Below, one piece after another: positions 1 through 55,150 of a stretch of 55,150 nucleotides of DNA. Numbering within the stretch: position 1 is the first letter of the stretch; each line of letters opens with the position of its first letter. Both the position numbers and the translations under genes were made by a program. Below the pieces are notes generated by a model that did no database searches, had not been told where the DNA came from, and saw only the letters and a list, made by a program, of their open reading frames with translations. The DNA comes from an uncultured Clostridia bacterium (GTDB lineage Bacteria > Bacillota > Clostridia > TANB77 > CAG-508). The stretch is taken from NCBI GenBank assembly GCA_947626295.1, contig CANQRS010000001.1:1-55150 (forward strand), read 5' to 3'.

Positions 1-7840: not shown

Positions 7841-8548
7841 TTATTTTTGCATTTCTTTTTTTCTCCGCTCTATATTATTTATACTTACTCTATTTACTCT
7901 ACTATTATCTACTTGTTCTATATTTTCTATATTTATTCTATCTCCTTTAGTAACCGTAGAGTTAGTATATTTATTATTAATATTAGAAGAATTAGTATTA
8001 TTAAATAATATATTTTCTTTTTTGGTTCTTTTTTCTTTTTGCATTTCTGCCGTTACACTTGCTGTTACATCTGCCGTAACACTAGGCACATTTTTCAAAG
8101 CCGCAACGTCTACAGTAGAGCCACTTTGAACACTGTTTTCTGCCGTAACACCTACAGTAACAACAGCTACATTTTTTTGTGTTTTTTTAACTGCTTTTTC
8201 ATCTGCCGTTACACTTGCCTTTACACCTGCCGTAACAGTTGTCATAATATCTATATTGCTCACAGTTTCAAGCTCTAAAATTTCATATATACCAATATGC
8301 CTTTGATTTTTTCCCTTTGTGTATCGTATTAATTTTCTTTGTATTAAATTGTTCCTTGCTCTGTTTAATTGACTTACGCTCAAATTTGTAAATGACATTA
8401 ATATGGAATTAGCTACACTAAATGCTTTTGTCCCATTGCATCTATAGTTTATATACAATAATGTTAAATATAAACATTGAGAATGAGGATTTAAAGGATT
8501 TATCAGTAGTAAATCGAAAAATGTATTTAACTGTTTGACAAAGTTCAT
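7841..8548 (-). CDS. N-terminal part of phage replisome organizer (DnaD/winged-helix-like) with VTA-repeat linker
   Basis: N-terminal LYLTLLYINYRCNG...LSVSQLNRARNNLIQRKLIRY; central VTAGV/VTADE/VTAEN repeats encoded by iterons; stops 4 codons after an A7 run. Confidence 0.6.
   Translation of the reverse strand: MNFVKQLNTFFDLLLINPLNPHSQCLYLTLLYINYRCNGTKAFSVANSILMSFTNLSVSQLNRARNNLIQRKLIRYTKGKNQRHIGIYEILELETVSNIDIMTTVTAGVKASVTADEKAVKKTQKNVAVVTVGVTAENSVQSGSTVDVAALKNVPSVTADVTASVTAEMQKEKRTKKENILFNNTNSSNINNKYTNSTVTKGDRINIENIEQVDNSRVNRVSINNIERRKKEMQK
8047..8238. repeat. Five direct 12-bp iterons CTGCCGT(T/A)ACA(C/G) inside the organizer gene; candidate phage origin
   Basis: Copies at 8047, 8071, 8140, 8203, 8227 (spacings 24/69/63/24), plus degenerate copies at 8061 and 8217; flanked by AT-rich tandem TTCTATATT 9-mers at about 7910-7945. 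Confidence 0.6.
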
Positions 8549-8566
8549 TTAATTACTCTCCTCTAA

Positions 8567-8758
8567 TTACGCTATTAGTACATTAATTGGAACATCTAAT
8601 GTTCTTGATAACTTCTTTAGTGTACTCAATCTTGGATTAGCCACACTATTATTTTCTAACAGCTTTATTGTACTTATTGATAATCCACTTTCATAAGCTA
8701 ATACTCCTATTGACTTTCCCTTTTCATTTCTTATTCTTTTCAGATTTTCACATAACAT
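8567..8758 (-). CDS. XRE-family helix-turn-helix regulator (Cro/CI-like, 63 aa)
   Basis: LKRIRNEKGKSIGVLAYESGLSISTIKLLENN HTH pattern. Confidence 0.75.
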   Translation of the reverse strand: MLCENLKRIRNEKGKSIGVLAYESGLSISTIKLLENNSVANPRLSTLKKLSRTLDVPINVLIA

Positions 8759-8785
8759 ATTACCACCTCCTTATTTTCAAGCACG

Positions 8786-8835
8786 AAAAAAAAGCCATAC
8801 ATATATTAACTCTCTAAAATTAACATATGTATGAC
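8786..8835 (-). terminator. Strong intrinsic terminator between the int operon and the XRE gene
   Basis: 16-bp stem (8794-8809 / 8820-8835) followed on the minus strand by T8 (8786-8793). Confidence 0.7.
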
Positions 8836-8895
8836 TTTTATTTAAACAACAACTTTTATTTTGTACAATGTTTTACATCTATATAAAAAGCACTT

Positions 8896-9162
8896 TTAAT
8901 GTGCTCTATCCTCTTTCTTATTTGATTTTCTTTTTATATTTTCTTCTTTTCTAAAATATAAACTATGTTCTTCATAATTATCTAATTGATTTAATATTTT
9001 ATAATACGTATTTGTTATTAAATCTATTTTTCTTTCATCTCCTGCGTCTGTATATTTTCCTTTCCTATCGAATAAAAAGTTTGCACTATAACAATGATAT
9101 TCTAAACTTTTTAAGACTATATCTAGTTGTCCTTCTAATAACTCTATATGATATATTTTCAT
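8896..9162 (-). CDS. Hypothetical protein co-transcribed with integrase
   Basis: Start at MKIYHIELL preceded by GGGAGGTAAGACA; overlaps the integrase stop region. Confidence 0.5.
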   Translation of the reverse strand: MKIYHIELLEGQLDIVLKSLEYHCYSANFLFDRKGKYTDAGDERKIDLITNTYYKILNQLDNYEEHSLYFRKEENIKRKSNKKEDRAH

Positions 9163-9166
9163 TGTC

Positions 9167-10141
9167 TTACCTCCCAATTTTTCTTTTTACTTTATTCTTT
9201 TTCTTTCGAGGATATTGACTTAATGGATTATTTTCTGTTGCCCTCTTTATTTCTTCATTGGATATATGCGTATATCTTTGTGTTGAAATTAATGTTGTGT
9301 GTCCTAGAAATTCTTTTACTACTAATATATCGTTTGTAGTTTGATACATTATTGTTGCTGCTGTATGCCTTAATGAATGTACCGTATATCCACAATCTTC
9401 TAGTCCAATTAGTTTGTATGCTTTTTTACATATTTCTCTTATTCCTCCTGGAGTTATTCTTTCTTTTTTTGCATTTCTGAATAATGCTCCACTATTTCCT
9501 TCATTATTCTTTTTATTCTCAAGTTCTAGGTAATTTAATAATTGTTGTTTACAATATTCACTAAAATATACAGTTCTCTCTCTATTCCCTTTCCCTACAA
9601 TTAATATTGTTTTATCTTTTAAGTTTATATTCTCAATGTTTATTTTACAGATTTCACTTACTCTCATTCCCGACGACAGTAATAACGTTATTATCGCATT
9701 ATTTTTTTCAGGATATTTGCAATTTTCTTTTGTAAATACTGTCTGGAGTTTCTTCGCTTGTTCTACTGATAAATATTTAGGCAATCTATATAACTTTTGA
9801 TTATATAATATTGCTTTTGTTGGATTTTTTTCGTATGTTGGTACTTTATATTCAACCCACTTATATAGTGCTTTTAAAGATGCTAGTTTTCTATTTCTAG
9901 TACAAGCCCCATTACATCGTTTTTTATTTAAGTAAAATAAAAAATCTATTATATCTTTTTCTTTTATTTGCATTAATGAAAATATGGATATTTTGTTAAT
10001 ATCTATTTCCCAATTTTTTTCTTTTATAATAAATTTGAAAAACATAATTATATCAATTTTATATGAATCTATTGTTTGGAACGAAAATCCTTTCATTTTT
10101 AGATAATTTGAAAAATCATTTAATAGTTTTATATTATCCAT
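9167..10141 (-). CDS. Tyrosine recombinase / phage integrase (Xer-like)
   Basis: C-terminal HSLRHTAAT...LGHTTLISTQRYTH catalytic pattern; start at MDNIKLL after AAGGAGGAGTAAT. Confidence 0.85.
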   Translation of the reverse strand: MDNIKLLNDFSNYLKMKGFSFQTIDSYKIDIIMFFKFIIKEKNWEIDINKISIFSLMQIKEKDIIDFLFYLNKKRCNGACTRNRKLASLKALYKWVEYKVPTYEKNPTKAILYNQKLYRLPKYLSVEQAKKLQTVFTKENCKYPEKNNAIITLLLSSGMRVSEICKINIENINLKDKTILIVGKGNRERTVYFSEYCKQQLLNYLELENKKNNEGNSGALFRNAKKERITPGGIREICKKAYKLIGLEDCGYTVHSLRHTAATIMYQTTNDILVVKEFLGHTTLISTQRYTHISNEEIKRATENNPLSQYPRKKKNKVKRKIGR

Positions 10142-10184
10142 ATTACTCCTCCTTTTTTTCAATTATGTAAACATTGCTAACTTC

Positions 10185-10214
10185 ATTATACAACAAGTAA
10201 ACATAATGTGTCAA
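10185..10214 (-). promoter_or_regulatory. Sigma-A-type promoter of the integrase
   Basis: TTGACA (10214-10209) - 18 nt - TATAAT (10190-10185). Confidence 0.55.
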
Positions 10215-10318
10215 ATATTTTTTGGCATATATTGGCTTATTTGTAAATAATTTATCTATAAATATCCTTTTTTGTTGACGAATAGAATGTTTTATATAAA
10301 AGAAGAATTAAACACAAA

Positions 10319-10341
10319 ATAGAGGGAAATTCCCTCTATTT
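10319..10341 (-). terminator. Hairpin terminator after the ParE-like gene
   Basis: Palindrome ATAGAGGGAA/TTCCCTCTAT followed by a T-rich tract on the minus strand. Confidence 0.55.
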
Positions 10342-10362
10342 ATTACCTTAAATCTTTATATT

Positions 10363-10605
10363 TTATAATTTATTTATCCAATCTGAACCGCCGTATAAAA
10401 CTCTTTCAATGTTTACTACTTTTCTATCTTCATTTATTCTATAAAAAGCAATATGATTTTTTATATTTAATTTTCTAATTTTTAAATCTCTTATCGTTTC
10501 ATCATCTATAATTGCAAATTTTTGTGGTAAATATGTTAAAGTTTTAAGTTCTTCTATATCTTCTTTTGCTTTTATAGAAAATTCTATCTTATACTCTTCA
10601 GACAT
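10363..10605 (-). CDS. ParE/RelE-family type II toxin
   Basis: YKIEFSIKAKEDIEEL ... HIAFYRINEDRKVVNIERVLYGGSD pattern; start at MSEEYKI. Confidence 0.6.
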   Translation of the reverse strand: MSEEYKIEFSIKAKEDIEELKTLTYLPQKFAIIDDETIRDLKIRKLNIKNHIAFYRINEDRKVVNIERVLYGGSDWINKL

Positions 10606-10744
10606 TGTTATATCATCCACTTTCACTACATTAGCATTGTTTCAAATTCGTCAAAGACTTCACTAATAGAACATATTTTATATAGATTTAAAAAAAATTC
10701 CAAGGTTGGCTAAGTAATTATAACTTAAACATATCAGTTTTTTA

Positions 10745-11455
10745 TTACTCCTTCCTTTGTCGATACAATATAATAAACTTCCATTCCTTCTCTATTGTCC
10801 GATTAACTCCATCTATACAATTATCATACAACCATTCCTTTATATTACGCATATTGCTACTTTCATAATATTCTACAAGCATACTTTTAAAAGTTCCATC
10901 AAGCTCTACAGGAACAGAGACAATTCCACAACCATTTTCAATAAGGATTTTATTTGCAACAAGCATAGCAACTCTTTTGTTCCCATCTTTAAAGATTTGA
11001 CTTCTCATAATCCAAAGCATAATTGATAATGCTCGGTCAGTTGAATTTTCTATCTTTAACATATCAATAAGCTCTGTATGGAGTTTTTCGGGATTTGGTA
11101 TTTCTGGTCTCCAAGTTGTACCACTAATTAAAACATCATCATATCGAATAACACCAACATATTTATAAGGTAATTCCGTTTTTGTAACAAATTGATGAAG
11201 TTCTTCTAAAAAAGCTAAATCCAATTTTGCATTTATATTGTCAATAATATAATGCCAAGCGTCCCTTAAACAGCAGACTTTTCCTATTTCTGATGGCTTT
11301 ACTCCTTCTACATTAATATCATTGAGAATATCTATAGTTTGAGCAAATGTAACAGCGATTCCCTCCAAATTTGCACTTCTGTAAATAGCATCTACTAACT
11401 TTCTTTTGGCAATAAATATATTTTCTTCTTGACTCATTTTATATTTGTCCTTCAT
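10745..11455 (-). CDS. Fic/Doc-family protein with degenerate active-site motif
   Basis: QIFKDGNKRVAM aligns to HxFx(D/E)GN(G/K)RxxR with His replaced by Gln and the last Arg by Met. Confidence 0.65.
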   Translation of the reverse strand: MKDKYKMSQEENIFIAKRKLVDAIYRSANLEGIAVTFAQTIDILNDINVEGVKPSEIGKVCCLRDAWHYIIDNINAKLDLAFLEELHQFVTKTELPYKYVGVIRYDDVLISGTTWRPEIPNPEKLHTELIDMLKIENSTDRALSIMLWIMRSQIFKDGNKRVAMLVANKILIENGCGIVSVPVELDGTFKSMLVEYYESSNMRNIKEWLYDNCIDGVNRTIEKEWKFIILYRQRKE

Positions 11456-11598
11456 TTTCTCTTACCTTCCTTTTCATTTGTGTAGTCCGTCTACACAATA
11501 TCTACTTGATTATATTTTATCATAATATATATATTTTATCAAGTTGGACTTTCTCGTTTAATTATAAAACTTATGAAAGAAATTTAACAAACAAAAAA

Positions 11599-11627
11599 CA
11601 GACTTCTAAAAATAATTAAAAAGTCTG
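11599..11627. terminator. Bidirectional hairpin terminator
   Basis: CAGACTT...AAGTCTG stem flanked by A-run and T-run. Confidence 0.5.
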
Positions 11628-11748
11628 CTTTTTTATATTTTTTAGAAGAGGTTTAAAATGTTCATTTTACTTAAAAATCATAACTGTAAACTTGCTTTGT
11701 TGATGTTGCGAATTTAACATAGTTTCAGTTTTTAAACACCTTCTTTTT

Positions 11749-12723
11749 TTATGGACGAACACTGCCTGTAACTTCTTTTTCACCTTGTATTTTACCATTT
11801 TGATATTTTACAATACTTAATTGACCTTTTCCTTCCCAAATAGGAATATCAATTAAAATTTCCATATTTCCGTCATTATCTATATCCATACATTCTACAT
11901 TTCCTGCTAAAGATAAACTAGTTACAGTATAATTAGTAAGGTCCTCTTCATTTTTATAATATGGATTTTCAAAATTTACTAAATCTGCTATCTTAGTGTA
12001 CTCTGAATCATATAACATTATCTTTGTTGAAAATTTAGCATCAACATCATAATCTGAAGCAACAACAATGTGCTCCTTTTTTCCGTCTCCGTCTAGGTCA
12101 ATCTCATTTATTTCAACTTTGCCATTTTCTTTATCTAAATCTTTTAATTTTTCTGGAATATTGTAAATCAATTTTGACTCTCTTGGCATAGCGTTATATT
12201 CTTTACTTAGTGCATATTTAGCAACATTCTCTACTTGAGCCACACCATCATATACTAATGTTTCTTCACCGAATTTACCTTTTGATGTACCTGTACTTTT
12301 ACCATTCTCATAATTATAATATGTTATATTATATTTTTCTTCATTCTGTTCATTTATTGCCATATTACCATCAGAGAAGTTATCTATCATATATAGTCCA
12401 GGTTCCTTTTTAACTTCTAATCCATCACATAAAAATATATAATCTTCTGAATTGGAAGAGTTTGAAGAATTTGAAGTTGTTTCTCCAACTGAATTCAAGT
12501 TATTATTTTTTCCTATATCTGAAGGAACTTCTTCATCTTGATAAATTATTTCATTTACATTATCAATTTGATTATCATTATTTCTAAAATAATTATTAAG
12601 TAATAAAAATATTAATATTCCTAATTCTATGCCTATTATAATCTCTATACACGTTCTAAACTTAACCTTTATAGGTTCTTTTTTTACATTTTTATTTTCT
12701 TCACTCATATATTTTTCCTCCAT
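11749..12723 (-). CDS. Membrane-anchored exported protein with FG-GAP/VCBS-like repeats
   Basis: N-terminal TM IIIGIELGILIFLLL; DLDGDGKKEHIV and MDIDNDGNMEILI calcium-binding-type repeats. Confidence 0.5.
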   Translation of the reverse strand: MEEKYMSEENKNVKKEPIKVKFRTCIEIIIGIELGILIFLLLNNYFRNNDNQIDNVNEIIYQDEEVPSDIGKNNNLNSVGETTSNSSNSSNSEDYIFLCDGLEVKKEPGLYMIDNFSDGNMAINEQNEEKYNITYYNYENGKSTGTSKGKFGEETLVYDGVAQVENVAKYALSKEYNAMPRESKLIYNIPEKLKDLDKENGKVEINEIDLDGDGKKEHIVVASDYDVDAKFSTKIMLYDSEYTKIADLVNFENPYYKNEEDLTNYTVTSLSLAGNVECMDIDNDGNMEILIDIPIWEGKGQLSIVKYQNGKIQGEKEVTGSVRP

Positions 12724-12771
12724 TTTTCCATTTGTTTTTTACTAATTTTTCTCTAGTCCAACATATCTTTT

Positions 12772-13323
12772 CTATTTTTTAAATATATTATTTCTAAGGT
12801 CTTTATCGTGGCTTTGAATATTCTTTACAATATCCACCAAATTTTTTTCATCTTCATTGTTAAATAAATAACTTGCAATTATCTTTGGCAATACTATAAA
12901 AGATGCCAAAAATGATAATAAATTTGCTCCAAGAGATACTGCCAAATTTCCTGTTTTTGTATCACTCTTTATTCCAACTATTGTTAATACAACAGTAGTA
13001 ATTGTTATTGATAGCATTATAATACAACATATTGTAAAAAATATACTTTTAAAAGACCTTTTATTTTTTAAACTCTTATTTGCATTATCTACGTAAGCAT
13101 TAAGCAACTCTGTATAATTCTCATTATGATTTTTCATAGAATTCAAAAAATTCTCTCTCATAGATACATCTTCTGTAATATAATCTATATGATTATCTGT
13201 ACAATCTAAAACTTCAGTTTCTGTATCAGTATCTTCTTGAAATTCTGATATTAAATCTTCAATTTCGTTTTTTACTTCTTCTTTATTTTTATTATCAACA
13301 TTTTCCATTATATTACATTCCAA
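12772..13323 (-). CDS. Hypothetical membrane protein (acidic N-domain, 2 TM)
   Basis: ORF track; TM stretches IFFTICCIIMLSITITTVVLTIV and LLSFLASFIVLPKII. Confidence 0.5.
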   Translation of the reverse strand: MECNIMENVDNKNKEEVKNEIEDLISEFQEDTDTETEVLDCTDNHIDYITEDVSMRENFLNSMKNHNENYTELLNAYVDNANKSLKNKRSFKSIFFTICCIIMLSITITTVVLTIVGIKSDTKTGNLAVSLGANLLSFLASFIVLPKIIASYLFNNEDEKNLVDIVKNIQSHDKDLRNNIFKK

Positions 13324-13335
13324 TCCATTTTTACC

Positions 13336-13947
13336 TTATAATAAATCTAATTCTATTATTCTTAAATTAATAGCTTTTCTTGAGACCTCAAAATATCCCA
13401 TTAGTTTTTCAATTCTGTTATCATCACCATTTAGCTTATTATATTTCCTTTTAAATTCTTTAGTAGGCATTAATAAATTGGCAGCAAATTTATTTGCTCT
13501 TTTTTCTGAACTATTATTAACATCAGTTGTTTTATAAGTATTGTAATACTCTCCTCCTCGATAATCGAACAAAAAATGTGCTAATTCGTGAGCAATAGTA
13601 AATCTTTGATGACCTAAATTATCTTTACTATTCACACATATTAATCTATCTTTTTCAAATTTTTCTTGTATTTTATCTCCTATTGCTATATATCCACTAA
13701 ACGTGTCATCTAATTCCTGTTTTCCTATTATAAAATTCATTGCTCTCGCTATTTTTACAATTGGAATCGGATATTCATTTACATTTAAATATGATATTAT
13801 TTTATCAGTAATATCGGAAATATTAGTATTTTCAATAGGAATTTTTTTAATCTCTTTTACTAATTCTCGTTTCATATTCTTCTTTTCCTTTACATAATAT
13901 TTTTCCCACTCTTTTATAATATGATTTAGAGTGTATTTTTGTTGCAT
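13336..13947 (-). CDS. ImmA/IrrE-family zinc metallopeptidase
   Basis: HELAHFLFD (HExxH) and ANKFAANLLMP motifs. Confidence 0.7.
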   Translation of the reverse strand: MQQKYTLNHIIKEWEKYYVKEKKNMKRELVKEIKKIPIENTNISDITDKIISYLNVNEYPIPIVKIARAMNFIIGKQELDDTFSGYIAIGDKIQEKFEKDRLICVNSKDNLGHQRFTIAHELAHFLFDYRGGEYYNTYKTTDVNNSSEKRANKFAANLLMPTKEFKRKYNKLNGDDNRIEKLMGYFEVSRKAINLRIIELDLL

Positions 13948-14005
13948 TTATTATATACTATTTTTGAATTTTTGAAAATAGTTTTACTAAATTTTTTTTA
14001 TTTTT

Positions 14006-14854
14006 TTAATTAAACCTTACATTATCTTTTATTTTGCGATAATATGGTTGTATATCAGTTAAGAAATCTGAAAAATACAAAATCTCATTATTTGAATCAG
14101 TTACTTTTAATCTCGGAAAAGTCTTTAACATTTTTTCATCTCCGAAATATTTATAAATAAATTTCGACTTTTCAGCATCTGAATATACATCATTATAAAT
14201 CTGTTCAATTCTATCTTTATGGCTCACATCAATATTATAATTGACAATAGTTCTAGCCATAAAACAAACAATCGCATAAGCAGTTATAAGAAAATCGATT
14301 AATAAAAGTATCATAATAATTGCCACAATTCTTTTAGCTGATGAAATCTCTAACTTTCCTTTTGCCCAGTCCAGAAATTTATCTACTTTAGGATTTAACG
14401 AGACCATAAGATACAGTGACATAGCTCCCCAAAATATAGCGTAAAGCAGACAAATTCTACCATTCAAATTAAGAGGTAAGTCAGAATAATCCCACCATTT
14501 AACATTAAGAAAAACTTCACCTAGCCAACTAACAACATATTCCAAAATCGAGCCTACAATACAGCCTCCAAAAAATAAAGTATTATAATTCTTTTTAAAA
14601 TATTGTAAAGAAACAATAATAACTATAGCCCCAATACCATAAATTGCACAAAATGGTCCATACAAAAAACTCTGTCTACTTTCCCACACTCCATATATAG
14701 CTATACAAAATATAGTCTCAACAAAATATCCTATTACACTATAAATTATAAAATATGCTAAGATTCTCCATATAGAAAATCCAAAAAAACGAAAACTTTT
14801 AATAATTTGTTCTTCTGTTACTTCTTCTACCTCTTTTTCTTTATCTACTAACAT
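14006..14854 (-). CDS. Polytopic membrane protein (putative ABC-transporter type IV / CmpB-like family)
   Basis: FIIYSVIGYFVETIFC...LYGPFCAIYGIGA pattern. Confidence 0.45.
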   Translation of the reverse strand: MLVDKEKEVEEVTEEQIIKSFRFFGFSIWRILAYFIIYSVIGYFVETIFCIAIYGVWESRQSFLYGPFCAIYGIGAIVIIVSLQYFKKNYNTLFFGGCIVGSILEYVVSWLGEVFLNVKWWDYSDLPLNLNGRICLLYAIFWGAMSLYLMVSLNPKVDKFLDWAKGKLEISSAKRIVAIIMILLLIDFLITAYAIVCFMARTIVNYNIDVSHKDRIEQIYNDVYSDAEKSKFIYKYFGDEKMLKTFPRLKVTDSNNEILYFSDFLTDIQPYYRKIKDNVRFN

Positions 14855-14873
14855 AATTATACTCCCCTATTTA

Positions 14874-16628
14874 TTACTTCAATTCATTAATTAAATCTTG
14901 CATCCATAAAATCGCATTTTCATAAGTCGATACATCTTCCAAATCCACATCTACCATTTTCAATAATTCAACTGACTTTTTAGTACACCCTTTTTTTAAC
15001 ATTTCTATATATTTTTCTGCATAGCCCTCCTTGTGTTCAAGAATATTCTTGGCAATTATAACAGCAGCCGAAATACCTGTAGCATACTTATAGACATAAA
15101 AAGGTCTATAAAAATGTGGTATCCTCGCCCATTCATATTGTATTTCTGTATCTATAACAACATCATTTCCAAAATACTTTTTATTTAGCTCATAATAAAT
15201 TTGATTCAAATCTTCAGCTGTAAGCATTTCATTATGTTCAACTTTATTATGTACTTCTCTTTCAAATTCGGCAAACATTGTTTGTCTAAACAAAGTTGCC
15301 CTAAACATTTCCAATAACTCATATATTAATTCATTTCTTTTGATTTTATCTTTTTCCCTATTTATTTGATATCTTGCAAGTAATATTTCATTTACAGTAG
15401 ACGCAATTTCCGCCACCATAATTGTATAATCGGCATCAATAACATTTTGATTTGAATTTGAATAATATGAATGCATAGCGTGTCCTAACTCGTGTGCTAT
15501 AGTGCTAACATCACGCTTTTTATTCATAAAATTTGTAAGTACATAAGGATGACAACCATACACACCCATATTATATGCTCCACCCATTTTATTTTCTTTA
15601 CTAAATACGTCTATCCAATTATTATTAAATGCTTCCTTTAATTTATCAGCATATTCTTCACCTAATATAGATAGAGCATCTACAATTTGAGCAGAAGCCT
15701 CTTCATAAGATATATTATCTTCTTCTATTTCTATAGGGTTAACATATATATCATATAAATGCATTTCATCTATGTTTAGCAATTTCTTTTTTAAACTCAT
15801 AAAATTATGATTTATGTGTATATTCTTATTTACAGCTTCTACCAATGAAGCATATACTTTTTGAGTAGCATCATCATTAATTACCGCTTTTTCAAGTGAT
15901 GAAGAATATTCCCTAATCTTACTTGTTATTGTATCTTCTTTTACTTTATTTATATATAATTCAGTAATTGTATGTAAAAATTCACTATACTTTTTATACA
16001 TCAAAGAAAACGCATCTTTCCTAACTCGTCTATCTTTATCCTTTAAATAATATGTATAGTTAGCATCATTAAGTTCTACCTCTTCATCTTTAGAATCCTT
16101 TATCTTTCCAAACTTAAATTCAATATTAGTTAATATATCAAAAGTATTTTCCATACCTCCAAATATTTCAGAATAATTTGTAAGCAACTCTTCTTCTTTT
16201 TCTGTTAAAATATGTTTTTTATTCTCTAATATTTCTTCTATTTTCCTCTTATATCTTTGAAGCCTTGAATCATTATTAATAAACTCTAAAATCCTTTCAT
16301 TTTCCATTTTCATAATTTCTGGAATAATAAATGAAGTGAACTTTTCAAATTCTACTCTAAAACTTTCTACTGTCTTATATAATTTTATATTTTCATTATT
16401 TGCCATATCTAAATGATAAGACAACATACCATAAGCATAAAATTTCTCATATAATTCTAATGCAGTTTCATATTCTCTATAACAATTATACAACATATCA
16501 GAGCTTTCATTTAATTTTCCTCTATATGTTTGTATCTTTTTCAACTTTTGTTCAATTTCCATTTGTGCATTATAAAAGTCATCTTGTGTTTCAAATATAT
16601 CCTTTAAATTCCAATTATATTTATCCAT
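14874..16628 (-). CDS. pepF: Oligoendopeptidase F (M3B)
   Basis: HELGHAMHS zinc motif, family-typical length; start at MDKYNWNL after TGGAGGTACAAA. Confidence 0.85.
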   Translation of the reverse strand: MDKYNWNLKDIFETQDDFYNAQMEIEQKLKKIQTYRGKLNESSDMLYNCYREYETALELYEKFYAYGMLSYHLDMANNENIKLYKTVESFRVEFEKFTSFIIPEIMKMENERILEFINNDSRLQRYKRKIEEILENKKHILTEKEEELLTNYSEIFGGMENTFDILTNIEFKFGKIKDSKDEEVELNDANYTYYLKDKDRRVRKDAFSLMYKKYSEFLHTITELYINKVKEDTITSKIREYSSSLEKAVINDDATQKVYASLVEAVNKNIHINHNFMSLKKKLLNIDEMHLYDIYVNPIEIEEDNISYEEASAQIVDALSILGEEYADKLKEAFNNNWIDVFSKENKMGGAYNMGVYGCHPYVLTNFMNKKRDVSTIAHELGHAMHSYYSNSNQNVIDADYTIMVAEIASTVNEILLARYQINREKDKIKRNELIYELLEMFRATLFRQTMFAEFEREVHNKVEHNEMLTAEDLNQIYYELNKKYFGNDVVIDTEIQYEWARIPHFYRPFYVYKYATGISAAVIIAKNILEHKEGYAEKYIEMLKKGCTKKSVELLKMVDVDLEDVSTYENAILWMQDLINELK

Positions 16629-16776
16629 TTTGTACCTCCATTTTAAATTCGTAACTATCATATCATATAATTATATAAAATTCCATACCTAAGCATTAAA
16701 TTTTTTAGCCCAAAATTGTTGAAATTAAAACTCATTAAAAAGTGCTATATTTCAACAATTTCAAGCCTCCAAATTA

Positions 16777-18087
16777 CTATAAATCACTTGTTCTTACATA
16801 AGCAACTCTACCAGTCAAATTAACTTTAATTTTATCAACAGAACTTGATACATTTTCTAAAATTTTAACCTTCGTTTTTGGCAAATAATAATATTTTGTT
16901 CCAGTTAAATTAGATTTACTATATAAAATCGTATATTTCTTCAAAGTCCTAGTTTGCCCTACTGTGCTAGATTTTTTTGAAGATGACTTTGCTTTAGTTT
17001 TACTTAGATAATCGGAACATACCCATTTATTATCACCTATTCTAGACCAGTTTCCTTTAGTTTCATATACTGTTACCTTAGAATTTTCTATCAAAGTACT
17101 AATTTTTGAAAATGATGTACTAGGTCCTTTTCGTACATTCAATCCTACACCAGTAGAAGTTTTAACATACATCGTATATTTTTGAGTTTCTTCTTTTTTA
17201 TTAACAGAATTCGTCTTTCCAGAATCATATACAAAAAATCCTTTAAAATTAGCATATTTCTTGAAATTATTTACAGAACAATATACCGAAAAATCTTTAA
17301 CAGTAACCTTTCCTCTTCTAGTGCTCGTTGAGAATTTTGTAGAATAAAGATATGGGTCATAAATTTCCAAAGTATTTCCATCTATTCCAACAATTACAAT
17401 AAAATGTCCTCCACTAGAAAACAATCCATTTCCGACAGATGCAACAACATAATGATTATCTCTTAGTAGCTTTACAGCCGTATTAAAATCATAAGTCTCA
17501 GAATATCCTATATCAAAAACATCAGCAATCCATCTAAAAGCACTCCAATAAGTTCCATTATTTGCACTTCTATATCCATATTTAACAAATAAAGAAGCCA
17601 TTTCATCAGGTGTAATAGTTCCCTTTGTAGCAGTAACTATCATAGCTGCACTTGTGGGTCCACAGCCACTTTTCCCAATAGTTTGTGTTTTATCACTAAT
17701 TGAAGTATATAACTTATTTTTCCACCTAGAATCAACTTGACTATAATAAGTTAATCCTACATAATTACCTAATTTAACTTTTGGATATTCTGTGCTACCA
17801 TTATATGATAATTCTCCTTCTAATATAAAACCTTCATCTTCTACCTCTTGTTCAGCCGAAACTTGTTTTTCATCATTTTCCGTTTGATTTACCATTTCTT
17901 TAGTAGGTAATGCTTCTATTTCTTCTTCACTCATATTATACTTAGTTATTCTATTATCATCAGATTCTATCTGCTCTTTCGTTTCTTCTGGAAGTTTTTC
18001 TTCACTATTTTCATTATATATTGCCATTCCCAATATCATTCCTAAAACAAATGCTAATAAAATAAAAAGGAAATTTCTTATGCTCAT
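16777..18087 (-). CDS. Secreted C39-like cysteine peptidase domain protein with two SH3b domains
   Basis: SGCGPTSAAMIV motif; C-terminal GLNVRKGPSTS.. SH3-type repeats; start at MSIRNF after AAGGAGGG. Confidence 0.65.
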   Translation of the reverse strand: MSIRNFLFILLAFVLGMILGMAIYNENSEEKLPEETKEQIESDDNRITKYNMSEEEIEALPTKEMVNQTENDEKQVSAEQEVEDEGFILEGELSYNGSTEYPKVKLGNYVGLTYYSQVDSRWKNKLYTSISDKTQTIGKSGCGPTSAAMIVTATKGTITPDEMASLFVKYGYRSANNGTYWSAFRWIADVFDIGYSETYDFNTAVKLLRDNHYVVASVGNGLFSSGGHFIVIVGIDGNTLEIYDPYLYSTKFSTSTRRGKVTVKDFSVYCSVNNFKKYANFKGFFVYDSGKTNSVNKKEETQKYTMYVKTSTGVGLNVRKGPSTSFSKISTLIENSKVTVYETKGNWSRIGDNKWVCSDYLSKTKAKSSSKKSSTVGQTRTLKKYTILYSKSNLTGTKYYYLPKTKVKILENVSSSVDKIKVNLTGRVAYVRTSDL

Positions 18088-18200
18088 AATTAATACCCTC
18101 CTTTTTAGCAATTTAATATATAATATTATTTAATTGCTAAAAAAGTGTATGCTCACAAAAAAATAACTCCCCATTATTATATAAATAATGAGGAATTACA

Positions 18201-18878
18201 TTATATATTATCTTTATACTTATCGTGTAAATACATAATTCTATTATCTATTTTGTTAATTAATTTAGCGTATCTTACCATTTTATTTGAATCTACTTTT
18301 GATAAGTTATTTTTTGCTTTATACTTTATTTTATGTTCTGCACTAGACCAAAAGTCCATTGCCATTGTTCTAATTTGTATCTCTGTCTTTACGCCTGCAT
18401 AAGTATCCTTATCTCCAACATTAACAAAAGTTTTAGCAATTATATGATATCCCGAATAACCACTCTTCTTTGGCGAATTCAAATAATCTTTTTTTTCTAT
18501 AATTTCAAGATTCGGATTTTCTTCTATAATTTCAATAACTTTTGGAATATCATTTTTAAAAGGACACACAACTCTTATTCCAGCAATATCGTTAATATTC
18601 TCTATTAAATTCTTATAATTCAAGTTGTAGTTCTTTTTCGTCATTTTGTTTATAATACTTTCAGGCGTCTTTATTCTGCAATTTATATTATTTATTACAT
18701 CATAATCATAATAATCTCTTAAGCCAACCTTTACATCTTCTAAATCCTTTTTTACTTGTACCATTGCCATTTCGTAAATATTCATTATCTTTTTAAATTC
18801 TTTTTCTTTAACATCTATTGGTACAAGCTGATTATTTGTCAATTTTGTTTCTTTATACTGATTATCTATTGTTTTAAT
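18201..18878 (-). CDS. Small alarmone synthetase (RelQ/RelP-type GTP pyrophosphokinase)
   Basis: GIRVVCPF, SGYSGYH, EIQIRTMAMDFWSSAEHKIKYK motifs; start uncertain (TTG 18842 without SD, or ATT 18878 behind GGGAGGAGGGG). Confidence 0.8.
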   Translation of the reverse strand: MKTIDNQYKETKLTNNQLVPIDVKEKEFKKIMNIYEMAMVQVKKDLEDVKVGLRDYYDYDVINNINCRIKTPESIINKMTKKNYNLNYKNLIENINDIAGIRVVCPFKNDIPKVIEIIEENPNLEIIEKKDYLNSPKKSGYSGYHIIAKTFVNVGDKDTYAGVKTEIQIRTMAMDFWSSAEHKIKYKAKNNLSKVDSNKMVRYAKLINKIDNRIMYLHDKYKDNI

Positions 18879-19082
18879 CCCCTCCTCCCTTCTATTATTA
18901 TTAATAATATTTTAATTTTACAATATTATCTAACAATGATGAGTCTGTGGATATTCCGTGAATTTGTCTTTCTTACCTAAAATTCCTTCTCCATTATAGC
19001 ACACCTCTTTTTTAATTTCAATATTGACTTTTAATTTTTTTAAATATATAATCAAATTAATAAAATTTAAGGAGAATTTACT

Positions 19083-20060
19083 ATGATTTCAGAAAAAGAT
19101 AATCCATCATTTTTAAATGATTTTTTAGATTATATGATAACAATTCAAAACAAATCAAAAAACACTGTAAAAGAATATAACTACGATTTAGCTACATTTC
19201 TAAGATTTTTAAAAATCCATTATAATTTAACAGATGAATCAGATTTAAAAAAAGTAGCTTATAATGATATAACAATTGAAACTTTAAAAAAAGTAACACT
19301 AGAAGATTTACATTCTTTCTTAGGTTATCTTACTAAAAATTATAATAGCAAAGCCACTACTAGGTCAAGAAAAGTTTCAAGTTTAAGAATCTTCTTTAAT
19401 TATTTGTGTCGTCAAAAAAAATTACTAACAGTAAATCCAGCACAAGATTTAGAAACACCAAAAATCGAAAAACGTTTACCTAAATATCTTACATTAGAAG
19501 ATAGTAAAAAACTATTACATATAGCGGAAAATGAGGATAACAGAAATTACGAAAGAAATTTTGCTATAACTACCCTATTCTTAAATTGCGGCATTAGACT
19601 TTCTGAACTTGTAGGCATTAATATAGCAGATATTAAATTTGATGAATGCCAAATGAATGTTATAGGAAAAGGTAACAAAGAAAGAACTATATACCTTAAC
19701 AAGGCCTGTATAAAAGCCATTAATGACTACCTAAAAATTCGACCTAAAGATAATACATTATCTAGTGACGCCCAAAAAGCATTATTCTTAAGTGAAAGAA
19801 AACAACGTATTTCTAGGAGAACAGTACAAGAAATCATCTATTCAGAATTAAAAAAAGCCGGACTAGATGCCTCTAAATACTCAGTACATAAACTTAGGCA
19901 TACAGCTGCTACACTAATGTACCAATATGGACAAGTTGATATTCGTGCATTACAAGAGCTTTTAGGTCACGAAAGCATTGCTACAACTGAGATTTATACA
20001 CACGTAAGTAATGACCAAGTAAGAGATGCTGTAGAACGTAATCCTTTAGCTAATTACTAA
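19083..20060 (+). CDS. Tyrosine recombinase, XerC/XerD family
   Basis: HKLRHTAAT...LLGHESIATTEIYTH; AAGGAG RBS. Confidence 0.8.
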   Translation: MISEKDNPSFLNDFLDYMITIQNKSKNTVKEYNYDLATFLRFLKIHYNLTDESDLKKVAYNDITIETLKKVTLEDLHSFLGYLTKNYNSKATTRSRKVSSLRIFFNYLCRQKKLLTVNPAQDLETPKIEKRLPKYLTLEDSKKLLHIAENEDNRNYERNFAITTLFLNCGIRLSELVGINIADIKFDECQMNVIGKGNKERTIYLNKACIKAINDYLKIRPKDNTLSSDAQKALFLSERKQRISRRTVQEIIYSELKKAGLDASKYSVHKLRHTAATLMYQYGQVDIRALQELLGHESIATTEIYTHVSNDQVRDAVERNPLANY

Positions 20061-20065
20061 AAACA

Positions 20066-20094
20066 TTGACACACTATACAATATAGTATATAAT
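20066..20094 (+). promoter_or_regulatory. Consensus sigma-A promoter for the 45-aa ORF
   Basis: TTGACA (20066-20071) - 17 nt - TATAAT (20089-20094). Confidence 0.6.
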
Positions 20095-20138
20095 AGATTT
20101 TAAAGCTAAATTTTACTTTAATCAGAAAGGATAATGTA

Positions 20139-20276
20139 ATGAAACGATTTATTTTTTTCGTATCTCTAATTGTCGGTACTATTTTAGCAATTTCTAAATA
20201 TCCACTTTGTAAACAAAAAGTAGATAACCGTATATCAAAAAAATATACAGAACTTGCTGAAAAGTATATGAAATAA
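20139..20276 (+). CDS. 45-aa membrane micro-protein (MKRFIFFVSLIVGTILAISKYPLCKQKVDNRISKKYTELAEKYMK), not in the ORF track
   Basis: Own consensus promoter, GAAAGGA RBS 7 nt upstream, N-terminal TM helix, followed by a strong terminator. Confidence 0.5.
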   Translation: MKRFIFFVSLIVGTILAISKYPLCKQKVDNRISKKYTELAEKYMK

Positions 20277-20299
20277 CATTTTAATTAAAATGTTAAAAA

Positions 20300-20335
20300 G
20301 CCATACAAATATTGATTTTTCAATACTTGTATGGC
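20300..20335. terminator. Bidirectional intrinsic terminator between convergent genes
   Basis: 16-bp stem GCCATACAAATATTGA/TCAATACTTGTATGGC, loop TTTT, A-run before and T-run after. Confidence 0.75.
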
Positions 20336-20349
20336 TTTTATTATATCTG

Positions 20350-20832
20350 TTACAATGTTCTATATTGATTTTTATCAGCTCTTTCATCTAACTTTCTTTC
20401 ATATTTTTTATTATTAAAGAACCAATCTGTTTTATCATCTGAATAATTTTTCCTTCTCATTCTTTCAACTGCCAAATCCAATAATGTTACAATTCCTAAT
20501 ATTATACCAACCAATGCTACCATTGTATTTTGAACAACACCAATATCAGGGGTTCCTCCAGACATTAATGCTGGCATAGCAGTTCCCATAAGATATTTTC
20601 CAAAATAAAATCCATATCCTAATAAATATATAATTGGACCTGCATACAATCTCTTTACAATTAATACAAAGCACAATAAACTAACAAACAAAAGTATCAT
20701 CTCTAAGGTTTCATCAAATACTATAAAACCTCCAAAATCCTTTCCATACTGTGCTAAGAATGCAACAGCTACTCTAAATATCCAGAATATTACTAAGAAA
20801 CAAACTAACAACCAACTTGAAAAACTTTTCAT
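20350..20832 (-). CDS. Hypothetical polytopic membrane protein
   Basis: ORF track; 4 hydrophobic helices; start at MKSFSSW after AAAGGAA. Confidence 0.55.
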   Translation of the reverse strand: MKSFSSWLLVCFLVIFWIFRVAVAFLAQYGKDFGGFIVFDETLEMILLFVSLLCFVLIVKRLYAGPIIYLLGYGFYFGKYLMGTAMPALMSGGTPDIGVVQNTMVALVGIILGIVTLLDLAVERMRRKNYSDDKTDWFFNNKKYERKLDERADKNQYRTL

Positions 20833-20917
20833 AATTTCCATTCCTTTCTCAAATTTTATCATAAAGTTTCAAAGCCTTTTATACGAATAACATTTATTCA
20901 CATAAAAGGCTACTTTC

Positions 20918-21223
20918 TTAATCTTCATCTACAAAATCAAATTCATCTTTAAACTTTTCCTTAAAAATGTTAAACACATTCATCAATATCTCTTCATCTT
21001 CTACACTAACATAAGATTCTTCATCTGGATTTTCTTCAGAGTCTTCTAACCTTAATATTACTACTTCTCCATCATCAGCTTCTCCATCTTCAATAACTGG
21101 TAATAATACAACATATTGCTCATCATCTAATTCTACTAAATCTAAGAACTCAAATCTTACCTCATTTCCATCTTCATCATTTAGAATAACAATGTTGTCT
21201 AATTCGTCCATATTCTCGTCCAT
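20918..21223 (-). CDS. DUF1292-family acidic protein
   Basis: IVILNDEDGNEVRFEFLDLVELDDEQYVVLLP pattern; conserved synteny after ruvX. Confidence 0.75.
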   Translation of the reverse strand: MDENMDELDNIVILNDEDGNEVRFEFLDLVELDDEQYVVLLPVIEDGEADDGEVVILRLEDSEENPDEESYVSVEDEEILMNVFNIFKEKFKDEFDFVDED

Positions 21224-21264
21224 TTTTTTATTCTCCCTTCAATTTTTTATTTTAATTTTAATAT

Positions 21265-21693
21265 CTAATTTATAGAATTTTTTAGTTTACTAACATAAGT
21301 TTCTAAAATATATACTGCAGATATAGTATCTACTATATCCTTCTTTTTATGCTTGTTAATATCCAAAAAATTCATTGTTTTATGTGCAGCCACTGTTGTT
21401 AATCTTTCATCAATATATTCAACTTTTAATTTATTATATTTGCATTTTAATTTGTGAAAAAATTCTTCTGTCTTTATAGTTCGAGGTGATTTAGCTCCAT
21501 TTAGACTAAATGGCATTCCTATAACTATAGTTCCAATTTCATATTTTTCAATATATTCATCAATCTTCTTCAAAATAATTTTATCATTTCCATTTGATAC
21601 TAAGGTTTCCAGCCCTTGTGCAGTTATATTTAAACTATCAGTTACAGCAAAGCCTGTTCTTACCTCTCCATAATCAATTCCTAAAATCCTCAT
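21265..21693 (-). CDS. ruvX: Holliday-junction-resolvase-like RuvX/YqgF
   Basis: MRILGIDYGEVRTGFAVTD N-terminus; start choice 21693 versus 21705 is ambiguous. Confidence 0.85.
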   Translation of the reverse strand: MRILGIDYGEVRTGFAVTDSLNITAQGLETLVSNGNDKIILKKIDEYIEKYEIGTIVIGMPFSLNGAKSPRTIKTEEFFHKLKCKYNKLKVEYIDERLTTVAAHKTMNFLDINKHKKKDIVDTISAVYILETYVSKLKNSIN

Positions 21694-21694
21694 A

Positions 21695-21952
21695 TTATTT
21701 ATCATCTATTCCTATATAATATTTTACCATTTTTTCTAAAAGTTCATCTCTTTCTATAGCCCTAATCTTATTCCTTGCATCATTATGACTTGTTATATAT
21801 GTTGGGTCTCCTGACAATATATATCCTACTAATTGATTGATAGGGTTATATCCCTTTTCAACTAATGATTGATATACATCTTTCAAAACTTCTTGAGCAT
21901 CAGCACCTTGCTCTCTTTCTAAATTAAAGTTCATTGTTTTATCAAAATTCAT
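21695..21952 (-). CDS. ireB: IreB-family regulatory phosphoprotein (UPF0297)
   Basis: [36 protein letters not shown] pattern. Confidence 0.85.
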
Positions 21953-21962
21953 AAAATCCTCC

Positions 21963-23099
21963 TTATATACTACTAATCTCGTTTGTCGTCATATCTGCAT
22001 CATCTATGTAGTTTTCTAACTTTTTAAGAACTGTTTCAATTCCTGTTCCCTTATAATATGTTGAAATTACAAAATTTAATTTTGGTGAAACTTCTATATT
22101 TTGAATTTTCTTTTTCATCCTTCTCTTGTTTGTCTTTCCTATTTCTTCTGTCGTAAAATTCTCGTTTTCCAAACTAACCTTTAACTCCTCAGTAGTCTCT
22201 TTTAAGTCATTAATAAAACCTAATGCACTTTCTGTATCTACTCCACAAAATACTATTGCAAATTTTGGTCCCATATATCTTACAAAAATATATGAATCTA
22301 TTATATTTCCTTTAATATGTTGACTCATCTCAGTTATTACTTTATTTCCTAAAGTTCGAGATATTTCATTTATTTGTTGTATATTTGAAATCTTAAACAT
22401 ACATATAGCTGAATTATCGTATTTATCTATAATCTTCTTTCCTTCTCCATATAAATATTCTGCTGAATATAAACCAGAAAATAAATCTTTTCTTACGATA
22501 CTTTCTAAGATTTTTTGATAATTCACAGCCTTTAAAACTGTAACTATATTTTCCTTTGCAATTTCAAATATTGTTATATCTATATTGTCAAAATCGTGAG
22601 GGACTCCACTTTCGATTAACCAATATCCGATATATACATTATCTATATAAAGTGGAAAAAATATTGCTGATTTTGCTCTTCCAAATTCTTGTTTTTGATA
22701 AGGTAGCTGTTCTTTTTCGTTATTTACTGTAATATATTTAGGATTTGTTGTTGAAATACTATCTTTAAATATATCAACTTCGTGCAAATTTGCTAATGTT
22801 TCCCAATGTTTTTTATCAACATTAGTAGCTTTTATAATATAATCGATTCCATCAAATATTACTATTGTCGAATATTTCAATTCATATTTTTCTAATATTA
22901 CATTATTTATTGCCTTGATTTTGTCATCTACATTCATATCGTTTCCAGTAATATTGATGAAATCTTGAATTATATTTAAACTAGTAAATCTTTTATCAAG
23001 ATTTCTAAATTCCTGTATCTTTTTGCTTATTGACATATTATATATAGTTAGTATAGCGATAATCAAAACCAATATTATTACTATTGTTACTGACCACAT
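21963..23099 (-). CDS. Membrane-anchored sensor-like protein with degenerate GGDEF domain
   Basis: N-terminal TM; [13 protein letters not shown] (for DxLTGLxNR) and [13 protein letters not shown] (for RxGGDEF): catalytic signature replaced by MGPKF. Confidence 0.6.
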
Positions 23100-23117
23100 A
23101 CAGTTTTATTACCTCCA

Positions 23118-25808
23118 CTATTTCATTTTCTTTCTCATATTATTTAAAGTATTATTCATACTATCTGAAAATCCATTATTAGAATAATTAGTTGAATATT
23201 GGTATCCCCTTTTTGGTCTCTCCCTTGTATTTCTAGCTGGTAATAATGGATATACTACTGCAGCTAAATTGCTTAGAATATTTTGAAATTCTTTTGGATA
23301 TTTATCTACCGATATCTCACATTCAATTATCTCTTCTAAATATCTTTCATATACGTCCATATCAAAAGGTATCTCTATAGGTACAACAGCATTTCTATCA
23401 AATAATTCTGTCATAAATGACATCTCTGGGTCATTGTAAAATGCCATTCCGCCTACAATAGTCTTTGCTGTTACTCCCCTTATTCTTACAGACTTATTTA
23501 TAATTATCTTTATTTTATTTTTATCAATGATATCTTTTGCTTTTAAATCCCTTAAAAATGCTGTAAAAGGTTGTATTGTAAGCACGTCCATACTCTGAAC
23601 TAAATATATTTCTTGTGAATTTTCAAAATACTGTATTGGAGTATCAAAATCACAATCTATCAAAACTGCCGAATGATTCTTTATTAAGTTTTCAAGTATA
23701 GGACCTACATTTTCTATACTACTTTCTTGTGTTGGAGGTTCAGTATATACTGTTAAATTATTTTTAACCCTTATTCCCTCTGGATTACCATTTACTAAAC
23801 TTCTTACACTTCTCGTTGCTGTTTGTCTTAAATCTTCTTCATTTTTTGTATATATATAATACGCATTTTTGTTTTTAGTTGCATCTAGTATGGCTGTATC
23901 AATTCCAGCATCAGCTAAAATTTTAGCTATATTATTTACTATAAAAGATGTTCCATTTTTGCTTGTTCCAACAAAAGTCATTACCTTTTTGCTACTTGAC
24001 AATAAACTATTATATTCACTATAATCATAATCTTCAAACTCATTTTTCTCTAATGAATTTCTTTTTGTATATAAATCATCTGAATTTCTTTCTACTTTTT
24101 TATGATGATTAAACATAGGATTTGTTTTTGGCATTTCTCTTTGAATATTTTGTTTTTGAACAGGTTTTACTTCTTCAAATGCTTCATCTTCATCCTCATC
24201 GTCAAATCCAGGTAATTGATTTTCATTTTCCAAATCATCTAATGTTGGCAATGGTTCATCATCTTCATCATCTTCAAACCCTGGTAAAACCTCATCATCT
24301 GCCAATTCAGTAGAATCCATTGTTTCTTCGTCTTCCTCATCATCAAATCCCGGTAAAATATCATCTTCATCGTCATCATCTTTTAAATTATCATATCCTA
24401 ATAAATCGTCGTCATCATCATCTAAATCTTCAAAGCCTGGTAAAGTCTCGTCATCGTCCAAGTCATCAAATCCTGGTAATTTTTCTTCTTCCTGAGATGC
24501 TCTTTTAATCTCCTCTAATTTCCTTGCTTCTTCCCTATTTTTAGCTTCATATTCTTCCAAGTCATTTATAGCCGGCAATATTGCATTACCAACATTTGAT
24601 TCATTTTCATCATCATCATCAAATCCTGGCAAAGCAGAAGCCTCTGGTTGTTCTTCTGGTAACGGATTTTTTCTTGGTCTTCCCCTTTTCTTTGGAACCT
24701 TTACTTCATTTGTTGTTTCAGGTAATGGATTCTTTCTAGGCCTTCCTCTACCTCTTTTTTTAGGTGGTTCTGGTACAACTTCTACTTTTTCAGTTGTTTC
24801 CACATCTTCAAATTCTGGCATTGACTTTGTGTTATTATCTAAATTATTAACATTTGTCTCTACTTCTTCATCATCAAAATCATCAAACATACTATTATCT
24901 AAAATATCATCTTCAAAATCAACCTTGTCCTCTATTTTAGGTTTTAAAGAAGATTTCTTTTCTGGCTCTATTTTTTTAACTAATGTTTTTTCTAATCTTG
25001 ATGGAACTACTATTGGTCTACCGCTATTAGCTTGTTTATTAGTTAATAATTTTTCACTTGTTCCAGATAATGCTCCACCCTTTGAGTTTCCACCTGATTT
25101 TGCTGTACCTTTTCTTTTTCCAGTTAATCTTTGATATTCTGGAGAACCTTGTTCAAGTACATCTTTTATTTGTTCAGGTAATATTGAAATAATTATTCTC
25201 ATTTGCTTATCATTATATTGAGAAACTATATTTCTAAAACATTCGATATATCTTTCTTCATTTTTTCCAAGCCTTTTAAAATAGCTCAAAATATGTTGCA
25301 TTTCTTCTTCACTAACATCATCTATTTTTTCAGGTTGGTATCCTGCTTCGTCTGAGTCAATCCTATAATATGCTTTTGCCTCTTTTTTTAACCTAGGCTT
25401 ATTTATTAACTTACAAACTTGGTCTGTACTTCTATCATTACCAATTAAAGCATTATATATTCCTATACCAAATAGTTTAATCAAAAACTCTTCTGACTTC
25501 ATTCTTCTTTCTGAACCTATTAAAATAATTGGTATATCATTTCCCCTAGAGTTAGTTGCTTCATCAGTTATATTATCTAATTTTTCAAATATATATTTAT
25601 CTTTTTGTTCAAAGCTTGAACTTGTAAATTCTTCTAATTCTTCATCTATTACTATTCTATCGTATGTTTTATCTCTCTGTAACTCTTTTAATATTGCGTT
25701 AAAATAATACACATTTTTAAATGATATTATCTCCTTGTACTCCTTTTGGTATTTTCTTACTATAGACGATGAAACTTTTTCATCGTGTACCGCAAATAAA
25801 ACTTTCAT
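23118..25808 (-). CDS. 896-aa protein: receiver-like N-domain, two AT-hooks, acidic LPGF(D/E)D repeat array, C-terminal TadZ/ParA-like domain with deviant P-loop
   Basis: KKRGRGRPRKNPLP and KKRGRPRKNPLP; at least 6 LPGF(D/E)D repeats; VMTFVGTSKNGTSFIVNNIAKILA (no GK[ST] lysine) and VLIDCDFD. Confidence 0.6.
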   Translation of the reverse strand: MKVLFAVHDEKVSSSIVRKYQKEYKEIISFKNVYYFNAILKELQRDKTYDRIVIDEELEEFTSSSFEQKDKYIFEKLDNITDEATNSRGNDIPIILIGSERRMKSEEFLIKLFGIGIYNALIGNDRSTDQVCKLINKPRLKKEAKAYYRIDSDEAGYQPEKIDDVSEEEMQHILSYFKRLGKNEERYIECFRNIVSQYNDKQMRIIISILPEQIKDVLEQGSPEYQRLTGKRKGTAKSGGNSKGGALSGTSEKLLTNKQANSGRPIVVPSRLEKTLVKKIEPEKKSSLKPKIEDKVDFEDDILDNSMFDDFDDEEVETNVNNLDNNTKSMPEFEDVETTEKVEVVPEPPKKRGRGRPRKNPLPETTNEVKVPKKRGRPRKNPLPEEQPEASALPGFDDDDENESNVGNAILPAINDLEEYEAKNREEARKLEEIKRASQEEEKLPGFDDLDDDETLPGFEDLDDDDDDLLGYDNLKDDDDEDDILPGFDDEEDEETMDSTELADDEVLPGFEDDEDDEPLPTLDDLENENQLPGFDDEDEDEAFEEVKPVQKQNIQREMPKTNPMFNHHKKVERNSDDLYTKRNSLEKNEFEDYDYSEYNSLLSSSKKVMTFVGTSKNGTSFIVNNIAKILADAGIDTAILDATKNKNAYYIYTKNEEDLRQTATRSVRSLVNGNPEGIRVKNNLTVYTEPPTQESSIENVGPILENLIKNHSAVLIDCDFDTPIQYFENSQEIYLVQSMDVLTIQPFTAFLRDLKAKDIIDKNKIKIIINKSVRIRGVTAKTIVGGMAFYNDPEMSFMTELFDRNAVVPIEIPFDMDVYERYLEEIIECEISVDKYPKEFQNILSNLAAVVYPLLPARNTRERPKRGYQYSTNYSNNGFSDSMNNTLNNMRKKMK
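24200..24770 (-). repeat. Coding tandem repeats (LPGFDD units 24200-24640; duplicated AT-hook unit 24655-24770)
   Basis: Recurrent AAATCCTGGTAA-type units on the plus strand; duplicated GGTAAYGGATTYTTTCT..CCTTCC unit. Confidence 0.6.
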
Positions 25809-25814
25809 TCGTTT

Positions 25815-26225
25815 TTACTCCTTCCCTAACTTTACCACTACTGCAAATACTAATGGTAAAACTTGACAAATTATTGCTAAAGTAACTATAGCAACTATCA
25901 TTCCTAAACCTTTTTCTGCATTTTCTAAATGTCTTACACCTATTACTAATCTGTAAATCGAAGCTATAACTATTCCAAGAAAGCAAAATGGGATACTATA
26001 TATTTGTACTACGTGTAATATATATGCAGTAATACCATAAGCATCATTTCCATATTTTTGCTTATATTCCTCAATACTTTTAGCTTGTTGTTCTTTTATT
26101 TCTAGTAGATGACTTTCTGGTACTTGGCTTGTATTTTCTGCTGCATATACTGGCTTTGAATATACATTTAAAAATGCTACGAATATTGTTACAAATACTG
26201 TCATTATTAGTATCTTCTTTTTCAT
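25815..26225 (-). CDS. Small exported membrane protein (signal peptide plus 2 TM)
   Basis: MKKKILIMTVFVTIFVAFLNVYSKPVYA signal-like N-terminus; two C-terminal helices. Confidence 0.55.
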   Translation of the reverse strand: MKKKILIMTVFVTIFVAFLNVYSKPVYAAENTSQVPESHLLEIKEQQAKSIEEYKQKYGNDAYGITAYILHVVQIYSIPFCFLGIVIASIYRLVIGVRHLENAEKGLGMIVAIVTLAIICQVLPLVFAVVVKLGKE

Positions 26226-26339
26226 TTATTTTCCCCCTATTTTTAATCTACCTTCACTATTATTTTTTTCCTATATATCATACAATATTATTAAAAAAAT
26301 AGCAAGGTTTTATATCGATTTTTTTATTATTTTTTATTG

Positions 26340-27311
26340 TTACATTATTTTATCATACAAATACTCAATATGTTTATATACTGCATTTGCCCAATTTTTA
26401 TCAGAAGCATATCTTTTATTTATTGCAGATAAAGTTCGTCCATTATAATAATTACCTGTAGCAGTCTCTCCACCATATATCTTTGTTCCCGCAGGATTCA
26501 AGTAATATTTAACAAACACCCTAGCCAACAAATCTATAGATTCAGCATAATCATCAAATGTATATGCACCATTATAAGGATTTGAATCATAAGCTCCATA
26601 TCCAAACAAATTATTCTTAGTCATCGCTAATTTCGACGTTCCCCACGCACTTTCGTGTATACCAACTGCTGCAACAAATAATCCATTAATATTATATTCT
26701 TTTTCTATGTAATAAAAATATTTTGCATTATTCTCAAAAATCTTATTAACATCTTTACTATCAGTCAATGCTGTATTAAATTGCTCTAACGAAAATCCAC
26801 TAGGCTTATTTAACTGCATATTAAAACTTAGACCTACTTTCTTAGCCTTTTCCTCTCGTGTCAAGCGTTTCTTAGTTCCTACATCTATAAGCTTATTAAT
26901 TGATGACTTTACAACTACAGCAGAAACTTGCTCCTCTTTTACTAACTCGCCTTTTTCATTATACACTTTTTTTCTAGTTATCTCTTGAATTCCATTTCTT
27001 CCCTCTTGAGAAATCTGTGTTTCTCCTATGTATATATCTGGATTATTTCTATATTTTGTTATATATTCCAACTCAACTTCTTCTACCTCTAATTCTTCTC
27101 TATATCCAGCTGAATTTGAATTTTTTTGTATTATCTCATCTAAATCAACTTGAGTTGCATTACTTATCTTTACCTCTGGGCTTGTCTTTTCTTCAGTATA
27201 TGAATATGTTTGATTTTCTAGCCTTTCCAAGACAACAATTACAAATAAGCTGAAACAAATTATCATAATTATTAAAAATATATCTATTTTCTTTTTTTCT
27301 TTTGAACTCAT
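26340..27311 (-). CDS. G5-domain plus GH73 N-acetylglucosaminidase-type cell-wall hydrolase
   Basis: G5-like ISQEGRNGIQEITRKKVY...VVVKSSINKLIDVGTK; GIHESAWGTSKLA...NNLFGYGAYD glucosaminidase motif; start at MSSKEKK after AGGTGA. Confidence 0.7.
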   Translation of the reverse strand: MSSKEKKKIDIFLIIMIICFSLFVIVVLERLENQTYSYTEEKTSPEVKISNATQVDLDEIIQKNSNSAGYREELEVEEVELEYITKYRNNPDIYIGETQISQEGRNGIQEITRKKVYNEKGELVKEEQVSAVVVKSSINKLIDVGTKKRLTREEKAKKVGLSFNMQLNKPSGFSLEQFNTALTDSKDVNKIFENNAKYFYYIEKEYNINGLFVAAVGIHESAWGTSKLAMTKNNLFGYGAYDSNPYNGAYTFDDYAESIDLLARVFVKYYLNPAGTKIYGGETATGNYYNGRTLSAINKRYASDKNWANAVYKHIEYLYDKIM

Positions 27312-27328
27312 ATATATCACCTAAAATT

Positions 27329-27357
27329 ATTTTAATATTTATGTCTATTTTTGTCAA
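27329..27357 (-). promoter_or_regulatory. Sigma-A-type promoter of the hydrolase gene
   Basis: TTGACA (27357-27352) - 17 nt - TAAAAT (27334-27329). Confidence 0.5.
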
Positions 27358-27360
27358 GGA

Positions 27361-27387
27361 GTATTTTTTCGTTTGTGCCATTTTTTC
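27361..27387. repeat. 27-bp exact repeat GTATTTTTTCGTTTGTGCCATTTTTTC, copy 1
   Basis: Identical to 36625-36651; weaker similarity continues rightwards (TTTACATA..TTAAAATAT). Confidence 0.8.
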
Positions 27388-27592
27388 TTTCTTTTTCAAG
27401 CTTTTTACATAATTTATTATCATCAATATTTTTTAAAAATATTTTTAATCTTTCTTAATTTCCTAAATTTCCAATTTCCCTATAGTCAAAAATGGAAATT
27501 TGTGATATATTATTCATAGATTTTTTCATATCCTTTGATTGAGTTTGGGGTAAATTAATTATATCAAATTAGAAGCGAAAATATTCCTTCAA

Positions 27593-28231
27593 TTAATCTA
27601 TTTGTTCTAAATTAATCAATTCATTTTTTCTAAAAGTTAATTTTAATAAACATGGCGATTTTATATTCAATACTGTATCTTCTTTATAAACAAGTTTTAC
27701 ATCTTCATTTACTGTACACCAATTTAACAAAAAGAACTTTATTGAACCTCCGTGACTAATTACTGCCATTCTTTTTCCTTCGTAATCCCTAAGTATTTTG
27801 TCAAAAAATTTATTCATTCTTTCTCTAGTTTGTTCTGCACTTTCTCCATCAGACGTCCTAAAAGTTCTATCTAGCAATTGTTCTTGTGATGGGTCTCTTG
27901 TTTTCTTGTCCTTCATAAATTCTCCTAATTCCGTTAAATTTCCTAATTTTCTTTCACTTAAACTATTGTCTAAATTAAAAGTCAAATTATTTGCATAAGC
28001 AATATATTTTGCTGTAGCTTTAGCTCTAGCATAACTACTTGACCATATAATATCTAAATTCTCTAATTCATTATTTCTACTTAATTTTTTTGCTTGTTCT
28101 TCTCCTTCTATTGATAAGATTTCTTTTTCATTAATCATTTGAGAATCTTCACTTGTATTTCTAATACCATTTTCATTAATAGTTTCAGCATGCCTAACTA
28201 AATATATTATTGTATTTTTCACTTTGTTCAA
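27593..28231 (-). CDS. Histidine phosphatase (phosphoglycerate-mutase-like) family protein
   Basis: IYLVRHAET (RHG-type) and VISHGGSI motifs. Confidence 0.75.
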   Translation of the reverse strand: MNKVKNTIIYLVRHAETINENGIRNTSEDSQMINEKEILSIEGEEQAKKLSRNNELENLDIIWSSSYARAKATAKYIAYANNLTFNLDNSLSERKLGNLTELGEFMKDKKTRDPSQEQLLDRTFRTSDGESAEQTRERMNKFFDKILRDYEGKRMAVISHGGSIKFFLLNWCTVNEDVKLVYKEDTVLNIKSPCLLKLTFRKNELINLEQID

Positions 28232-28394
28232 CCCTCCTTTTTCTTTTTTATTATAGCAATATCGTCAATTATAGCTAGCTTTTATTCTAAATCTATTTGT
28301 AAAAAACTATAATAGAAAGAGCAATGCTGCTGGTGATTTAATTGAAAAAGCATTACGAGAAAAACATTTCTAAAGAAGATTTATGTAAAAAATA

Positions 28395-28435
28395 AATAGA
28401 AAAATCCAGTCATTACAAAACTGTTTTTTTCTATT
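28395..28435 (-). terminator. Hairpin terminator after thrS
   Basis: AATAGAAAAA / TTTTTCTATT stem with T-rich tail on the minus strand. Confidence 0.5.
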
Positions 28436-28457
28436 TTTTATTAGCATTGCTATTATT

Positions 28458-30413
28458 CTAATTTGCAATCTTACTTTCTATATCTCTATTTTTTATCTCA
28501 TTAAGTAACTGTTCCACAAATTCTTCAACTTTCATACTCTCCTGTGTAGCAACATTTCTATTTCTTACTGTAATTATTTTCTTTTCATATTCGTTATCTC
28601 CAATAACTATTGCATATGGTATTTTATTAATAATGGCTTCTCTAATTTTTTTTCCAAATGATTCATTACTATAATCGACTTCTACTCTTATTTCATTTTC
28701 TTTTAGTATTTTAGCAATTTTTTCTGAATATTCTATATGTTTTTCTGAAATTGGTAATACCCTAACTTGAACTGGAGATAACCAGGTAGGTAATATCCCC
28801 TTAAACTGCTCTAATAGTAATGCTAAAAATCTCTCATATGAACCAAGTATAGCTCTATGAACCATAACTGGTATTTGTTTTTCGCCATTTTCATCGACAT
28901 AATATAATCCAAATCTTTTAGGAGTTGAAAAATCTACCTGAACAGTTGGAATTTGTATTTCTCTTCCTAAAGCATCTGTAAACATAAAATCTAGTTTTGG
29001 ACCATATAAAGCTGCTTCTCCTTCACACCACTTTGCTTCAAGCTTTAATTCATCTGAAACCTCTTGTAACATTTTTTCACATAAGTCCCAATCATCTTTA
29101 TTTCCTATATATTTCTCTGGATGCTCATAATCTCTTACTGACAAAGAAACCCAATGGTTTTTCCATAATCCCATTTTCGTATAAAAATCCCTGATTATAT
29201 TACACATATTTATAACTTCATCTTTTACTTGATCTATTCTACAAAATGAATGCCCATCTTCAATAGTAATTGCATAAACTCTTGATAATCCTCCAACTGA
29301 ACCTGGCAACTCTGCTCTATACTGTTTGTCAGATTCCATATACCTAATTGGTAAATCTTTATAACTTCTCATCTTTGATGCATATATTTGAGTATGGTGT
29401 GGACATTGAACAGGTTTTAATACGAACTCATGACCTTTAGGAGAGTTTACTCTAAATAATTCATCATTAAATTTTTGTGCATGCCCTGATGTTTCAAATA
29501 AGCTTATATTAGCAAGAGATGGACAACTTACTTTTTCAAAGCCATAATTTCTACATATTTTTTCTATTTCCTTTTGTAATTCATCTTTTATTATTGTACC
29601 TTTGGGAGTATATAAAGGTAATCCACCTCCTACATAGTCTGAAAAACAGAATAAATCTAATTCCTTTCCAATTTTCCTATGATCTCTACTTTTAGCTTCT
29701 TCCAACCTTTCTAAATATCCTTCTAATTCTTTTTTCTTAGGAAATGAAATTCCATAAATTCTTTGTAAAACTTCTCTTTTTTCATCTCCTTTCCAATATG
29801 CACTTGAAGATGAAAGTAACTTTACAAATTTCACTTTACCTGTACTTAATAAATGCGGTCCAGAACATAAATCAATAAATTCGCCTTGTTTGTAAAAAGA
29901 TATTTCGTCTTTCTCTGGTATTTCTTCAAGTAATTCTAATTTATATTTTTCCTTTGTTTCATTTATCATTTTTAAGGCTTCTTCTTTTGTTAAAGTGAAT
30001 CTTTCAATAGGAATATCTTCTTTTATTATTTTATTCATTTCTATTTCAATTCTTTCTTTATCTTCATCTGAAAAGGCTTTTTCTACTTCAAAATCATAAT
30101 AAAAGCCATTATCAATAGCTGGTCCAATCGCTAGTTTATATTCAGGAAACAATCTTTTAACCGCTTGAGCCATAATGTGAGAACTTGTGTGCCAATAAGC
30201 TTTTTTACCTTCTAAATCTTCATCATTAAATGTATGAATTACCAAATTGCAATCCTCTTGTAACTCAAATCTTAAATCTTTAATTTCGCCATTTACTTCT
30301 CCACAAGTTGCATTTCTCATTAATCCTTCACTTATTTTTTTTGCAATATCAATTATTGAAGTTCCTTTTTCTACTTCAATAATCGAATTATCTTTTAATG
30401 TAATTTTTAACAT
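28458..30413 (-). CDS. thrS: Threonyl-tRNA synthetase, full length (TGS + N2 editing + catalytic + anticodon-binding)
   Basis: 651 aa; TGS-like N-terminus; editing motifs HTSSH and DLCSGPH; Zn ligands in QCPHH, EDGHSF, VMVHRA; preceded by a Thr T-box. Confidence 0.9.
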   Translation of the reverse strand: MLKITLKDNSIIEVEKGTSIIDIAKKISEGLMRNATCGEVNGEIKDLRFELQEDCNLVIHTFNDEDLEGKKAYWHTSSHIMAQAVKRLFPEYKLAIGPAIDNGFYYDFEVEKAFSDEDKERIEIEMNKIIKEDIPIERFTLTKEEALKMINETKEKYKLELLEEIPEKDEISFYKQGEFIDLCSGPHLLSTGKVKFVKLLSSSSAYWKGDEKREVLQRIYGISFPKKKELEGYLERLEEAKSRDHRKIGKELDLFCFSDYVGGGLPLYTPKGTIIKDELQKEIEKICRNYGFEKVSCPSLANISLFETSGHAQKFNDELFRVNSPKGHEFVLKPVQCPHHTQIYASKMRSYKDLPIRYMESDKQYRAELPGSVGGLSRVYAITIEDGHSFCRIDQVKDEVINMCNIIRDFYTKMGLWKNHWVSLSVRDYEHPEKYIGNKDDWDLCEKMLQEVSDELKLEAKWCEGEAALYGPKLDFMFTDALGREIQIPTVQVDFSTPKRFGLYYVDENGEKQIPVMVHRAILGSYERFLALLLEQFKGILPTWLSPVQVRVLPISEKHIEYSEKIAKILKENEIRVEVDYSNESFGKKIREAIINKIPYAIVIGDNEYEKKIITVRNRNVATQESMKVEEFVEQLLNEIKNRDIESKIAN

Positions 30414-30439
30414 AATAAAATAAAACCTCCTTTTGATTA

Positions 30440-30706
30440 TTATATATTGTTAACAGCACTCCTAAAAGTACGTTCAACAATACTTTTAGGAGTGCTGTTA
30501 TATAGCACGGTTCCATCCTAAATTTAACTTAATTTTAGAATATGATAAATCTTACCCATATTATAATTATAATATTTTGGAGAGCTAGTTTTTCAAATAG
30601 ATTTACATAAATTGAATTTCAGCTTATATTCAATCCTCTCTGTAAGCAACCCCTATTTTACTTTTTCTCTCATTTATCATAATTATCATAAATTATATAA
30701 TATAAC
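30440..30706 (-). promoter_or_regulatory. T-box riboswitch leader, probable Thr (ACU) specifier
   Basis: Minus strand shows AGAGA and AGUA boxes, GAAAAACUAG specifier-like loop (ACT = 30589-30587), T-box-like AGGATGGAACCGTGC (about 30503-30525), and a 19-bp terminator stem 30452-30499. Confidence 0.7.
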
Positions 30707-30712
30707 TGATTA

Positions 30713-30742
30713 TATTTTAACTCTTTTTTTTTTTATTGTCAA
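30713..30742 (-). promoter_or_regulatory. Promoter of thrS
   Basis: TTGACA (30742-30737) - 18 nt - TAAAAT (30718-30713). Confidence 0.5.
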
Positions 30743-30788
30743 TATTTTTTCACTATTTTTTATTTTTAAAATTTTTTTAATAATTAAA

Positions 30789-30824
30789 AGAGAGAAACTT
30801 TCTGTAACTAGAAAATTCCTCTCT
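30789..30824 (-). terminator. Intrinsic terminator after thrS2
   Basis: 15-bp imperfect stem AGAGAGGAATTTTCT/AGAAAGTTTCTCTCT then TTTTAATT on the minus strand. Confidence 0.6.
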
Positions 30825-30846
30825 AAATAAGTAGGTCACATTACCC

Positions 30847-32571
30847 CTACTCCTTACGACTAATTTTTTCTTTAATCCACTCAATAAATTCATTAACTGA
30901 CATTTTACTGAGCTCTTGACTACTATGAAGTTCTCTAATGCTGACTAGACCTTCATCAACTTCTTGTTTGCCAACAATAAGCATATAAGGAATCTTTTGA
31001 CCTCTAGCTTCACGGATTTTGTAACCGAGTTTCTCATTTCTTAAGTCAACTTCCGAACGAATCCCTTCTTTCTCAAGTTTCTGGTTTACTTCATTAGCAT
31101 AATCACAAAACGAAATGGAAATTGGAAGAATCCTTACCTGAATTGGTGCAATCCAAAGTGGAAATTCACCATTAAAATGCTCTAATATGATTCCCAAAAA
31201 TCTTTCCAATGAGCCAAATATGACTCTATGGATAATTATTGGACGTTCATTTTCGCCATTTGCATTCACATATTCAAGGTCGAATTTTATCGGTAATTGG
31301 AAATCCAGCTGTATCGTACCCATCTGCCATTCTCTACCCAAACAATCTTTCATTTGGATATCAATTTTAGGTCCATAAAAAGCACCATCTTTATCTTTAA
31401 TGGGATAATTATTATCACCATATAAATCATCCAGTACTCTTCTAAGTTCGTCTTCAGCTTTATTCCAAATCTCAATATCTCCCATAAAATCATCTGGTCT
31501 GGTAGAAAGTGAAGCCTTATATTCAAGTCCAAATGCCTTATAAAACATATCGGCAATTTCTAAAATATTCTTTATTTCACTACCAATTTGAGACTTAGAG
31601 ATAAAATTATGAGAATCATCCTGACGGAACATTCTTGTTCTTAACAGTCCATTAAGTTGTCCTGATTTTTCATTGCGGTGAATCACATCAATATCACTCA
31701 ATCGCAATGGCAACTCTCTATAACTACGTTTCTTCATTTTGTAAATCATAATTGCATTTGGACAACTCATAGGTTTCAACGCTTGCTCATTTCCATCACC
31801 ATCCTGTAAGACATACATATCTTCTTTGTAATGGTCCCAGTGTCCAGATTGTTTCCATAACTGGCTACTATTAACTTGCGGTGCGGAAAATTCTAAATAT
31901 CCCAGTTTCTTATGCTCCTTACGCCAGAAATCAATCAAGTTGTTGTATAATATCCAACCTTTAGGAAGCCAATATGGCATACCTGGTGCTGAATCTATGA
32001 AGGAGAAAAGTTCAAGTTCTCGCCCCAATTTGCGATGGTCTCTGTTTTTCATGTTCTCTAAATTTTTAAGATATTCATTCATCTCATCAGAACTCTGAAA
32101 AGCAATACCATAAATTCTCTGTAAAGATTCGTTGTTTTCGTCTCCCTTCCAATATACTGCAGATGAAGATAAAAGTTTTAGTGCCTTAATTTTACTTATT
32201 GCCAAACATTCAGACTGTTCAAACACATCAATAAAATTTCCATGCTTGAAAATAAAAACATTCTCTTCCTCTTGCATATCAATCAACTCAGCTTTGTAAT
32301 TTTCTCCTTTCTCCAACATAAAGCTTTGTACTTCAGCCTTTGGTTTAGAAATAATCTCTACTACTTTGCTATGTTTACAAATCCGTTTCATCTTTTGTTC
32401 AATCTTTCTCATATCTTCTTCAGAAAACGGCTTTTCAATAGCAAAATCGTAATAGAACATATCTCTATTTAAACCACAATCTGCAAGTTTTGATGAAGGG
32501 AACAGTTCTTTAACAGCCTGAGCCATAACTCTCGAAGCCACAATTAAAATATGGCTTTTCTGTACCAACAT
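30847..32571 (-). CDS. Second, N-terminally short threonyl-tRNA synthetase paralog (no TGS domain, editing residues replaced)
   Basis: 574 aa; aligns to ThrS from residue ~70; IVASR for HTSSH, DVFEQSE for DLCSGPH; catalytic SCPNA, RQDDSHNF, IIIHRV retained; GGAGG RBS. Confidence 0.85.
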   Translation of the reverse strand: MLVQKSHILIVASRVMAQAVKELFPSSKLADCGLNRDMFYYDFAIEKPFSEEDMRKIEQKMKRICKHSKVVEIISKPKAEVQSFMLEKGENYKAELIDMQEEENVFIFKHGNFIDVFEQSECLAISKIKALKLLSSSAVYWKGDENNESLQRIYGIAFQSSDEMNEYLKNLENMKNRDHRKLGRELELFSFIDSAPGMPYWLPKGWILYNNLIDFWRKEHKKLGYLEFSAPQVNSSQLWKQSGHWDHYKEDMYVLQDGDGNEQALKPMSCPNAIMIYKMKKRSYRELPLRLSDIDVIHRNEKSGQLNGLLRTRMFRQDDSHNFISKSQIGSEIKNILEIADMFYKAFGLEYKASLSTRPDDFMGDIEIWNKAEDELRRVLDDLYGDNNYPIKDKDGAFYGPKIDIQMKDCLGREWQMGTIQLDFQLPIKFDLEYVNANGENERPIIIHRVIFGSLERFLGIILEHFNGEFPLWIAPIQVRILPISISFCDYANEVNQKLEKEGIRSEVDLRNEKLGYKIREARGQKIPYMLIVGKQEVDEGLVSIRELHSSQELSKMSVNEFIEWIKEKISRKE

Positions 32572-32728
32572 TTTAAATTTCCTCCATTAAGATTTTTAAT
32601 TAATGTTTTCAATGTACTCCTTCGTGTTTAACATTTTAATTAGTCATTTTTTCCTCCTTAAAAATTATTTTACATAGTTGCTTTTGCTATTAAATGTGAA
32701 AAGGAGTAAATACTATGCATTGCTATTA
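32572..32728 (-). promoter_or_regulatory. thrS2 5' leader with two mini-ORFs (MTN*, MLNTKEYIENIN*) and an anti-SD element; not a T-box
   Basis: AAGGAGG-6nt-ATG ACT AAT TAA (32647-32636); ATG at 32634 to TAA 32596; ACUCCUU (32707-32701) complementary to AAGGAGG (32659-32653) and AAGGAGU (32622-32616). Confidence 0.45.
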
Positions 32729-32757
32729 ATTATAGCATTTTTTAGTGTAAAAGTCAA
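32729..32757 (-). promoter_or_regulatory. Promoter of thrS2 (extended -10)
   Basis: TTGACT (32757-32752) - 17 nt - TGcTATAAT (32734-32729). Confidence 0.6.
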
Positions 32758-32920
32758 CATAAAATCAAAAAATCAAAAAAATTTTTTATACATATGTGCA
32801 AGATTATTTTAATGAGGATAGATTAATGATAATTCAATCCGATATGAAGGAGGATACCAATTAACAAGAGATAAAAGTTATAATGCAATAATCAGGTATG
32901 ACAGTATTAATAACATTAGT

Positions 32921-32959
32921 AAAGCTATAAAATACAGATTTATCTGATTTTATAGCTTT
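32921..32959. terminator. Long hairpin between the ATP-grasp gene and thrS2
   Basis: AAAGCTATAAAATACAGAT / ATCTGATTTTATAGCTTT near-perfect inverted repeat; weak U-tract. Confidence 0.45.
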
Positions 32960-32984
32960 ATTGATTTCATACATATCATAAACT

Positions 32985-34286
32985 CTATGTAATAAATTTA
33001 AAATTATTTAATCCCTTTATTACTCTTTTTTCTAATTCATTAAAACTTATATCATTTCCCTTATATACTATATGTCCATTTGATCTACAACTTTTTGGGG
33101 CTCTTACAGCCATTTCATCAACATCGTCATATATTTGATGTTCACAATAATATGCATCCCAAATTGCAATAGGTTCTCCTATAATTTTCTTTATAACTCC
33201 TTCTTTTTCAGCCCACAAACAATGTGTTATTGTATTTATATGAGTATCTCGATCAATTTTAGGTTCATTTCCCATTGATAAATCTATTAAAATTTCTAAA
33301 TAATCATTTCCAGTAGAATGTAATAGTGATTTGTATATTGGTCCTCCTCCTAATCTAGCTCCAAATTCTAACAATACTAAATCATCTTGAAAAGTTCTAA
33401 ATTCTGTGTGTAATACATAACAACCATCTCCAAGTTTTTTATGAATTTTAGAAACATATTCTTTTGCTTTGTCTTGCAATTTTTTTGGTATCCTAGTTGG
33501 TGTAGACCATATATACTCTTCAAAATATGGTCCGTTAGAAGGAATAGGTTTGTCATGTATTGTTAATACTATTGTCTCTCCTTTATAATAAATACTTTCT
33601 ACACTTATCTCTCCAATTTTAAATGGAAAGTTTGTTTCAAACATCATTTCTCCACCAATGATTTCTTCTGCTATAAATGGAACATTTCCTTTGTCGTCGG
33701 CATATTTTAAATATAAAGCATCATTTTGATATTTTTCATTTGCAATTTTAACTAAATCATCAATTCCTTCTAGTAATTCGTTTTTATTCTCAAATCGCTT
33801 GACTAATGTTGAGCCACCTCCTATTGTCGGCTTTACAACTACAGGAAATTTTAAGTTATCACATTTAGTGCTTAAATCTCCATTTAATATTTCAAATCTA
33901 GGAACAGGAATATCTAAATCTTTGCAGAATTTTCTCATTTCGTATTTGTTTCTTCCAATTCTTACTATATTTTCATCTGGTCCTATTAAATTAAACTCCT
34001 TGCAAAGTAAACTATGTAATGGTACGCACATTTCTGAAACATTAATTATTCCATCTGGACTACCTATTTCTTTTATTTTAGAAACTATTTCATTAATATT
34101 TTCATACACTTTTTTCATAGGTACTTTTAAAATATTATCTACATAATCTTTTTGAAAATATGTATTTGTATTTTCGTCAAGCACCAATGTTATTATATAT
34201 TTATCTCTTAATTTTTTTAATTTTCTTAGATGCTCCAATCTGCTTGGGTTATGCGAATATAATACAATTATATGTTTCTTTTTCAT
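32985..34286 (-). CDS. ATP-grasp ligase (L-amino-acid-ligase-like architecture)
   Basis: FPVVVKPTIGGGSTLVKR, AEEIIGGEM, LLEFGARLGGG motifs; AGGAGGAAAAATAAA RBS. Confidence 0.7.
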   Translation of the reverse strand: MKKKHIIVLYSHNPSRLEHLRKLKKLRDKYIITLVLDENTNTYFQKDYVDNILKVPMKKVYENINEIVSKIKEIGSPDGIINVSEMCVPLHSLLCKEFNLIGPDENIVRIGRNKYEMRKFCKDLDIPVPRFEILNGDLSTKCDNLKFPVVVKPTIGGGSTLVKRFENKNELLEGIDDLVKIANEKYQNDALYLKYADDKGNVPFIAEEIIGGEMMFETNFPFKIGEISVESIYYKGETIVLTIHDKPIPSNGPYFEEYIWSTPTRIPKKLQDKAKEYVSKIHKKLGDGCYVLHTEFRTFQDDLVLLEFGARLGGGPIYKSLLHSTGNDYLEILIDLSMGNEPKIDRDTHINTITHCLWAEKEGVIKKIIGEPIAIWDAYYCEHQIYDDVDEMAVRAPKSCRSNGHIVYKGNDISFNELEKRVIKGLNNFKFIT

Positions 34287-34440
34287 TTTATTTTTCCTCC
34301 TAATAATAAAAATTTTTTAATCTTTCCATTCCCTTATATATTTATTTCATCAATTTTATTTCTAACTGTATTTGTATAGTGATTAGTTTCATTGTTTAAA
34401 ACTATTATAGAAGATTCCTTTATTTTATCGCTAATTTTTA

Positions 34441-35661
34441 TTATTTAAATATATCAGATGACAATCCATTATCTAAAACCTTTTTTACTTTCAAGCAAGA
34501 AGGATCTGAACCTACTAAACACTCATATTTACTGCAACCATAATTTAGTAATGTCTGATATACTGTACCTCTACACCCTCCATAACATTCTTTTTTCTTA
34601 AATAAATCACAATTTTTACAATCTCCTTGAATATATTTAGTTAAATTTCTAATAATTTTTAAATCTTCATTTTCTAATATGTCAATTAATCTTTTTTCAT
34701 TCATATTTCCCATAATCAAATCAATTCCCGGACAAGGAGCAATATTTCCATCAGCTTTCAAATCTACTCTAATTAGGTTTTGATAACAAGTTCCTGCAAC
34801 ATATGGCGGTTTTATCTCCCAATGTTCATAACCTTCTGAAATATCATTATCTAATATTTTTTCAAACAATTTGTTCATTTCTGATTTCGTAATTTGTAAA
34901 TTAGGATTATTTCTTGCAAAGCCTTGTAATTTCATAACTTCTATATGGCTATATATGTTCAATGCTCTAAATTGTTGAACTAATTCTGGTAAATATTTAA
35001 TATTATTTCTAGCAATAATTGATTCTACACCTAATCTTGTACATCCATCTAAAATTTCTTTATTGAATCCTATTTCTATAAGATTTTTAATAAGTTTCTT
35101 TTGTTGTTCATAAACAGTCACTGCATCTTGCTTTCTTCCCGATAAATTTTTTTGTATATTACAAAATTCTGAATATCTCTCATCCGTATTATCTACCATT
35201 GGAACATTCAATTTAACTAAGACACATATGCCTAAATCATATATTCTTTTTAAATCATCATATTTCCATAGTGTTCCATTAGTTACAAGTGTAGTACATA
35301 TTCCTTTATTTACACAATATTCTATTATATTAAATATATCTGGTGAAGTTGCAGGTTCAAAAGTTCCATTTATCGTTATAGTATTTATACCTATTTCTAT
35401 TGCTTGATCTATCCAGCTTTTCGTCTTTTTTGCCCACTCTTTATCCTTATATGGATCTATTCCATTATAATATAAATTTTCTTTGATTTCTGGTCTATCT
35501 GAAAGTTCAGAGCTACCTGCATAGCAATATGGACAAGCCCAATTACATGCTACTGGAGTATTTACTTTTAATCCTAATCTTAATAATTTATTTTCTTCAG
35601 CAATTTCATAATATTTCTCTTTAGGGGTTTCAAAACTTAGTAATTTCGGTATAGTTTTCAT
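34441..35661 (-). CDS. Radical SAM enzyme with C-terminal SPASM/twitch-like Cys cluster
   Basis: CNWACPYC (CX3CX2C) near the N-terminus; CKNCDLFKKKECYGGCRG and further Cys near the C-terminus; AAAGGAG RBS. Confidence 0.75.
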   Translation of the reverse strand: MKTIPKLLSFETPKEKYYEIAEENKLLRLGLKVNTPVACNWACPYCYAGSSELSDRPEIKENLYYNGIDPYKDKEWAKKTKSWIDQAIEIGINTITINGTFEPATSPDIFNIIEYCVNKGICTTLVTNGTLWKYDDLKRIYDLGICVLVKLNVPMVDNTDERYSEFCNIQKNLSGRKQDAVTVYEQQKKLIKNLIEIGFNKEILDGCTRLGVESIIARNNIKYLPELVQQFRALNIYSHIEVMKLQGFARNNPNLQITKSEMNKLFEKILDNDISEGYEHWEIKPPYVAGTCYQNLIRVDLKADGNIAPCPGIDLIMGNMNEKRLIDILENEDLKIIRNLTKYIQGDCKNCDLFKKKECYGGCRGTVYQTLLNYGCSKYECLVGSDPSCLKVKKVLDNGLSSDIFK

Positions 35662-35689
35662 GCTATTCTCCTTTATATATATTATTATA

Positions 35690-36428
35690 TTAAAATTTGA
35701 TTATTTTTTCCCAACTTAATTCTTCTTTTCCAAAATATCCATAATTTATTGTTTTTTGTAAATTCAAATATTTTATAATTCCAATAGGGGTTAAATCAAA
35801 TCTTTTCTTTACTTTATCAATAATTTCATCTTCTGGTATATTATTAGTTCCAAATGTATTAATATAAATTGATATTGGTTCTTTAATTCCTATTGAATAA
35901 GATACCTATAATTCACATCTGTCAGCATATTTATTTGCCACAACATTTTTTTGCAATATGTTGCATCATATATACTGTACTTCTATCTACCTTGCTAGCC
36001 TCTTTACTTGAAAAAGCTCCTCCACCATATTTTGCATATCCACCATAAGTATCTACTATTATTTTTTCCTGTAAGCCCTGTATCTCTTAAAAGTCCACCA
36101 ATAACAAATCTTCCTGTTGGATTAATTAATATTTTTGTGTTTTTATCAAAATATTCTTTTGGAATAACTTTTCTTTATTATATCGTTTTTCATTCTATTA
36201 ACATCTGTACCTTCTTCATACTGATTAGATATTAAAATTGTTTCAATTCTTTTAGGTTTCCCATTTTCATACTCAACCGTTACTTGTATTTTTCCATCAG
36301 GTCTTAAATATTCCCACTCTTTTGTTTTTCTAACTTCTGCTATTTTTTTGATAACATATGTAGTCACATAATTTGTCTGGATGTCCTTCTGTAACACTTT
36401 CTGATGTAAAATAATAGTTTTTTTGCAT
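35690..36428 (-). pseudogene. metK: S-adenosylmethionine synthetase (metK) pseudogene
   Basis: [22 protein letters not shown] then a jump to ..[28 protein letters not shown] (about 95 aa missing), at least 4 frame changes at A-runs and an in-frame TAG in C-E-L-*-VSYSIG; C-terminal ..FGKEELSWEKI recognisable. Confidence 0.85.
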
Positions 36429-36611
36429 TTCCTCTCCTTCCTTTCTTTTTTATAAAAAAGAACAAAGCTCTAAATGCTTTGCTCACAAAAAGGCACAATG
36501 GCACTGTAAATTACATAATAGTAAGCTGTTTTTTACACTTTGTGATTTCATTGCCATCATCACCTTCCTTCAATATGCTTACATTATATCAGATTTTAAC
36601 TACTTTGTAAA
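36429..36611 (-). promoter_or_regulatory. metK promoter plus structured attenuator leader (class not recognised)
   Basis: TTTACA (36611-36606) - 17 nt - TATAAT (36588-36583); P1-like GTAAGC...GCTTAC; terminator GAGCAAAGC/GCTTTGTTC (36484-36460) plus T6; TCACAAA/TTTGTGA alternative pairing. Confidence 0.5.
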
Positions 36612-36624
36612 GATTCTTTATTTT

Positions 36625-36651
36625 GTATTTTTTCGTTTGTGCCATTTTTTC
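36625..36651. repeat. 27-bp exact repeat GTATTTTTTCGTTTGTGCCATTTTTTC, copy 2
   Basis: Identical to 27361-27387; lies about 150 bp beyond the stop of the transposase remnant. Confidence 0.8.
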
Positions 36652-36797
36652 ACTTTTCGTTGTTAAAAATTTACATATTCTATTTTAAAATATGCTTTAC
36701 TGTAAATTATATTTTTGATTTTTCCTCTTTTCATATTTTACCAGTATAAAAGGGCACAATATCTCTATGCCAGATTTACATAATCTTGATAAATACT

Positions 36798-37116
36798 TTA
36801 TGCAACTAAGCTTCTTATATTCTTTTGTTTACTCTTTATATGTAGCATTACAATAAATGTTAAATTTAGCATTAACTCCATTTTCTTTTGTCCTCTTATG
36901 AAATGGTTATTAAACATATAATCTCTATCTATTCTTCCATTTAGTCTTTCTATTCCGTTCTCTTTTTATATTTAGTTTTAAATCTTTTACTATCTCTTGC
37001 TATTGGCATAAATATTCTATAATCTGTTTCTAATGGTATCCTATATATTTTTTTCTTGTTTTTTCTCTTGTATACCTTAAACTATTATTTGCTTTATCAT
37101 ATCCTAGATATTTCGT
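36798..37116 (-). pseudogene. C-terminal remnant of a DDE transposase (IS4/IS5-like), frameshifted
   Basis: Three frames give ..LRYTREKTRKKY / IYRIPLETDYRIFMPIARDSKRFKTKYKKR / GIERLNGRIDRDYMFNNHFIRGQKKMELMLNLTFIVMLH..*; no N-terminal part. Confidence 0.6.
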
Positions 37117-37896
37117 CTATTGTGGAGTCAAACCTCCATAATTTTTAGTAAACCACTCGTTATAATCAAATGCCTCCAAAGTTTTTGGCAATCCGTAATT
37201 AGCTCCAAAAGTATCTACCGTTATGGATTTTATTTTTACATCTTCTTTAGGTGTTGAAGCCTCTGTATTGCTATCTTCTTCTTTCTTTAACTCTACACTT
37301 GCTATTTTCTTAACAACATCCATTCCCTCTATTACTTTTCCAAAACCTGCATAATGACCACTTAAAGATGTATAATCATTTGAAGTCATTATAAAAAATT
37401 GAGTTCCTCCTGAATTATATGACTCTTCTGTTAATGATGGTGCATAAGAAGTATAATCAATTCTTCCCATTGCTAATGTACCTTCTGTTAAATTCAAATC
37501 ATTTTGTGTAAATCCATTATCTACAAATTCACCTTTTATCGTATATTTCGTTTCATCATCGTTTCCATATAAATTTCCTAATGTTGCACTTCCTGTACCA
37601 TCACCATTTATATCTCCACCTTGTATCATAAAATCTTTTACAACTCTATGAAATTTTAACCCATCATAAAACTTATTATTTATTAAAGCTATAAAGTTTG
37701 CCACAGTATTAGGTGCCTTATCTGGATACAATTCCATCTTTACAGTTCCAAAATTTTCAACCTCCATTGTTACTATAGGATTTTGTATATTTACAGTCTG
37801 TTTTTTATAATATCCATAGCACAAAAATCCTATTACTCCTAATATTATTATTAAAATTATTATAGTTACTATTTTCCATTTTGTTTTTTGTTCCAT
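37117..37896 (-). CDS. Membrane-anchored cyclophilin-type peptidyl-prolyl isomerase
   Basis: FHRVVKDFMIQGGD, GTQFFIM motifs; N-terminal TM; start at MEQKTKW after GGAGGAGAAAGGTA. Confidence 0.85.
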   Translation of the reverse strand: MEQKTKWKIVTIIILIIILGVIGFLCYGYYKKQTVNIQNPIVTMEVENFGTVKMELYPDKAPNTVANFIALINNKFYDGLKFHRVVKDFMIQGGDINGDGTGSATLGNLYGNDDETKYTIKGEFVDNGFTQNDLNLTEGTLAMGRIDYTSYAPSLTEESYNSGGTQFFIMTSNDYTSLSGHYAGFGKVIEGMDVVKKIASVELKKEEDSNTEASTPKEDVKIKSITVDTFGANYGLPKTLEAFDYNEWFTKNYGGLTPQ

Positions 37897-38072
37897 TACC
37901 TTTCTCCTCCCATATATGCTTTTTTTCAACTTTTTATATCTTATATTAATTTTTTCCCATTGTCAATACATAAATCCAAAATTGTCACATCTTTATTGAC
38001 AAATCAATTCGTAACTTTTTTCAATCTTCTCTCATAAAATATAAATATACAAATATGAAAGGAGACTTTTTT

Positions 38073-38754
38073 GTGGCTAAAATTTTATTATTTAACAATG
38101 ATACAGACCGAATGGAAACATATATATTAGGCGAATCATCTCCAATGCCATATAATACCAATGGAACTCTACGAGTTCGAGAATTTAGAGGTTCAAGTAA
38201 ATCTAATATACTATGGACTACAAAAAGAACTATGCAATCTTGGAATAGTCAGCGATATATATGGGGAGCTCCTATTCCTGTAGGATTTGCATTTAAACGT
38301 CCTTACGAAGGAGGACATCGGAAATCAATCACAGCACTACTCAGGAACAGCTTTTGATGTTGGTCAAACATTAAGTAGTACCCGAAGAAGAGCTTTATGG
38401 AATAGTGCGAACTCTTCTGGTGTATGGGCTTATGTAGAACCTTATTCTTTAACTCCAACGTGGGTTCATTGGGATAAAAGATTTGGTACTCCAGCCTGTT
38501 CTTCAGGAGGATTTCCTTTACTAAGACGTGGTAGTGTAAGCAATTATGTGTGTATCGCTCAAGACGACCTAAATACACTAGGTTATTCTACTGGCGGACT
38601 TGACGGTATATTTGGTACTCAAACATATAATGCTGTAAAAGCATATCAAGCATCAGTTGGGCTATCCTCAGATGGTATAGTTGGCTGTAATACTTGGAGA
38701 GCCCTACAAGAAGCTGTTGTAGGTAAAGGTGCAACAAGTACAACTATAAACTAA
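38073..38754 (+). pseudogene. Peptidase M15 (VanY/D-Ala-D-Ala carboxypeptidase-like) with PG_binding_1 domain, +1 frame change at about 38319
   Basis: Frame 1 ends ..FKRPYEGGH; frame 2 continues GNQSQHYSGTAFDVG ... TWVHWD ... LGYSTGGLDGIFGTQTYNAVKAYQ; GTG start after AAAGGAG. Confidence 0.7.
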
Positions 38755-38765
38755 AAGAAAGTGTC

Positions 38766-39341
38766 CTATTTTATGACACTTTCCTTTATATTTTCTAATG
38801 CTATTCTTCTAGCACTAATTTTATTTTTCTCTTCTTCAGACAATTCAGCTAAAGTTTTTCCGTTTTCTAGCTCAAAAATCTCATCAAAGCCAAATCCATT
38901 TTCTCCTCTAATTTCTTCTGCAATATATCCCTCAAGTACACCCTCTGTACAAACAGTTTTCTTGCCATCAGAAATAGCTATAGCAACAACAAACTTTACC
39001 TTGCGTTTTTCCTTTGGAACATTATTCATCTTTTTTAGTATTTCTAAATTTCTTTTACGGTCAGTTCCCTTAAGCCATCTTTTAGTCTCAACACCTGGAA
39101 ATCCATTTAAATATTCTATCTCAATCCCCGAATCATCTGCAATACATAACTTTCCATTTAATAGCCTTGATATATCTTCAGCCTTCTTTATAGCATTTTT
39201 TGCGAATGTTTCTTGATTTTCATCTATATCTACATTTACCCCTAAATCTTTCATTGATACAACTTGATATTCAGTTAATATCTCTTGAACTTCTTTTATC
39301 TTTCCACTATTTCCAGATGCCATTACTATACATTTATCCAT
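38766..39341 (-). CDS. rdgB: Non-canonical purine NTP pyrophosphatase (RdgB/HAM1)
   Basis: IVMASGNSGKIKEV..., DDSGIEIEYLNGFPGV, GENGFGFD motifs. Confidence 0.85.
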   Translation of the reverse strand: MDKCIVMASGNSGKIKEVQEILTEYQVVSMKDLGVNVDIDENQETFAKNAIKKAEDISRLLNGKLCIADDSGIEIEYLNGFPGVETKRWLKGTDRKRNLEILKKMNNVPKEKRKVKFVVAIAISDGKKTVCTEGVLEGYIAEEIRGENGFGFDEIFELENGKTLAELSEEEKNKISARRIALENIKESVIK

Positions 39342-39353
39342 AATTACTTTTCC

Positions 39354-40091
39354 TTATTCAATTTCCTTTGCTTTTACTATTACTCTTTTTTCATTATCAT
39401 TAGTACAAGTTATTAATGTTACTATTTTTTTGCCATTTGTCAATTGACTTGTGCAAGAAGTATCTTCTGGTACAACAACATATTTGTCATATACTGAATA
39501 TTTTAAAGTTCTACCTGTAGTATCAGTTATTTTTATAACATCTCCTGTCACCAAATTTGGAACTTTACTAAAGAATTTCTTGTTTTTATAATTATGACCC
39601 GCAATACAAAGATTACCAACCTCATTAGGACTTGGTCCATAAAATTTACAAGGCGAAATCTTCAATAATTTATCTGTTGTTTCAGCTAATATAGGATAAT
39701 TAACATCTATTGATGGAATCTTAATTCTTCCAACAGTATCATAAGTTCTTCCATTAGATGCTGTATATGAATTATGGTCTTCTTCTTCTGTTATACTTTC
39801 AACTCTCTCATTTTCCATTCTCTCAACAGAATCTGCAAGTATTTGCCATACGCCACTTTCTTCTTCAGGTTCCTCTTCCTCACTTGCTTCATCTTCAGCC
39901 ACTTCCATTTCAGTCAATATATCTTGAGAAAGCTCTTCATTTTTAGCCTTATCATACTCTGCATATATATAGATAGATATTAACGCAATTATAACAAATA
40001 TTGATATCATAAAATTAATTTTATAAAATTTCTTTTTTTTCTTTAACTCAGGAGTTACATACAATTTCTCTGTAACTAAAATTTGATTCAT
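39354..40091 (-). CDS. Sortase
   Basis: N-terminal TM, LCIAGHNY, VTLITCT, RVIVKA motifs. Confidence 0.8.
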   Translation of the reverse strand: MNQILVTEKLYVTPELKKKKKFYKINFMISIFVIIALISIYIYAEYDKAKNEELSQDILTEMEVAEDEASEEEEPEEESGVWQILADSVERMENERVESITEEEDHNSYTASNGRTYDTVGRIKIPSIDVNYPILAETTDKLLKISPCKFYGPSPNEVGNLCIAGHNYKNKKFFSKVPNLVTGDVIKITDTTGRTLKYSVYDKYVVVPEDTSCTSQLTNGKKIVTLITCTNDNEKRVIVKAKEIE

Positions 40092-40121
40092 TTTTATTCA
40101 ACCTTTCTATATATTTTCTTA

Positions 40122-41003
40122 CTATTTTTTCTGTATATCATTTACAAATAAATCTGTAAGTCTCGCAAAATCTTCTATAGACAACTTTTCTGCTCTAATA
40201 TCCTCCCTTAGTCCTAACTTTTTTAGCATCTGTATCCCCTGTTCTTTAGTCTTAAACACTCCAACATTTGTCAAAGCATTTACAATATTTTTTCTCCTTT
40301 GCATATAAGCACTTTTTATTATATTAAACATTACCCTTACATCTTTTACTTGCACTGCTGGACATTCTCTTATTTTTAACTTTATCACTTCAGAAGTAAC
40401 TTCTGGTGCTGGTATAAAGCAACTATTTTCCACTTCTCTTATCTTTGTAGGTTCAGTATAATAATATACTGTATATGTTATTGCTCCAGCTTCTTTTGTT
40501 CCAGGAATTGCAATTAATCTATCTGCAACTTCTTTTTGTATCATTACAGTTATACTCTCTATACCTAGATTATTTTCAATTAATTTCATAATAATTGGAG
40601 TTGTAATATAATATGGTAGATTGGCAACTACTTTTACATTTTGAATTTCATTGTCTTTTTCTCTTTCTTGACTGATTAAATCTTTTAAATCTAATTTTAA
40701 TATATCTTGATTTATTATTTCCAAATTTGAAAACATTATAAATCTACTATGCAATATGTTTATCATTTTTTTATCTAATTCTACACATATTACTTTTCTT
40801 GCTTTTTCTAATAAAATCTTTGTTAAACTTCCTAAACCTGGTCCAATTTCTATAACCAAATCCTTTTCTTGAATATCAGCACCATTTGCTATATCTTGTA
40901 AAGCTTGGTCATCTATCAAAAAATTTTGTCCTAATTTTTTATTAGCTTTTATTTTATTTGTTTTCATTAAATATTTAGTTTCTTCTAAAGCTTTGTCCAT
41001 CAT
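40122..41003 (-). CDS. rsmA: 16S rRNA (adenine1518/1519-N6)-dimethyltransferase
   Basis: KKLGQNFLID, VIEIGPGLGSLT, VANLPYYITTPI motifs. Confidence 0.9.
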   Translation of the reverse strand: MMDKALEETKYLMKTNKIKANKKLGQNFLIDDQALQDIANGADIQEKDLVIEIGPGLGSLTKILLEKARKVICVELDKKMINILHSRFIMFSNLEIINQDILKLDLKDLISQEREKDNEIQNVKVVANLPYYITTPIIMKLIENNLGIESITVMIQKEVADRLIAIPGTKEAGAITYTVYYYTEPTKIREVENSCFIPAPEVTSEVIKLKIRECPAVQVKDVRVMFNIIKSAYMQRRKNIVNALTNVGVFKTKEQGIQMLKKLGLREDIRAEKLSIEDFARLTDLFVNDIQKK

Positions 41004-41038
41004 TCTCTACTTTCTTTTATAATTTCTTTATTATTATA

Positions 41039-41569
41039 TCACTCTTTTTCATTTTTTTCAACAATTTTAATTATTTTTGCAATAAGTATTTCTATACATA
41101 CAAACACCAATATTCCAAATAAAACTCCTCCTGTATCTATCATTACATCAGTAAAATGAGCTGTCCTTCCTGGAGTAAAAATTTGATGTATCTCATCTGA
41201 CATAGCATAAATAATTCCAATAATTACAGTTATAGTTACCCTTGTAGACTTACTTGTATCTATTGTACTTAAAAAAGACATTAACATTATTCCCACTACA
41301 GTATATAGTGAAAAATGTGCTAACTTTCTTACTACCACATCTGTCTTTATTAGCAGCATTTCCTTATTAACAGAATCAAACTGATGTATTTTCTGTAAAA
41401 AATCAACCACCGACTTTGCAATATTGCTACTCAAGCCTTCTGATTCCTCTGCATCTTGATTAGAAAAATTAAATATTATCACAAAAATACTAATTGTTAA
41501 TATCGCAAATATTATCTGCTTTATTTTATTATTTCTATCACTTATTTTTCTTTCCATACTTTTCCCCAT
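41039..41569 (-). CDS. VanZ-family membrane protein
   Basis: RKLAHFSLY ... DEIHQIFTPGR..FTDVMIDTGG pattern. Confidence 0.7.
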   Translation of the reverse strand: MGKSMERKISDRNNKIKQIIFAILTISIFVIIFNFSNQDAEESEGLSSNIAKSVVDFLQKIHQFDSVNKEMLLIKTDVVVRKLAHFSLYTVVGIMLMSFLSTIDTSKSTRVTITVIIGIIYAMSDEIHQIFTPGRTAHFTDVMIDTGGVLFGILVFVCIEILIAKIIKIVEKNEKE

Positions 41570-41618
41570 TAATAATTCAGTTCTATCTGTAAATTTCTTT
41601 ACACATAGAACTGAACTT

Positions 41619-43301
41619 TTATTTTTTCAATATTTTTTTAATTTCTTCAAATCTCTTTACCTTTGCAGTTGTAGTTTTTATCATTTCCTCATCTGTAACA
41701 ATTATATTTTTAATATGTTTAAAATTCGTAAGACCATTATTAATCTTTTTTATATCATTCCAAATTTTTAATTTTAATTCCTCTTTTGATATATCTGGAT
41801 AGTTTTTATTTACATATTCTTTATCATACACAATCTTTGCTGACAACAACAAATCATCACCTTTTGGATACCCAAAAACCATACATTCTGCCACATAAGG
41901 TAACTCACTAATTAATACTTCTAATTCCTCTGGATAAATATTTTTTCCATTTTTTAAAACAATAACACTTTTCTGTCTTCCCGAAACAAACAAATAATTA
42001 TCCTTATCAAAATAGCCTAAATCTCCTGTATAAAACCATCCATCTCGTAAAACTTCTCTTGTCGCCTCTTCATTTTCGTAATATCCTAACATTACATTTG
42101 GTCCTTTTGCAACAATTTCTCCAACACCATTTTCATCAGGATTATCAATTTTTATCTGTACATTTGCAAGAGGAAATCCTACTGAACCGTAGTGAAGTTT
42201 TTTATCAGGGCGCTCACCACATAAAACTGGAGATGTTTCAGTTAATCCATACCCTTGAAATGTTACTATTCCAAAATTATTAAAATCTTTTGCAACTTGT
42301 GTATTTATTGCAGCAGCACCACTAACTACCATTCTAAGTGCCCCACCTAGATTATCGATAATCTCTCTAAATACTTTTCTTCTAATATCAATTCCAAATT
42401 TTAAAAGAAATGATGTTATCTTTTTGCCTCTGTTAACAATCTTAGACTTTCCTGCTTTTTCAATTGTTTGTATTATTTTTTTGTGCATTGCCTCTAAAAT
42501 TAAAGGTACACAAATAAATACAGACACTTTATATTCCTTTAAATTTTCTTGTATATGCCTTAATCCATCGCAAAAAACATTATTTACACCATTATTTAAC
42601 ATTAAAAGAGTTCCAGTTGAACCAAAAGTATGGTGAAATGGCAAAAAAGCTATATTTACATCAGTATTATAGAATTTATATACTCTATTCATAGCGCCAA
42701 TATTACTTGCTATATTTCTATGTGATAACATTACCGCCTTTGAAAGTGAAGTAGTACCAGATGTAAACAATATTATACTCATTTTATCATTGTCAATCTC
42801 AGCATCGATATAACTTCTATCACCATTATTTAATAGTTCTTTCCCTTTATTTATTAATCCCGGTATATCATTCATTGATATAAAATCTACCACATTTGTA
42901 GACTTTTCTTCTTTCATTTTTGTTATATCAGCTTCATAACTATCCTCATATATTATAGCATCTGCTTTACTTCTTTGCAAGGATAATACTATTTCTTGAC
43001 TTGGTAATCCTTTATCTAGTGGAACAGCAATACCTACACCATTTAAAATAGTACAATAACTCAACATCCACTCATATCTATTTTTTCCGATTATAGCTAT
43101 TCTTTTATCTTTTAATCCCAAAGATATTAATGCTGTACCTAATGAATTAATCTCTTCACTAAATTCTTTATATGTTATTTTTCTATAACTTACTTCTTTA
43201 CCATTCCTTTGTTTTATTGTAAAAGCAATACTATTCGGAAATCTTGTAACCGCCGAATTTATTACTTCTTTTATATTATTATATTCAAAGTTTTCTTGCA
43301 T
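41619..43301 (-). CDS. AMP-forming long-chain acyl-CoA ligase
   Basis: ILFTSGTTSLSKAVMLSH, GYGLTETSP, YTGDLGY motifs. Confidence 0.8.
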   Translation of the reverse strand: MQENFEYNNIKEVINSAVTRFPNSIAFTIKQRNGKEVSYRKITYKEFSEEINSLGTALISLGLKDKRIAIIGKNRYEWMLSYCTILNGVGIAVPLDKGLPSQEIVLSLQRSKADAIIYEDSYEADITKMKEEKSTNVVDFISMNDIPGLINKGKELLNNGDRSYIDAEIDNDKMSIILFTSGTTSLSKAVMLSHRNIASNIGAMNRVYKFYNTDVNIAFLPFHHTFGSTGTLLMLNNGVNNVFCDGLRHIQENLKEYKVSVFICVPLILEAMHKKIIQTIEKAGKSKIVNRGKKITSFLLKFGIDIRRKVFREIIDNLGGALRMVVSGAAAINTQVAKDFNNFGIVTFQGYGLTETSPVLCGERPDKKLHYGSVGFPLANVQIKIDNPDENGVGEIVAKGPNVMLGYYENEEATREVLRDGWFYTGDLGYFDKDNYLFVSGRQKSVIVLKNGKNIYPEELEVLISELPYVAECMVFGYPKGDDLLLSAKIVYDKEYVNKNYPDISKEELKLKIWNDIKKINNGLTNFKHIKNIIVTDEEMIKTTTAKVKRFEEIKKILKK

Positions 43302-43337
43302 TATTATCCCTCCAAATCATATTTCTTCTTAAGTAAC

Positions 43338-43354
43338 CTAGTATTTGATACTAG
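43338..43354. promoter_or_regulatory. Perfect 7-3-7 inverted repeat CTAGTATttgATACTAG upstream of the acyl-CoA ligase gene (possible operator)
   Basis: Seen 37-53 nt upstream of the start codon. Confidence 0.3.
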
Positions 43355-43414
43355 ATAGATTATCACTTTTTATTTTATATGTCAATAGAATTGACTACAC
43401 ATTCAGCATAAAAA

Positions 43415-43443
43415 ACTCAGTTTAACTTCAAGTCAAACTGAGT
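43415..43443. terminator. Bidirectional terminator after pgsA
   Basis: ACTCAGTTT...AAACTGAGT stem flanked by A5 and T6. Confidence 0.65.
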
Positions 43444-43466
43444 TTTTTATTACCAAAGATATAACC

Positions 43467-44072
43467 CTATTTATCTTTTAAAATTAAATCTTTACCATCT
43501 TTCAAATATTCATATCCCGAAAAAATTGTTGATATAACACATACAACTAACATCACTGTTGTAAACATATTATAAATAAAATATGGCATTTCCATACTAA
43601 CTGCTGGATTCAAGAAATCTCCAAATGAATATTTATCCAAAAACATCATTATTATTGCTATCATCTGAGTAACAGTTTTTAACTTTCCCCAACTAGATGC
43701 TGCTATAACTTGTCCACCACTTTGTGAAGCAATTAATCTATATCCAGAAACCGCAAATTCTCTAAATAAAATTATTACTGGTATTACTGATGGAATCTTT
43801 CCCATTTCTACTAGCATTATCATAGCTGCTAACACTAAAATTTTATCTGCTATTGGGTCTAAGAACTTTCCAAAAGTAGTAATCTGATTATTTTTCCTCG
43901 CCAAAGTTCCATCTAGTTTATCTGTAATAGATGCTATCACAAAAATAGCATCTATTATAATCAAACTAATTGAAATATTTAAAAACTCTCCCTGTATATT
44001 AAAATATGGTATTATTACCATTATTGGTACTAATATTATTCTAAGTATAGTCAACTTATTTGGTAAATTCAT
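43467..44072 (-). CDS. pgsA: CDP-diacylglycerol-glycerol-3-phosphate 3-phosphatidyltransferase
   Basis: DKLDGTLARKNNQITTFGKFLDPIADK CDP-alcohol transferase motif. Confidence 0.85.
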   Translation of the reverse strand: MNLPNKLTILRIILVPIMVIIPYFNIQGEFLNISISLIIIDAIFVIASITDKLDGTLARKNNQITTFGKFLDPIADKILVLAAMIMLVEMGKIPSVIPVIILFREFAVSGYRLIASQSGGQVIAASSWGKLKTVTQMIAIIMMFLDKYSFGDFLNPAVSMEMPYFIYNMFTTVMLVVCVISTIFSGYEYLKDGKDLILKDK

Positions 44073-45301
44073 TACTTCTTCAACTCCTCAAAAGCTTTTT
44101 CTAGTTGAGTATCTTTATCTCTATCTACTGAATATAAACTTGTTACTGTATCTGGTAACTCTACTTTAATATCTGGCTCAATTCCAACCCCGTGAATTGC
44201 TGTACCATTTGGTGTATAATATTGTGTTGTTGTAACCTTCATTCCACTACCATCAGGCAAAGAAATTACTGTTTGAATTATTCCTTTTCCATAACTTTTA
44301 TCACCAATTATTTTAGCCCTTTTATTATCTTTTAATGCACCAATTAATATTTCTGAAGCACTTGCTGTATTTTGATTTGAAAGTATAACTACTGGGCAAT
44401 TAAATATAGGATTATCATTTGAAATAGCTACTTCCTTTTTGCCATCTTTATCATTAGTTGACATTATCTTTAAATCTTTATCTAAGAAATAGTCTGCAAT
44501 CTTTATTGATTCTTCTACAATTCCTCCGCTATTATTTCTTAAATCAATTATTAAAGATTTTGCTCCATCTTGTATTAACTTTTCTGCTTTATCTTTGAAA
44601 TGTTCAGCTGTTTCTTCGTCAAAGCTTGGCAAAACTATATATCCAACATTATTTTTTAGAAGCTCTGTTGTAATAGGATTTGCAGTCACTTTTTCTCTTA
44701 CAATATCAAACTCTTTTTCTTTTCCATCTCTATTAACAACAATTTTTACAGTTGAGCCTTCTTCTCCCTTTAACTTTTCTGAAATATTATCAAAGTCATC
44801 ATATCCACATTTTTCTCCATCAACACTTACAATAATATCTCCTGACTTTAATCCTGCCTTCTCTGCAGGACTTTCTGGAATCGAAGCATATATAACAATT
44901 CCTTTATCCTTTATATTTGTCATATAAATTCCGATTCCAACAAAACTCCCCGAAATATCTTCTGTAAATTCCTCCATATTATCTTTTGATATGTATTTTG
45001 TATATTTATCCCCTAATCCACTTACATATCCAGTTACTGCAGACTCATAAAGTTTTTCCTCATCAATATCATCATTCCACAAATAATATTCGTCCATTAC
45101 TTGACGTACTTTTTTGATTTCTTTTACTAAATTCAAAATTCCCTTATCTGCTTCAGAATTTTTTCCTAAGACAACATAATTATCTGTATAATATGTATAT
45201 AATGATAACGACGTTATCATAAATGTTGCAAATGATGTTAATAATATTAGCATCACAATTTTATATATTTTTTGAATTTTAGAATGTTGTTTTTCTTCCA
45301 T
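44072..45301 (-). CDS. S41 carboxyl-terminal processing protease with PDZ domain
   Basis: SPAEKAGLKSGDIIVSVDG (PDZ), NQNTASASEILIGALKD, YGKGIIQ motifs. Confidence 0.85.
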   Translation of the reverse strand: MEEKQHSKIQKIYKIVMLILLTSFATFMITSLSLYTYYTDNYVVLGKNSEADKGILNLVKEIKKVRQVMDEYYLWNDDIDEEKLYESAVTGYVSGLGDKYTKYISKDNMEEFTEDISGSFVGIGIYMTNIKDKGIVIYASIPESPAEKAGLKSGDIIVSVDGEKCGYDDFDNISEKLKGEEGSTVKIVVNRDGKEKEFDIVREKVTANPITTELLKNNVGYIVLPSFDEETAEHFKDKAEKLIQDGAKSLIIDLRNNSGGIVEESIKIADYFLDKDLKIMSTNDKDGKKEVAISNDNPIFNCPVVILSNQNTASASEILIGALKDNKRAKIIGDKSYGKGIIQTVISLPDGSGMKVTTTQYYTPNGTAIHGVGIEPDIKVELPDTVTSLYSVDRDKDTQLEKAFEELKK

Positions 45302-45324
45302 CTTTCACAAAATTCCTTTCAAAG

Positions 45325-46575
45325 CTACTTAGTTGGCAAATACCCATTTAATGGATTCACTCTTTCACTATATGAACCACTTCCTGTTCTTACTTCAAAA
45401 TGAAGGTGTGGACCTGTAGAATTTCCTGTTGAACCAACATATCCTATTATTTGTCCTTGTTTTACCTCTTGCCCCTCTCTAGCTACTCTTTGGCTCATAT
45501 GTCCATATAAAGTATATAACCCATTATAATGTGCTATAAAAACATAATTACCATAAGATATATATTGACCTGCACTATTTACTTTTGCTGTTGATGTTAC
45601 AACATATCCATCAGCTGCTGCAAATATTGGAGCGCCATATATTCCAGCACCAGATATATCTGAAGCTCCGTGTAATTTTCCTGTTGAATAATACCAACCA
45701 GTAGTTACAGAATATCTAGTTAAAGTTGGCCATATTAATCCATAAGAACTTGTAGTTGTACTTGCTGATGCTGACCTAGAGCCACTAGCACCACCACTAC
45801 TATGATTTTGATTTTGCGCTGCTCTAGCTTTTGCAGCTGCAATTTCAGCCTGTTTAGCCTTTATCTTTTTATCTAATTCATCATTAGTATCTTGTAATTC
45901 TTGTAACTTCTTTTCTTTTTCTTTCTCTTGTTCAGAAAGTTGGTCTACATATTTTTCTTTTTCCTTTTTACTAACTTGTAAAGCATTTTGTTTAGCTGTC
46001 AATGTTATTTGTGTTGTTTCTACCTCTTTTTTGCTAGCCTCTAAACTCTCTTTTTCCTTTTCAATTTTTTGTTTATGTTCATCTAATCTAACTAACATCT
46101 TTTCATCATAGTCAACAACTTGAGATATCAAATAGTAACTTGATATAAAGTCCATTAAACTTGTAGATGACAACAAAAAGTCTAAATATGATGTTTCTCC
46201 TGTTTTATACATTGCAACTAATCTTTTGTCTAATGCCTTATTTTCCTTATTATATTCAGTTTCATCAGCCTTTATTTTTACTTCTAATTCTGATATATCT
46301 GATTTTAAACTATCCAATTTACCTTGTAAATCATCAATTTCATTTTGATATTTTGAAATTTCTCCAATTAAATTTTCTACTTGTTCTAAAGTCTCTGATT
46401 TTTCTGTATCAATATCCTCTAAATCATTTTTTGTATCCTGTATTTGTTCACTTACATCTGACCTTTCGTCTTTTAAATCATTTAATGTTTCTGCCCAACT
46501 TATATTACTATATGCAATCATTATGAAGATTATAATAGCTACCAAAAAACTTTTTAACATTTGTTTCATAAACAA
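45325..46575 (-). CDS. Coiled-coil M23 peptidase (EnvC-like murein hydrolase activator)
   Basis: Long coiled coil; GSTGNSTGPHLHFEVR motif; synteny with ftsEX. Confidence 0.8.
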   Translation of the reverse strand: MFMKQMLKSFLVAIIIFIMIAYSNISWAETLNDLKDERSDVSEQIQDTKNDLEDIDTEKSETLEQVENLIGEISKYQNEIDDLQGKLDSLKSDISELEVKIKADETEYNKENKALDKRLVAMYKTGETSYLDFLLSSTSLMDFISSYYLISQVVDYDEKMLVRLDEHKQKIEKEKESLEASKKEVETTQITLTAKQNALQVSKKEKEKYVDQLSEQEKEKEKKLQELQDTNDELDKKIKAKQAEIAAAKARAAQNQNHSSGGASGSRSASASTTTSSYGLIWPTLTRYSVTTGWYYSTGKLHGASDISGAGIYGAPIFAAADGYVVTSTAKVNSAGQYISYGNYVFIAHYNGLYTLYGHMSQRVAREGQEVKQGQIIGYVGSTGNSTGPHLHFEVRTGSGSYSERVNPLNGYLPTK

Positions 46576-46593
46576 ATTCCCTCCTAAATCACA

Positions 46594-47490
46594 TTAAACT
46601 TTTAAATATCTCCTCATAGAAATCATACTGCCTAAAATTCCGACACCTATTCCTAATACTAAATATACCACTATTACCAAGCTCAACATATCCGAAAATT
46701 GTAATAATGTTAATCCTAAGCTCGATAAAAATTGGACAAAAGTTTCTGCTCTTGTTGCAAAAGAATAAACTATAGATAACACTCCTACCGAAATAGCACC
46801 TGAAACAACACCTATTATCATACCTTCAACTGCAAAAGGCCATCTAATAAACCCATTTGTTGCTCCAACATATTTCATTATTGAAATTTCTCTTCTTCTT
46901 GCGTGAACTGTCAATCTAATAGTATTTGTTATAATGAATATTGCAAACACTATTAAACAAGCAGAAATTGCATAAGTTCCGATTTTTATACCTCTAGCTA
47001 TTCTCGCTAAAGTCCTTACAACATCATCTTTATCTGTTATTTCCTCTACATTTTCTAATTCTCTTATTTTATTAGTTATTTGTGTAGACTGCGATAAATC
47101 TGTAAATGTTATAATAAATGACACTGGATATATGCTCTCATCTCTACCCTCTAACAAATTTGCCTTTTCTCCAAATCTATCTTTTGTTTCCTGAAAAGCT
47201 TGTTCTTTTGACACAAAGTCTATTGTATTAATTCCATCTATTGACTCCAATTCCTGTTTCAACTTTTTTATTTGTTCATCTGTTGCTTCCTCGTCCATAA
47301 AAACCTGAATTCCTTGGTCTTGTTCGATATCTGCAACAAAATGATTCAAATTTTCTCCCATAACAAAGAATATTCCAAATATCAACATAGTTATACACAT
47401 CATACTGATAGATATAATTGTTTGTCTTTTATTCTTAAATACATTTGAAACACCTTCTCCTATTAAATATGTTAGTACACTATATTTCAC
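46594..47490 (-). CDS. ftsX: Cell-division permease-like protein FtsX
   Basis: 4-TM FtsX topology, IMKYVGAT motif; GTG start after AAGGTGG, overlapping the ftsE stop. Confidence 0.8.
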   Translation of the reverse strand: MKYSVLTYLIGEGVSNVFKNKRQTIISISMMCITMLIFGIFFVMGENLNHFVADIEQDQGIQVFMDEEATDEQIKKLKQELESIDGINTIDFVSKEQAFQETKDRFGEKANLLEGRDESIYPVSFIITFTDLSQSTQITNKIRELENVEEITDKDDVVRTLARIARGIKIGTYAISACLIVFAIFIITNTIRLTVHARRREISIMKYVGATNGFIRWPFAVEGMIIGVVSGAISVGVLSIVYSFATRAETFVQFLSSLGLTLLQFSDMLSLVIVVYLVLGIGVGILGSMISMRRYLKV

Positions 47491-48166
47491 TGTTATAACC
47501 ACCTTTTTTATCATCTCTAATTATTTGACCTTTGTCAATTTGAATAACTCTTTTTTTCATCTGGTCAACAATATCTTTCGCGTGTGTTGCTACAACAACC
47601 GTCGTTCCTCTCATATTTATATCATTTAATAAATTCATTATATCCCACGCAGTATCAGGGTCCAAATTACCTGTAGGCTCATCTGCAATTAACATTAATG
47701 GGTTATTTACTAATGCCCTTGCCAAAGCAACTCTTTGTTGTTCCCCTCCTGATAATTCATTTGGGTAAACCTTTGCTTTACCACTTAACCCTACCAAAGA
47801 CAATACCATTGGAACTTGTCTACGGATATGTTTAGGTGTTGCTCTAACTATATACATTGCATAAGCTACATTATCATATACTGTTTTATCTGGTAATAAT
47901 CTAAAATCTTGAAATACCACCCCCATACTTCTTCTTAAATATGGTATCCTATTTTGTTTTAAAAATGTAGTATCTTTCCCATTTATTATTATTGTACCTG
48001 ATGTTGGTTCTTCTTCTTTTAATATTAATTTTATTAATGTTGACTTTCCACTTCCTGATGTTCCAACTAAGAAACAAAACTCCCCTTTGTCTATTCTAAA
48101 ATTTGCATTCTTTACTGCTCTTGTTCCTGTATCGTATTTTTTTTCCACATTTCTAAATTCAATCAT
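47480..48166 (-). CDS. ftsE: Cell-division ATP-binding protein FtsE
   Basis: GTSGSGKST, LSGGEQQRVALARAL, LIADEPTGNLD motifs. Confidence 0.9.
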   Translation of the reverse strand: MIEFRNVEKKYDTGTRAVKNANFRIDKGEFCFLVGTSGSGKSTLIKLILKEEEPTSGTIIINGKDTTFLKQNRIPYLRRSMGVVFQDFRLLPDKTVYDNVAYAMYIVRATPKHIRRQVPMVLSLVGLSGKAKVYPNELSGGEQQRVALARALVNNPLMLIADEPTGNLDPDTAWDIMNLLNDINMRGTTVVVATHAKDIVDQMKKRVIQIDKGQIIRDDKKGGYNSEI

Positions 48167-48253
48167 TTTTTATCTCCTTATGCTTTTATTCAAATTCATT
48201 CATTTATATAATACCAATAATTCGTTTTTTTTTCAATAGATTTTACAAAAAAT

Positions 48254-49186
48254 TCATAATAATTTATCGATTATTGCATCTTTATCTAATTTAAAATATT
48301 TCATTAATTCCTGTGCATTTCCAGACTTACCAAAAGTATCATTTATTCCTATAAATTCAAGCTTAGTTGGATACTTCTGTATTAAAACTTCAGAAATTGA
48401 AGAACCCAAACCTCCAATAACACTATGGTCCTCTACAGAAATCAACCTTTTAGTTTCCTTAGCACATTTTATTATCATCTCTTCATCAATAGGTTTAATA
48501 GAGCAAACATCTACAACCCTTATATTTACACCCTTTTCTTTTAACTCTTCCTGTGCCTTTATTGCTTCAGAAACAGTCACACCAGTAGCAAAAACTGTAG
48601 CATCAGTTCCATCACCTATTTGAATCATCTTTCCAATCTCAAACTTTTGATTTTCATCATATATAATTGGTGTAGACAATCTACATAATCTCACATAACA
48701 AGGACCATCAATTTTTGATATCTCCTTTATTATCCATTTTGTTTGCACATCATCAGAAGGACAAAATACCTTCATATTTGGTAAAGTCCTCATCAAAGCC
48801 AAATCCTCTAACATCTGGTGTGTTGCTCCATCTTCTCCAACTGTTATCCCCGCGTGAGTTGCACATATTTTTACATTTAACTTAGGATAACATATACTAT
48901 TTCTAATTTGGTCATACGCTCTACCTGCTGCAAAAACCGCAAAAGTACTTGCATACGGTATTTTTCCACAAGTTGCAAGCCCTGCCGCAGTTCCCATCAT
49001 ATCTGCCTCTGCTATTCCAATATCGAAAAACCTATCTGGATATTTTTTTGCAAAATTAACTGTTTTTGTAGCAGTAGACAAATCCGCATCTAAAACAACA
49101 ATATCCTTATTTTCATCTCCCAATACTTCTAGCATTTCACCATAACTTTGTCTTGTAGCCTTCTTTTCCTCTTTCATAATCATCAC
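48254..49186 (-). CDS. Transketolase, C-terminal (pyrimidine-binding) subunit
   Basis: ATRQSYGEML..., DIGIAEADMMGTAAGLA, EDGATHQMLEDLALMR motifs. Confidence 0.85.
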   Translation of the reverse strand: MMIMKEEKKATRQSYGEMLEVLGDENKDIVVLDADLSTATKTVNFAKKYPDRFFDIGIAEADMMGTAAGLATCGKIPYASTFAVFAAGRAYDQIRNSICYPKLNVKICATHAGITVGEDGATHQMLEDLALMRTLPNMKVFCPSDDVQTKWIIKEISKIDGPCYVRLCRLSTPIIYDENQKFEIGKMIQIGDGTDATVFATGVTVSEAIKAQEELKEKGVNIRVVDVCSIKPIDEEMIIKCAKETKRLISVEDHSVIGGLGSSISEVLIQKYPTKLEFIGINDTFGKSGNAQELMKYFKLDKDAIIDKLL

Positions 49187-49212
49187 TTTCCTTTCTTATA
49201 TATTTTTACCTA

Positions 49213-55150: not shown

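Follow-up and report, generated by a model that had tools for sequence, protein, structure and literature searches.

A second threonyl-tRNA synthetase gene with a lost editing site beside the normal one in a gut spore-forming bacterium

Background

Why does a gut spore-forming bacterium carry a second threonyl-tRNA synthetase (ThrRS) gene beside its normal one? We analysed the window (i.e. the whole 55-kb stretch of DNA around both genes) and compared the second enzyme, ThrS2, with its partner ThrS and with their relatives, considering in turn what ThrS2 can do, where it comes from, how its gene is controlled and which role could account for it.

Results

Two ThrRS genes in tandem

The two ThrRS ORFs lie head-to-tail on the minus strand, exactly where a sequence-only reading of this DNA had put them:

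30847..32571 (-): thrS2, 574-aa ThrRS paralog with remodelled N2, class II core and anticodon-binding domain, without TGS
28458..30413 (-): thrS, 651-aa full-length ThrRS (TGS, N2, core, anticodon domain)

Both proteins score above the 384-bit cut-off of the thrS equivalog TIGR00418 (652 bits for ThrS, 636 bits for ThrS2), and the window holds only these two ThrRS genes.

Domains and active sites

ThrS carries TGS (45.6 bits), whose likeness had been noticed by eye, and tRNA_SAD (51.9 bits), with HxxxH and CxGxH intact, as well as the class II core and anticodon domain (Pfam); among PDB entries it matches S. aureus ThrRS best (1nyq, 573 bits).

30231..30407 (-): TGS of ThrS
30177..30191 (-): HTSSH of ThrS
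29853..29873 (-): DLCSGPH of ThrS

Motif 2 had been described as more canonical in ThrS2 than in ThrS, and ThrS does have Y, I and I at positions 377, 379 and 381; as these residues are the norm across its whole lineage (109/114 homologues), they do not amount to a defect.

In ThrS2, the core and the anticodon domain match Pfam at 147 and 89 bits; TGS is missing, and tRNA_SAD stays under its cut-off (17.9 against 24 bits). BLASTP pairs ThrS residue 76 with ThrS2 residue 11 (39% identity over 572 aa), which places the start about 65-70 residues later, in line with the estimate made by eye. In the PDB, ThrS2 matches 1qf6 and 6vu9 (about 470 bits each), and its AlphaFold model (pLDDT 88.7) superposes on 1qf6, the E. 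coli ThrRS-tRNA complex, with a TM of 0.92 and an rmsd of 2.5 A over 572 columns.

When both proteins were aligned with E. coli ThrRS (MAFFT), the editing sites paired as they had by eye, i.e. WHTSSH/DLCSGPH in ThrS versus LIVASR/DVFEQSE in ThrS2, which upholds the claim that the equivalents of E. coli H73, H77, C182 and H186 are all replaced. In a 124-sequence alignment, these four residues are present in 108/109 sister enzymes and replaced in 11/11 members of the ThrS2 clade, which have I, N or D at position 73, R or K at 77, F or I for C182, Q for G184 and E, N, S, D or I for H186. Among the 50 clade-specific replacements at positions invariant in the sisters, 31 fall in N2, where many of the replaced positions carry one and the same new residue throughout the clade (P96G, I98N, G101M and G184Q in 11/11 members).

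32530..32544 (-): ThrS2 residues 10-14 (I-V-A-S-R), equivalent to E. coli H73-x-x-x-H77; both His lost
32209..32229 (-): ThrS2 residues 115-121 (D-V-F-E-Q-S-E), equivalent to D180-x-C182-x-G-x-H186; D retained, C, G and H lost
31603..31680 (-): ThrS2 motif 2 (HRNEKSGQLNGLLRTRMFRQDDSHNF), with the R363, E365, D383 and H385 equivalents and clade-specific changes

The catalytic side is preserved, as had been noted for the core ligands: no catalytic, zinc or ATP residue is missing from ThrS2, and all of them are invariant in 11/11 clade members. Invariant positions of the clade include C334, R363, E365, R375, F379, Q381, D383, H385, Y462, K465, Q479, T482, Q484, H511, S517 and R520. The amino-acid pocket is fully canonical, and the anticodon-domain residues invariant across the family are retained. 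The clade-specific changes in motif 2 are F374L and V376T/A/S (E. coli numbering).

Origin and selection

Placed on a phylogeny, as the same reading had proposed, the ThrS2 clade (11 protein clusters) is monophyletic and nested inside type-B ThrRS (50/50 bootstraps). The enclosing lineage consists of ordinary clostridial ThrRS, editing-proficient and mostly T-box-regulated (a T-box motif was found with most sister genes), and P0023, a sister-group member and the nearest of the full-length relatives checked, has a housekeeping context. Judging from these sequences, ThrS2 is probably an accessory copy derived from this editing-proficient lineage.

TGS-less ThrRS of about 586 aa are common in related Clostridia, where they seem to be the only ThrRS, but their editing residues are conserved. 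The editing-dead clade was never seen alone, so that ThrS2-type enzymes do not appear to be the normal sole ThrRS of these relatives: wherever the contig extends far enough, a second ThrRS gene adjoins thrS2. This neighbour is editing-competent and preceded by a T-box in group B and most of group A of the three lineage groups; in group C it is editing-competent and a T-box motif was not detected. At two loci (L007 and L092) the partner ThrS has lost H73, H77 and H186, with N, C and Q in their places. At another locus (L099), a further, independent ThrRS paralog, also devoid of TGS and degenerate at its editing site (RNTTSR / DVCNGEY), occupies the equivalent place upstream of a T-box thrS.

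The ThrS2 clade is under strong purifying selection, with a dN/dS of 0.06-0.10 overall, 0.02-0.03 in the catalytic domain (mean pairwise identity 92%) and 0.11-0.28 in N2, and no frameshift was found in the 11 clusters, which span 73-100% identity. Across lineages, ThrS2 orthologues are 73-86% identical and their partner ThrS proteins only about 50%. Codon composition looks foreign, GC3 being 0.29 in thrS2 versus 0.18 +/- 0.04 in the 47 other ORFs of the window and raised in four other lineages as well; the raised GC3 could instead reflect expression level.

Regulation of the two genes

thrS and thrS2 are separate transcription units: the two best-scoring promoters and the sole terminator-like site are placed just as this requires.

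32921..32959 (-): hairpin 3' of the ATP-grasp gene (AAAGCTATAAAAT...ATTTTATAGCTTT), identified from sequence, separating that gene from thrS2
32729..32757 (-): thrS2 promoter TTGACT-17-TATAAT with TG extension (11/12 matches)
32572..32728 (-): thrS2 leader, ~150 nt
30789..30824 (-): intrinsic-terminator-like hairpin and T-run directly 3' of thrS2 (terminator scan)
30714..30742 (-): thrS promoter TTGACA-17-TAAAAT (11/12 matches)
30485..30677 (-): Thr-specific T-box leader of thrS (RF00230, full model)
30587..30589 (-): T-box specifier ACU
30506..30518 (-): T-box sequence
30434..30514 (-): terminator/antiterminator hairpin of thrS

The site after thrS2 is the only terminator-like one in 28300..33100. 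The hairpin behind the ATP-grasp gene received no score in the terminator scan because it has no T-run; analogous hairpins are present at L007 and L095.

That only thrS has a T-box stands as to location: RF00230 matches its leader and the Rfam search gave no T-box match upstream of thrS2. The match is weaker than first stated, with 46.4 bits (E 3.5e-9, 461-nt search) against a gathering score of 93 bits, and Rfam returned nothing on this leader at the gathering score, nor at E<=10 in an 8.5-kb search. Five related loci (L007, L095, L097, L099 and L001) likewise have the T-box 13-mer GGATGGAACCGTG, the GAAA-ACU-A specifier and the hairpin in front of thrS.

The thrS2 promoter position is conserved in orthologous loci and the leader is kept across the clade (alignments of 5-7 orthologous leaders), with an invariant CCUUUU followed by UGUAAA..UUUUUAAGGAGGAA, ACUAAU and ACAUUGAAA. 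In the source lineage, a mini-ORF AUG ACU AAU UAA follows an internal SD. The leader matches no Rfam family and its folding z-scores are about 0; in JGI metagenomes, the leader pattern had only one genuine match of the thrS2 type, itself a thrS2 locus.

Gene neighbourhood

Directly upstream of thrS2 lies a pair of radical SAM (rSAM) and Lal-type ligase genes that co-diverges with it in group A, and beyond the pair a metK pseudogene:

32985..34286 (-): ATP-grasp_4 protein, 433 aa, L-amino-acid-ligase type (Pfam)
34441..35661 (-): radical SAM/SPASM enzyme, 406 aa (Pfam)
35693..36425 (-): metK pseudogene, frameshifted, residues about 43-135 missing

Among solved structures, the L-amino acid ligases BL00235 and BacD come nearest to the ATP-grasp_4 protein; its gene is syntenic in L007, L092 and L096 (86-91% identity, dN/dS 0.08), and the radical SAM gene in L007 and L092 (83%). 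Bacillus sp. SM2101 has a 55% radical SAM homologue beside a ligase homologue, within an obvious biosynthetic cluster that includes an MFS exporter and no ThrRS.

Biosynthetic-looking genes occur near thrS2 in all three lineage groups: Lal and rSAM in one, a TOMM cluster in another, and PLP enzyme, racemase, AsnB-like, methyltransferase and Ddl-like genes in the remaining one. The only constant neighbour across them is another ThrRS gene. At related loci, extra aaRS-like genes were seen beside radical-SAM enzymes and dehydrogenases.

Discussion

Several lines of inference give good support to the earlier expectation that ThrS2 aminoacylates without proofreading: ThrS2 would charge tRNA(Thr) and be unable to hydrolyse Ser-tRNA(Thr) itself. 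Charging is deduced from the intact catalytic, ATP, zinc and anticodon-domain residues, the low dN/dS of the catalytic domain and the close fit of the model to 1qf6. Loss of editing is deduced from the complete disappearance of HxxxH/CxGxH, a motif treated as invariant and whose Cys is essential for proofreading (PMC12003907; PMC4787780).

Our preferred reading, to which we give a probability of about 0.4, is that ThrS2 is a working non-editing accessory ThrRS kept as a target-duplicate immunity or resistance enzyme. Its ancestor would have lost TGS, all four editing residues (keeping the N2 fold) and the T-box, in whose place there is now a strong promoter together with a new leader, itself conserved. 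The resident thrS would have retained proofreading and its Thr-specific T-box, giving two separately wired enzymes. ThrS2 would supply Thr-tRNA(Thr) under its own control, and the T-box would keep thrS expression down as long as tRNA(Thr) is charged and turn it on when charging drops. Most likely, ThrS2 would stay active while a compound directed at ThrRS, or a threonine analogue, impairs the resident enzyme; such a compound may be a product of the neighbouring rSAM and L-amino-acid-ligase genes or be encountered in the gut. With a second, proofreading ThrRS in the cell, loss of editing would be a tolerated or secondary effect.

Such a role is plausible given the adjacent rSAM/ligase pair, the foreign-looking codon composition and the two motif-2 changes confined to the ThrS2 clade; the same pair in the Bacillus biosynthetic cluster, the biosynthetic-type neighbours in groups B and C, and the precedent of ObaO also speak for it. 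However, the hairpin and the promoter of thrS2 argue against co-transcription with the upstream pair, the neighbourhoods of the three lineage groups are unrelated and the Bacillus cluster is devoid of a ThrRS. Known resistance substitutions are also absent from ThrS2: G463 and L489 are unchanged (G463S and L489M in ObaO), as are H309 and L489 (borrelidin). Furthermore, the L007 and L092 partners could not supply editing.

A role independent of any inhibitor is possible, though we consider it doubtful. ThrS2 would be the everyday, cheap non-proofreader and the T-box would raise ThrS only when threonine runs short, tRNA(Thr) goes uncharged and the Ser/Thr ratio promotes mischarging; ThrS would then clear Ser-tRNA(Thr) in cis, in trans or within heterodimers, trans-editing between the Anabaena paralogs T1 and T2 being the precedent (PMC4787780). 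The ThrRS gene beside thrS2 in every long contig of each group, irrespective of the other neighbours, fits this, the L099 paralog suggests that the arrangement recurs, and the near-consensus extended -10 promoter and raised GC3 are compatible with high thrS2 expression. Yet the eroded L007/L092 partners are unlikely editors, an editing-dead main enzyme brings no clear benefit, and foreign composition together with a cross-lineage conservation exceeding that of the partners better fits a mobile accessory gene.

It is improbable that ThrS2 is a stress back-up, active when a physical or nutritional stress, e.g. metal limitation, disables ThrS, with its impaired editing incidental. The closest functional precedent, the editing-impaired Anabaena T2, is indeed induced under zinc limitation (PMC4787780), and thrS2 has its own non-T-box control region. 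However, the surroundings of thrS2 showed neither a metal-regulator box nor a metallochaperone gene, ThrS2 has unaltered catalytic Zn ligands, and its editing site differs from that of T2 in kind (see below).

Likewise improbable, in our view, is that ThrS2 feeds aminoacyl-tRNA or aminoacyl-adenylate, maybe of a non-cognate, editing-sensitive substrate, to the neighbouring enzymes. L-amino acid ligases are tRNA-independent, thrS2 is its own transcription unit, its neighbours vary between lineages and the amino-acid pocket is that of a normal ThrRS. Loss of editing would nevertheless be directly useful here, and the biosynthetic-type genes of all three groups and the aaRS-like genes paired with radical-SAM enzymes and dehydrogenases would suit it; tRNA-dependent natural-product enzymes are an established class (PMC12945691).

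Least probable of all is a decaying duplicate that lost editing and TGS under relaxed selection, a reading that the editing-site erosion in the L007/L092 partners and the L099 paralog, the nearby metK pseudogene and the parallel of small-genome, host-associated Mollicutes, whose editing sites reportedly degenerated (Li et al. are said to have described this in PNAS in 2011), might favour but that is largely refuted by the dN/dS values, even in N2, and opposed by the frameshift-free clusters, the uniform N2 replacements and the conserved promoter and leader.

Compared with known systems, ThrS2 is not a back-up of the ThrZ type, being neither full length nor T-box regulated, as had been surmised. 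In Anabaena T2, C182 and H186 are still present and the impairment comes from a 20-aa insertion, whereas ThrS2 has no such insertion and has lost the residues. The preferred immunity or resistance reading finds its precedent in ObaO, a second ThrRS that serves as an immunity determinant and keeps all substrate-contacting residues, so that loss of editing is not needed by a resistance model. Duplicated synthetases are a known theme, and ThrS2 is a new variation on it.

Organisation of the ThrRS locus

Two copies of the ThrRS gene are present in the window, in tandem on the minus strand. In the direction of transcription, the genes of the locus are:

37117..37929, minus strand: cyclophilin gene, the first in this order
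35693..36425, minus strand: frameshifted metK relic, recovered by tblastn as three pieces in different frames, with residues ~43-135 missing
34441..35661, minus strand: radical-SAM/SPASM enzyme (rSAM), with the metK relic directly upstream
32985..34286, minus strand: ATP-grasp_4 protein of the L-amino acid ligase type (PF13535, 55.6 bits)
30847..32571, minus strand: thrS2, after the ATP-grasp gene
28458..30413, minus strand: thrS, after thrS2
27593..28231, minus strand: histidine phosphatase gene, after thrS

Our main reading, to which we give a probability of about 0.85, is that ThrS2 is an accessory ThrRS that is active, has a control region of its own and lacks both TGS and proofreading; its gene lies beside a T-boxed thrS whose product proofreads.

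The GC content of the window is 28% and nearly every gene lies on a single strand; among them are those for FtsEX, a PcsB-like hydrolase, a CtpB-type protease, KsgA, RdgB, RuvX, PepF, SpoVT and rubrerythrin. Given this gene content, low GC and single-strand layout, the window belongs to the chromosome of a spore-forming Firmicute of low GC and is neither plasmid nor phage. A mobile-element origin was rejected: a megablast search with 20000..44000 in plasmid and phage sequences returned a single 146-bp match, to metK, and thrS2 is surrounded by chromosomal housekeeping genes, prophage being confined to 1-10 kb. This prophage-like segment (1..10162) contains Siphovirus Gp157, G39P loader-inhibitor, AAA_24 and DUF669 matches and an integrase (9167..10162); a second tyrosine recombinase is found on the plus strand at 19083..20060. 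Two large minus-strand ORFs, 23118..25808 (896 aa) and 50579..52909 (776 aa), had no Pfam match, nor had a 220-aa ORF (54428..55090, minus strand), which ranks first in the window for GC3 (0.34) and for the use of codons ending in C (0.51).

The best PDB matches of the ATP-grasp protein were BL00235 (E 1.7e-12), then BacD (E 2e-10). With its ATP-grasp_4 domain and its best matches among characterised ligases, it has the features expected of an L-amino acid ligase and is annotated here as a putative one. PF18603 is present in several of its homologues, and the family is rare and patchy (Bacillus, Vibrio, Sorangium, Cystobacter, Erwinia). The closest named homologues of both upstream proteins (60% identity for the ligase, 55% for the rSAM enzyme) are encoded in one 11-gene cluster of Bacillus sp. 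SM2101 (locus L115, JAEUFG010000022.1, 1-13113), together with YcaO, TfuA, a ThiF-rhodanese protein, four ATP-grasp genes, an aminotransferase and an MFS exporter, the rSAM/SPASM gene being part of the set. No ThrRS gene occurs in these 11 genes, which probably make up an uncharacterised cluster for a peptide or amino-acid natural product. No conserved small ORF that could encode a precursor peptide was found upstream of the rSAM/SPASM gene, in the window or in the related locus L007.

Domain architecture and catalytic core

Both proteins exceeded the TIGR00418 equivalog cut-off of 383.65 bits (ThrS, 652.4; ThrS2, 636.3), and they share 39% identity. Pfam detected TGS, tRNA_SAD, class II core and anticodon domains in ThrS, and the class II core and anticodon domain alone above threshold in ThrS2; the HGTP anticodon-binding domain (PF03129) scored 89.7 and 89.1 bits, respectively. 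ThrS residue 76 pairs with ThrS2 residue 11, so that ThrS2 begins at the equivalent of about ThrS residue 67, and no Pfam match to TGS (PF02824) was obtained in ThrS2. The tRNA_SAD profile (PF07973) reached 17.9 bits in ThrS2, under the cut-off of 24, and covered profile positions 22-44 only.

The zinc ligands C334, H385 and H511 (E. coli numbering throughout) and the Thr/ATP-binding residues of motifs 2 and 3 are unchanged in ThrS, in ThrS2 and in all 11 protein clusters of the ThrS2 clade. Within this clade, C334, R363, E365, R375, F379, Q381, D383 and H385 are invariant, as are Y462, K465, Q479, T482, Q484, H511, S517 and R520. Over the catalytic half, ThrS2 is closer than ThrS to the E. 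coli and human enzymes (~375 versus ~303 bits). Motif 2 of ThrS reads Y, I and I at positions 377, 379 and 381, and we considered that ThrS might be a defective copy; since 109 of 114 homologues, including those of Candidate Phyla Radiation (CPR) bacteria, carry the same residues, this is a lineage trait and not damage.

A model of ThrS2 built with AlphaFold2 on a 58-sequence alignment had a mean pLDDT of 88.7. At full length it superposed on the E. coli ThrRS-tRNA complex (1qf6_A) with a TM score of 0.92 and an rmsd of 2.5 A over 572 columns; the N2 region (residues 11-140), with pLDDT of 88-97, is predicted to retain its fold.

Loss of the editing site in ThrS2

When aligned with E. coli ThrRS using MAFFT, ThrS displays WHTSSH and DLCSGPH at the editing site, and ThrS2 displays LIVASR and DVFEQSE. 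HxxxH and CxGxH are treated as invariant in ThrRS editing domains, with the Cys essential (PMC12003907; PMC4787780). In a 124-sequence alignment, H73, H77, C182 and H186 were kept in 108/109 sisters, i.e. related clostridial ThrRS, and replaced in 11/11 members of the ThrS2 clade, in which D180 and K156 are still present. Fifty positions conserved in at least 95% of the sisters are altered in the clade, 31 of them in N2. P96G, I98N, G101M and G184Q are fixed in all members, and C182F is found in 10/11. Because many N2 positions carry the same new residue clade-wide, the editing pocket appears to have been remodelled once and then conserved.

The sequence-only reading had proposed that ThrS2 starts about 70 residues later than ThrS and lacks TGS, that class II core ligands are present in both proteins and that the editing residues of ThrS2, paired by eye, are lost. 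The first two points were borne out by the Pfam and residue comparisons, MAFFT reproduced the pairing, and the N2 structure model that had been suggested as a check was run with the outcome described. With catalytic residues invariant and editing residues replaced in 11/11 members, its conclusion that ThrS2 charges without proofreading holds at the level of sequence. From sequence and model we thus infer that ThrS2 charges tRNA(Thr) but no longer performs post-transfer editing.

Phylogeny and origin of the ThrS2 clade

The 11 protein clusters of the ThrS2 clade share 73-100% identity and are all 573-574 aa long. In the catalytic-domain tree, the clade was monophyletic (50/50 bootstraps), on a short stem, and nested in a large clostridial ThrRS group (50/50). 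Its closest kin are the full-length enzymes of a sister group (clusters P0016, P0018 and P0023), followed by TGS-less clostridial ThrRS of ~586 aa (~60% identity); nearly all relatives at about this identity are either full-length or 586-aa TGS-less enzymes. The sisters retain WHTTSH and DLCxGPH, are encoded by the sole ThrRS gene of their locus and, for most of them, have a T-box core motif 100-200 nt upstream. P0023, the nearest full-length relative whose context was checked, adjoins efp, plsX and mutS. Among the matches listed for GTDB species genomes, only sisters at no more than 61% identity were found, and no member of the clade. The absence of TGS thus appears ordinary in this group, because many relatives (the 586-aa enzymes) lack it too and yet keep the editing motifs; the absence of editing residues does not. 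ThrS2-type enzymes did not turn out to be the usual sole ThrRS of related taxa, an outcome named beforehand as speaking against a specialised paralog: TGS-less relatives that look like the sole ThrRS keep WHTTSH/DLCxGPH.

For thrS2 against four orthologues, dN/dS was 0.06-0.11 over the whole gene, with 0.02-0.03 for the catalytic domain and 0.11-0.28 for N2; these values are rough, as dS is saturated. Clade members are on average 92% identical to one another over the catalytic domain and 69% over N2. ThrS2 appears to be a maintained enzyme and not a relic, simple decay being a less likely account.

The codon composition of thrS2 is an outlier, with a GC3 of 0.290 versus 0.184 +/- 0.036 for the 47 other ORFs of the window. 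Orthologues of four other lineages (L007, L095, L001 and L089) have GC3 of 0.25-0.30 versus 0.10-0.21 in their neighbours, and sister ThrRS genes ~0.12. Across lineages, ThrS2 identity is 73-86%, versus 49-55% for the adjacent ThrS proteins. GC3 and cross-lineage identity are compatible with an accessory gene that has had a separate history; expression level could be an alternative cause of the raised GC3.

Genomic neighbours across lineages

Three arrangements were distinguished. In group A (the window, L007/L092-94 and L095/96), genes for rSAM/SPASM, ATP-grasp, ThrS2 and a T-boxed thrS follow in this order; the four genes co-diverge (80-91% identity), with a dN/dS of 0.08 for the upstream rSAM and ATP-grasp genes. 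Group B (L001-6, from an abundant gut organism) displays a T-box, an NTPase gene, thrS (643 aa), thrS2 and a 38-aa ORF, after which comes a thiazole/oxazole-type cluster (leader-binding protein, YcaO, dehydrogenase, rSAM/SPASM). In L001 this RiPP cluster (12597-19436) lies directly 3' of thrS2, its dehydrogenase is of the nitroreductase type and its rSAM/SPASM enzyme SbtM-like, and it includes a 678-aa protein without family. Group C (L089) harbours thrS2, an intact metK and a gene for a 592-aa ThrRS with intact editing motifs, and downstream those for a PLP enzyme, a racemase, an AsnB-like enzyme, a methyltransferase, a Ddl-like ligase and DAHP synthase. The sole constant neighbour of thrS2 over the three groups is a second ThrRS gene.

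Relatives with a window-type thrS and without thrS2 carry genes for radical-SAM enzymes and dehydrogenases 5' of thrS; in one of them, L097, a 445-aa aaRS-like gene is upstream of thrS. Another locus, L099, encodes an extra 600-aa TGS-less ThrRS of a different lineage, with editing motifs RNTTSR and DVCNGEY, which by its sequence is a second, independent loss of the editing site, in the same position next to thrS.

In L099:2019-7935, three ThrRS-like genes are found in a row, i.e. a 448-aa aaRS-like gene whose product has an HGTP anticodon domain, the 600-aa TGS-less ThrRS gene, preceded by a Trigger_N fragment, and a T-boxed thrS. The C-terminal ~110 residues of the window ThrS (28458..28790, minus strand; DYSNESFGKKIRE...) resemble the 600-aa paralog (L099:3839-5641), and its anticodon-binding domain is unlike that of the otherwise orthologous thrS in L099 and L097, with a dN of 0.45 here compared with 0.04 over the catalytic domain. 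The pattern suggests that the anticodon domain of ThrS was exchanged between tandem paralogs by gene conversion.

In L007:12119-14074 and L092:8431-10386 (clusters P0135 and P0136), the full-length T-boxed thrS itself reads WNTTSC and DLCMGPQ, without H73, H77 and H186. All of these residues are kept in 109/114 homologues, and the full N-C-D-C-Q pattern is seen in P0135 and P0136 alone among the 114. Both ThrRS copies of these two loci therefore have degenerate editing sites.

Regulation of thrS and thrS2

Control elements of the two genes were as follows:

32757..32729, minus strand: thrS2 promoter, TTGACT-17-TATAAT with TG extension, one of the best two sigma-70 matches in 28300..33100
32572..32728, minus strand: thrS2 leader of ~150 nt, with invariant runs across five to seven orthologues
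30824..30789, minus strand: terminator-like site between thrS2 and thrS, the sole such site in 28300..33100
30742..30714, minus strand: thrS promoter, TTGACA-17-TAAAAT, the other of these two sigma-70 matches

A hairpin is also found 3' of the ATP-grasp gene. The thrS leader matched the T-box family RF00230 over its full length, with 46.4 bits versus a gathering score of 93 (E 3.5e-9), in a 461-nt search; no T-box was found upstream of thrS at the Rfam gathering threshold, the match appearing solely in this small-region search. The T-box sequence AGGATGGAACCGTG, a GAAA-ACU-A specifier (Thr codon), AGAGA, AGUA and the hairpin are kept in six loci (the window, L007, L095, L097, L099 and the distant L001, where the T-box precedes the NTPase-thrS pair). 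We accept the thrS T-box because this sub-threshold match is combined with conserved motifs. The terminator hairpin (30434..30514, minus strand; 18-bp stem) has no clear U-run in the window and has one in L007 and L001; it gave spurious miRNA matches in Rfam.

The thrS2 leader matched no Rfam family, T-box included, in a 231-nt search. The earlier claim that only thrS has a T-box therefore stands as regards thrS2 and the conserved thrS elements, with the reservation that the RF00230 score is below gathering. Invariant runs of the thrS2 leader are CCUUUU, UGUAAA..UUUUUAAGGAGGAA, ACUAAU and ACAUUGAAA; a scan of JGI metagenomes with the leader pattern retrieved a single true thrS2 locus, along with seven RBS sequences that match by chance. 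In the RNAfold minimum-energy structures of 4/6 leaders, and in the centroid of a fifth, the 5' ACUCCUUUU pairs with the true thrS2 Shine-Dalgarno (SD) sequence, which suggests SD sequestration in these predicted folds. Folding energies were no better than those of shuffles, and RNAalifold detected no covariation, the invariant CCUUUU:AAGGAGG being the sole pairing found.

Three further candidates were discarded: a hand-drawn 5' helix (UUACAC/GUGUAA) was out of register in some sequences; an anticodon-arm mimic of the E. coli thrS operator type, prompted by the conserved UGUAA, had no enclosing stem; and a Thr-sensing leader peptide (AUG ACU AAU UAA) is not a conserved feature, because groups B and C have AAG in place of its start codon and L109, another related locus, has AUU as its second codon. 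An internal perfect SD (AAGGAGGAA) precedes this 3-codon ORF, whose start codon is present in group A and L109 only, and the invariant CCUUUU could pair with either SD. We regard the thrS2 leader as real yet unexplained, and as a candidate new cis-regulatory RNA.

By established T-box logic, thrS would be kept low for as long as ThrS2 maintains the charging of tRNA(Thr), and would be induced once charging fails.

Why ThrS2 may be kept

A resistance or immunity role for the non-proofreading accessory enzyme is tentatively ranked first, at somewhat less than even odds, because of the foreign composition of thrS2, its loss of the T-box, the biosynthetic neighbours in three groups and the substitutions F374L and V376T/A/S. 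The latter are clade-specific motif-2 changes and are found next to R375 and F379, two conserved residues that contact ATP. As for immunity ThrRS, another ThrRS gene always adjoins ThrS2. None of the known resistance substitutions (G463S, L489M, H309) is present, and thrS2, although next to the rSAM and Lal-type ligase genes, forms a transcription unit of its own and has different neighbours in other lineages. The sequence-only reading, which had favoured a resistance or biosynthetic paralog, is thus supported by composition, neighbourhood and motif-2 changes and weakened by the absence of known determinants, of co-transcription and of constant neighbours.

The main rival is a division of labour between the two synthetases in which no inhibitor intervenes. 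It accounts best for the fact that thrS2 is always paired with a second ThrRS, and for the convergent case of L099, but is weakened by L007 and L092, whose partner ThrS itself lacks H73, H77 and H186; we give it a somewhat lower probability than resistance. A stress back-up resembling T2 of Anabaena, the editing-impaired ThrRS with an N2 insertion and with C182 and H186 retained, is less likely, as ThrS2 has no insertion and these residues are gone. Also less likely is a role in charging tRNA for biosynthesis. No dedicated tRNA(Thr) gene was found near thrS2, in the window or related loci.

Returning to resistance, a more specific version, which we consider unlikely, is immunity to an undescribed ThrRS-directed antimetabolite, namely a Trojan-horse dipeptide from spore-forming gut Firmicutes, with the leader as an RNA switch. 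The rSAM/SPASM enzyme would make the warhead and the L-amino-acid ligase would attach it; the thrS2 leader would be a new regulatory RNA turning ThrS2 on upon inhibition of the resident ThrRS.

Judging from its rewritten pocket and an N2 domain still under selection, ThrS2 may be seen as a natural proofreading knockout. The ThrS/ThrS2 pair offers a test system for accuracy trade-offs, mutual proofreading by paralogs and the retention of a dead editing domain. If resistance is true, this locus may lead to a new natural product of gut commensals that targets ThrRS, and would reveal a new way in which this validated antibiotic target becomes resistant. The locus would gain in interest if a compound acting on ThrRS were traced to the neighbouring genes, or if the leader were shown to be a regulatory RNA of a new kind.

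Comparison with known ThrRS systems

No description of the ThrS2 clade was found in literature searches. Like the window, Bacillus subtilis (ThrS/ThrZ) has two ThrRS genes in a Firmicute and T-box control of ThrRS expression. ThrZ is a full-length enzyme under T-box control of its own, whereas ThrS2 is truncated and lacks both editing residues and T-box; lacking TGS and T-box, ThrS2 is no ThrZ-like backup, as the sequence-only reading had anticipated.

MST1 of yeast mitochondria, crenarchaeal ThrRS-cat and the ThrRS of Mycoplasma, whose editing sites are degenerate, resemble ThrS2 in having no functional cis-editing site. Each of them is the only ThrRS that charges tRNA in its compartment or organism, whereas ThrS2 is always a second copy. 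Moreover, MST1 and ThrRS-cat lack N-terminal domains altogether (PDB 3ugq and 3a31 match the core alone), unlike ThrS2, which keeps an N2 domain that is under selection and predicted to be folded. Many clostridial ThrRS of ~586 aa share with ThrS2 the absence of TGS; in contrast to it, they keep WHTTSH/DLCxGPH (108/109), are mostly T-boxed and are the only ThrRS of their locus.

ObaO (obafluorin) and BorO-type (borrelidin) enzymes are, like ThrS2, divergent second ThrRS beside a housekeeping enzyme, near biosynthetic genes and with fully conserved catalytic residues. ObaO resistance maps to G463S, L489M being also present (PMC11252418), and borrelidin resistance maps to H309, L489 and fourth-site residues (PMC4389257); by contrast, G463, L489 and H309 are unchanged in ThrS2. 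In the main text of the ObaO preprint, we found no mention of editing or truncation.

Anabaena sp. PCC 7120 possesses two differently regulated ThrRS, T1 and T2, one accurate and one editing-impaired (PMC4787780), like thrS/thrS2, and the accurate copy may compensate for the impaired one (Rubio et al. 2015, PMC4787780). In T2, a 20-aa insertion in N2 impairs editing, the equivalents of C182 and H186 being kept, and expression is under Zur control and induced by low zinc (PMC4787780). ThrS2, unlike T2, has neither the insertion, nor the four editing residues, nor TGS. Furthermore, the accurate copy is the inducible one here (T-box), whereas the impaired copy is inducible in Anabaena, and the thrS2 leader is unclassified. 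By analogy, T1/T2 is the nearest functional precedent for the ThrS/ThrS2 pair.

Follow-up and report, generated by a model that had tools for sequence, protein, structure and literature searches.

Several described systems resemble parts of the locus reported here. BacD of the bacilysin cluster (bacABCDEFG), RizA of the rhizocticin cluster and TabS of the tabtoxin cluster are ATP-grasp L-amino-acid ligases (LALs); BacD and RizA use free amino acids. Cluster-encoded threonyl-tRNA synthetase (ThrRS) genes confer self-resistance in borrelidin (BorO) and obafluorin (ObaO) biosynthesis. Duplicated ThrRSs occur in B. subtilis (ThrS/ThrZ) and in Anabaena, where the editing-impaired T2 depends on T1 for trans-editing (Rubio et al. 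2015, PMC4787780). According to the tR3D concept, tRNA-fidelity genes mark clusters for non-canonical amino acids, as BesG does with beta-ethynylserine, and ATP-grasp ligases are frequent in the amino-acid clusters so marked (Millar et al. 2026, PMC13149037).

The window, a stretch of 55,150 nt of gut-type Clostridia DNA (mean GC3 0.18 +/- 0.04), carries the two-gene core of a rare biosynthetic family, a radical-SAM (rSAM) enzyme and an LAL, beside ThrRS genes. We put the probability at roughly 0.5 that this core is a functional, reduced member of a horizontally scattered operon family with an antimetabolite product and ThrRS-based self-protection. A literature search found no characterised member of the rSAM/LAL family and no paper on it. 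The ORFs and motifs of a first-pass annotation were all found where it had placed them, on the minus strand. Its small-molecule unit, its ThrRS connection and its assignment of metK to the operon were upheld, whereas thrS2 as the immunity gene and the degeneration of the cluster were not. The features are as follows.

28458..30413, minus strand: thrS, full-length ThrRS, 651 aa, Staphylococcus/Bacillus-type, with TGS domain and intact editing site
30414..30742, minus strand: thrS promoter (30742-30714) and leader with a T-box-like antiterminator/hairpin, read by eye
30789..30824, minus strand: terminator-like hairpin 3' of thrS2 (terminator scan)
30847..32571, minus strand: thrS2, ThrRS paralog, 574 aa (TIGR00418, 636 bits)
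32572..32757, minus strand: thrS2 promoter (TTGACT-17-TATAAT, match 32757-32729) and leader of ~150 nt
32921..32959, minus strand: AT-rich hairpin directly past the ATP-grasp stop codon, AAAGCTATAAAAT...ATTTTATAGCTTT (sequence reading)
32985..34286, minus strand: ATP-grasp enzyme of the L-amino-acid-ligase type, 433 aa (PF13535)
34287..34440, minus strand: 154-nt gap, the aminotransferase site in relatives (comparison with L004, L016, L005-8 and L001)
34441..35661, minus strand: rSAM enzyme with a full SPASM domain, 406 aa (CNWACPYC and CKNC...CYGGC present)
~35690..36428, minus strand: metK pseudogene (internal deletion and frameshifts against an intact ortholog)
36429..36611, minus strand: operon promoter (TTTACA-17-TATAAT with TG, match 36611-36583) and metK leader
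~36798..36965, minus strand: DDE transposase of the IS1182 type, possible remnant of its C-terminal part (weak DDE_Tnp_1_6 match)

The rSAM and LAL core

The motifs annotated in the two enzymes were confirmed in both ORFs, those of the ATP-grasp enzyme being PVVVKPTIGGGS, EEIIGGE and LLEFGARLGGG. In a profile search of PDB, this enzyme was LAL-type and not graspetide-type, with best matches to BL00235 (3VOT; 125 bits, full length), BacD (93 bits) and RizA (76 bits). Judged from its sequence, it is an L-amino-acid ligase, as in the bacilysin, rhizocticin and tabtoxin clusters. The terminator scan did not call the AT-rich hairpin behind its stop codon. In the rSAM enzyme, C39/C43/C46 (CX3CX2C) and seven more cysteines were invariant in the family, and the SPASM domain had two auxiliary-cluster sites. 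The structural model (pLDDT 93) was nearest to anSME, SuiB, SkfB and PqqE (TM ~0.6), and the sequence scored 39 bits or less against any PDB sequence. Since only ~38 residues precede the CX3CX2C motif, the enzyme has no N-terminal RRE, and none appeared in sequence and structure comparison.

The RiPP maturases SuiB, SkfB and CteB are among the nearest rSAM folds, and a Cys-containing small ORF with a Shine-Dalgarno sequence lies at 36483-36563. Both would suit a RiPP cluster, in which a short precursor with Cys, for example the product of the 26-aa metK-leader ORF MMMAMKSQSVKNSLLLCNLQCHCAFL, is cross-linked by the SPASM enzyme. However, no small ORF was conserved upstream of or inside the operon in any relative. 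Together with the LAL-type ligase and the missing RRE, this makes a RiPP highly improbable and agrees with the small-molecule, non-RiPP unit proposed earlier.

The family is very rare and patchy: 14 loci were found in 185,579 species genomes, bacterial and archaeal, and 6 in JGI metagenomes, and in a set of 5.8 billion proteins the two enzymes accounted for no more than 59 and 35 protein clusters. An LAL-type ATP-grasp gene lay beside the rSAM gene in every locus with enough flank, and the pair is the invariant core. The accessory genes varied, and included an aminotransferase, DAHP synthase (DAHPS, alone or together with chorismate mutase), MetK, another ligase and an MFS exporter; MFS exporters occurred only in lineages without ThrRS. 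Like bacilysin, the fuller relatives add an aminotransferase (cf. BacF), an MFS exporter (cf. BacE) and shikimate/prephenate supply genes. Unlike the known LAL dipeptide clusters, the LAL partner in the window is a SPASM rSAM enzyme without a characterised homolog, the loci contain no prephenate decarboxylase, phosphonate or beta-lactam genes, and the family lives in anaerobes and archaea. Genes for DAHPS and DAHPS-chorismate mutase recurred in the family, which suggests a building block of aromatic or prephenate origin; how this would relate to threonine is not obvious.

A class I/II aminotransferase gene fills the position of the 154-nt gap in L004, L016, L005-8 and L001, and it is absent from both the window and L013. 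The cluster had been thought to be degenerating. However, dN/dS of rSAM and LAL was ~0.08 (0.08-0.15, including the window versus L013), similar to that of thrS. Because of this strong purifying selection, the two genes, which are the invariant family core, are not decaying.

ThrRS genes beside the family

Three gene orders with ThrRS were seen in Clostridia, namely rSAM-aminotransferase-LAL-thrS (L004), thrS-metK-rSAM-aminotransferase-LAL (L016) and rSAM-LAL-thrS2-thrS (the window and L013), and the linkage persisted through all of them. In Frankia, a divergently oriented ThrRS gene lay beside genes for rSAM, an amidohydrolase, PhyH, a B12-rSAM, LAL and a methyltransferase. A Methanosarcinales MAG (L029) carried an archaeal ThrRS without the editing domain (NF003068, 406 bits, positions 176-611 of 613), and in a Nanoarchaeote (L028) a ThrRS-type anticodon-binding protein preceded ligase and rSAM. 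Since ThrRS-type genes adjoin the family independently in Clostridia, Frankia and Methanosarcinales, the link to tRNA-Thr charging was supported. With chance adjacency at ~0.5-1% per lineage, we estimated P<1e-3 for three independent full ThrRS adjacencies and one ThrRS-domain protein among ~13 lineages. On the other side, ~9-10 of these ~13 lineages had no ThrRS within 10 kb.

An editing-less ThrRS occurs twice independently beside the family (the thrS2 clade and L029), and the L028 protein with its ThrRS anticodon-binding domain is encoded 5' of ligase and rSAM. These observations would also fit a tRNA-dependent pathway, in which such a ThrRS makes or preserves a non-cognate aminoacyl-tRNA-Thr that is transformed by rSAM and/or ligase, with a logic like that of Pyl (PylB rSAM, PylC ATP-grasp, PylS aaRS) or of EF-P modification (EpmA/EpmB). 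Nevertheless, we consider this very unlikely: the window contains no tRNA gene, LALs act on free amino acids, tRNA-dependent transferases of known families are missing, and the majority of family members lack any ThrRS.

In related Clostridia, the ThrRS kept linked to the operon is the full-length thrS. Its pocket has the rare residues A310, V332, Q333, S488, T489, R377Y and F461L (E. coli numbering). T489, a single position out of many examined, occurred in 2 of 118 ThrRS representatives and is common to the window thrS and the Frankia ThrRS; the cluster-adjacent ThrRS of L005-8 has L489. Position 489 is a borrelidin-resistance hotspot in E. coli, and the ThrRS of the borrelidin producer has Thr there (PMC4389257), like the linked thrS and the Frankia ThrRS. 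The Clostridial thrS was housekeeping-like, with full length, a T-box-like leader and native codon usage, so that inherited synteny could account for its adjacency. Of the T-box annotated for it, a bulged helix (AGGA-UGGAACC-GUGCU...AGCAC-UCCU) and a 20-bp hairpin were visible by eye, but Rfam reported no T-box upstream of thrS even at E<=5.

If thrS is nearby by synteny or chance, the operon may make a dipeptide of aromatic origin whose target is unrelated, and thrS2 may be a back-up for stress or starvation in the manner of B. subtilis ThrZ or Anabaena T2, the latter being a precedent (PMC4787780). The recurrence of DAHPS and DAHPS-chorismate mutase alongside the enzymes, the missing ThrRS neighbour in most lineages, the relatedness of the Clostridial loci, close enough for shared ancestry, and the occurrence of thrS2 with its own promoter, leader and terminator and also without the enzymes are all compatible with such an unlinked product. 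We regard it as possible but doubtful, because the ThrRS adjacencies exceed our chance estimate, the Clostridial linkage outlasts three gene orders, and the Frankia ThrRS context is biosynthetic, not housekeeping.

Gene identities, the spread of the family, selection, gene neighbourhoods and residue states were shown directly. For the chemistry of the operon, the target of its product and the roles of thrS and thrS2, we infer the following under the preferred reading of an antimetabolite with ThrRS-based self-protection. The rSAM enzyme would modify an amino acid or an amino-acid precursor, and the ligase would then use the modified unit to build a di- or oligopeptide, the antimetabolite to be released. 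Because ThrRS-type genes lie independently beside the family in Clostridia, Frankia and archaea, the product would most likely mimic threonine or otherwise interfere with tRNA-Thr charging. ThrRS would give target-level self-protection, and lineages without it would carry an exporter in its place. The conserved partner of the operon would be the full-length, editing-proficient thrS with a remodelled inhibitor pocket, and thrS2 is probably a conditionally expressed back-up relying on this neighbour. Precedents are the dependence of Anabaena T2 on T1 (PMC4787780) and a threonine analogue that is produced by a cluster and mischarged by ThrRS (PMC13149037). The lineages without ThrRS, the housekeeping-like thrS, the DAHPS genes, the single-position T489 signal with L489 in L005-8, the lack of a characterised family member and the need to transcribe the window operon through the pseudogene and an attenuator-like hairpin count against the antimetabolite reading.

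The thrS2 paralog

The description of thrS2 as TGS-less and editing-dead proved correct. The profile search found no TGS domain and a tRNA_SAD match under the cutoff, and H73, H77, C182 and H186 (E. coli numbering) were replaced in 11/11 members of the thrS2 clade, compared with 108-109 of 109 outgroup ThrRSs that keep them. The aminoacylation site was canonical (0/48 conserved catalytic positions changed), with L489. Identity between thrS2 and thrS was only ~40%, and the two belong to different ThrRS lineages. With a GC3 of 0.29 versus 0.18 +/- 0.04 for the window, thrS2 is compositionally foreign; it is a separately acquired auxiliary and a separately mobile module. Its promoter, leader and terminator-like hairpin were located as annotated. 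Sequence blocks of the leader were kept clade-wide irrespective of the neighbouring genes, and no Zur-type or T-box control of thrS2 was recognised.

Like Anabaena T2, thrS2 is catalytically intact by sequence, has lost the editing residues, has its own regulation and lies beside an editing-proficient ThrRS, as its clade members do in every context seen. Unlike the Anabaena and B. subtilis pairs, thrS2 and thrS come from separate lineages and thrS2 lacks TGS. The locus also shares with tR3D/BesG the idea of a ThrRS that mischarges a cluster-made threonine analogue and of a co-located translation-fidelity gene; however, the rSAM/LAL loci have whole ThrRSs or ThrRS-derived domains instead of AlaX-type deacylases, and thrS2 has lost editing rather than acquired it.

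thrS2 had been proposed as the immunity gene. As a dedicated self-resistance or building-block-charging ThrRS, it would serve a cluster making a ThrRS inhibitor or threonine antimetabolite. An extra ThrRS adjoins biosynthetic genes here, as with BorO and ObaO. In the window, L013, L030-32, L035/36 and a 5689-nt contig, thrS2 is flanked by the ligase gene and thrS; it occurs exactly where the aminotransferase is missing, and such loci are not one clade of the enzyme tree. The independent editing-less ThrRS of the Methanosarcinales cluster points the same way, as does L014, where a thrS2-clade gene and an intact metK accompany a different amino-acid cluster. However, that cluster is without the two enzymes, and thrS2 and the enzymes were found without each other in both directions. 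The most abundant clade member, P0105 (182 index blocks), neighbours a YcaO/RiPP cluster without rSAM/LAL, and the closest relatives, L004, L016 and L005-8, have rSAM and LAL alongside a full-length ThrRS but lack thrS2. Unlike the BorO and ObaO clusters, the window cluster has no PKS or NRPS, and thrS2 is not co-conserved with the enzymes. Since its catalytic pocket is canonical, no resistance signature is visible in thrS2, and loss of editing alone gives no inhibitor resistance. An immunity role for thrS2 is therefore unlikely.

The metK remnant and the operon promoter

Compared with the intact ortholog, the metK pseudogene has lost residues ~53-169, and the remainder is spread over three frames. 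In L016, metK is intact and directly upstream of rSAM, which confirms that the decayed copy belongs to the operon. On the minus strand of this region, the three top promoter matches precede the metK pseudogene, thrS2 and thrS. The promoter and attenuator assigned to metK were both recovered, the latter as a terminator-like hairpin at 36484-36460, and the metK leader of L016 shares homology with the promoter and the early part of the leader. No SAM riboswitch was found in the metK leader. The transposase remnant, annotated as an IS scar bounding the cluster, does match DDE_Tnp_1_6, but weakly and under the cutoff (E=0.018, 15.8 bits). Transcription of the window operon must cross the pseudogene and the attenuator-like hairpin.

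Layout of the region and its two enzymes

The genes lie in Clostridia-type chromosomal DNA (GC content of the window, 28%) and are flanked by ordinary genes, namely those for cyclophilin, RdgB, sortase, KsgA, acyl-CoA ligase, and glucosaminidase. Pfam and NCBIfam upheld the gene families that the first-pass annotation had assigned to thrS, thrS2, the ATP-grasp enzyme, and the radical-SAM enzyme; curated equivalog cutoffs were reached by neither of the latter two.

Features of the region
28458-30413, minus strand: thrS, full-length ThrRS, 651 aa
30847-32571, minus strand: thrS2, TGS-less ThrRS paralog, 574 aa
32985-34286, minus strand: ATP-grasp enzyme, 433 aa
34441-35661, minus strand: radical-SAM/SPASM enzyme, 406 aa
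about 35690-36428, minus strand: metK remnant, pseudogene

The region's three best minus-strand promoter matches precede the metK pseudogene, thrS2, and thrS, and terminator-like hairpins were found 3' of thrS2 and inside the metK leader, as had been proposed. The decay of metK was likewise borne out, since about residues 53-169 of the intact ortholog are missing and the remainder is distributed over three frames.

The ATP-grasp protein matched PF13535 (6e-15). When its family profile was searched against the PDB, the solved L-amino-acid ligases (LALs) ranked first, with BL00235 (3VOT) at 125 bits over the full length (49-432), BacD at 93, and RizA at 76, and the next ATP-grasp class, PurD-like, scored 48 bits. 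The protein thus has an ATP-grasp domain and is more similar, over its full length, to characterised LALs than to other ATP-grasp classes, and it is probably an LAL, as first suggested. PF18603 (LAL C-terminal domain 2) is present on many homologs in precomputed annotations and on the Frankia ligase; the window protein was unmatched at E<=0.01.

The radical-SAM protein carries PF04055 and PF13186. C39, C43, and C46 of its CX3CX2C motif, together with C292, C310, C348, C351, C359, C363, and C389, were invariant in 31 homologs, and the C-terminal 7-Cys SPASM motif corresponds to two auxiliary clusters. Its sequence relatives in the PDB are distant (<=39 bits). The structure model (pLDDT 93) was closest to the folds of anSME, SuiB, SkfB, and PqqE, with a TM of about 0.6.

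These folds raise the question of a RiPP cluster, in which the radical-SAM enzyme would be a maturase acting on a precursor peptide. This reading is disfavoured, because no conserved small ORF was found upstream of or within the operon in 13 regions, the enzyme has no N-terminal RRE (only ~38 residues stand ahead of the CX3CX2C motif), and the ligase is of the LAL type. The earlier preference for a non-RiPP product is therefore retained. The anSME/BtrN-like architecture and a neighbouring class I/II aminotransferase suggest an alcohol-to-carbonyl oxidation followed by transamination, and DAHP synthase (DAHPS) genes, with or without chorismate mutase, suggest a shikimate-derived precursor.

Both enzyme families are rare: they account for 59 and 35 clusters in a set of 5.8 billion proteins, and 14 loci of the family were located across 185,579 species genomes, with 6 from JGI metagenomes. 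The bacterial hosts include Clostridia, Bacillus, Bdellovibrionota, Arcobacteraceae, Flavobacterium, Frankia, and Syntrophaceae, and Woesearchaeota, Nanoarchaeota, and Methanosarcinales are listed on the archaeal side. The LAL-type ligase adjoins the radical-SAM gene at every locus with sufficient flank, and all other genes vary: the aminotransferase is present in L004, L016, L005-8, L001, and L029 (stored loci of relatives), DAHP synthase in L004, a DAHPS-chorismate mutase fusion in L017-19, and MetK in L016. Extra ligases and an MFS exporter occur in Bacillus, Bdellovibrionota, and Arcobacteraceae, and an amidohydrolase, a PhyH dioxygenase, a B12-radical-SAM enzyme, and a methyltransferase in Frankia. 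Since the accessories vary and the enzyme pair is constant, the window keeps exactly the invariant core.

The cluster had been described as partly degenerating. This holds for metK; the window radical-SAM and LAL genes, however, gave a dN/dS of 0.08 against those of the Clostridial relative L013 (thrS: 0.10-0.15), which indicates strong purifying selection and confines the degenerating reading to metK. Neither of these two loci has the aminotransferase, no aminotransferase-like sequence was recognised on reading the 154-nt gap 34287-34440, and their radical-SAM-LAL junctions are mutually dissimilar. In the small sample of Clostridial loci (L004, L016, L005-8, L013, L030-32, and the window), aminotransferase and thrS2 are mutually exclusive, each locus having one and not the other. 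A single ancestral event of aminotransferase loss and thrS2 gain was considered and rejected, as that clade received 4% bootstrap in the enzyme tree.

The family's largest version was seen in Bacillus sp. SM2101 (L001, 381-14113), with two small ORFs, YcaO, TfuA, a ThiF/rhodanese protein, two ATP-grasp enzymes, the radical-SAM enzyme, the aminotransferase, two further ATP-grasp enzymes, and an MFS transporter. The YcaO-TfuA pair suggests that a thioamide is formed on its product.

The proofreading-less paralog thrS2

Both ThrRS proteins passed TIGR00418 (thrS 652 and thrS2 636 bits; cutoff 384). Judged from its residues, thrS2 is predicted to be an active ThrRS: the zinc ligands C334, H385, and H511, the Thr- and ATP-binding residues, and the anticodon-binding domain are present, 0 of 48 highly conserved catalytic positions deviate, and all aminoacylation residues are canonical. 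thrS2 begins at a point equivalent to about residue 63-76 of the E. coli enzyme; no TGS domain was matched, and the SAD match was sub-threshold. The N2 editing residues H73, H77, C182, and H186 are replaced in 11/11 members of the thrS2 clade, and 108-109 of the 109 outgroup sequences retain them. Both the editing site and the TGS domain of ThrRS are thus lacking from thrS2. The clade is tight (573-574 aa, 73-86% identity); the sequences next in similarity, about 60% identical, are those of ordinary Clostridia ThrRS. The dN/dS of thrS2 was 0.03-0.07 in the strongly constrained core and 0.12-0.31 in the relaxed former editing region. The GC3 of thrS2 is 0.29, about 2.5 SD over the window mean; that of thrS, the radical-SAM gene, and the LAL gene is 0.14-0.15.

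The first-pass annotation had taken thrS2 for the immunity gene of the cluster, on the model of BorO, ObaO, and MupM. That model fails on its own co-occurrence test. The thrS2 clade occurs without the two enzymes in L009-12 and L014, and the enzymes occur without thrS2 in L004, L016, L005-8, and all non-Clostridial loci. Moreover, the thrS2 pocket is canonical and equals that of outgroup housekeeping ThrRS, the sole differences being 374 and 376 in the motif-2 loop.

In every context seen, thrS2 neighbours an editing-proficient ThrRS, and its promoter and leader are kept. The commonest member of the clade stands between a 643-aa ThrRS and a RiPP cluster of the YcaO/dehydrogenase/radical-SAM type with a Cys-rich precursor. 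This arrangement was observed in a very common metagenomic organism (L009-L012, 7524-19436), where the precursor is MKKIQVKAVKVENKKNANLKMCTCCGCGGPGVKAEKKQ and the further genes encode a 248-aa protein, YcaO, a nitroreductase-type dehydrogenase, a 460-aa radical-SAM/SPASM enzyme, and a 678-aa protein without a Pfam match. In L014 (810-12534), whose stored locus ends before its contig does, an intact metK and a 592-aa ThrRS come after the thrS2-clade gene, and beyond them lies another gene set (U32-like, PALP, Asp/Glu racemase, AsnB-like amidotransferase, methyltransferase, Ddl-type ligase, and DAHPS). Here the same accessories accompany a second amino-acid-type cluster of different make-up. The 592-aa ThrRS has D383E and S517C and is 72% identical to the cluster-adjacent ThrRS of L005-8. 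These two substitutions, shared by the L007 and L014 enzymes, were considered as a rare signature; they are too common to argue from, because they occur in 9/118 and 5/118 representatives.

The thrS2 leader is kept across the whole clade despite saturated synonymous sites and differing neighbour genes.

thrS2 leaders
window: 32572-32757, minus strand
L013: 9835-10003
L035: 122-276
L009: 9853-10003
L014: 648-812

The invariant blocks are TATAATTAA, CTCCTTTT (anti-SD-like), GTGTAAAA, TTTTTAAGGAGGAA, ACTAAT (a Thr codon plus A), and GTACATTGAAAA; AAGGAGGAA is likewise named among the conserved blocks. Neither an Rfam match, nor a significant fold, nor covariation was detected in the leader, and a structured RNA was rejected (RNAalifold -3 kcal/mol with no covarying pair; MFE z-score -0.84). 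A leader peptide M-T-N was also discarded. Its mini-ORF is present in only 3/5 leaders and is unconserved because the ATG at that spot is missing in L009 and L014. From its conservation, the leader is a putative, unclassified cis-regulatory element.

Full-length ThrRS as the conserved partner

In the Clostridial relatives, a full-length ThrRS adjoins the operon in three gene orders.

Clostridial gene orders
L004: DAHPS-rSAM-AT-LAL-thrS
L016: thrS-metK-rSAM-AT-LAL
window and L013: rSAM-LAL-thrS2-thrS
(rSAM, radical-SAM/SPASM enzyme; AT, aminotransferase)

The ThrRS of L004 and L016 is the ortholog of window thrS (79-84% identity) and not of thrS2 (about 40%). Independent cases were found in other lineages: a divergent ThrRS stands beside the radical-SAM gene in a biosynthetic context at 3/3 Frankia loci, an archaeal ThrRS core (484 aa) with the editing domain missing adjoins the aminotransferase and radical-SAM genes on a Methanosarcinales contig, and in a nanoarchaeote the gene directly upstream of the ligase and radical-SAM genes encodes 268 aa and includes a ThrRS-type anticodon-binding domain. 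By our rough estimate, 3-4 ThrRS-type cases in about 13 lineages, against a chance of ~0.5-1% per lineage, correspond to P<1e-3. The ThrRS connection of the cluster is thereby strengthened. The majority of lineages have no ThrRS neighbour, and the lineages with an MFS exporter are exactly those without ThrRS.

Near the inhibitor pocket, thrS has the rare residues A310, V332, Q333, N314, S488, T489, R377Y, and F461L, with GHAQKF in place of the motif GHWD(H/N)Y. T489 occurs in 2/118 diverse representatives and is common to window thrS and the cluster-adjacent Frankia ThrRS. Mutations of E. coli L489 raise the Ki of borrelidin 300- to 1,000-fold, and the borrelidin producer's ThrRS has Thr at position 489 (Fang et al., PMC4389257). 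A full BorO-type signature (Y312/H461/Y488/T489) in the Frankia ThrRS was rejected; T489 alone is unusual there, because the nearest actinobacterial representatives (YHYM) usually have Y-H-Y as well. The linkage of thrS to the cluster in three Clostridial gene orders and its rare pocket residues may be marks of self-resistance; T489 and its rare neighbours are suggestive of a protective role and are not proof of it.

A pure coincidence, with no functional ThrRS link, is possible because the Clostridial thrS resembles a housekeeping gene; the cluster-adjacent copy may be the sole housekeeping ThrRS in L004 and L016. The best-supported reading has three parts. The operon product would be an LAL-type amino-acid or dipeptide antimetabolite that interferes with tRNA-Thr charging, target-level protection would be tied to the full-length ThrRS, and thrS2 would be an auxiliary ThrRS that moves independently and does not proofread. 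In the last respect thrS2 may be likened to Anabaena T2, which relies on T1 for trans-editing (PMC4787780). There is a recent precedent for the idea that ThrRS can mischarge a threonine analogue made by a cluster and that genes for translational fidelity serve as markers of clusters of this kind (PMC13149037).

Two independent editing-less ThrRS forms, the thrS2 clade and the Methanosarcinales 484-aa protein, adjoin the family, which prompts the idea of a pathway coupled to tRNA-Thr across bacteria and archaea. The editing-less ThrRS and the anticodon-binding protein would then serve to charge tRNA-Thr with a non-cognate amino acid or to keep it there, and the aminoacyl-tRNA would feed the radical-SAM/ligase chemistry or a deliberate incorporation of a threonine analogue. 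This would amount to a new tRNA-dependent route for amino acids, by a logic like that of pyrrolysine or EF-P beta-lysylation. However, a pyrrolysine-like system of radical-SAM enzyme, ATP-grasp enzyme, and synthetase includes a dedicated tRNA, and ARAGORN and Rfam found no tRNA gene in the window. We regard such a pathway as very improbable. The cluster is classed as a putative LAL antimetabolite cluster with target-linked self-protection; literature searches on this pairing of enzymes, and on ThrRS in company with the ATP-grasp and radical-SAM types, returned no description or characterised member of the family.

ThrRS is an essential, drug-validated target. If the ThrRS link is functional, the family would represent uncharacterised amino-acid-derived natural products acting on ThrRS; their producers would be anaerobes and actinomycetes and would extend to DPANN and methanogen-related archaea, and the two to five genes needed are few enough for quick expression and solving. 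Resistance need not reside in the conspicuous extra synthetase beside a cluster; in this case it is the full-length copy, ordinary in appearance, that is conserved as the partner. The thrS2 clade, as a widespread and naturally proofreading-dead ThrRS, would be an amenable bacterial model in which to study how duplicated synthetases and the fidelity of translation are managed by the cell.

Leaders and surrounding sequence

T-box control of thrS had been proposed. By eye, the thrS leader (30414-30715, minus strand) contains the textbook UGGAACC antiterminator bulge in an AGGA-UGGAACC-GUGCU / AGCAC-UCCU helix, which competes with a perfect 20-bp hairpin (30450-30501, no U-tract), and a candidate ACU-A specifier. 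Rfam did not report it: neither the window and nine related loci at the gathering threshold nor the region at E<=5 gave a match to the T-box, to a SAM riboswitch, or to any further family.

The metK leader contains a 26-codon ORF with an SD (36483-36563, minus strand), MMMAMKSQSVKNSLLLCNLQCHCAFL, whose end falls at the terminator-like hairpin. An attenuation leader peptide is one possible role; no counterpart was found in L016, L014, or other relatives. The proposed IS scar remained weak (DDE_Tnp_1_6, E=0.018, sub-threshold in Pfam), and a tblastn search for it gave two uninformative plasmid matches, one under an annotated hypothetical protein and the other in a stretch without gene annotation.

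At 21963-25808 (minus strand), two large adjacent ORFs of 378 and 896 aa are without a Pfam match at E<=1e-5. At 38055-38754 (plus strand), overlapping ORFs of 100 and 155 aa resemble a single frameshifted gene; the 155-aa ORF has a peptidoglycan-binding domain, the local GC of 0.36 is well over the window mean, and the locus may be a decayed acquired cell-wall hydrolase.
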